64,000 bases of DNA from Asterias rubens. Its lineage: Eukaryota. This document shows, piece after piece, positions 1 to 64,000 of this stretch. A model generated the notes under the pieces. That model made no database searches. It was not told the DNA's origin and saw nothing but the letters and a program-made list of their open reading frames with translations. The stretch lies in the NCBI RefSeq assembly GCF_902459465.1, contig NC_047072.1, positions 16,058,001 through 16,122,000 on the forward strand, given 5' to 3'. The translations under genes were made by a program, and so were the position numbers. Position 1 is the first letter of the stretch. Every line of letters starts with the position of its first letter.

Positions 1-1745
1 CAAGAAAAGCCTAGCCAGCATGATGGAAGTACCCCGCAATTAAATGTAAAGGTTTAGCTGCAGTGTGGGTTTGTTTCTAGAGACAACAAACTTTTCTTTT
101 CTTAAGAGAATTTGTTTCTTCGCACCTTGCACCATTGACCTTGACAATGACGTCACCAACGCGCCATACCAGTTTAGCTTCCTATGAGCGCTGTTTAGGG
201 ATTATTTGACTCCAGAATAGTGGACTCCGCTGTAGGACTCTGCACTTTGGAAATGGGGAAAATAAGCTGATAATTTAAAATTAAAGTTCCACGTCGTTTT
301 CATGTGGTTGACTCATTTTGATAGAGTTGTAAAACTCTCGTATCATTGTCCAGCGGTCATGGGATTCAGTATTGTATGAATTTGCAACTTTCAATTCCTT
401 TATACGAAGTATTGGTTTAGCGTTAAGGTGGTTGTATCATGACAACTCTGCTGGTAAAAGTTACGTTATCGTTTTAACTTTGATCAATAAATCACAATGA
501 GCCGGACTTGAACCCTCGACCTCCGAACAAAAGCATAGGGAGACCACCATCAAAAGGGTTATTGTAGCTCGTTGTCTGCATGCTAACGCGCGGATGTAAT
601 TTTTCTTTCATATGATTATTATGAAACAATAAACTTTAACAAATATAAACTTCGCTATTTTCTTTAACCTCGTCTCCCCAAAGTTTCCCGTTGACGTCTA
701 ATAGACTCAGTTGATAGGCAGTAAGTTGCTACAGGCGGCTCATCAAGTGTAATTGTCAGGACAGTCCTACTGTATGTAAATTTAATCCCTTACACCATTT
801 CTAGTCTACCGTTTAACCGTGACTCTCCACGTGTTACAGTCACCAATGAGACAGAAATGCATAAAACGACCAAACGGTTGAGTTTGGAGTTCATTTCACA
901 TCACCGATCAAGAGAAGGAAGGATGAAATCAAAACATCTCAATTGGTTGCTACAGTCACTGTCTCAGTGTACGTACGGTATGTTGCCTCTGTTACACATG
1001 ATGTGATTATCAGTGACGATACCCAACCATCCCTGTTATGATGAGTGTTCAAATCCTATCCACGATAAGTCAACAGTGAGCTCAGTAAGTACGCACCTAA
1101 ATTTAATCTCAGCTGATAACAATACAGTATGCATGTTAGGCCTATGGAGAACTATGTATCACAGGTGTTTGTCAAATAAATGATCAAAGTTCAGGTTCCA
1201 TACGGTGTTTATACGCAAGCCATAACCGTTATTATTTACACAACTTATGCTTAATTGGGCGAGAAGCCGCTTAAATGAAAAGTACATTGTACGCTACCCT
1301 TCAGGTTGCATTGTGCACAGTGTGTTCCGGTGTATTTATCATCAGTTATGTTTGTGTAAGTGTGTATGGTACAAACGGGTCCTGTTTCAAAACTTATTAC
1401 TTCGACTTCAATTCGGTACCGGTAGCACCACCCAATAATGGAACTACACTGTCTCTAATTCGATGAAGCAACAATCAACATTTTACGTGAGTCAAAATGA
1501 CTAAACATTATTTTGTTAAGCAGACTTTCAGATCGTTCGTTGAAGGAATACTTAAATCATGTTTGTACTTAACTCCGCAGACGAATCCACAGTTGCAGTC
1601 ATGATTGGAGATGGATAGCGGTTCTTAACTTGGTGATGTTGCGGTTCAATGACAACGGAGAATGTGAAACCAGCAATATCAAGATAGCAGCATGTAACAG
1701 TCATTGTGTTACCTTTCAGAACAACAACATCAACCTTTAGACGAG

Positions 1746-2715
1746 ATGGTTCATCAGAAACACATCGCTTCCAGTTCTCCCTGTTTCATCCTACTCATTA
1801 TCTTACATCTTATTTCATTTTCTGGAGTATGCAGTTATAGTGGTATTCATTATACTCGCCGGGGAGACTTAAATATTGGTGGTTTGGTTCCATTACATCA
1901 CTACGATGAGAAGAATCAGCAATGTGGCACGCTTCGTACCTTAGGCGCGTTGAAGCGTCTTGAGGCTATAGTATTCGCTGTAGATTGGATCAATTCAAAC
2001 ACTAGTCTTCTACCAGATATCAATCTAGGCTTTGAGATATTTGACACTTGTTCTTCAAATGCTGTGACTTTGAGAGATTGTTTGAACTTTATACCTCCTC
2101 AGCGATGGACAGGCAATTGCTCTTCATGTAATACATCTGATCCTTGCCCTGAAAATTTACCACCAATAGTAGGTGTCGTCGGAGCACAAAGAAGTGGCTC
2201 TAGTGTCCAAGCAGCTATCTTACTTGGCCTGTACCAAATACCTCAAGTAAGTTACTTATCAACAAGTGATGAACTTAACAATGTATATCGTTATCCATAT
2301 TTCTTGAGGACTGTAGGGCCAGATAGCTTCCAAGTTGCTGCAATAGTAGATATTCTAGTTGAGTATGGTTGGAACTATGTATCGTTCATTAACTCAGATG
2401 ATACATACGGTAAAAGTGCGCAGCAAGAATTTAGAAAGAGAGCCCAAGAACTGAAAATATGTACTGCTATAACAAGAACTGTGTCTTTGTACGCTACCGA
2501 CAAGACATTTGATGAGTTAGTTGATGAGCTTCTGACTTTACAGACTAAAAGTCACGCCATTGTTGTCATTCTATTTGTTCAACTTGAAATGGCAAAAGAT
2601 ATATTTGATTCAGCAACAAGAGCTGGGGCTAATCGTAGATTCATCTGGATAGGAAGTGATGGTTGGGGGAATTATGGAGATGACGCAGTCAAAGGAAATG
2701 AAAATGCCACACTTG
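1746..2715 (+). CDS. Class C GPCR (mGluR-like) 5' coding exon '1A': signal peptide plus N-terminal ~320 aa of the Venus flytrap domain
   Basis: ATG at 1746 followed by a hydrophobic signal peptide (CFILLIILHLISFSGVCS). mGluR-type motifs GDLNIGGLVPLH, LGFEIFDTC, IVGVVGAQRSGSS, IPQVSYLSTS, YFLRTVGPD, DDTYG, WIGSDGW. Ends at CTT G|gtaagt, a phase-1 donor at 2716. The ORF-track start at 1704 is a non-ATG artefact. Confidence 0.93.
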
Positions 2716-3093
2716 GTAAGTTACTGATGACTTTATTGAGAAAATACTGTGTTATTTAGAGTCTTTCTCATTTGTTTTTACAAGAGTCTTGCCATGTGCG
2801 TGTAAAATGACACGATAGCCCATTAATATTGTACATGTCTATGGTATAATGTTAATCTAAAATGGGTCGTGGTTGGGTTTCTATATAAGATAACACATGG
2901 TTCATTGTCTTCGGTTTTCATTCACGATGTTTCCACATAAACCTATAGGAAACTTTAAGAGTTTTATTAACAATAATATATTTGTATTTTCATATTATAC
3001 TGACTCACAGCTATTACAACAAGGCGCCAAAGAGACATGACTTAAAGCAGGCATTACACAATCAAATAATTCTGGTAGTATTTATCGGCATAT

Positions 3094-4629
3094 TATGGTG
3101 TTCCATATGTGCCACCTTTATTCCGATTTTTTTTTTCCGTCGCATTTTTTTTTTCCGTCGCATTTTTTTTTTTTCGTCGCATTTTTTTTTTCCGTCGCAT
3201 TTTTTTTTTCCGTCGCATTTTTTTTGTATTTTTTGTTCCACGTGACTCCCACGTGATGAACTTTGAGCTTTCTAGAAAATGTATACGTTGAGATTTCTTA
3301 AGTGAGTTCCCCCGACGTTTAGTTTATGTCAGTCAAGAAGTTTGGTCTAATGGTGACTTTATAGGCCAATAGACCCCTTGCATATGACGTCACACCCTTC
3401 AAGAAGCGCAAAATAGTGCGCGTGAACTCAAGGTACATTTAGCGTTTTGCGTTATACAAGGGGGTCTATAGACCCCTTGCATAACGCGAACCGCTACACG
3501 GACGCTGAGCTCACGCGCACGTGTTTACGCACAAAGAACAGCTATAGTCCAATCATTTGCCTCCTTTGACCCCAGTGAGGGCGCTTTTTGAGCGTGTGAC
3601 GTCACATGCAAGGGGTCTTCTCCCAAAATGGCGGACAGGATAGGCGCGTTTGAGTGCGCTGCGCGTTGTGCAATGGGTCTATACGGAAATGTTTTAGCGA
3701 GTGCACTTGTGTGTGGAAGGAATGCAATCGCTATTGGCCGCCATGGAGAAACGAAAACTGGGGGCTACCCTGGTTGAATAAGACGAAATAAATTTATAGG
3801 TAAACATACAAATGACGCAAAAAACCCACCCTTGGTCTGGTTTATATTAAGTATTTTATTGTTTTACCACCTACACTCATTTTGAATTTGTGAGTGTCTT
3901 AAAGTCCTAGTCCTCTGTTTGGGTTTATTTTTGTTTTCTAATTAATTTTTGTAAACATGCAATAGTGGTGCATAAACTGTCTCCCCTTAGGCCTTGGGTG
4001 CAGCCATGTCATGTTTGAATAATTTATTTTCATTTAATTCTTTCAGAACAAAATCACTGAGGTGTACCGCTAAATAAATACCATGATTCGATCAAACCAA
4101 GTCAGTTCAGCCCAACGCATTTCTGCTGTGTTCTTACGTTTCCAGTTGGTCAACCCCCCCCCCCCCCCCACCACCACTCAATCAAAATTTCACATAAATC
4201 TCTACGGGACTGTACTATTAGAGGTATGCCTCTTGTATGAATGTTCATTTGTATGCAGTGAATTATTTCTTGCCTCTTAGACCAAAAGTTTCGTTTTCAA
4301 ACATAGGGTAGACCCGGGGTGGGTGCTTAATGGACGCTTGAATGAACTAAACGTCGGGGGAACTCACTTAAGAAATCTCAACGTATACATTTTCTAGAAA
4401 GCTCAAAGTTCATCACGTGGGAGTCACGTGGAACAAAAAATTAAAAAAAAATGCGACGGAAAAAAAAAATGCGACGGGACAAAAAAATGCGACGGAAAAA
4501 AAAATGCGACGGAAAAAAAAAAAATGCGACGGAAAAAAAAAATGCGACGGAAAAAAAAAAATGCTACGGAAAAAAAAATGCGACGGTAAATAAAAATCGG
4601 AATAAAGGTGGCACATATGGAACACCATA
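3094..4629. mobile_element. Non-autonomous foldback-type DNA element with ~230-285 bp TIRs containing internal CCGTCGCAT(n) subrepeats
   Basis: 3094-3324 is the near-perfect reverse complement of 4345-4629 (termini TATGGTGTTCC...GGAACACCATA). It is flanked by the direct repeat GCATAT at 3088-3093 and 4630-4635. No transposase ORF. Confidence 0.85.
3369..3684. mobile_element. Nested/tandem short palindromic MITEs with TAGACCCCTTGCA-type ends carrying TGACGTCA
   Basis: TAGACCCCTTGCA at ~3369 and ~3469, inverse copies ending ~3468 and ~3618, another GGGTCTATA at ~3676-3684, and TGACGTCAC just inside the outer ends. Confidence 0.6.
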
Positions 4630-5426
4630 GCATATGGCTTGAGATTTGAAAACAAAAAATTAAAAGAAAAACTTAAAAAAAAACATAGTCACCACAAACC
4701 GACACTTTACATGTTAAAGACGCGGGTCGCGTAAAAACGCTACCGAACATACGTCAACATTTATCTCTCAGATAAAAAAGCGCACAAACCAACACTATAG
4801 TAAATCACAACCAGTTAAGAATAGAGAGTATATAAATAACTTCATTTTGGATTGTTGTTTTCATATAAAAAATAACAATCGCTATTTCTTGTTAAAACAA
4901 AAAATAGATACTAAAAGACGAGTAGGTCTGACAGTACATGCGACGGTTTCACAATAGGCCTACTGCTGATGGTATAACAAACCTCTCTTATAACAAACTG
5001 ATTTATCCCTAACCCACATATCAAATAATGTGAACATTATTCTGCAAATAGTAATTAATTTAATAGACTTCCCACGATTGATCTGTATGCCTATATTTGG
5101 GATTCCCTTGAAATTGCCTTGAAAGAACTATACCATTGTTTGGTTGTATGATTCCATTGTGAAGCTATGGTTATGGCACTTAGGGTGTCCATTTTCAGAT
5201 CCTTATGCTGTTTTATTGACTACGTTGACTTGTTCTCCTGGTACCCTACCCTGGCCTGGATCCATATAATATAAATATACCATCAAGAATAGAAGACAAC
5301 AGCTGGCAGCTAAAATGATTGATAGTCTGAAATGATCAAAAGTTCAGTCAAAGGTACATCAATATGTAGAAGTAACGAGCATGAACTCTCATTGCAAGAT
5401 ATACATATATCGCTTTACATTGTGCT

Positions 5427-5660
5427 TTAAAGGCACAGGACACTTTGGGTAACTGTCAAACACCACATCCTCAGTTAATGTATCCCAATATAATATGCAC
5501 AAAATAACAAACCTGTGAAGGTTTGAGCTCAACTGGTCGTCGAAGTTGCAAGAGAAAAAGAACAAGAAAAAAAACCCTTGTTCCACAACTTTGTGTGCTT
5601 TCAGATGCATTATAAAAGGCTTTATATCAACAGCTCTCCATTGCTCGTAACAAAGTAAAC
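5427..5660. mobile_element. Partial TTAA/AGGCA-ended MITE (Kolobok/T2-like), opposite orientation to the 14064 copy
   Basis: Begins TTAA AGGCACAGGACAC; reverse-complement similarity to the 3' half of 14064-14436 and 8568-8942. Confidence 0.7.
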
Positions 5661-7242
5661 AAATATTGTGAACACTTATTTTGAGTATAGTGTCCAGTGC
5701 TTTTTAGTGCATTTAGTTTATATAAAAGGCGTTTTGTTGCAAGTTGACATTGTGTTGTGTAAACCTCCAAACAAATTAGACCAAAAACGACTGCGCTTAT
5801 TTAATAATCTCTCCGTAAACACTCACCAAACTAAAAGGGAAATAGTCGTCTTACAAACATCCGAAAGAAGTTGCACAGTACTGTGTTAATGCGAGGGTGT
5901 TAAATAACTTGATGTTTATTGTTTTTATCAGGATATTAAACTGTAAAATTTTCACGCGTGGAAATAAAGTAACCCCAATAATATGTCCATTGCACAAATA
6001 GATATAAAAGCAAGAGAACAACATGTTGCATTTTATAGTGTAATACTACCTTTTTAAGAGTCTATAAAACAACCACAATGGTATTCAGACATTGTACATC
6101 GGTTGCCTTGTTCTTTTGTTTTGGTAACCAGCATTGGGTTTATGCAACTTGAGACAGAACGTGTGGGTAGATTCAATCAACATTGGAGGTGTCACCAATG
6201 AATTTATTCTAAGAGGACAGAAAGGCCAAAAAAGTAATCCTTATTGATATTGCAACAATGAGTATCAATATCATATCATTCTAATGGCACCGAACAAAGA
6301 TATTGACTATTATAGGTAGACCACCAACCTAGGGCTGGAGAGCTCATCAGAGAAAGCCGATACGTTAACCTGGAGGTCTTTGGTTCAAGTCTTGCTCCAG
6401 TCATTTTATTTTATTAAAACACAAACCATAACATCATTTGGTTATTCCTCTGTCAGTCAGCCACTATTGTAGTGCCAATAATTGACCCCAGTTCTTTCCT
6501 ACATGGCTCCAGCCAGACTCGGGATTGAAATCGTTTGGCGTCGGTTTACAAACAATGATCGGGAGGACATTGTGCTTTGAAGCGAATGATTGGAGTATTT
6601 GTTCACCCTTGTTGATGTCATTGGAACTACTGTTCTTGATTCGAGTACAAGATTTGAATAATGGTCCGAAGTACACACTTTCCAAGTCATTCAAATAATC
6701 TCCACCTATGTTATAATAGTAAGACCTTCATAAAGCCCTTGCGTGTTTGAAAGGAAAGCTGTGCCCTACGACAATCACTTTTACATATTTATGACAATAA
6801 AAAACGAACTATATTGAAAGCCTACAGAAGCTTTCGAAGCAAGTTCAGAAATATTTAATTTGGTTATGTAAAAAGATATCAGCATTTATGCTCCAAAATT
6901 TGAATTTGAGAATTGGTTACTGTCAGTAACACTTATCAGATTGTGTAACAATAGAATTGGTTACTGTCAGTAACACTTATCAGATTGTGTAACAATTTTG
7001 ATATTTTCTAAATCTTAATTATGTGGAAATAAATGTTTCTATAATGAAATGAAATTATACTTTAGGGATTTTCGGCAATATCGCGACCACCATTCGAGAT
7101 GAAATGTTCACTTGTTAGTTTATTGTACATTTAAACACTTATATCAGGATTAAATTAGGAGTCAAATGATTCCACAAACTAAAGTTATACTCTACCTTTA
7201 ACGCTTTGTTGTCGAGTAATTAACATTTAACAACTTCAATGT

Positions 7243-7624
7243 TGAAGGAACACGTTGCCTTGGATCGGTCGAGTTGGTCTTTGAAAAGCGTTTGTAACCG
7301 TTTGTTATAAAATGCATATGGTTAGAAAGATGATTAAAAGTAAAATACAATTATCCACACACATTTGCCTCGAAATTGCGTGGTTTTCCTTTTACTTTGC
7401 GAACTAACACGGTCGGCCATTTATGGGAGTCAAAGATTTGACTCCCATAATGGCCGACCGTGTTAGTCGACGAGGTAAAAGGAAAACCACGCAATTTCCA
7501 GTGAAACTTGTGTGGATCATTACTTTGAAAATATCTTTCTAATCATATGCATTCTATAACAAACGATTACATACGCTTTTTCAAAGACCAACTCGACCGA
7601 TCCAAGGCAACGTGTTCCTTTAAC
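7243..7624. mobile_element. ~380-bp almost fully palindromic MITE (AAGGAACACGTTGCCTTGGATCGGTCGAG...CTCGACCGATCCAAGGCAACGTGTTCCTT)
   Basis: Arms pair over nearly the whole length around a GGGAGTCAAAGATTTGACTCCC centre (~7435). Flanks are TTGA/TTAA. Confidence 0.85.
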
Positions 7625-8567
7625 GTCTACCATGCGAGGCAACCGTCATCTATAAATAATCTGTTTAATCGAGGTTTCAAATCACAGAACTGTGTCATGT
7701 GAATGGGCTTTATAGTAGAATATTCAACACACTTAGCAAAGCCTTGATGCATGTGAATGGGCTTTATAGTAGAATATTCAACACACTTAGCAAAGCCTTG
7801 ATGCCTATTATTGAGGGGGGGGGGGGTGTCACGTGGAAATATAAGTAACCATAATGAGATGTTTGATCAAAAAGAACGTCAGGAAAATAATATTAAACTG
7901 TGACCTATTGTGGAAACATTATAATTTCCTTTGAGGCAATCATATTACATCCATTGGTTCCAGTTTTGCTATATAGAGAGTGTCTTCGCCTTCAAATCAG
8001 AAAAATAGAAAGACAGAACAATTCTGATTCTGAGACTGGTTCAGCTGTGTTTCAAGATGGATTGTCCTTGGCTATGTAATCAATGAGAAAAGCGATGACA
8101 TTGGCATTAGGCTCGACGTACATTCAGGATTACGTCCAATAAATAGGTTGTGCAGTTTGGCCCTGTTTAAAAACATGTGGCAATATAGAAATCCATTAAA
8201 AAGATTAATTTCAAGACCATAAGATACTACCATTTTGGGTTTTGACTCATCAACTAATTCTTCCGAATTAATTATAGGCACATGCTATGTATTGCTGGCT
8301 TCTGCGACTTTACGATGCAGTTTTGAAATTAGAATTCCAATTTGAAGTGTTCAGTTTGTGAAAAATTGTGGCAAGGCTTGTCGGTTTGTATTTTGTCTTA
8401 TTCTCCATGGAATGAAAAAGTGAAACCGAAAAATTTATAAGGCTATATTTGTGGGCCCGATGCATTCATTCTAAATGGTTTTTTTTTTTCAATTGTTACA
8501 ATTTGTTTTTATTCGAAAGGATCAAAGTGACATTACCAGCATAAAAGTTCCCTTTGGACATAATTTG

Positions 8568-8942
8568 TGGACACTATTGGTAATTACTCAAAATAATTAT
8601 AGTTGTTAGCATGAAACATGACTTGGTAACGAGTGATGGGGAGCTGTTGATAGTGTAAGTGAGAAATGGCTCCCTCAGAAGTAACGTAGTTTTCAAGAAA
8701 GAAGCAATTTTCAACGAATTTGATTTCGAGACCTCATAAATAGATGTTGAGGTCTCGAATCAAGCATCTGAAAGCCCACATCTTCGTGTGACAAGGGTGT
8801 TTTTTGCTTTCATTTATTCTCTCGCATTTTTGACGACCAATTGAGCTCAAATTTTCACAGGTTAGTTATTTTATGCATTTGTTGAGATACAGCAAGTGAG
8901 AAGACTGGTCAGAACAATTACCAATAGTGTCCACTGTCTTTA
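8568..8942. mobile_element. TTAA/AGGCA-family MITE copy (left end eroded)
   Basis: GGACACTATTGGTAATT...AATTACCAATAGTGTCC TIRs; body shared with the copies at 14064 and 23321. Confidence 0.8.
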
Positions 8943-9924
8943 TAAAAGATACCGTTTTAGGGTGGGTAGGTTGGGGGTGCGTGTTTACTTTGATGAGCAA
9001 TGTAGCACTGAATCATTCTTAACGGAGCAGACAGTTTATTATCACAATAAAACGGAATGTGACAGTCTCAATAATAAATCGCACTCTACGTTGATCTTGT
9101 AAATTCCAGTCGGAAGAACTTTAGGTGTAAATCAAGTTCTCCGTTGAAAGTGAAGATACATTACTGTTTTTACTGTGCATACGGGAATTGGGCTGGTGTA
9201 CTTTATGATGTCAACTATAACCTATATATACAACTGCCTTATAGCTATACGTGCGAGTATCTGTCATAATAAGAGGGCAGGATGGCATACTAACTTGTCT
9301 TTATTTCCTCCTAGAATGTCTTAAATGTTTGATTTAAACTTTTCTTTAAAATCCAGTGTTGGTGACTGATATAGCTCTATCTTTGATAAAGTAGTCGTTG
9401 TTCCATTAAACAAAGACAGTTACTAATCAGGTCACCCCGTCATGAGCGAATATTGCACTTAAGACAAAAGGAAGTTTAATTGTACTCCTCCAAACATTGA
9501 CTACTGTCTTGTCTTATCGTATCTAATGGACTGGGGGAAAAGGGTCTATCAATCATTGGTTATAGTCACAAACAATCTCAAGATTGTTAAGTAAGGCAAA
9601 GTCTAATGTCTACAATAAAACCATATCGGGTATATTCTTGATAAAGGATAACTTTGCAAAGTAAACTTAATATTGATGAATGGTATGTATAGTGAACGAG
9701 CTGTCTTGTGCATGAAACTCGTGGGTTCGAGTCCCGATCATGTTGTGTCCTTTTAGCAGCAAAATGAGTAAATGAGTGTGCACTATAGAGATGGTTGATG
9801 TAAATGATTAGCAACACGATATCCCAATCAGCAAAATGAGTAAATGAGTGTACACTATAGAGATGGTTGATGTAAATGATTAGCAACACGATATCCCAAT
9901 CAGCGTACATTACTTATTCTTTGT

Positions 9925-10358
9925 TTAAAGGATTCGGGTACTTTTTCAAAATGCCCACAGATTTACATTAAACTTACCTGGTTTGAAGATAATGATAGTG
10001 GAAAGCTTCCCTTGAAATAGTACTAACTAAGGTTGTGTTCGTGTAGTTTTTGAGAAATGAGTAAAACAAGTCACAAAATAATTTTGGTCTCAGAGACCAA
10101 AACTATTTTAGCATGTAAAATCCCGTTAACCAGTTATGATATTATACCAAAACCATAGCATAACTGGTTAATACGTTTTTACATGCTAAAACTGAGACGC
10201 AAATTATTACTTTTACTCGTTTCTCAAAAACTACAGCACCTCGGCAAGTAAAATTCCAAGGGAAGCTTTCTACTATCATAATCTTCAAACTGTGTAAGTT
10301 TAATGTAAATCTGTGGACATTGTGTTTTTTGTTTGGAAAAAGTACATAGACCCTTTAA
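9925..10358. mobile_element. TTAA-flanked MITE with AGGAT/AGGGT ends (Kolobok/T2-like), quasi-palindromic
   Basis: TTAA|AGGATTCGGGTACTTTTT ... AAAAAGTACATAGACCCT|TTAA with internal inverted arms. A partial copy of the same family lies at ~52905-53032. Confidence 0.8.
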
Positions 10359-12421
10359 TGCTCTAATTTAATATATTTTGATGGGCCCTAATAATTATAC
10401 TCAGCTTGAAAACCTACACAATGGGTAATTGTCTTTAGTGCTAATGTTATTTCGAAAAACGTACGTTAACACAACGGGCCCAAGGCATTGTAACAATAGT
10501 ATCTTATTAACAATGTGACATTTGGACAACTATTACTAAACAAAAATGACACGTTGATAAGCAGTTATGACGACTTAATGGACATGTGATTTAATCAAGA
10601 ACTTAATTTAGTTATTAATGAAAACACAAAGACAGTAACGAATGTTAGTTACGCCAAGAACGTTTATTTTGATTATTTCTTTAATTTATTTAAAAGATTG
10701 TTTGTTTCAATGTGTTTATTTGTTTATTTGATTGTTTGTTTGTGGGGGTGTTTTTCGGGGAGTTTGGGGTTTTGTTGTTTTATGTTTATTTATTTATTGT
10801 TTATCTAGGCCCTATTCATAAATTGTTGTAGTTTTTTATATTTCTTATTTCATGTTATCCATTTATCAGAGACAACCATGGTCTCCCGTGGGTCACAGTG
10901 ACACATAAACAATAGTTTACAAAACTACAGTATCATGATTGTGCATTTAAACAATACGCCCCTAGTTTAAAAATCAAAATTCAGAACAATTTGATTGCAT
11001 AAATCCCTATTCACCGTAAGATTGTCATTTTAAGACCGAAATAGTCTGAGATTAAAACAACATCACAACTTCCAGCCCAAGATTCACCAATGCATTATTA
11101 GGTTGGAACTCGGAGCGTTGTTCAAACCAAACGGCTTAATGTTGTTGATACAGTTTGTTAAACTTAGACATCTTCTAATCCTGAATTGCGAGCTACCTGC
11201 CCAACCAAGCACTGAGTGTGTATAGATTACACGCAGATTTCTCTCTATCAACAATCTATTTCAGTCTCTGTATTACACGCTTTCTTTTATCAGATCTCAT
11301 ATTACACTTTCACTTAATCGATTTTGTCCTTTCCTTTCAAACCGTGGTCCAATCTTCGGTATGGTGTTCCCCTATAGTTAAAGCCCAATAACGACAACTG
11401 GATTTACATCTATACTTTATTATCGCTAAATCCAAAGGATCAAAACCAAACGTCTTTAGTGCCCAGATATTTATCAGTTTCAAATTTATGTCGAATTTAA
11501 ATTGTCCAACTCTTGTAACCTTACCAAACACTCTTGCTAGATTTAAATGTATGTACAAAGATTAATATTTTAAATAGTGGTCAGTAGTTTTCATAATATA
11601 ATGTTTATCGGTTTTAATTATTGACGTCCGCCATTCTCAATGCCAATCAGTCAATCCACCCTTTTAACACGTAAAATAAACAATATTTTCCCGCTAAAAT
11701 GGAGAGTAATTCAGTCTTTTTATACTCAATGTTGACAGAAGTATTTCTCGCATCGGCTCCGTCAGTCAATCAAGCAATTATGTCTATTATTATTAAGCAA
11801 TCCCCTTTCATTATAATTATTTAGTCACGTAGCTTACACACTGGAGCTAATGTGAAATAAAGTCAATGATTTCAACTGAAAATGATGGATGTGATTTATT
11901 TAGAAGTCATTAGAAGATATTGGTGGTTGTTAATACATAACCAATTATCTGGCCTTTGTGTATAGATGTAGTGCACTACTCAGAACACGAGTCAATTATT
12001 GATAGAGTCTAATATAGGGCCTACACAATCAATAATTTGTTGACCAAATCTTAATATCTCAGACGTTGAAGTAGATTCAGTGATAAAGCAATCTGACATC
12101 TGATGTTTAGTATAAAATACTCACTCCACAGTTCATTTTTACACAATGCAGCCATTGATTCAAACACTGCCCAGTCCTTGCGCAGAGACGCCATTATATG
12201 ACTTCTAGTAAAATCAGTCTGCTTAATTGTATTCAAACATGTCGTATTAGTCTACTTCGTCTTCTGCATAGACACTATAATCTGACTTCATATGGGAATC
12301 TGTGTATTCATCATGGCGTATTGTCTACTTCTTCATATTTAGAGACATTCTAAAGCTGATGCCATCCACGATGATGACTGAGAACCCTTCATACCAAATA
12401 AGATTCGACTGAGAAACAGAA

Positions 12422-13346
12422 ATGGCCGGCCTTTTTAATAAGACGACGACTTTACTTTGTGTTGTTATGATATTGACATCTTCATGTCATTGTAGAGTTT
12501 CCGTCAAAGAGAAGAGTTTCACCAAAGATGGCGATTTGATTATTGGTGGTTTACTACCTCTACATCATCCTAAACCATTCAATGCTCATGAATGTGGTGG
12601 TATTCGTTCAATTACTGCATTAAAGGAACTGGAAGCAATGGTCTATGCTATTAACTTCATTGACAATAATGACACTATATTACCAGGTGTACATCTAGGA
12701 TTCGATATTCGTGATACTTGCTTCTCTGAATCAATAACTCTCCGTTCTGCACTTAACTTTATTCCTGCGTACAGGTGTAACGACTCACACCAATCCATTG
12801 TGGGTGTGGTCGGTGCCCGACGAAGCAGTTCCAGCGTTCAAGCTGCTTTATTGTTTAGTTTGTTCAAAATACCACAAATTAGTTATCTTTCTACAAGTGA
12901 CGTGTTGAGTAATAAATATCGCTTTCCTTTCTTCATGAGAACAGTTAGCCCAGATGTGCTCCAAGTTGCAGCTATATATGATATTCTACTTGAGTTTGAC
13001 TGGACTTATATTTCTTTTATTAGCTCTGATGATGTTTATGGTCAAAACGGCCAAAAGGAGTTTAGGTTAAGAAGTATTGGAAGTCCAATCTGTACTGCAA
13101 CGTATCATACTGTTTCAGTCTTCAATGATAAAACTGTCTTTGATAAAGTAATCGGAGAATTGATGGAACTACAGGAAGACACAACCTCTGTTGTAGTTGT
13201 TTTATTTGTGGATATTCTGCTAGCGAGAAGAATCTTTGCTTCAGCAGATAACATGGGAGCTAAGAGACGATTCATCTGGGTTGGAAGTGATGGCTGGAGT
13301 AACTACGGCGATTTAGCGATTGATGGTTATGAGCAGGTTACAGCCG
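12422..13346 (+). CDS. Class C GPCR (mGluR-like) 5' coding exon '1B': signal peptide plus N-terminal Venus flytrap domain
   Basis: ATG at 12422, signal peptide (LLCVVMILTSSCHC), motifs GDLIIGGLLPLH, LGFDIRDTC, IVGVVGARRSSSS, IPQISYLSTS, FFMRTVSPD, WVGSDGW. Ends at GCC G|gtaaat, a phase-1 donor at 13347, homologous in position to the exon 1A donor. Confidence 0.95.
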
Positions 13347-13710
13347 GTAAATTTAAACCTAATCCAAAGAAAATATTCTTAAACATCGTGAATGTGATTC
13401 TTAAATATATGATCATTATACAGAGACGGTTGTGTGTATCATGCATTTATAGGACCGAGTTAGTTAACTCATCGCCAAACCAATGTTAACATTATTTTGA
13501 CAAATATTGAGAAACAATTTCTCTTTGGAGATGATAGCCATCATTGAATGAAGTTTAAAATATTAATCTTTGAACGTTTATCGACAGGATAGTCTTTCCA
13601 TCCTCCATGGTATTTCAAACAAGCCTCTTATTAGTTTCAAGCAAATGTCATTGTACGTTTTACCTATCCAATTGAACTTAAAGGTCAAGCTGTTATTGAG
13701 ATGTATCGTA

Positions 13711-13843
13711 AGTAAGATGTATTGTAAGATCAATAACAGTAAGATGTATTGTAAGATCAATGACAGTAAGATGTATTGTAAGATCAATGACAGTAAGACG
13801 TATTGTAAGACCAATGACAGTAAGATGTCTTGTAAGATCAATG
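13711..13843. repeat. 27-bp minisatellite, ~5 copies
   Basis: Unit AGTAAGATGTATTGTAAGATCAATGAC; explains the repetitive short ORFs at 13570-13947. Confidence 0.9.
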
Positions 13844-14063
13844 GCATCTTGAGGTGGTTCGATTTTTGAATGGTGTGAATTCCGGTACAAACATACAGTG
13901 ATAAAATTATAATGTTGTGCTCCGATGTACATTATACACACAGACATCGACGTAAAGTAGAATGGGACAGAAATTCAATTTATTTTCCAACACTTCATCC
14001 TTCACTCTAAATATAATTTAACTCAGTTGAGTGAATAACGAATTTCAAGCAGATATTTTGAAT

Positions 14064-14436
14064 TTAAAGGCACCGGACACTACTGGTTTTTACTCAAAAT
14101 AATTTGTAGCATTAAAACTAACTTGAACGATCAATGGCGAACTATTGATAGTATAAAACGGCTCCATCTGAAGTAACGTAGTTTTTGAGAAAGAAGTAAT
14201 TTTTCAAAACAGTTATTGAATTGAAATCGAGATCTCAGCTGAGGTCTTGAATTCAAGCATCTGAAAGCACATCACAACTTGTGCGACAATGGTGTTTTTC
14301 TTCCATTATTCTCTCAATTTCGACGACCAATTGAGTTCAAATTTTCACAGGTTTGTTATTTTATGCATGTTGGGATACACCGAGCGAGAATACTGGTCTT
14401 TGCATGGCAATACCAAAGGTGTCCAGTTGCCTTTAA
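14064..14436. mobile_element. Full-length TTAA-flanked AGGCA...TGCCT MITE (Kolobok/T2-like), in the GPCR intron
   Basis: TTAA|AGGCACCGGACAC ... GTGTCCAGTTGCCT|TTAA; at least four related copies in this window. Confidence 0.85.
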
Positions 14437-15537
14437 ATTATTTATTTACAGTGTTGTCATGTGTGATGAAGTAATGCGTCAACATTACACAAAATGTAGC
14501 GATGCATCAGTTTATGCAGTCCAAACTATAGGTTGTTTTCTCCCTGAATGTCATTTACCTAAGGCCAACCATTTAATGTAGCGATGCATCAGTTTATGCA
14601 GTCCAAACTATAGGTTGTTTTCTCCCTGAATGTCATTTACCTAAGGCCAACCATTTGATGGACATCATGAAGGCCTGTCTCATTTCCTTCCAGAGAATCA
14701 ATATTAATCACGCTAGGAGTATCTCTCAGAAATATAATCTTTCTCAAGACAGGGCGTTTTATAAACATTCTTAAAAAGAAAGATGGTTTAGAAGCAACAC
14801 AATATTGACTAATAAAATATTGATGGTGGTGGCTTGTTTGTCTTACTTCGTCAAGCCGCCCATTGTTCGCTCACGAAAAACTGTGGAAATAAGCCAAACA
14901 AAATAAACATAATAAAGGTCGTTTTTAGCGGTAAGCTGAAAGGCTACTATGCCCGAACTCAGTGACACACGAATATTCAATCGAATATTTAATCATTCAG
15001 TCTACTTATCTTAAAATTATCATCTTATATAACCTCGAAAACTACCCCGAACCGACATAATTTGTCACTAAGGTTACAAACAATGATGTCAGGATTAGCA
15101 ATTTGATAAATTAAAAAACAAACCATCACGATCAATCGCTTTTTCCCCCGAGTCTATAGAGCCACGTTTCAGTTCCACAAACGCGATCATAATGAATTGC
15201 GTTCTACCCTGAACCTTAAAAAAAATAAAATACAAATAAAAACAATATAACATGTTCAGGGATGCGAAAAGTTCGTAGCTACATTTGAAATACAAAAATA
15301 AGCTTTTTGTGTTGTACCGACCCAGCCCAACCTAACCCAGCCCAACCTACACTAAACCCACACACCCACCGATCATTCACCCAATCCACCCCCAAAACAC
15401 CACAACCTACCCCAAAAAATGGAGGAAGGAAATTCCTCCATCACTCATGCCCAAACCAAACGTCTGGGGGGGGGGGATGAGATATAAGTATATAAACCAA
15501 TTACTATTTACATGCCCTTTTGTTTTTGTGTCTGCAG

Positions 15538-16718
15538 GTGCATTTACAGTGTCTCCTTTATCGAGGAAGCTTGATACATTCGATGAGTACTTTCACTCTC
15601 TCAACACAACCAGCAAGAATCCCTGGCTCCTAGAGTTTCTAGAGACTTACACTGACTGCTCATCAACGGATACAGGGAACCAGAGTTGTGATAGACCGGG
15701 ACTGATTGGTCAAGCAGATGACGGTCAAGCATCTCATGAAACTCTAGTAATTGATTCAGTCTTTACTTTTGCTTATGCTCTCGATAAAATGCGACGAGAT
15801 AGATGCCCTGGTGATGTGACAGGACTATGTCCCAATATGACTGACATTGACGGTGATTCCTTGTTGGAATACCTTCTTGATACACAGTTTCAAAGTCTGG
15901 CTAATGGTTGGATTAGTTTTACAGATGAAGGGAATATGTATGGAAGGTATGCCGTCAATCACCTACAGGGTAATAACTCAACAGGAAAGTTTAGCTTTCT
16001 GCGTGTTGGAGAGTGGAGACAATCCATAGATCCAACCAAACCTAATTTAAGAATAGGGACAGATGTCCCTTGGTATTTATGGGAAGGAGCATCCATTAAC
16101 AATGAGACTGGTATCCCAAGATCAGTATGTAGCTTCCCTTGCCAACCTGGAGAGAAAATCAACCGTATTCCAGACAACCTGTGCTGCTGGACCTGCACCC
16201 CTTGTGAACAATCCGAGATCGTAGTGAATAACGGTACCCAATGCGAGTCTTGTATTGATATAGACATTAAGAAGTTTAGTTGGCCTAATGAAGACCAATC
16301 AGCTTGCGTTGATATCCCTTCTGACTTCATCCTTAGTGATCAACCATGGGCTATTACTATTCTAAGTGTAGCTTCCATATGTGTAGCAGCTACTATCTTC
16401 GTCATGGGTATCTATATCCGTAATCAAGAGATGCCACTTATTAAAGCATCAAGTCGGGAGCTTAGTTACATCATCTTCATTGGCATCATCATGTCTTACG
16501 TCACAGCTATCTTCTTCTCTGTGGCACCTTCTCCTTTCGTTTGCGTCCTCCGACGTCTTGGACCAAACATCGCCACATCTCTCATCTATGCGTCCATAGC
16601 AACCAAGACAATCAGACTCTATCGTATATTCAGAGCATCTAAGAAGTCAGCAAAGAGACCTAACTACATCGGATCCATGTTTCAAGTTGCATTGTCGCTT
16701 ATCGTCACAGCTCTAGCG
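15538..16718 (+). CDS. Class C GPCR exon 2: rest of the VFT, 9-Cys cysteine-rich domain, TM1-TM4 start
   Basis: Acceptor ttttgtgtctgcag|GT (phase 1, G+GT=Gly, giving GAFTVSP). Contains KNPWLLEF, CRD SVCSFPC..CCWTCTPC..CESC..WPNEDQSAC (9 Cys), PLIKASSRELSY, KTIRLYRIF. Donor GCG|gtgagt at 16719. Confidence 0.95.
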
Positions 16719-17057
16719 GTGAGTAGAAAACTTAATTACCTCAACCTTTTTCAAAAAAGTATAAGACGTTCCAAACTAATTGGTTCGCCGATTTACAAAC
16801 AAAACAAAACAATATGGTTCAATGTCTTGATTCGTTTTCAGTTTTAATTTCAGATCAAACACATAAGTTTTAAGTGGTTTGTTTGTTGAAGTTAAAGATC
16901 GTTACAGTTATAATAACTGTAATAGCAGAACGACTACAATACCATCAAGACAAAATGTTTGATTGTGACAATGATTGTTATTCACTACAATATACAAGTG
17001 CATGATTTCAGCAGCGGAGTAATTATTCATCTGATTTGTCTTGTATCTTGTATTCAG

Positions 17058-17906
17058 GTTATTTGGACCGTTGTGTGGATTTGTGTGGATCCACCTAAAG
17101 TAGTTCCCGAGATGCCGAATGAGAAAGAGAATAAGCTTCAAGTAACATGTCATCTTAATATCATTGAGACTGTTGGTGTGATGATATGGGATGTAGCTCT
17201 CGTTATTGTCTGTTGTATCTTTGCATTTATGACCCGGAAACTTCCAGAGAATTACAACGAAACACGCTTCATAACATTTTGCAGTTTCTGCACCTTAGTG
17301 GTTTTCGTCACCTTCTCACCAATTTACTTCACATCACGTGAGCCGTACTACCAAGCTAGCTACTACTCTGCTGGTCTTATCATCAATGCTACAGTAACTC
17401 TTACATGCCTCTTTGCAGTTAAAATCTACGCTTTGTACTTCGTAGATGAAGATGAGATGAACATCTTCACACAGACACGTCTTCGAGCTAATACCAAGAC
17501 AGCTTCGACTCGTGGCATGCCACCACCTAACATTACTTCATCGACAACTCAGAATGAAGTTCATTCAAACCCAACGTATGTAACAGAAGCAGAAAAATAT
17601 ACATCAATGCCAATGGAAAGCAAGTCCAACCCTGACGTCAATAGGAATGAACCTAGGGGTAATCGATACAGAAGTTGTTCAAGTAACAGTAGCAAAGGTC
17701 TCAATAAACCTACTAACTCCACAGGCGTTATGGAAAGACTTAGTCGACCAAATAAGGTGGACCCTGATACGTCAAAGTTACGTCATAACGACAGCCAAAC
17801 TCAACGTGCAAATGGTGTAACATCACCTGATCAAATTGCGGCAGCTAGTCCAGATACAAAAGTCATATTTAATCCCGATGTGGTTGAATTTGATACCCAT
17901 ATGTAA
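17058..17906 (+). CDS. Class C GPCR exon 3: TM4-TM7 and cytoplasmic tail ending in a class I PDZ-type motif (DTHM)
   Basis: Acceptor cttgtattcag|GTT (phase 0). Contains TRKLPENYNETRFITF and FSPIYF; stop TAA at 17904-17906. Spliced 1B+2+3 = 2955 nt (984 aa); 1A+2+3 = 3000 nt (999 aa); both stay in frame. Confidence 0.93.
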   Translation, partial: VIWTVVWICVDPPKVVPEMPNEKENKLQVTCHLNIIETVGVMIWDVALVIVCCIFAFMTRKLPENYNETRFITFCSFCTLVVFVTFSPIYFTSREPYYQASYYSAGLIINATVTLTCLFAVKIYALYFVDEDEMNIFTQTRLRANTKTASTRGMPPPNITSSTTQNEVHSNPTYVTEAEKYTSMPMESKSNPDVNRNEPRGNRYRSCSSNSSKGLNKPTNSTGVMERLSRPNKVDPDTSKLRHNDSQTQRANGVTSPDQIAAASPDTKVIFNPDVVEFDTHM

Positions 17907-20900
17907 ACCTTACGGCTTCATAAGTAGATTACTTCTACAAAAGGACACTTTTATGAAAGCTACATTAAGGCCTACTAACCTTATACCGTTCATATTGTAA
18001 ACATTGCACAATACATCCCTATACGAAACACTAGACACGCAACCTTGATGTGACTTTGTGTGTTGGTGGTACAAGTCAAAAAAAGAACAGACAAAACCCA
18101 AGAGTATTGTAGCTGTTCAAATTGATTTCACCCTCCAATGCACTTTTTGCATCGAAATTTAAACTAATTATAGTTTTGATTAACCCAGTGCAATCCCGTA
18201 CACTTTAATTCGTTTAGTTTACTGTTGTGATGTAAATATATAACGGTAATGTTGGTGAGTACAATTGCACAGCAACATTTTGTCTTTTTTGTTTTCCTCT
18301 CCAAATGTTTTCATTCTGGTACTCATTCTAATCAGTTTGATATACATTTGGGGGATTTTGTGGGCGTGTTTCCGAAAAACAAACGTGTTGTACCGAAACA
18401 AGAAGTTCAGAAAGTATTATTTTTTGTATGGAATGATACAAGTAATAAATCCAAGGCTGAACTTGACTTTATCTTTATGGAATGATACAAGTAATAAATC
18501 CGAGGCTGAACTTGACTTTATCTTTAATGATATATTTTGTGTAAATAATTATTGTCTTTAAGTTCATTTGTCGTTACTGGTTATGACGTATTTATTTAAT
18601 GGACAGTGTGAATTTAAGTTGCTTCAATTTATCACATTTTTGTCTTTCGTATTACAATGGTGTCAATAGAGCTGACAAAATATTTACGGCAAAAGTTATT
18701 TCCTTTTTGAGTGAATGGATTTTATTTAAGGCGTAAATGAAGTGCGGGGTGATTAATTGGACATCAGTGATAGAGACGTGCACTTCATTGTAACAAAAAA
18801 CACGATTAGAAAAATTTATTATTTCGTCAGGAAAAATAACTTGTTGTCAATTATTGATAACATATTTAACAATACTGAATGTTATAGGTAGCCTTTCGGT
18901 TTGTCATTTCCAAACCCATTGGTAAAGACAATTATAATAGGTTGATGAACAGTAACAACGATAAGAGAATTTTACATTATACTATTTGTTATTGTTAACG
19001 GAATAAACAGCGTTAGAGTGTACAAGTTGTTATAAGTATATTTATTTAAATTGCTGGCCATATTTCAGCGATATGTAATGATTACTCATTAAGATCTGAC
19101 AACATAATTCGTTGTCAGCATCGTTAATTTAACAATTATTTTAGAACTCGCTTACTCAGTAGAACAAAGTTGTTGCTTTGCCGCATGTTTTAGCCTAGCT
19201 TTGTTCAACTCTACAAAATAAAGTAAGAACTTGCGCAATTAACCATCCACAATTCATACGGTTTGAAAACGTGATACTTTCTTAGTTGGATAATGTTTAT
19301 ACTTGTATGGATGGATTGCACATGACGTCACTGACCGCCATCTTTAATAAACGATGCCAACGTGCGCACATGATGCGCTCTCTGCGCATGACCATCAGCA
19401 AATGGTAGCCTTGCACGCGCGCACATTTCACCAAGGGGATCATTCACCTAACAATGTAACTGCGTAAGCGACAAATAATGCTATGTAATAAACAAATAAT
19501 TAATGTAGCTTCAGGTAAAAATAGTGAACATTACTAAAGAACTTCTTTAACCATTTCAAACTCAAAAGACAAATAAATGCACCAAGAAGACATCTCAACA
19601 AAAGTAATCTTAAATTGGACGAGATACAAGCTATGCCGGACTGTGACTATGACGTTATAGCCAAAGCAAGTAAATTTCATTCAATTCAATTTCATCTATT
19701 TGTATTTGTAATTATTTTTATTTATCTATTTCTATTTTATTTCCTAAGTTTCAATCATGGTTTAATCGGATTATATACAAAGTACAGAAAAGTTTGATGA
19801 AATTACAATATTGAGCCAATTTGACGGAAACAGCTTTCCAAAGTCGCATTCACGCTGAACAGTTAAATTAAGTTAATATTCAAATCGCACAGCTACACAA
19901 CAATGTCTAGTGACAATAGAACGATTTTAATTCGAAGATGACATCGATCTGGAAGCGATTACTTCAGAATCAAATAAGTATGCGCCTTCTAGTGAGTCAT
20001 AATATTTTGTTCTCAAGGTTAATACCGCAAGAACAGATTGTCAAGATGCCTGAAGCAAAGCAGGAACGTTATCTTGTCTTGGGCTTCTTTATCCAACGTG
20101 ATCATTTTAAGGCCTATGTAATAAATGATATAGAGTCAATATTGCATTTCCGATTTATGAGATTACAAGGTTAAGAAATGATTAGAACTAATTAGAACTG
20201 ATATAACTTATAAGAAATAATAGAACTCATAAGAACTGCTAGAACTTAAAAGAACTGCTAGAACTCATAAGAACTGATATAGCTGATAGAACTTATAAGA
20301 ACTGATCTAGAATGTGAAAATATCTGAAACTTCGCTTGATGGGTTTTTGTCATGCTCATTTCCAGCTATAGTTTCAGCCTGTGTCTTACAGCGTTCAATG
20401 TCATGGCTCTGTTTATAGGACTTGGGGCCCGAGCGTATATAAGCATTGCCATGAAACTGAAGGCCCAGACCAGATTTCCACTCACATCTTATAACCAATT
20501 GGTCATGCACAAGTGCAGTGATTTAATATCGAATCGTAACGAACAGGTGAATATACAGGTTTTTTGTGTCTGTCCGACGCATCATTTTCCATACCCTAGG
20601 GTGCATTTTCGCAGTCGTAACCAATACTGTTTCGTTTGAATTTGCTTTTGGTTAACCAGTGGCCAGTGACCGAAACATTTAATGATTACAGATGCGAAAT
20701 AACGCACCCATGGCAATCCTTCTAAGAAATGCCACTGTTTGATAGACTTTTAAGAGGCCCTAGACCTTACATGTCGAATTTGTTTATCTACAAATAACCC
20801 CAAAACAAAGGTTCTCTTCCAAAGATTCTAAGAGGATTGCAAGAGGGAGGGCTGGAAGGTGGTGTTGACGACGTATAGCAATAACGTCGTCTATTAACTT

Positions 20901-21719
20901 TCCCTTTCTTCTCGGTGGACATCCATATTGTTGCATTGTGTAAAAGTTTAACGGACAGGTCAATTCCTTCTCTTTACACGCATGACGTCCACTAACTCAA
21001 GTCTCACTAATTGCTCGGTGATTGGTGGGTTCGCTAAGAGCCTGCGTCCAGTCCAGGACGGACAGGTGCAACCACCCGAAATGCTCTTGATCCATTAGGT
21101 CAATTTAAACAGAGACTAGATCAACCGACTGACAGAACAATCAAGGACGGACAGACAGACTGACTAACGGACAGGCACAACACATCTCAGTGTTTTGGAC
21201 TGACAGTGTTTTACGATTAGTTGTAATTACGGCTGTTATAATCAGACACTAATTAGTTGATTTATACCTGCTATTGAAAGTAATTTAATAAACACATTTC
21301 TGCACCAAGAGTCTTTTTGTACAATTTGATTTATTTTGAGTGTCTCGTCCATTGTCGTGTGTTTCTGCATGAGTTCTTCCTTTATTGGCGACATTTTGTT
21401 TCGAGTATGTCTTCACATTGTCTTGACACTGTCTTGACAGGTAAGTATGGATCCTGACAAAGTATCTTAGGGTGTGCAAACAACTGCGGTAGATGTATTT
21501 TAAGTGCGTGCACTTTATCTTTGTTTTAGTGACTCCTCGGGTATAGTTTTCTCACGAACCTAAGAAGGAGCAGGGCGGTAACACAACATGCAGTAGAGAG
21601 GCGAAGGTTTTTATCGTGCACGCATTAGCAATGTTTAGTCTTGTTTCGTGTACGGTTAGTGCCACTTGCGCAGATACTAAAAAAGGCTTTTTATTGAAGA
21701 TAATATCCTGTGACGACAG

Positions 21720-22349
21720 GAAGATGTGGTCGCAGGGTTTTATATTGTTGTCATGAAGATGTGGTCGCAGGGTTTTATATTGTTGTCATGAAGATGTGGT
21801 CTCAGGGTTTTATATTGTTGTCATGAAGATGTGGTCGCAGGGTTTTATATTGTTGCCATGAAGATGTGGTCGCAGGGTTTTATATTGTTGTCATGAAGAT
21901 GTGGTCGCAGGGTTTTATATTGTTGTCATGAAGATGTGGTCTCAGGGTTTTATATTGTTGTCATGAAGATGTGGTCTCAGGGTTTTATATTGTTGTCATG
22001 AAGATGTGGTCGCAGGGTTTTATATTGTTGTCATGAAGATGTGGTCGCAGGGTTTTATATTGTTGTCATGAAGATGTGGTCTCAGGGTTTTATATTGTTG
22101 TCATGAAGATGTGGTCTCAGGGTTTTATATTGTTGTCGTGAAGATGTGGTCGCAGGGTTTTATATTGTTGTCATGAAGATGTGGTCGCAGGGTTTTATAT
22201 TGTTGTCATGAAGATGTGGTCGCAGGGTTTTATAATGTTGTCATGAAGATGTGGTCGCAGGGTTTTATATTGTTGTCATGAAGATGTGGTCGCAGGGTTT
22301 TATATTGTTGTCATGAAGATGTGGTCGCAGGGTTTTATAATGTTGTCAC
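21720..22349. repeat. 35-bp minisatellite, ~18 copies
   Basis: Unit GAAGATGTGGTCGCAGGGTTTTATATTGTTGTCAT with CGC/CTC variants. Confidence 0.97.
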
Positions 22350-22799
22350 AGTACAATGTATTCATCTTCTTCTTTTCTGCAATCTGCAATCAAGGCCAAG
22401 CTTTCCAGAAGCTCAAAACACAAATCTGTCCATGATTCGTATTGATCTACCTTCTCGTCAGTATTTCTTTTGTTTGTGACAATTAGTGACAATTATTTAC
22501 TCAATAACTTGAACTCAGTAAATGAAAAGTGAATTTCGTAAATCATCCAAAGGCAACTATGTCAAGCTTGGGAGTATTTGTTTTCTTAAAGTTTAACGGA
22601 GCAATAATTTAGGACTTATTTTTAGATTGTCAGTTGCCATCAATGTCCGTGTTAGCTTGGAGCTAGTATAAGCTTAAGCCACCCAAGAGAGCAAGATGTT
22701 TTTATATTATTGTTAGCTTTATTTTTCTACGTACTTGCGAAGAACAACACTGTATTCTAGGTCAAATAAATCAGACACTGTCAGAAATAAATGGCATGA

Positions 22800-23093
22800 A
22801 ACCAGGGGAAAGATATAGGAAAATGAAAGTAGTAGTCATGCATAGCTTGCATATAAAGAGCAACACAGACAGACAGACAGACAGCCCGTGGGACTCCCCC
22901 CTCCCCTAAGGGTCTGAAGAGATATAGGAAAATGAAAGTAGTAGTCATGCACAGCTTGCATAATAAAGAGCAACACAGACAGACAGACAGACAGACAGCC
23001 CGTGGGACCCCCCCCCCTCCCCTAAGGGTCTGAAGAGATATAGGAAAATGAAAGTAGTAGTCATGCATAGCTTGCATATAAAGAGCAACACAC

Positions 23094-23128
<35 letters not shown>

Positions 23129-23283
23129 GCCCGTGGGACCCCCCCCTCCCTTAAGAGTCTAAAGAGATATAGGAAAATGAAAGTAGTAGTCATGCATAGC
23201 TTGCATATAAAGAGCAACACAGACAGACAGACAGACAGACAGAGAGCCCGTGGGACTCCCCCCCCCCTCCCCTAAGGGTCTGA
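22800..23283. repeat. ~120-bp tandem repeat x4, each unit with a variable (GACA)n microsatellite and poly-C
   Basis: Repeated GATATAGGAAAATGAAAGTAGTAGTCATGCATAGCTTGCATATAAAGAGCAACAC(AGAC)nAGCCCGTGGGAC(C)n. Confidence 0.92.
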
Positions 23284-23320
23284 AGTACGCCTAAATATGA
23301 ACTATATATCGGACGGTCTA

Positions 23321-23672
23321 TTAAAGGCACTGGACAATGACGGTAATTACTTATAATAATTGTGAGCATAAACCTTACTTGGTAACAAGCAATGGGGAGC
23401 TGTTAATGTTATAAAACATTGTGAGCTAGAAACAACTCCCTCCGATGCTCTGAAGTAACGTAGTTTTTGAGAAAGGGGTGACTGGTTACTCAAATAAACT
23501 ACTCCTGGCCTTATTTAGGCCTTTTTTAATAGGCATCTGAAAGCACTACAAGGGTGTTTTTTTCTTTCATTATTGCAACTTCGTCGAGTCCAAATTGTCA
23601 CAGGTTGCTTGGGATACACCAAGTGAGAATACTTGTCTTTGTCTATTTCCAAATGGCCACTCAGTGTTTTAA
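23321..23672. mobile_element. Diverged copy of the TTAA/AGGCA MITE family
   Basis: TTAAAGGCACTGGACA start; shared internal blocks (CTGAAGTAACGTAGTTTTTGAGAAAG, GCATCTGAAAGCAC). Confidence 0.75.
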
Positions 23673-26600
23673 AAGTTGACGTCGTCATTATACTTCAACT
23701 AAGAATAAGTATTCATTAAGAATTAATAATGGTCTCTCTCTCCGACAGGCTCATCAATTATAGCTGTCCACATTAAGGGAAATTATAATAGCAATGGTTA
23801 AGTGAAATGACAGTAACTCTACATAATATTGTTAGAGTGTTTGCAAAGACTAACAAATTAGCAACAACTACATTAACAAAGTATATACAGAAATTAACTA
23901 TCCAATATGGATTACATAATGGTTCATGAGTATGTGTATCTGTTGGCAGCCTCCTATAGCAAAATGTATAGGAAGTATAGGTTTGGTTTGGCCTCTTCAA
24001 GCCACGACGGATTGTTCAGTCAGTCGATTTTAATACTTCAACTAAACACAAGGGAGTTGGAGACATATTATTCCAATCACGACTTGATGGCTCTCTTTTC
24101 ATTTGGAATACAACAGAAAATGGGAGCAGTTCAACTTCATATTGCATGAGTGTTTGTTTCTACTGCACTCAGATACTTCAAACAGTGTTTATGTTTCTGC
24201 ATATTGCTTTAAAGATTTAGTCCGTTAGTTACGTGGGTAACTTGTGTTAAAAATAAGTACAGGAAACCGTTATTATTTGAGATGGTCACTTGCTGCTAAC
24301 AAAAAGACTCGAAGTATGAACTAATGATGAAATAAATAAGTACAAACCAATTTCTTCATTTTTCAATGAAATAACTAACGATCAACTCAGATGCTAAATT
24401 TAATTTTGATGTTGTTGTTGTTGTTCATGTTGTTGTTGTTGCTGTTGTTCCCCTACTTCGTATTATATCTCGTTTTTTTTTAATCACGATGTAGTCTTTA
24501 AACATGAATTTCAGTCAAGACAGTTTATGAAGTCTTATAAGTCTTATATTATATAAGCGCACGTATCTACCAAACAAGGTACTCGAGTCGCTGAGTATAT
24601 ACAAACGTTCAGAAAGATATGGGTTATTGCAGTGATGAGTTCTGAGACCCTATATTGTTTAGACCTTATGAGGGTTTACAAGGTGTTTACGGCGGCGCAT
24701 ACAGCAGCCACAGCCAGGAACATCGGGGCGAGCCCCTTCTATTTTCGATAAGTGTACTGGTTTTTTTTTACATGCGTTACACAACACATGGGACCAACGA
24801 CTTTACGTCCCATCCAAAAGGACGAAGCAATGGTTACATGCTTAATAAGGACACAAGTGTCACGGCTGGGGATTTGAACCCACACTACTAACACTCTAAC
24901 CCTGTGTATGTGCTTGCAATATAAATACTTATCAATACACCGCCTATAATTAATAGATTTTATAAGCAAATCTAGATTCATTTCTATATAGAAGTCCAGA
25001 CCTGAAATGACATAGTCCGTCACACAAAGTTCTCAAACAAGGCAATTACTTTAATAGAGACATTTTGATAAGTGCGACTATACACGTTACATTATGTAGA
25101 ACATGAAAACCGACAGCGCAGTGCCTATTTTTTTGGAGTGGGGAATACACGAGTATAAAACCTGGACTTTGTTCCCTTTTAAATCTGCACGAATGAAAGC
25201 CTCATTTATCATCAAAACCGGCTAGCAGTAGACCTATTTGTTTTATCAAACAATTCCACTTCAAACCCGGAACATACAATGTTTCGATACTTAATTTCAA
25301 AAGTTATATTTATAAAAGCGCACAACATAAAACAAAATCAGTATTTTCGTATCAGATAATTTCCAGACATTTAGAAGTAACTTGACTGTATTGTTTGAAG
25401 TTACTTGTTATAACTTTACAAAAATCATTATGAGGTTTTCAGCAGAATGCAAACTGACATGTTCGTCTTTTTATAAAAATTTCGCAAAAAAAAAAAGGGG
25501 GTAATTCCATTAGTTTAGAAGTTCGGAACTGAAACTTCTAATAAAGCCAATACATCACTAAAGATAATTCAATGTAAAAGGTTTGTGTGGATTCCAGCCA
25601 TGAAATTGAATCAAATTCCATTCATAAACTCGTTTAGTTGTTTTGTAATTAACAATGCAACACAACCTCAGCTCATAGTCATACCCCTCAGGGTTGCTAA
25701 TACTTGATTTGTTAACTTAACAGACTTAACTTCGTTCTTTTTATAACACTTTGAGAAGAATCGGTTTTAATTCAAACAAACATTAATTTTGGACAAAGAC
25801 CCAGAAATATATTTCACTAACCGAAATCGATACTTTTGGATTTTAATATAAATTATTTTTTACGAAACCGAGACATACTCGTAAAGTAAAGCAAAGGTTA
25901 TCCATAAATGTGGCTCCATTCTTCTTCATCTTAATGTCTTATCAGGGACTATTCTTGTAAGAAAAAGAAACAGCTGAACAAGCAAACTGTACGGAAATCT
26001 TCTCACAAACATTGCTTTAGTAATTTCCTCTTCGTCAATGTCAAACAAAGCTTAAAGTGCTTCATGAATCCAGCCTTATACAAGACAGACAACTAACATT
26101 ATAAAACCTCAAGATATAAGACTGTGAGTCTTGCGACATTGAGCAATCAAACCATATAGTTCTACAAACTACCACCTTGGCATTCGGTTTAGGCTAGATT
26201 TGCAATTTGATGACAGGTTTGGTTGATAAAAAAAGGAAACATTAAATCCTGCTGACAGGAAATGGGTTTTCCAGATGGAAATGAACTTCATATCAGTCCA
26301 TTATGAAGCTTAGAGCAAGGACACGATTAACTACTTAGACGTTTGGGTTGTAGAGACGGTTTCAAATAAACAGGGGTGTAAGTGTCGGGACCATGCTGTA
26401 AATATTTGGGTTATTGGACCAGAAATTAATAGTTCCATATTCCGATAAATGATATGATCTGGTCACCTTCAAGCCTTAAAACAAAATTGTAAAGAATTCA
26501 ATTCAGTGTTTGCGTTATTGATAAGCTGAATAATACAGAAGAAGCATATTTGTTATTAAGGCAACCAGTTTTACACTCTAATAACACAGTTAACTATGAA

Positions 26601-26905
26601 CAATGTTTATCATAATAGACAAAGCATAAATGCTGTACAAACGCACTGCTCAAATAAGCATAGATTTGTTGTCAATTATGCTTACAAATGAAGACTGATT
26701 GAACAAACGAACCTCTCTCTTTGAACATTCATTGATAAAGTAGCTCAACAAGCCTGTTTATTTGTAGGGTAGGGGTACTTCAATTATCGTAATCAAGGTT
26801 TCGAAAAATCAAACTACACAGAACATAATGCACTAAAGATAAGAGTTTCACTGAAATGAGATATAGCATGTAAGGTACACTTCGCCGGAAACTGTTTAAA
26901 TTTGG

Positions 26906-27685
26906 TATTCAGTCAGCTATGTGTCTCTTTAGGTAGGTTCCTCTATTTTATTAGTCTGTTAGCTATGTGTCTCTTTAGGTAGGTTCCTCTATTTTATTAG
27001 TATTCAGTCAGCTATGTGTCTCTTTAGGTAGGTTCCTCTATTTTATTAGTCTGTTAGCTATGTGTCTCTTTAGGTAGGTTCCTCTATTTTATTAGTATTC
27101 AGTCAGCTATGTGTCTCTTTAGGTAGGTTCCTCTATTTTATTAGTCTGTTAGCTATGTGTCTCTTTAGGTAGGTTCCTCTATTTTATTAGTATTCAGTCA
27201 GCTATGTGTCTCTTTAGGTAGGTTCCTCTATTTTATTAGTCTGTTAGCTATGTGTCTCTTTAGGTAGGTTCCTCTATTTTATTAGTATTCAGTCAGCTAT
27301 GTGTCTCTTTAGGTAGGTTCCTCTATTTTATTAGTATTCAGTCAGCTATGTGTCTCTTTAGGTAGGTTCCTCTATTTTATTAGTATTCAGTCAGCTATGT
27401 GTCTCTTTAGGTAGGTTCCTCTATTTTATTAGTATTCAGTCAGCTATGTGTCTCTTTAGGTAGGTTCCTCTATTTTATTAGTATTCAGTCAGCTATGTGT
27501 CTCTTTAGGTAGGTTCCTCTATTTTATTAGTGTTCAGTCAGCTATGTGTCTCTTTAGGTAGGTTCCTCTATTTTATTAGTATTCAGTCAGCTATGTGTCT
27601 CTTTAGGTAGGTTCCTCTATTTTATTAGTGTTCAGTCAGCTATGTGTCTCTTTAGGTAGGTTCCTCTATTTTATTAGTCTGTTAG
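26906..27685. repeat. Satellite with 49-bp (A) and 46-bp (B) unit variants arranged (AB)4 then A8
   Basis: A=TATTCAGTCAGCTATGTGTCTCTTTAGGTAGGTTCCTCTATTTTATTAG; B starts TCTGTTAG. Lies ~190 bp 3' of the CDK5RAP1 stop. Confidence 0.95.
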
Positions 27686-27878
27686 TGTTGGCAACTTCAA
27701 TCAGTACACTGACAATGGCTAAGAGATACATTAGAATAAGTACCTCCAAGAACCCGCAGAAAGATAGAAGGTAAACTTGCACTACTAAATCACAGAAGAG
27801 TATATAACTTAAGACAATTTATTGATACCAACCCTCTCCATACTGACCTATCATTTTTTCACTTCTATCTTAGAATCG

Positions 27879-30800
27879 CTAACTGCTGTGCCTTGTAAAC
27901 ACATCTACATGTACATCCTGACTGTGAAACTCTTTAATGGTCGTATGATACAACGGTGTCCCCTTCAACACCTGTGAATTGCAACTCCCAATCTGAAAAC
28001 AAATCAACAAAATCATCATCAATTAGCATCCAGCATTTGTTTTTCAAGTCAAATTAAAGCAGCATTTACTTCCACACTTAAGGAAGCAACAAAAGTAGGC
28101 CTACAGTAAATATCAATGTGGAGGCAGGTTTAAAAAAGCGAGGCATGTCAAGGAACAGCCTATAAAATGAAGAACCCCCCCCCCCAGATATTATAGACAA
28201 ATTGCTGTAATTCTGAGCAACACTGCAATCATGACAGCCCCATCAAAATGTCTTAGCTGATCTATTTATAACAGGAAATACTGTCTCAAACATGTTCATA
28301 TCTTGCCCATCATTATACAGTGTACTTTATTGTTGCATATAAGGACACAAATGTCACGACTGGGACTTGAACCCACACTCTGCTGATCAGAAACACCAGA
28401 GCTCAAGTCCAGTGCTCTTCCCTACATTTGTTAAGGGTACAACCTTTAAGGTTGTACCCTTAACAAATATAGAAAGGTCACCACTTTAATAACTTGCACA
28501 AACAGAAACAAACTTTCTGTATTTTATAAGAAGCTTAAGTTATCTTTGGTTGAAGGATTAGTCAAGAATAGCATGGTCATTAGTTATTGATTAACTTATA
28601 TTGACTTACATGTACAGCCACGTAATCACCAGGTTTGATTGACTTCAAAGTAGATGTATTAAGACCATATGGAACCTTTATATCAGGTAGGATGACTTTA
28701 ATGTAACCATCATTCCGACCAACAAGATCATTATCAGATCTCTTACTGACCTAAATGATAGACAAACAAAAACAACATTAGGTTAACAGAAGCATGTTAT
28801 CACACGTTGTGTTTGTTTGGTATGTTTTGTGGAAGACAAAACAGAGCCTTGGGCTGGCAGAATGTCATTTGCTCAAAACAGAATTTGGAACTTGCAGAAA
28901 CAAAAACAGAGCTTGAAACTTGCAGAATGTTCTGTGTACTACAATGACTATTGTCTTCATTCAGGACTCCGTTCTTCTACCGATAAAACTCAGCTTAACA
29001 CTCATGAATCTAGATTAACTTAAGGCAAACATGCCTTCTCACACTCTGCTGCTGAACTTTGGAACACTCTCCCAATTAATGTCCGTAAATCTTCTTGTGT
29101 TTTTACTTTTAAGAAAAAACTTAAAACTTATCTCTTTCCTAAAAGGTAGATTAATGATTTGTTTCCTGCAAGTTTTAGTTTAGCCTTTTCTTTGTTATGC
29201 GCTTTGATCAAGTTTTGGAAAAGCGCATTATAAATACCCTTTTTTTTCGTTCCATACTTTAATCCACAGAGCATACTAAATAAAACGAGCTGATTATTAT
29301 GTTCAGTTTGTTAATCTTCATAACCATTGGATGTCCTCACTTTCTACATCATTAAATATTCCCTGAAACGCTGTGGCAAGGATCATTTTAAAACAAGAGG
29401 ATATTTGCTGAACTTAAATATGAAATATACAAAAAACTCTGATGATAAGTGATTTCAACTGAAGAAGCCAAAGGTGATGTACTTTATAATGGAGAAACAC
29501 AATACAATGCAATAAAGGCTTCAATACATAGTGATAAACCGATGAGAGCAGTCAATTACATTACAATACTGATGGACTTTCCTGTTGACTTCCCTCTACT
29601 CAAATTATTCAATTTCATTTCCTCTTCTTCTCTGCACATAAATTTGTTCATATTATTGGTTTCCGAAGGTGTTATTCATCACTGGTTAGCTTGACACTCT
29701 AGCCTTAGGTCAAATAAGGAATAATCTAAACAGGTTGTGTTTACTACAAAGCATCTCATTGCCCTTGAAGTAAGGGATAATAAGAATAATAAACAGGATC
29801 TAACAAGGTCTTTCATTCAATACATATTTTTGAGTAATTTCCTCTTCTTTTCCCCTTCTGTTAATCTAAAAACATAAAGTAATGAATAGAGTAACAAATG
29901 AAGTAATGAATCTTCTTGACTTCAGCGCAATTGCACATTTCAAGACAATGACGTCATTTAGCTCTATTATCTGTAAAAGGAAATATTGCCAAATAGTTTT
30001 TCTTTTGAAAGACTTTCTCATTCAGTAACAAATAAATGAAAAAAATCTTGTTTGAATGGTTGGAAACTTTACACAAATCTGTAAAGGTTTTAATTAAAAA
30101 CATGATGATTAAAATTTAAAATTTAATTATTAGTGGAAAACCATAACCATTCAGCTGCTTCGTTTGGCTTTAATTAAACAACAGATATTACTTTCTTCAT
30201 AAGACATTTAGTTTCTAAAAGCTGATGCTCCATGTTTATGTGTTTTATGAGCTTTGATGTAATGCTTATTCATCTGTTCAATGAACTATACAACACCACA
30301 ATAAGAACAAGAATACTGAATCTGACTAGGTTGCAATCATAGACCACCGAAGCCAGGATATATTATTGTGTTTTAGTACTTCAATAAGAGTAGTATTTCA
30401 TGGCAAGATTTATGAGCATCCAAACCTACGTGTATGAAGGGCTTTAATACCCGGTACTAACTTCTACTCATTAAATATAATCTACATGTGATTTTAATAT
30501 ATTATGCTAAATTGACATCAGGGAAAAGGAAACTATTTACATTCTTAAAAACCCTGATGTTCCTTGAGCTCAGTAAACTCAGTCAGTACTTGCCTGAGCT
30601 CTGTAATAACAAGAAATCATGAACCTATTATCCCAAAGGGATTCGAACCCACAATAAAACATCTCCTCTAGAATGACAAAGGTATACGGTTCAAATCCTA
30701 CCAAGATAATATGCCAATGGATTCTATTTTCAGGGGACTTGAGGGTATTAAGTGCTCAACACACATCGATGTATGGGTAGAACATAATCTATATCATATG

Positions 30801-33800
30801 GGTGATGATATTAAAAAATCCATCAAGCGTTCCTACAAACTGAAATGTATTATGTACACGTATAGGTCAAACAAAATATATATAATAACAGTATGTGTGG
30901 AGTCAATGGTCAAAACAAAGTAATTTTATAATATTGGCAAGGAAGTAGAGAAAGAAAGGTTAATTGCAAACAATGCAACTTTTATACCAGCGCTCCTTCT
31001 TTGTTACTAAATGAAATTTCACAAAACCTTTTCCTGTTTGTGCATCTTGTTTCCTACGACTTGCGTTTATTGCTTTATTATTTCAATTCCTAGACCAATT
31101 CTAGTTCCTCAACCTTGGTTTCAACCTGTATACCTCCAGTAAAATCAGGTTTTTATTATAACACAAAAGCAGCCAACATCCGCTGAGAGCGAAGTGTTGC
31201 AATTAACACACTCCTTGCATTCCTTATACAGGTTGTTAGTGGCGTCTATTAGGAAAGCAATTCTAGCAACCTCAATCTCACATCAACTTCAATAACACGC
31301 ATCATCACCTTCAAATCATTTCTAAATCACCGAGTTTGCTTTTGGTTCCCGACGGTACACACACTGATCAATCTAGCTGGACTTTCCAGCACGCATGCTC
31401 TGCCTAATGCAATGAGATTACAAGTACGTTTTATGCTTAACTTCAGTCATTTTAATAAAAGCAAGAGGTTTGAAGGCAGTGTAATCACTCTCAAAATTAA
31501 TGGCAATCAAAATAATTATTTGGTTAGAAGTCTACAGCAGCTTTCGAAAGTCTAAAGCATTTGGAGAAACGTTTCACTTTGAAGTAATGGATTATAAGAC
31601 AAGATAATAGTTTGTATGCCCCAAAGTTTGAATCTAAGAAGCATGACTGTCAGTAACACTTCTCAGATTGTGTACATGTATTCCTATTACTGATTATTCT
31701 TCCTGCATGGACATTTCAATCTAGATGTTTAACATTATCTAGAAACGCAACACCTTTTGTAATAAAATGTTCACACATGTATAAAGCATTAAAGCTCAAA
31801 CAGGTCCAAAAACCAAATGTAGACCTTGCCTTCAGGAGTTATGAACTGTAATATGTAGACCTTGCCTTCAGGAGTTATGAACTGTAATATGTAGACCTTG
31901 CCTTCAGGAGTTATGAACTGTAATATGTAGACCTTGCCTTCAGGAGTTATGAACTGTAATATGTAGACCTTGCCTTCAGGAGTTATGAACTGTAATATGT
32001 AGACCTTGCCTTCAGGAGTTATGAACTGTAATATGTAGACCTTGCCTTCAGGAGTTATGAACTGTAATATGTAGACCTTGCCTTCAGGAGTTATGAACTG
32101 TAATATGTAGACCTTGCCTTCAGGAGTTATGAACTGTAATATGTAGACCTTGCCTTCAGGAGTTATGAACTGTAATATGTAGACCTTGCCTTCAGGAGTT
32201 ATGAACTGTAATATGTAGACCTTGCCTTCAGGAGTTATGAACTGTAATATGTAGACCTTGCCTTCAGGAGTTATGAACTGTAATATGTAGACCTTGCCTT
32301 CAGGAGTTATGAACTGTAATATGTAGACCTTGCCTTCAGGAGTTATGAACTGTAATATGTAGACCTTGCCTTCAGGAGTTATGAACTGTAATATGTAGAC
32401 CTTGCCTTCAGGAGTTATGAACTGTAATATGTAGACCTTGCCTTCAGGAGTTATGAACTGTAATATGTAGACCTTGCCTTCAGGAGTTATGACCTGTAAT
32501 ATGTAGACCTTGCCTTCAGGAGTTATGAACTGTAATATGTAGACCTTGCCTTCAGGAGTTATGAACTGTAATATGTAGACCTTGCCTTCAGGAGTTATGA
32601 ACTGTAATATGTAGACCTTGCCTTCAGGAGTTATGAACTGTAATATGTAGACCTTGCCTTCAGGAGTTATGAACTGTAATATGTAGACCTTGCCTTCAGG
32701 AGTTATGAACTGTAATATGTAGACCTTGCCTTCAGGAGTTATGAACTGTAATATGTAGACCTTGCCTTCAGGAGTTATGAACTGTAATATGTAGACCTTG
32801 CCTTCAGGAGTTATGAACTGTAATATGTAGACCTTGCCTTCAGGAGTTATGAACTGTAATATGTACACCTTGCCTTCAGGAGTTATGAACTGTAATATGT
32901 AGACCTTGCCTTCAGGAGTTATGAACTGTAATATGTAGACCTTGCCTTCAGGAGTTATGAACTGTAATATGTAGACCTTGCCTTCAGGAGTTATGAACTG
33001 TAATATGTACACCTTGCCTTCAGGAGTTATGAACTGTAATATGTAGACCTTGCCTTCAGGAGTTATGAACTGTAATATGTAGACCTTGCCTTCAGGAGTT
33101 ATGAACTGTAATATGTAGACCTTGCCTTCAGGAGTTATGAACTGTAATATCAAAGCTTTTCTGAAACTGTTGGCCGAGGCAAAAAACATTTATTTTTACT
33201 TCATAATATTTGAAGCACAAAACTAACCAATTTGGCATTACAATACAATACAATACAATGGGTTTTTTATATCGCGCCATTTCATTTAGACCACAGCGCT
33301 TTAAACGAACAATAGCAATGCAGATAATACAACAAAATGAACAATAAAGCAATAAACATACACTAAGGACAAGGATGTTTTTTAAGTGCTTTCTTGAAAA
33401 TAGGCAGTGAAATTGAGGTGCGTATTGTGATGGGAAGATGGTTCCACAGTCCTGGAGCGGCTAAGGAAAATGATTTAGATGCAGCGGATTGAAGAGATTT
33501 GCTGCTTGGTTTATTTTCAGCAAGACGGGTTTTGTCTGATGCTGAGCGAAGCCCAGCCCTAGTTTGAATGTGACCAGAAAAACAAGATTAAAGATATGCT
33601 GGTGCAAGTCCATTTAAGCATTTATACACATGCACCAATATTTTGAATTGAATGCGCTCTTTCACCGGGAGCCAATGTAGCTTTTTAAGAAAAGGAGTTG
33701 CATGATCATGTTTAGAAGCACAAAATATTAGTTTGGCAGCCCAATTCTGAAGATGTTGAAGTCTATTAATTTGAGTTGTGTTAGCTCCAAGTAAAAGTGC

Positions 33801-36800
33801 GTTGCCATAGTCCAATCGTAATAAATAAAATAATAATAATAAGACTTATAATGCGCACATATCCACCCTGCTGGGTGTTCAAGGCGCAGTAAAAAAAAAA
33901 AAAAAAAAAACACAACACAAAGAAAAACAGAAACAACAAAATTAGTCATTGAAAACCTGTGACATAAGATAAATTTTGAGAAGAGACTTGAATGTTGCGG
34001 TACAAACACAAGATCAAAGATTAAGTGGTAGAGAGTTCCAGATGCGTGGCGCGGCTGAAGAAAAAGACCTGTCACCCCATGAGTGTCGAGACTTGGGTTC
34101 AATGAGGAGAAGCATGGAACTTGATCAAAGATTCCTTGATGGAGTGTAAACTTGAAGCAGTTCAGAAATATAGTGGGGAGCCTTGCCATTAAGAGCTTTG
34201 TGGACAATGAGCATCAGCTTGAAGATGATTCGTTGAGAGATAGGGAGCCAGTGTAGTTGTTTCAGAATGGGGGTGATAGCACAGGATTTTCTAGACAGTG
34301 TCACAATGCGGGCAGCAGTATTTTGGAGCCGTTGAAATCGGGAAATCTGGTTGTTAGGAAGACTGTAGAGAAGAGCATTGCCGTTGTCAAGACGAGAAGT
34401 AACAAATGCGTGAATGACCTTTTCAGTGGCACTTTTGTCCAATGTAACACTGCTACATGTGTCAACGTCTAGAAACCTTCTTATACGTGTAATGTTACGC
34501 AGATGGTATGACACAGACCTAGACAATGATGTTATTTGTGGAGACATAGACATAAGATTGTCAAAGTCAATGCTAAGGTTCCGAACAGTTTTAGTGGGTG
34601 TGATAATTTCATCTCCAATTTGCAGTTGAACACTGGGCATGAAGCGATTGAAATGAGGTGAGGTTGCAACAAAGGACTCGGTTTTATTGTTGTTCAGTTT
34701 CAACATATTTTCAGTCATCCAGGATTTTAATTCTACAATGCACTTTGCGAGCGCCTGTAAGGCAGACTGAATAGATGATGAATCCGAAGGTGTGAAACTG
34801 GTATAGATCTGAATATCATCAGCATAGATGTGATAGAGTAGATTGTTCCCCTTGATGATTCTACCAATGGGAATGGTGTAAATAGTAAAGGATTTCGGTC
34901 CAACAATTGATCCTTGCGGCAATCCATAAAGCATATCGTGTGAGGCTGAATAAGTATTGTGTATCAAAACCTGTGTTGTTCTACCACTGAAGTTAGACTT
35001 AAACCACTCAAGAGCTGTCCCTGTAATGCCAATCTCACATTCTAATCTGTTGAAAAGGACATTGTGATTAACAGTGTCGAATGCGGCACTTAGGTCTAAA
35101 AGCACCAGGAACACGCCCTTCTCATTGTGGATCATGCCCATGATATCACTTTTGACTTTCAGTAGTGCGGTTTCAGTACTATGAGACACACAATAAGCTG
35201 ACTGAAATTCCTCACCCAAACCGTTTTTAACAATGTGATCATTGATGTTGTTAATCACATGTTTCTCTATCAGCTTAGATAAGAACTTGATGTTAGCGAC
35301 AGGACGATAGTTCTTGAGTTCGTCTGGATTCAGTGACCGCTTCTTAATGAGAGGGTTGAGTACAGTATGCTTTAGAATACTTGGGAAAACGCCTGTAGTG
35401 AGAGACTTATTTATGATGCGTGTTAAAACCGGTAGAAATATGGAAACATTATCTTTAAGAAACCAATTGGGTACAGGATCCAATATACAACTTTTTGTGG
35501 CAGCTTTGTTAACAAGCTTAATAACATCTTCTTCAGACACTTGACTGAATTCAGGTAGTTTACATGCTACACAAACATTGTGGGAATTACCACCTGTTAC
35601 ACTTGACTGAACATGTTTCATACTAGAATAAATGTTAGCAACCTTCTCTTGGCAATACACTACAAAGTCGTTACTTAAATCTTGTGCACACTCATATGCG
35701 GGTAACACTTTACTTGTATTATTCAAGAGCCCATTAACAATTTTAAACAAAGTCTTTGTATCAGAAGCAGATTGCAGCTTTTCTGAAATATGCTGCTTTT
35801 AGCTTCCTCTATCCTGCAATTGACTGTTCTGTTTTGTTCAATATAAAGCTGGTGATGAACTTCTAGACGAGTCTTGCGCCACTTCTTTTCACACTTTCGT
35901 CGAATTCTGCGAGCTTCGTGTATGTTTGAGTTATACCAGGGTTGTCTAATTCTTGTTTTACGAGTTTTCATAGAGACAGGGGCAAAATGGTCCAAGGAAT
36001 TGATTGTGCATTCTTCAAATGCCTCTGTCAGACAATCGATATTATCAACTCCAGCTATAATGTTGTTAAACTTCAATTTCAACTCTTTCTGAAAGTTGGC
36101 TGTATCAATTGTGCGAAAGTTCCGATAAGTAGTAACTTGTTTTGGGTTTTCTGCTTTGTCCAGCATGAGCTGAAAATCAACAACATGGTGATCTGAAAGC
36201 CTAACACCAACTGTACAGACCATGATGAGATTGTCTTCAGGTCGAGACATGACCAAGTCCAGTGTATGGCCACATATATGGGTTGCCCCATGAACAAATT
36301 GTTGAAAACCAGCACTCTCAGCAGTTTCCAGAAAACGGGTGACGTCTGTTTTCTCCGGGCAATCGACATGAATGTTGAGGTCTCCCAACAGGACAACTTT
36401 GCCGGCTAGCGAGTTCACGCATATTAGAAAGTTCGCAAAGTCATCAAGAAACTGTGAAGTCTTCAAACCATTATTTCTGGATGGGGGAGGTCTGTAGATC
36501 AGGATATAGTAGATCTTGCGTCCTGTGTTTGAAATGATTGTGTACTCAAAAGTAGCAGATTTGAAATTGAATGGTATAATCTGAAACTTCAGGGGGCATC
36601 TGTACAAGACACCAATTCCACCATAGTTATCGGAATCTCTCGGAACATTGATGAACATATAGCCGGGAGGGCAGAGTTCCCCAATAATAACATTATCAGA
36701 GTCATTCAGCCAGGTCTCTGTTAGAAATAACGCGTCAATCCCCTTGTCTAGCACATACTCAGAACAGCTGATTGTCTTATTTCTTACTGAATGCGCATTC

Positions 36801-50304: not shown

Positions 50305-51635
50305 GATCCCCTATAAAAACCACTTTTTCATCCTAGCCCAATCGATTGAAAACCTCCTCAGGTGCACAAAAAAAAAAAAAAAAAAAAAAAAAAAGTGCCG
50401 GAAGTTGGTGGCGACGACGTAAAATTTTTCCAAATAAAATAATAAGATGTTGGTTGGTAGAAAGTCTTACCTTTAAAACATCCTGCACTTTTTGAAATCC
50501 ATTTTCTTGTAGAATTGCCCAAGCAATCTCTGTGTCGTTAACATTCATCTGGCATCCATACGTCTCAAAATACACTGAGAAATTATGTCAAGTATAAAGA
50601 ACGTAAACACAGCAAAATGGCCAATTCCTTCTTATCTAATAAATGAACTAAATACACATCAAACTTCAAAAGATCATCAACATAAAAAACATGTATGTTC
50701 ACAAAAAGAACAGTTCATTTGCAATCAACTGGTCAATAAACCAAACAATCATAATTCAATTGGAGTAAACTTTAACTACACATATTGCAAAAATGTTAAT
50801 AAAAAAGCGATGTATAATTTTAAAAGATTGTTGATGAATAGAGTGCTATCATGTCAGCATGGGCAGGGAAGTGGGAATAAATGATTGTGCACAAAAGAAT
50901 ACAAACAATTATTGGAAAAGTTTCCGTATGGCGCCACCACTTTTTCATTCGAAATAAAATAATATAGTATCTAATTTACCTGATTGATATATCCCTTTTT
51001 GTAAAAATGAGTGAAAAAGTGGTGGCGCCATACGGAAAGTTATCCCAATTATTGCTAAGAAAGATCATGTGTATAAAAGTTATGAGTTAGTCCATGGTTA
51101 GTTAGTCATTCACTCAGTTCATGAGTTGAGAAAATTAAAACAAACCTTTTCTGTTCCTAGCTTCAAATGAATTCGCCTCAAGATATGGAACAGAATCTGC
51201 AGTCGAGAAATCTTCACCGTGAATGGCAGGACTGGAAACATTGTCATCAACATTCGATATGATAAAATCTTGCAAGGAAGGCCCATCTTTCAATTTGTCC
51301 TGAAATGCCACTTTAATCTCGGGTAACTTTGTTGGATTGGTACTGGTAGACGGCGTGCATGATGTAGCTGGCGGTTCATTGCTATACTTTCTAATGTTGA
51401 CATGATTACCAATGAAATTGCGGTGGTGGATTTTTTTATTTTCGCGACTATTCAATGCTGACTCACAGTTTCTCAAGCACAAATTATGAATTCCTTCAAT
51501 GTGATATGTACTTATCTGTTGCCTCATGCCACAGAGAAAGTAAGGATGGCAAGAAACAGTTGTCTGTCTTTTGAGAGACAAAACTTTTGTGAAACAAGTT
51601 CCAATTCTCGTTGTACCTGCCATGGAAGCCGCCAT
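27879..51635 (-). CDS. CDK5RAP1: CDK5 regulatory subunit-associated protein 1 (mitochondrial tRNA ms2i6A37 methylthiotransferase, MiaB family); 10 coding exons, 669 aa
   Basis: Exons (minus): 51635-51146, 50574-50471, 44304-44169, 43143-42933, 42230-42110, 41778-41423, 40435-40249, 39680-39531, 28750-28610, 27992-27879. All introns are GT-AG with compatible phases; total 2010 nt. Motifs: UPF0004 [27 protein letters not shown], radical-SAM [52 protein letters not shown]-domain GRNDGYIKV. Confidence 0.96.
28955..29235 (+). mobile_element. 5'-truncated 3' end of an L2/CR1-type LINE
   Basis: Degenerate RT C-terminus (LRSST...[33 protein letters not shown]) followed by a TGCGCTTTG...AAGCGCATTATAAAT 3' stem-loop/tail. 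Confidence 0.7.
31817..33150. repeat. 36-bp minisatellite, ~37 near-identical copies, in CDK5RAP1 intron 8
   Basis: Unit ATGTAGACCTTGCCTTCAGGAGTTATGAACTGTAAT; produces the spurious ([12 protein letters not shown])n ORF on the minus strand. Confidence 0.98.
34125..35750 (-). pseudogene. LINE ORF2 reverse transcriptase domain (chimeric C-terminus)
   Basis: RT domains 1-7 intact, including YADD. A premature TGA (probably from CGA) lies at 34125-34127, with RT-like sequence continuing beyond it. Confidence 0.9.
35723..37153 (-). pseudogene. LINE ORF2 N-terminal part: 2A-like peptide plus APE-type endonuclease
   Basis: 476-aa ORF with intact APE catalytic motifs. It is separated from the RT frame by an apparent 1-nt loss in an A4 run at ~35797-35800; the restored reading is [25 protein letters not shown]. 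Confidence 0.88.
37076..37400. repeat. 107-bp tandem triplication at the 5' end of the LINE
   Basis: ATAATTGAAGTTGGAACGAGGCGGAGG recurs at 37081, 37188 and 37295. Confidence 0.93.
40731..41038. repeat. 52-bp minisatellite, ~6 copies
   Basis: Unit GAGGCCTCTGTAAAGAAGGCCCCCGATCAGGCCTGCATTGAATGACTGTAAA, abutting a dispersed repeat (40560-40720) also seen at ~56230-56390. Confidence 0.95.
41975..42076 (-). mobile_element. tRNA-related SINE fragment (family also at ~24785-24890 and ~28340-28420)
   Basis: Shared AAGGA(C/T)(A/G)CAA(G/A)TGTCACG..GGGA(T/C)T(C/T)GAACC.ACAC block; the reverse complement contains a GGTTCGAATCCC B-box-like motif. Confidence 0.6.
42110..42230 (-). CDS. CDK5RAP1: CDK5RAP1 exon 5 with the radical-SAM CxxxCxxC motif (missed by the ORF track)
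   Basis: ag|A TCT ATA ATG CGA GGC TGT GAT AAT ATG TGT AGT TAC TGC ... GAT CAG|gtagga = (I)[40 protein letters not shown]. Confidence 0.95.
42304..42598. repeat. 46-bp minisatellite, ~6.4 copies, with an internal hairpin AAGCACT...AGTGCTT
   Basis: Unit ATGTGTGGTAAGCACTAAATAGGCAGTGCTTTCCTTGAGACAACTT; units are contiguous with no spacers. Confidence 0.95.
45396..46557. repeat. 65-bp minisatellite, ~18 copies, in CDK5RAP1 intron 2
   Basis: Unit ATTTACAAGAGCTTTTCTTTCTTCAAGTAGCACACACACGATCAGCCAAGAAAGCACAGCCATGA. Confidence 0.97.
48731..49648 (-). mobile_element. Merlin-superfamily (IS1595/IS1016-like) DDE transposase, internally frameshifted
   Basis: N-terminal zinc ribbon (CRYC...WRCTHRGC) and catalytic blocks [44 protein letters not shown]. 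TIRs of the parent element were not identified. Confidence 0.9.
50914..51045. mobile_element. 132-bp MITE with ~33-bp TIRs, GG...CC termini and an 8-bp TSD (Merlin-like signature)
   Basis: GGAAAAGTTTCCGTATGGCGCCACCACTTTTTCA ... TGAAAAAGTGGTGGCGCCATACGGAAAGTTATCC, flanked by CAATTATT at 50906-50913 and 51046-51053. Confidence 0.85.
51146..51635 (-). CDS. CDK5RAP1: CDK5RAP1 exon 1 (mitochondrial presequence-like N-terminus)
   Basis: ATG at 51635 ([12 protein letters not shown]...), Arg/Ser-rich and acid-poor N-terminus, GPSLQDFI and VPYL blocks, donor AAA G|gtttgt (phase 1). Confidence 0.85.
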
Positions 51636-51639
51636 GTTT

Positions 51640-51795
51640 TAGTCTCTTTAAAGTAAGACTCTTGGGGGCGCTCTTCAAAAATCCAGTCCTGGAGATGAGA
51701 GGGGCGGGCATAGAGCTATATATAGCTCTATGGGGGCGGGGTAACATGTGTGGGGGTGGTAAATGCGGGGGAGTGTCTGGGGGGGGGGGGGGGTT
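51640..51795 (-). promoter_or_regulatory. Putative GC-box proximal promoter of CDK5RAP1 with a 24-bp perfect palindrome
   Basis: Locally GC-rich island just upstream of the ATG. GGGGCGGG boxes at ~51701 and ~51733 flank CATAGAGCTATATATAGCTCTATG (51709-51732). Confidence 0.5.
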
Positions 51796-54492
51796 AAAGA
51801 CTTTCTAATGTTGATAAGTTGGTTTTCTTGTATCAATTATTATACATAAGTAAAAGCTCAGATAATCAACACAAACACACTCCCCACATGTTACCCCCCC
51901 CCCCCCCCCCCCAAAGAAAAGAACCCTACAATTCTGCAGTAAAATTTGCAAAAATCACAAGTCCAGCAGTTAAATAAAAAAATTGCCAAAATAAAAAAAT
52001 AAAAAAATAAGGGGCAAGTCCAGCTGTTTTTATAAAATTTTGGTAGAAAGGAAAAAATTAAAAAGGGTAGGTCCAGCAGTTTGGGCAAAAATTGAAAAAA
52101 TCACGAGGGGCAAATTATCAGTTTAATCAAATTTAGAAAACTTAAACGAATCTCAAGGGGCACGAGCAAGTTACTGCATGTGCATCTTAGCTAACTCGTT
52201 TCTCTGTACCATGTTACTGGACAAGGTGTGTACTAAAACCAGGAAGAAGAACCAATCACTACACAAGCATTATTAGGTTCAGTATTTATTATTTGTATCC
52301 CAAATGCAAAATGTGCATTTATAACAATAAGGATCATCTACCACCATTCTTAATACAATGAGTAGCATGGCCAAATGGAATAATACTTTGAAACTAAAGC
52401 CTTGGTATTGGCTATGACTTCAGTGCTACAATGGCTTACTGCAATGTTGTCAATGGCACAAGCCATAGCCAAGTGTCTAGGTTCAGACATGGATTAAATT
52501 GAGTTTACAGTTTGAAGGACTTATTAGTTTCTCTTATCACTTATAAGGATACAGCTAGTGAAATTTAATATACATATACAATATTGCAAATTTACAAGTT
52601 TACACATTAGGTCGTAACTTGAGGTCAGACCATGACATACATGCACCGTGGTAGGCCATTTACCAAGCACTACCAAAGATTTCTCTTCCCTTTCAAACTT
52701 GCTAAGTTTTGGTACTCGCTAAAGCAAACACCTTTTGTAGATAAAAGTTTTGGGCCATGACATGAATCCCTACTCCCTGTGAATGAAGATGTATGTAACA
52801 TAATTGCTTGTAGAAGTTTCAGCTTCATTAGTGGTCAACTTATTGAGGAAAAAGTGAAAATCACCGTGCAATGTTTTCAGGAAAGATGTGTGAATCCGTT
52901 TGTTTTACTCATTTCTCAAAAACTACAGCACCTCAGCAAGTAATATAAGGTAAGCTTTCTACTATCACTATCTTTAATCTGTGGACATTATTTTGTGTTT
53001 TGTTCCATACAAAAAGTACCCATACCCTTTAAAGAGTTTACTTCAGGAGACTAGGGGAAGTCTAACTTACATGTATGGTCTGCTTTAACAAAAAGTTCCC
53101 AAGCAAACTTACCGATAGTTTTATACATTTAAAGTAAGCGTCAATAATACTTGTTTTTTTCCATTAATATCATAATTCATAATTAATCAAAATTTCAAAT
53201 AAAAGCACAGTCTGCCACCAGACAACAAATTTAAGTAAAACAGATTTTCTACAATGAAAGTCTTTGATTTCTTCAAAAGGTCAATGTTTCCTTGGGAAAT
53301 ATTCTTCATTGAATGGTTTGAAAAAACAAATACTTTGGAGCAAAGCATGTTAGTTTCATACACTTACATAATGACTAATCTTTATATCATGCAATGGTCA
53401 GTGAACAAGTATTTATTTATTCCAACTAAACTTGGAATGTTTGAGATCGCAAATCTCTTGACCAGTCCACAGTAACCCTTGAAATAGTAATTTTTTTCTT
53501 GAGTGATTATTGTGTCCTTATTTTATTTGGTCATTTTGAAGAGACCTTTAGTTCCCATTTGACTGTCAAGCAATTTAACACAAATAAATATACTTATTTG
53601 GCTAAAATTCCTGGCAGAAGTAATTAAAAATTAAGATTTATGTTTGAGAGAATATACAGGTTAGCAGCAACATATATCAAATGAGTACTTGAAGAAATAG
53701 CAGCAGGAACAACATGGGGGTAGCAAACAACAATCATCAAATAATCAGAATAAAGGGTTTACATTACATGCCATTCGTACATAAGTAGACAATGGAATAA
53801 ATAAAGGTACGAAGTTATCCCAAAAGATGTGAAGGGTTTATATAAAGACATAAACGATACCTCTTAGACATTATTCATGTACAAATTTATATCAAACACT
53901 GTTCTATTTCCTATAAAAGCAAACCACAAGGGAAACTGTATGGGACATCTTGAATGATTTTCCGGAAAAGACAAATTGATAAGAGTGGAAAACTGAACCT
54001 GAGCACTCTGGCTCATTAATCTGGAGGTCCCACGTTCAATTCCTGCTCTAATGATTTTCTCATTGTTCAACATAAACGTTTTTCAAATTATGCCTGAAAT
54101 GTGATGTGATAACATTGTACAGAAAGAAATGTATAACCAGAACTCTTTCATTCAGCATGACTAAAAAATAATAAAGGAAATTTGAATACCAAGATTACAA
54201 CTGAAAGAATTCTATTTATGGCATTCCAATTAATCAATCTTCAAGAAATTGGAGCTTTGTGAATGTGTGTCAATAATCAGCATCTTGAATCTAACTTCAC
54301 AACGTATCTCCTGATTGGAAGCTCAACTGAAATATTACCAATGAAACTGGGAAGCAAGGAACAAACCCCAAATAGCAAATGTTCAAAGTTATAAGGGTCA
54401 AGATAAAATGGCCATCACAAAACAGAATAAAGAGTTAACAATCTCAAGAAAAATACACTATTTATTTAGCATTAGAGATGATGCTGAAAGCC

Positions 54493-57400
54493 CTATGTAT
54501 TAACAGCAAAGGGTCGGAGTTTCTTTAAGTCAATCTCTAAAGAAAGACGATCTTCTGTAATTTGTGTTAGTTCTTGTTGCAGCTCGCTGTTCAGTCTGGA
54601 TAGTTTGGTGTTTTCTTCTTTTGCTCTTCTAATGGCCGCTTGGATTGATTTCCTATCACATAGCATCAAACTGAAAAAAAAGAGCCACAAAGAACATCTC
54701 ATTGCATCTAAGACTAACACAAACTGTACGGGCCTTGTCACACGAGGCAATTTTTACGGGCAACTCGGAGGCAACCAACTGCAGTGCATGCTACAGGACC
54801 ACTTTGGTAGCACAGGAGTAATTTTTCAAACAATGTCTGATGCTGCGTGCACAAACGAGACACACACGCCATTTTGAAAGATGAACACACGCATTATACA
54901 TGCACGTATGTTGAAATATGAAACTATACAGTCAGGACAGTGTATGATAAACACACACTATGCTGTTTTTTTTCAACTTACAAATATGGCTGCACCCCAG
55001 ACGGCATAACTAGGCAAGTGTGCCCTCTAGGTCTTATAAATAACTCTACGGTTCAGACTCTTAAAATGGTTACACATGAAGTTTTTGTTGAACTTACTCT
55101 GATGACACACCGGCAGCTTCAGGCGCTGATGTATGTCTCTTTCTATCATTAGCAAACTGCGATCTCCTCTCATCTGCTTGTAACATATCACTAGACATAT
55201 GTCGATCTTTACTGCTTAGCATCGGAGATGGCAAATGCTGTAATATAGAAATCAATCCCGATAAATTATTATCAATGATGACAAAAATCAAATTATACAA
55301 GGAAAAAAGATACTCAATCTAACTGCCACTTTTTTCATTCATCATGACAAAACAGTCTCTTATTCATCCAGATATGATTGTTGTTTGCAGGGCGTTGAAC
55401 TTGGCTCTTAAAGGGCCACAGTAATTTGCCTCTGGTACGTGCCACCCCAATCAGGAAAATGTCAATTTGTACTGGAACCTTGCAGAGGGCACCACAGCAA
55501 AAGCACAGACCACCACTGAAATTGCTGTCGGTGCTGTCGGTAATTTCGCGGCATGCGTCAAGTTATGAAATGTGAAAACAATGGTGTTTGGATTTCCTTG
55601 TCTGTCTGTAATGAGAGACTTTTGGTGACACTAGGTGACAGCAGACTTACCAGGTAAATCCATTGTTCTCAGTAAATGTGCGCAAGCTGAGAACTTCGTA
55701 AACAATGGATATTTACCCGCCAAGTCTGCTGCCACCTTTGGTTTTAATTCCAACATAACTTCTACAAGACTTGATGGCTTCTTATTGAACCTGTTTTACT
55801 TACTCCCTTTGGTGACTCGACAGTCATGGGATCATCACTCTGTGACTGTCTGGGAGGATGGGGAGGATGGAGAGGAGGAGGAGAAGGTGGAGGAGGTGGG
55901 GAGGTACCAGGAGAAACTTCATCCTGGAAGACATTAGACTGAAATTTAACATTCCGTCTTGCACGATGATAGACTTGTATTTAATATTAAATTTGATTGA
56001 AAAGGAGGGCTGACCTGCATGTACATGTGGCAGAGGCTTCTGCAGAATTTTCAAGCTATTTAAAAAACAAGGCAGAAATCTGATTTTATGCCTGGTTGGT
56101 TGCCTCAAGTTCACTTAACAATTAACTTGTGTAACTAGGCCCTGATTGGCCTACATGCCTGATACTAGGCCCTGATTGGCCTACATGCCTGATACTAGGC
56201 CCTGATTGGCCTACATGCCCGATACTTGACAGAGGCAACCAAGGCCATTGCCTCCATGCCCCTGGTCATTACCTTGGTGCCTGCCCCTTCAATAGCTCCA
56301 GTCAAAATGTACAATTTCCTCATCGGTTGCCCTTTACAAAGGAGAAAATGCCTTGGTGCCCTTGCCCTTTCAAAAATGAAGCATACAGGCTTAGACTTAC
56401 CATTGGTAAATAATCACCCTGCCCAGCTGCCATCGAATCTCCCTTCCTATCATCATGAAAATGACTAAAGTCAGCAAAGTCACCCTGTGAAACTTCTGCC
56501 TCATTACCGTCTAAAGATGAGGAGAAGCTGCTACGATTACTAGATGCAGCAGAGGAATGCGTCTGATCACTGGAGTGAGAACTGGAGTGAGTTATGGGTC
56601 TTGGTGGGATGCTAGGCCTAGGTGGAAGAACCTGTCGCTCTGTAAAATAACAACCAATCAATTAATCAGGATTTCAAGATCCACTTTTTGCATATCTGTA
56701 AACCTTCCCCCCCCCCCGAGTCCTGTGGAAAAAATCACAGGCATATTACCTGGATGGGATTCCAACCCACAACCCTTGCAATTCTAGAGCAGTGTCTTAC
56801 CAACAAGACCACCAAAAAGTTGTACAAAAACCACATGGGAAACTGTCTTGGTAGTTCAAACAAATATTGAGGTTGAATAAAGACAAATTTACTAAAGAAA
56901 GAAAGAAATGTCAGTCCAAAAACTCTGAAGTCGCACCTTGGCAAAACTGTCTCAAATAAACATACTCTAGCTTGCACAGAGATACAACAGTTTAGCAAAG
57001 TGTCTCTCTTTTGCAATGAGATTATTTTTACAAGGACATCATGAAATGCTCAAATGAACTGTACAGGTGTACTTACCGTAGCTCAACGAAAACTACATTG
57101 TAACTACCAATATTGAACGTTTTCTTGAAATCATTGGAATAAAACTTACCATTCTTAGGTACTGAAACAGGTACATGTAGTAGTAATTGTTCATCATTTG
57201 GAATTAATACTTCATACATGTATAAAGTAAAGGCTAACTTCATAAAGACGTCACCGATTTCACTTTCAAAGCATTTAAGGTTGAAACATCCTTTACCTAG
57301 AACATGCATCAACCTGATTTAGGATACCAGATTTAAACAATATTATTTGGTTTTACTCAAACACTGGTGTGTGTAAGCAGCGTATACTTAATATTTTCCT

Positions 57401-60400
57401 GAGTTCTGAGAAGATGTCTTGCTCACTAGACTGCTGAGATTTCCCCGTAGCTAGGGGGTATTTCAAATCCTATAGTTTTACTTGTGTAATGTCATAATAA
57501 ACAGTGCTTAGACTAACAGCGGAACAACGAAACAAACATTTAGACATGCAAGGACTTGTTTTCAAGACTAATCTCTTGAAAACTCCAGTGGATATTGGGT
57601 GAAGGAATCATCTTAGATTAGTAGAGGGAGGGATTAGTGTAGGATTAGGATTGGATTAGTGTAGAATAAGGACTCTCTTACCAGGAAGCAGGATAAGCTG
57701 TTTACGATCAAGAGACATAGAGCGAGAGTGGGTACCGTTAAACCTTGGGGGTAAGGCAGGTGGGGTTAACTCCTCCCCTATAGGGGTACCTACAGAGGAA
57801 CCTATAGAGGTACCTATAGAGGTACCTATAGGGGTAGGAGACTGCCCCTGCCAAGAGGGCTCCAAAGAGGACTCTGTCAGGGCAGAATGTCTAGAGAGGG
57901 GCACTGGTAACCGCTGCTGGAGGGGCACACCCGAGTAGGATCTAAACAGGTGGAAATGAGTCAAGGGTGAAAGGTCATGAAAGGTGGTCAAAGGTCATAC
58001 GTAGGAGGGGAGGGGGGTATAAACCACTGAACATGAAATGGAATAATATCAATAGGGTTTCTAAGGGAAACTAACTACAGTAGTCTGTTATCATGGAAGA
58101 TGTTGGAGTATGAACATAATGATGATATGACTACTGATGGCAGACTATCTGGAACATCACACAAACTTCTGATATATTAGGAAGCAATATGTCAAATTAG
58201 TTGTCATATTAGGAAGCGCTATGTACGTATCTCAAGGCAATGATTTGATTTTAAATAGAGAAAGATGAGGGTATATCATACGCTAATACTATTCTATCAT
58301 TGCCAATACTATCTATTATTGTGTTGTAACAAGTGTAACAATCCAAGTGAAATACTACAGCTGTACTTCTTATTGTTAACTTTCATTCAGAACATTAATG
58401 TAGCAGGTTTCTCCAGGCCAAAGGATAGTATGGACAAAGTTTTCAATTCACAAATAATCTATACTAGAACAATTATGTAAACTAAAAGACAATGAAAACA
58501 GACAAACACAGGTGAAATGAGATTTATGGAACATGGAGATTGAAGGAAGAAGAGGCAGTTTGAGCAAGTAGAATCAATTTCAATCAAACAACATCAAGAG
58601 ACAAAGTATTGTGACAGGACATAAAAGACAAGCATGCAACTCTTCAGCCAAAAGAAAATAGTTTAGATATCGATCGCGTGGACTGCAATGCTAGCTGCCT
58701 ATTGGGTCTGGTTCTGATGCATCCCCTTATACAACGAGCAATAAAAGCACTGCGGAGCCAGACTTTGAAAAATAGTGTATGGTGTACAAGGAGAGCTTGT
58801 GTTTGTGTCTGGACTGTTCAATGCGTGTAAACTTCCGCGGAGCATCCAATACAGATTTTTTCTTTCATACAGCGTGATTTGACTTTACGCGGAGTTTTTT
58901 GGAACGTCAGATTTCCATTTCATGAAAAGCCGACAACCTCAAATCCGCGGAAGAGTTGCATGCCTGATAACAGGAGATACTGAATAGAAAAGAGACATAA
59001 AGAATGAAGATGATGATGATTGATGATAGAATACAAAGCCCCAATACCTAGATCGAGATCGTGGGGTGTACTTTATATAACCATCAGGAGCTTCACATTG
59101 CATCACACCACGCTCTGTAATAAATACATCTACATCAACATCAGTGCACTAAATACATCTACATCAACATCAATGCACTAAACACTCTTAACTTTAGTAT
59201 CATGCAGATGATGTTAATATTTGCAACATGCAGATGATGAGAGTCAGAAACATTAACATGTAAACAATCAACATAGCAGCATAAGCAAGCAGAAACAATG
59301 TTAAAATAACAATCTCGCTAGCATAAGCAACTGATCAATGGTTAACGAGTGGTTGTTTAGTGACGTAGGTTAAGAGATGTATGTAGTCCATGTTTTCAAC
59401 ACGACTTCGACTCAAAACGCTAGTTACCATTTTGATACCTGGTCCACTCTGCACTGTGCTATGAACACGGCTGTTGGTAACCAGCGATGCACAATGCCTG
59501 GTAGGTTGGTTCCGAATAGTCGACTAGCATAGTCTAACTACACAGAGTTTAGGATATGTTACGGTCAAACTACGGTCAATGATAGTCCCAGTGCAATCTT
59601 GGCCATGACTGAAGTAGTTTATACATGTTGAATTCAGCCAACCAGAAAAATAATGAAATTGCGACGCCCTTTTTAAACCAGTGAAGGTAAATTATTGTAA
59701 CACAGAGACATGATCAGAATCTAACGATGTTATGGTTACAGAGTGCTGTGTTAAGATTAGGTAGCCATGGTTTACTCTGATACTTGAGTGAGGAGGAAAT
59801 ACTACTAGATTAATGTGTAGAGTTTGTGAATTTAAGAATGATTTGGTAAGTTACCATATAAAATATATGGATTTACAAATAAACAACAAAAACTTGTTTT
59901 ATCTTAGAACAAAAAATGAGTTAAACTGAAACGATATGATTCACTTACCTTTAAAACTGCATCATTTAAAAACAAAATTATCTACAGGATAGTGTATGAA
60001 AACTGGTTTGAACTGAACAAGAGTAGTTACTTCCAGTTTACTCTCACCTTAGAACCGGATCGAACTGGTTCAGACTGAATCAGACTGGATTACCCAAACC
60101 ACGTGTGGTTTACTATTCACATTACAGCTTTATTTGGTAATCATTGTTTGTGTTAGCATTAGCAAATTAATGTGAAACATAAAATTGTTGAATAATAAAA
60201 TCAAAACAACTAAAATATCATAAAATAAATTATGGGTTAGATAAACATTTGTAAAACTAAAGTAGTCAGTAGTCTAATAAAACAAATCCTCTAGATTGTG
60301 TTATGAATAAATCATAAACTCAAAAGGGAATTGGATTTGAGTTCATTTATTCAGACAGGGTGTTTATGAAAGAAAACTGTTTTTGTTTGTCTGGCTTTAC

Positions 60401-60689
60401 TCCAGTGCTTCTCAGAACAAAACATTTCATAAAAAAAGATCTCCCACACAGGGGTTTATATACCAAGCTGGCAACAGCCAATCTCTCTAAAACATTGGTT
60501 TAACATCTATGATTATGAGTTGCATACATCAAGATATTGTGATTGAATACTTGAACTCTAATCATTGTGAAATTGGTTGTTAGATTGATAGGAATTCAAC
60601 CTACAACCTTGTGAGTACAAGTGTCGCAGTATAACCATCGGACCACGGTGACCATGGAACGGCGTGATAAACATAGGTAATTGATTGAA

Positions 60690-60720
<31 letters not shown>

Positions 60721-63086
60721 CAGATTGATTGATTTCTCACCTAAACTGTCACCTCTCCTTGTCCTCTCTACTGGTGGTGGTGGGGCAAGCTTAGCTAAGA
60801 TGTCTTTCTCTCCTACAGTCGCTGCTCTTTTCTTCATCGTAAAAGCAGAATCTTCCTCTTCCACTTTGTCTTCATCAGAAAGAGCTTCTATTCGTAGGGG
60901 ATCTTTAAGAATCAAGAAAGTCCTCATGTGACTACAATAAACTTACCCATTATATTTGAAATGAGAAAGGTTGCATCCCCTTAATAGGGTGATCACCTGG
61001 CTACCGCTTCCCAGGTTGTATTGTAAACTTGGGTGTGATCCCTGGCAGTAAAAAGTCAGATGGCTTCTGAATGGAACCCTCGATAACATTAAGTCAGATG
61101 GCTTCTGAATGGAACCCTCGATAACATAAAGTCAGATGGCTTCTGAATGGAACCCTCGATAACATTAAGTCAGATGGCTTCTGAATGGAACCCTCGATAA
61201 CATAAAGTCAGATGGCTTCTGAATGGAACCCTCGATAACATAAAGTCAGATGGCTTCTGAATGGAACCCTCGATAACATAAAGTCAGATGGCTTCTGAAT
61301 GGAACCCTCGATAACATAAAGTCAGATGGCTTCTGAATGGAACCCTCGATAACATAAAGTCAGATGGCTTCTGAATGGAACCCTCGATAACATAAAGTCA
61401 GATGGCTTCTGAATGGAACCCTCGATAACATAAAGTCAGATGGCTTCTGAATGGAACCCTCGATAACATAAAGTCAGATGGCTTCTGAATGGAACCCTCG
61501 ATAACATAAAGTCAGATGGCTTCTGAATGGAACCCTCGATAACATAAAGTCAGATGGCTTCTGAATGGAACCCTCGATAACATAAAGTCAGATGGCTTCT
61601 GAATGGAACCCTCGATAACATTAAGTCAGATGGCTTCTGAATGGAACCCTCGATAACATAAAGTCAGATGGCTTCTGAATGGAACCCTCGATAACATTAA
61701 GTCAGATGGCTTCTGAATGGAACCCTCGATAACATAAAGTCAGATGGCTTCTGAATGGAACCCTCGATAACATAAAGTCAGATGGCTTCTGAATGGAACC
61801 CTCGATAACATTAAGTCAGATGGCTTCTGAATGGAACCCTCGATAACATTAAGTCAGATGGCTTCTGAATGGAACCCTCGATAACATAAAGTCAGATGGC
61901 TTCTGAATGGAACCCTCGATAACATAAAGTCAGATGGCTTCTGAATGGAACCCTCGATAACATAAAGTCAGATGGCTTCTGAATGGAACCCTCGATAACA
62001 TAAAGTCAGATGGCTTCTGAATGGAACCCTCGATAACATAAAGTCAGATGGCTTCTGAATGGAACCCTCGATAACATAAAGTCAGATGGCTTCTGAATGG
62101 AACCCTCGATAACATAAAGTCAGATGGCTTCTGAATGGAACCCTCGATAACATAAAGTCAGATGGCTTCTGAATGGAACCCTCGATAACAAAAAGTCAGA
62201 TGGCTTCTGAATGGAACCCTCGATAACATAAAGTCAGATGGCTTCTGAATGGAACCCTCGATAACATAAAGTCAGATGGCTTCTGAATGGAACCCTCGAT
62301 AACATAAAGTCAGATGGCTTCTGAATGGAACCCTCGATAACATAAAGTCAGATGGCTTCTGAATGGAACCCTCGATAACATAAAGTCAGATGGCTTCTGA
62401 ATGGAACCCTCGATAACATAAAGTCAGATGGCTTCTGAATGGAACCCTCGATAACATAAAGTCAGATGGCTTCTGAATGGAACCCTCGATAACATTAAGG
62501 CAACTTTTACAAGCAACTGCCGTGCATGCTACAAAACCTTTATGGTAGCACATTAGTCTTTTTCAAACAATGTCTTACGATCCCAAAGAATAGTATGTTA
62601 ACATTCAACTCTCTTCTTGGAAATTGCCTGGAACTGTCCATCTGTAAATTGCCTTGTGTGACATAGACCTTATCGCAAATATTGACAAGCGCGCGTCAGG
62701 CGTGGAATGAGGTGCATGGTAGATAGACCAGCATGTGCCTCATTCAATGAATAGCCTTACTGCCTACCTGAATGAGTTCTTTGTCTTCCTTCAGCGTCCG
62801 GTGCTATCTTAACCGTCTTGCCATCCGGAGCAACATGAAGAGCAACTGGCTGGAAGATGTTAGCATCCTTTACAATCAATCAGAGAACATGTCAATCAAT
62901 TTACATCCCACTAAGCAACTTTAGATCATAGCGGAAATCAAACAGGGAGGTTTTTTATGGCTAGGGAGCGTCTCACACAGTACTTACAGGGTCTGGAGAT
63001 ATGGAGGCAAAGTCAAAATTAGCAGGAGATTGTGAAGATGGCGACTGAGTGGCAGGAAAAGGAGAATCAGCAAATGTGGCCCAATT
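54493..63086 (-). CDS. REPS1: REPS1/REPS2-like (RalBP1-associated Eps-domain protein), last nine coding exons; 5' exons lie beyond the window
   Basis: Exons (minus): 63086-62988, 62867-62768, 60902-60741, 59114-59048, 57941-57682, 56639-56401, 55923-55804, 55237-55098, 54652-54493. All GT-AG and phase-compatible (1347 nt). The C-terminal coiled coil [31 protein letters not shown]-like..LRPF matches the recalled REPS1/2 C-terminus; NWATF...FQPVALH and RSRSYS blocks and Pro-rich SH3-ligand tracts also fit. Probably the single co-ortholog of REPS1/2. Confidence 0.85.
61053..62498. repeat. 38-bp minisatellite, ~38 copies, in a REPS intron
   Basis: Unit AAGTCAGATGGCTTCTGAATGGAACCCTCGATAACATA, with CATA/CATT variants. 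Confidence 0.98.
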
Positions 63087-63550
63087 CTGTAGGATGCAAA
63101 AATAACAAGACATGGTGGTGCATGGATCAAATACAGTGCTTGGATTCAGCTGACCACTAAAGATCTTATGCATTGACGTCATCCAGCCGCCATCTTAGAG
63201 GTAAATCGATGCTGAAACAATCAAAATGCAAAGATTTTTTTGAGCGGCGCCATGTTTGGCCATGACGGCAGCTCTTTTACCTCTTGGTAAGGGCGCCCTA
63301 CTAATATGACATCATGTACATAAGTTCTATTTCATACAGCTGCTTAAGCACAAAAAGTAGCTATGCACAACAAATTTATGCTTACTGAAAAGGTTACCAG
63401 CCAAAATACCATGTCACTCATACAACTTGTGACTGGTCCTGCAAATTTTTGCCAAGCAAACAAAATCTGTGAGCAAAATTGTCTGCTTAAGCAGCTCTAT
63501 GAAATTGGGCATTGGAGGTGAAGGCGTAAATAATGTATTTGGTCAAAATC

Positions 63551-64000
63551 CAATACAAGGATTACAATACTTTGACATCTAGGCAAACCAATGGTCAATC
63601 CAATACAAGGATTACAATACTTTGACATCTAGGCAAACCAATGGTCAATCCAATACAAGGATTACAATACTTTGACATCTAGGCAAACCAATGGTCAATC
63701 CAATACAAGGATTACAATACTTTGACATCTAGGCAAACCAATGGTCAATCCAATACAAGGATTACAATACTTTGACATCTAGGCAAACCAATGGTCAATC
63801 CAATACAAGGATTACAATACTTTGACATCTAGGCAAACCAATGGTCAATCCAATACAAGGATCACAATACTTTGACATCTAGGCAAACCAATGGTCAATC
63901 CAATACAAGGATCACAATACTTTGACATCTAGGCAAACCAATGGTCAATCCAATACAAGGATCACAATACTTTGACATCTAGGCAAACCAATGGTCAATC
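63551..64000. repeat. 50-bp minisatellite, at least 9 copies, running off the window end
   Basis: Unit CAATACAAGGATTACAATACTTTGACATCTAGGCAAACCAATGGTCAATC. Confidence 0.97.

What the first reader, a model, noticed from the sequence alone, without database searches (positions are those of the whole stretch)
1746..17906. Candidate variable-first-exon class C GPCR: two interchangeable ligand-binding modules share one set of CRD/7TM exons (protocadherin/UGT1-like architecture)
Seen in sequence: exons 1A (1746-2715) and 1B (12422-13346) each have their own ATG and signal peptide and encode the same ~310-320-aa stretch of the Venus flytrap. Both are stop-free despite only ~55% identity (manual alignment), and both end in a phase-1 GT donor at the same codon. 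Only one acceptor exon (15538, phase 1) and one 7TM region exist; the 9.7 kb between 1A and 1B has no ORF resembling exon 2 or 3, only MITEs and repeats. Either exon splices in frame to give a 999-aa or 984-aa receptor. Established: clustered protocadherins and UGT1A use promoter choice among variable first exons spliced to constant exons, and most class C ligand-contact residues lie in this N-terminal segment. Inference: this locus diversifies receptor specificity by swapping the first exon. More variable exons may lie upstream of the window. I am not aware of this architecture in class C GPCRs, but could not search.
Basis: partly seen in the sequence, partly recalled or inferred. Interest (0 to 1): 0.88.

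Follow-up and report, generated by a model that had tools for sequence, protein, structure and literature searches.

The report
Sea-star glutamate-receptor gene, two first exons
A starfish (Asterias rubens) metabotropic-glutamate-like receptor gene carries two diverged copies of its first coding exon, which encodes most of the ligand-binding domain, ahead of one shared set of downstream exons; both copies have been kept under selection in all five sea-star species examined, so the gene very probably makes two receptors with different sensing heads.

Summary
Exons 1A (1746-2715) and 1B (12422-13346) each have an ATG, a signal-peptide-like start and the first about 220 positions of the ANF_receptor (Venus flytrap) domain. 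They are 50% identical. Both end in a phase-1 GT donor at the same codon. The 64 kb window holds only one exon 2 (15538-16718) and one exon 3 (17058-17906).

The order 1A - 1B - exon 2 - exon 3 recurs in Asterias amurensis, Acanthaster planci and Patiria miniata. An unnamed ENA species has 1A and 1B in the same order. First-exon trees give a 1A clade and a 1B clade with matching species order. dN/dS is 0.09 for 1A and 0.16 for 1B, so 1A is not a dead relic or an assembly artefact.

RefSeq already models both forms as isoforms X1 and X2 in A. planci. The window's own RefSeq model instead fuses 1A and 1B into 1282 aa, probably an annotation error.

There are only two variable exons, not an array. 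All 1B copies replace the distal ligand-contact Arg with Glu and lack a Cys-rich loop.

No transcript data could be examined, so splicing and promoter choice remain inferred. This is a new member of a known kind, of moderate interest.

The parts
1746..2715 (+). Exon 1A. It carries an ATG, a signal-peptide-like N-terminus and Venus-flytrap residues 1-323, and ends in phase 1 (G|GTAAGT). It is the ancestral-type first exon.
   Evidence: 100% match to residues 1-323 of XP_033635688.1; 76-78% aa identity to the A. planci and P. miniata 1A exons; dN/dS 0.089
3094..4629 (.). Foldback, MITE-like element with 60-163 nt terminal inverted repeats and internal 18-nt tandem repeats, lying in the 1A-1B interval. 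It is absent at the orthologous site in A. amurensis, so it is a recent insertion.
12422..13346 (+). Exon 1B. It has its own ATG with an in-frame stop 12 nt upstream, a signal-peptide-like N-terminus and Venus-flytrap residues 1-308, and ends in phase 1 (G|GTAAAT). It is a derived, faster-evolving duplicate found only in sea stars.
   Evidence: dN/dS 0.164 for A. planci against P. miniata
12496..12498 (+). Cryptic in-phase acceptor (gtagAG|TT) inside the 1B signal-peptide coding region. The A. rubens RefSeq model uses it to chain 1A to 1B and produce 1282 aa. It is the second of two AGs spaced 2 nt apart and has a weak pyrimidine tract.
15538..16718 (+). Constant exon 2 with a phase-1 acceptor. 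It encodes the C-terminal part of the Venus flytrap, the cysteine-rich domain (NCD3G) and the first half of the 7TM domain.
17058..17906 (+). Constant exon 3. It encodes the second half of the 7TM domain and the C-terminal tail, and ends with the stop codon at 17904-17906.

Best explanation
The locus is one metabotropic-glutamate-receptor-like class C GPCR gene of the starfish Asterias rubens with two alternative first coding exons. An ancestral gene had the structure exon 1 - exon 2 - exon 3, the structure seen in the brittle star Amphiura. In the sea-star stem lineage its first exon was duplicated into intron 1. The upstream copy (1A) stayed conservative. The downstream copy (1B) diverged quickly and then also came under constraint. 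Each copy has its own start codon and signal peptide, no need for an acceptor, and a phase-1 donor at the same codon. A transcript that begins at either exon therefore splices to the single exon 2 and yields a 999-aa or a 984-aa receptor. The two receptors share part of lobe 1, the cysteine-rich domain, the 7TM domain and the tail. They differ in about two thirds of the ligand-binding Venus flytrap.

Shown here: the anatomy, its conservation in five species, purifying selection on both exons, and fixed 1A/1B differences at a ligand-contact residue and in the dimer loop.

Inferred: that the choice is made by separate promoters, that both mRNAs are actually produced in A. rubens, and that the isoforms differ in ligand selectivity or dimerisation. 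On ligand selectivity, 1A keeps the Arg that binds the distal carboxylate of glutamate in mGlu receptors, and 1B has Glu there.
For: Anatomy.

Family: the best solved relatives are group II/III mGlu receptors, for exon 1A (E 1e-54) and exon 2 (E 3e-65).

Same exon order elsewhere:
- A. amurensis locus L006: 1A at 10001, 1B at 17594, exon 2 at 20804, exon 3 at 22263.
- A. planci locus L002: 1A at 10001, 1B at 25960, exon 2 near 31100, exon 3 near 32640.
- P. miniata loci L003 and L001: 1A lies 20.9 kb upstream of 1B on the same strand, with no exon 2 or 3 between them.
- An unnamed ENA species: a 1A-type and a 1B-type ORF 8.9 kb apart on one strand.

Donors: G|GTAAG for 1A and G|GTAAA for 1B, at the same codon, in the window, A. 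planci and P. miniata.

Tree: the four 1A sequences and the four 1B sequences form sister clades (support 94/96). The species order is congruent within each clade, and the 1B stem is long (0.87).

Selection:
- A. planci against P. miniata: dN/dS is 0.089 for 1A, 0.164 for 1B, 0.099 for exon 2 and 0.133 for exon 3.
- Window against Valvatida for 1A: codon positions 1+2 are 83% identical while position 3 is 28-32% identical.
- A. rubens against A. amurensis: both first exons are 98.5-99.0% identical, compared with 90-96% for flanking DNA. Neither has an indel or a stop.

Gene models: A. planci isoforms X1 and X2 are identical from ...VG|AFTLSP onward and differ only before it. A. amurensis XP_071801643-5 is 1A + exon 2 + exon 3. 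P. miniata XP_038077741 is 1B + exon 2 + exon 3.

Ancestral state: the Amphiura P0157 locus has a single 1A-like first exon.

Residues: the Arg aligned to mGlu7 R78 is present in all 1A copies and in the outgroups, and is Glu in all four 1B copies. The Ser, Thr, Asp, Tyr and Asp residues of the alpha-amino-acid motif are retained in both exons. A 14-aa Cys-rich loop is missing from all 1B copies.
Against: Automated annotations disagree between species. The A. rubens RefSeq model chains 1A to 1B through a cryptic acceptor. A. amurensis has no 1B isoform annotated. P. miniata annotates 1A as a separate 346-aa truncated product.

The 1B donor (GTAAAT) is weaker than the 1A donor. dN/dS for 1B within Asterias is 0.51, but this rests on only 14 substitutions.

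No conserved non-coding block was detected upstream of 1B, whereas 1A has one in Valvatida. An independent 1B promoter is therefore unproven.
Confidence: 0.8

Rival explanations
1. Serial use. 1B is an internal exon, and the real product is the 1282-aa protein of the A. rubens RefSeq model. In that model 1A splices to the cryptic acceptor at 12498 and then on to exon 2, giving a receptor with a duplicated N-terminal flytrap segment.
For: XP_033635688.1 (P0262) has exactly this structure and matches the window piece by piece. The splice is in frame.
Against: All 1B orthologues keep an ATG at the aligned position and a hydrophobic signal-like segment upstream of that acceptor. An in-frame stop lies 12-15 nt before the ATG in Asterias and Patiria. 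In-phase AGs occur 2-5 times per 50 codons by chance in every species and are not positionally conserved. The acceptor is the second AG of AGAG and follows a weak pyrimidine tract. Gnomon models in three other species do not chain the exons. One and two thirds of a flytrap has no structural precedent (my knowledge).
Confidence: 0.07
2. 1A is an independent short gene that makes a secreted, truncated flytrap fragment, as in the 346-aa P. miniata model. Only 1B makes the receptor.
For: P. miniata P0235 joins the 1A donor to a 24-codon terminal exon about 0.76 kb downstream.
Against: That tail peptide has no counterpart in the window or in A. planci. 1A stops two thirds of the way through the ANF_receptor domain, so a stable fold is unlikely. 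The phase-1 donor compatible with exon 2 is conserved. A. planci X1 and A. amurensis XP_071801643-5 join 1A to exon 2. 1A is the ancestral-type exon of the gene.
Confidence: 0.06
3. Same two isoforms, but produced from one promoter. A shared non-coding leader exon upstream of 1A would be spliced to either 1A or 1B (mutually exclusive splicing), rather than each first exon having its own promoter.
For: A. amurensis has three transcript accessions encoding the identical 1A protein, which suggests UTR variation. A 0.55 kb conserved non-coding block lies 0.6-1.1 kb upstream of 1A in Valvatida, and none was found upstream of 1B.
Against: No acceptor or leader exon could be identified here. In the known cases of tandemly duplicated 5' coding exons the choice is made by alternative promoters (PMC8373072).
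Confidence: 0.2
4. 1A is a dead partial duplicate, or the arrangement is an assembly artefact in which 1A's own exons 2-3 were lost.
For: None beyond the absence of a second exon 2/3 in the window.
Against: dN/dS for 1A is 0.089, and 76-78% aa identity is retained while synonymous sites are saturated. The same architecture appears in four independent assemblies and a fifth contig. 1A is more conserved than the constant exons.
Confidence: 0.01

Closest known systems
Tandem-exon-duplication-derived N-terminal substitutions through alternative first exons (the class described for human genes in PMC8373072). UGT1A and the clustered protocadherins are the large-array extreme.
   Same: Homologous first coding exons lie in tandem. 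Each has its own start codon and a donor in the same phase, and each splices to one set of constant exons. The variable exon carries the substrate- or ligand-recognition part. The arrangement shows deep evolutionary conservation.
   Different: There are only two variable exons, and none further within 10 kb upstream in two species. Separate promoters are not demonstrated. The gene family (class C GPCR) is not one I know, or could find, described with this layout.
FGFR IIIb/IIIc mutually exclusive exons (my knowledge)
   Same: Two paralogous exons encode part of a ligand-binding domain. Their exchange changes the receptor's ligand specificity while the signalling part stays constant.
   Different: In FGFR the exons are internal and are chosen by regulated splicing, not first exons. 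They swap half of one Ig domain rather than two thirds of a flytrap plus the signal peptide.
GABA-B1a/1b, and the N-terminally truncated taste mGluR4 and mGluR1 variants (my knowledge)
   Same: These are class C GPCR isoforms that differ at the N-terminus through alternative transcription starts.
   Different: Those variants add or remove sequence (sushi domains, or part of the flytrap) and keep the same flytrap sequence. Here a paralogous, 50%-identical flytrap segment is substituted.
Insect gustatory receptor genes with several large alternative 5' exons, such as Drosophila Gr28b and Gr39a (my knowledge)
   Same: These are chemoreceptor genes in which tandem paralogous first exons encoding most of the ligand-facing part are joined to shared 3' exons.
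   Different: It is an unrelated protein family, of ion-channel-type 7TM proteins. The variable part there is transmembrane, not an extracellular flytrap.
Vertebrate group II/III metabotropic glutamate receptors (mGlu2/3 and mGlu4/6/7/8)
   Same: They are the best sequence matches for both variable and constant parts. Domain order is the same (VFT, NCD3G, 7tm_3), and the alpha-amino-acid binding residues are conserved.
   Different: Vertebrate genes have one first coding exon per gene, and diversity comes from separate paralogous genes. The 1B form lacks the distal Arg (mGlu7 R78 position) and the Cys-rich dimer loop.

Membership tests
Class C GPCR, metabotropic glutamate receptor-like | N-terminal Venus flytrap (ANF_receptor) domain | tested here: met
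   ANF_receptor scores E 1.8e-51 for 1A and 8e-42 for 1B, covering positions 2-221 of the model. Positions 278-352 lie in exon 2.
Class C GPCR, metabotropic glutamate receptor-like | Cysteine-rich domain (NCD3G) followed by a 7tm_3 heptahelical domain | tested here: met
   NCD3G scores E 9.5e-11. 7tm_3 positions 4-126 lie in exon 2 and positions 130-251 in exon 3. mGlu3, mGlu4 and mGlu7 are the best solved matches.
Class C GPCR, metabotropic glutamate receptor-like | Glutamate-contact residues, including the distal-carboxylate Arg (mGlu7 R78 or mGluR1 R78 position) | tested here: inconclusive
   The Ser, Thr, Asp, Tyr and Asp residues of the alpha-amino-acid motif are present in both exons. 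The Arg is present in all 1A copies and replaced by Glu in all four 1B copies. The actual ligand was not tested.
Variable-first-exon gene (UGT1A / clustered protocadherin type) | Two or more homologous first coding exons in tandem, each with its own start codon | tested here: met
   1A and 1B are 50% identical and both start with ATG followed by a hydrophobic N-terminus. An in-frame stop lies 12 nt upstream of the 1B ATG.
Variable-first-exon gene (UGT1A / clustered protocadherin type) | Each variable exon ends in a donor of the same phase, compatible with a single constant acceptor, and there is only one constant exon set | tested here: met
   Both donors are phase 1 at the same codon and the acceptor at 15538 is phase 1. 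The window has no second exon 2 or 3, and neither do the orthologous loci.
Variable-first-exon gene (UGT1A / clustered protocadherin type) | Each variable exon is joined on its own to the constant exons in mature mRNA | not testable with these tools
   The evidence is indirect only. RefSeq models join 1A to exon 2 (A. planci X1, A. amurensis) and 1B to exon 2 (A. planci X2, P. miniata). The evidence behind those models could not be inspected. The A. rubens model chains both exons.
Variable-first-exon gene (UGT1A / clustered protocadherin type) | A separate promoter in front of each variable exon | not testable with these tools
   No TSS data are available. A conserved non-coding block lies upstream of 1A in Valvatida, and none was detected upstream of 1B.
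Variable-first-exon gene (UGT1A / clustered protocadherin type) | A large array of variable exons (many alternatives) | tested here: not met
   There are exactly two. No further VFT exon lies in the 10 kb upstream of 1A in A. planci or P. miniata, in the introns, or in window positions 1-1745.

The most novel reading that the evidence does not exclude
One gene may supply two functionally distinct class C subunits. On this reading, the ancestral-type 1A isoform binds glutamate or an acidic amino acid and forms disulfide-linked dimers. The sea-star-specific 1B isoform, with the Arg-to-Glu change at the distal contact and without the Cys-rich dimer loop, would recognise a different ligand or act as a modulatory partner. 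Because dimer-interface helices also lie in the swapped exon, 1A/1A, 1B/1B and 1A/1B dimers could have different pharmacology. That would be a single-locus equivalent of the multi-gene heterodimer code of vertebrate mGlu and T1R receptors.
Probability: 0.25. Interest if true: 0.7.

Novelty: new member of a known kind. Interest (0 to 1): 0.5.

Why it matters
Class C GPCRs are usually thought to diversify ligand recognition by duplicating whole genes. Here a lineage has kept a duplicated ligand-binding first exon on a shared transmembrane and signalling chassis since before the Forcipulatida-Valvatida split. It amounts to a natural domain-swap experiment.

The arrangement gives a clean system for asking which part of the flytrap sets ligand selectivity and dimer pairing. 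The two heads differ at a known distal ligand contact and in the dimer disulfide loop, while everything downstream is identical.

It also flags a probable error in the A. rubens RefSeq model (a 1282-aa chimera), a missing 1B isoform in A. amurensis, and a split 1A model in P. miniata.

It does not open a long-standing question, and the general mechanism, a tandemly duplicated 5' coding exon, is well known.

Tried and rejected
1. I looked for relic exons 2/3 between 1A and 1B with sensitive tblastn (word size 2, E 10) and found none.

2. I asked whether the multi-flytrap giants that topped the representative search (P0001-P0004, 2500-3900 aa, 6-10 ANF_receptor stretches) were concatenated variable-exon arrays. 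They hold complete flytraps plus NCD3G and are 'CASR protein, partial' models from Polypterus senegalus, most likely merged tandem genes. They are not relevant here.

3. I tested whether the male-biased 'mGluR3' of the A. planci sensory-tentacle study (PMC6267866) is this gene. Its qPCR primers do not occur in locus L002, so it is another paralogue.

4. I checked Amphiura P0245, an orphan first-exon-only model. It is followed by its own NCD3G/7TM model 30 Mb away from P0157, so it is a split annotation of a separate gene and not a second variable exon.

5. The ENA contig carrying P0013 has a 1A-like exon followed 0.5 kb later by its own exon 2. P0013 falls in the brittle-star-like clade, which fits the single-exon ancestral state.

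6. dS between the window and Valvatida is saturated, so NG86 fails. I used the A. planci / P. miniata pair and the A. rubens / A. amurensis pair instead.

7. I looked for transcript-derived proteins spanning the 1A/exon 2 junction in the large protein collection. Only genomic ORF calls and RefSeq models turned up.

8. Literature searches for this architecture in class C GPCRs, echinoderm mGluRs or A. rubens found no description of it.
Full report
**Observation**

The window holds two ORFs of similar content at 1704-2759 and 12422-13489. Each begins with an ATG (1746 and 12422) followed by a hydrophobic, signal-peptide-like stretch.
- The two ORFs are 50% identical over 310 aa (E 4e-111).
- Each covers positions 2-221 of the 353-position Pfam ANF_receptor model.
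- Both end at a consensus donor in phase 1 at the same aligned codon: cacttG|GTAAGT after 2715 and agccG|GTAAAT after 13346.
- One acceptor, tctgcag|GT at 15538, opens an exon carrying the rest of ANF_receptor, the NCD3G cysteine-rich domain and the first half of 7tm_3. This exon ends at 16718.
- A third exon (17058-17906) carries the second half of 7tm_3 and the tail.
- Splicing either first exon to exons 2 and 3 gives open frames of 999 and 984 aa.
- Sensitive tblastn finds no other exon 2-like or exon 3-like sequence in the 64 kb, and the window has no N runs.

The only adjustment is that identity is 50%, not about 55%.

**What the gene is and where the window comes from**

The closest solved structures for both the variable and the constant parts are group II/III metabotropic glutamate receptors (mGlu7, mGlu3, mGlu4).

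The RefSeq protein XP_033635688.1, 'metabotropic glutamate receptor 3-like [Asterias rubens]' (P0262), maps to the window at 100% identity over its 1A segment (residues 1-323) and maps piece by piece to 1B, exon 2 and exon 3. The window is therefore A. rubens.

**Comparative evidence**

The same exon order, 1A - 1B - exon 2 - exon 3 on one strand, is present in three other annotated sea-star genomes.
- *Asterias amurensis* (locus L006): about 95% DNA identity to the window, with 1A at 10001, 1B at 17594, exon 2 at 20804 and exon 3 at 22263.
- *Acanthaster planci* (locus L002): 1A at 10001, 1B at 25960, exon 2 near 31100 and exon 3 near 32640.
- *Patiria miniata* (overlapping loci L003 and L001): 1A lies 20.9 kb upstream of 1B.
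- An unnamed species in an ENA assembly: a 1A-type ORF (83% identical to the window's 1A) lies 8.9 kb upstream of a 1B-type ORF on one strand.

In none of these is there an exon 2/3 copy between 1A and 1B. No third flytrap exon lies within 10 kb upstream of 1A in A. planci or P. miniata. The donors are G|GTAAG for 1A and G|GTAAA for 1B, at the same codon, in the window, A. planci and P. miniata.

A maximum-likelihood tree of first-exon sequences gives a clade of the four 1A exons with short branches. Its sister is a clade of the four 1B exons with a long stem (0.87). Joint support is 94/96, and both clades show the same species order: (A. rubens, ENA species) and (A. planci, P. miniata).

The brittle star Amphiura filiformis has a single 1A-like first exon at the orthologous-type gene. 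The simplest history is a duplication of exon 1 into intron 1 in the sea-star stem lineage, followed by rapid divergence of the downstream copy and retention of both copies.

**Selection**

Between A. planci and P. miniata, where dS is about 1.0-1.3:

| Exon | dN/dS |
|---|---|
| 1A | 0.089 |
| 1B | 0.164 |
| exon 2 | 0.099 |
| exon 3 | 0.133 |

Between the window and either valvatid species, synonymous sites are saturated. For 1A, third positions are 28-32% identical while first and second positions are 83% identical. 1A keeps 76-78% aa identity, which is more than exon 2 (72%), exon 3 (67-69%) or 1B (55-59%).

Between A. rubens and A. amurensis, both first exons are 98.5-99.0% identical with no indel or stop, while the flanking DNA is 90-96% identical. 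dN/dS is 0.19 for 1A and 0.51 for 1B, the latter resting on only 14 substitutions.

These results exclude a dead partial duplicate. Recurrence in independent assemblies excludes an assembly artefact.

**Gene models**

Automated RefSeq models of this locus disagree between species.
- A. planci has isoform X1 (1011 aa, 1A form) and isoform X2 (996 aa, 1B form). They are identical from ...VG|AFTLSP onward.
- A. amurensis has three accessions encoding the 998-aa 1A form. It has no 1B form, although 1B is intact in its genome.
- P. miniata has the 1B form (991 aa). It also has a separate 346-aa model that joins the 1A donor to a 24-codon terminal exon, and that exon is not conserved in the window or in A. 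planci.
- A. rubens itself has a 1282-aa model. It joins the 1A donor to a cryptic acceptor (AG at 12496-12497) inside the 1B signal-peptide region and then runs on to exons 2 and 3.

I consider the A. rubens model an annotation artefact, for these reasons:
- All 1B orthologues keep the ATG and a hydrophobic leader upstream of that point.
- An in-frame stop lies 12-15 nt before the ATG in Asterias and Patiria.
- In-phase AGs occur by chance 2-5 times per 50 codons and are not positionally conserved.
- The acceptor is the second AG of AGAG and follows a weak pyrimidine tract.

I could not inspect the evidence behind any of these models, and no transcript data were available. The junctions in A. 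rubens mRNA therefore remain to be shown.

**Functional differences between the heads**

An eight-sequence alignment with outgroups has 125 columns identical in all eight sequences and 18 fixed 1A/1B differences. There are 106 columns invariant in 1A but variable in 1B, against 35 of the reverse.

The residues aligned to the alpha-amino-acid contacts of mGlu receptors are kept in both exons. They sit in the motifs RS-G/S, LSTSD, GPD, D-x-YG and GSDGW.

The Arg aligned to mGlu7 R78 is present in all 1A copies and in the brittle-star and crinoid outgroups, and is Glu in all four 1B copies. In mGlu receptors this Arg binds the distal carboxylate of glutamate (my knowledge of the mGluR1, mGluR3 and mGluR7 structures). 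This confirms and extends the scan's separate note s1-178726.

All 1B copies also lack a 14-aa Cys-rich loop. In mGlu receptors that loop carries the inter-subunit disulfide (my knowledge). The single Cys left in A. rubens 1B is Phe in A. amurensis and P. miniata.

Different ligand selectivity and different dimer chemistry are therefore plausible, but they are inferred.

**Mechanism and rivals**

The best explanation is two alternative first coding exons spliced to common exons (confidence 0.8). Choice by separate promoters is the more likely sub-mechanism. The rivals are:
- a common leader exon with mutually exclusive splicing, which would make the same products (0.2 within the main model);
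- serial inclusion as in the A. rubens RefSeq model (0.07);
- 1A as an independent truncated gene (0.06);
- a relic or assembly artefact (0.01).

**Comparison with known systems and novelty**

The kind is known. Tandemly duplicated 5' coding exons used through alternative promoters give homologous N-terminal substitutions, and such events are unusually well conserved (PMC8373072). UGT1A and the clustered protocadherins are the large-array cases.

This locus is a two-exon member of that kind, so the comparison with protocadherin or UGT1 arrays holds for architecture but not for scale. I know of no class C GPCR in which a paralogous flytrap segment is exchanged in this way. Six literature searches found none. 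The A. planci RefSeq isoforms do already encode it implicitly.

The verdict is a real, conserved and probably functional feature: a new member of a known kind, of moderate interest.

Noticed in passing
window 1746-17906: The RefSeq protein for this A. rubens gene (XP_033635688.1, 1282 aa) chains exon 1A to exon 1B through a cryptic acceptor at 12498. RefSeq treats the same locus three other ways in A. amurensis, A. planci and P. miniata. This is probably a mis-annotation worth reporting.
   Followed up: yes
window 3094-4629: A 1.5 kb foldback, MITE-like element with 60-163 nt inverted termini (96-97% complementary) and internal 18-nt T-rich tandem repeats. It is absent from the orthologous site in A. 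amurensis, so it inserted recently.
   Followed up: partly
L002 8878-9402 and L003 8819-9361: A non-coding block of about 550 nt, 70% identical between A. planci and P. miniata despite dS of about 1.3, lies 0.6-1.1 kb upstream of the 1A start codon. It has stops in all frames and is single copy in the loci held. It is a candidate promoter or 5' UTR element. It is not detectable in the window.
   Followed up: partly
window 34125-37153 (-): A LINE-type retrotransposon with an endonuclease ORF (Exo_endo_phos, 476 aa) and a reverse-transcriptase ORF (RVT_1, 541 aa). The two ORFs overlap by 28 nt in different frames.
   Followed up: partly
window 48731-49648 (-): An intact 305-aa ORF with an ISXO2-like DDE transposase domain (DDE_Tnp_IS1595, E 8e-18), in the most GC-rich stretch of the window (45%).
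   Followed up: no
window 31789-33189: A long, near-perfect tandem array with a 36-nt unit. It reads as the repeat [12 protein letters not shown] in one frame and produces a spurious 466-aa ORF.
   Followed up: no
window 41419-41775 (-): An exon with a Radical_SAM match. In A. amurensis the gene downstream of the receptor, on the opposite strand, is a 667-aa UPF0004 + Radical_SAM + TRAM methylthiotransferase (CDK5RAP1/CDKAL1-like), so gene order is conserved.
   Followed up: partly
P0001-P0004 (Polypterus senegalus 'CASR protein, partial'): Gene models of 2500-3900 aa with 6-10 complete ANF_receptor domains and 2-3 NCD3G domains but no 7TM. They are most likely merged tandem class C receptor genes in the bichir annotation.
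   Followed up: partly
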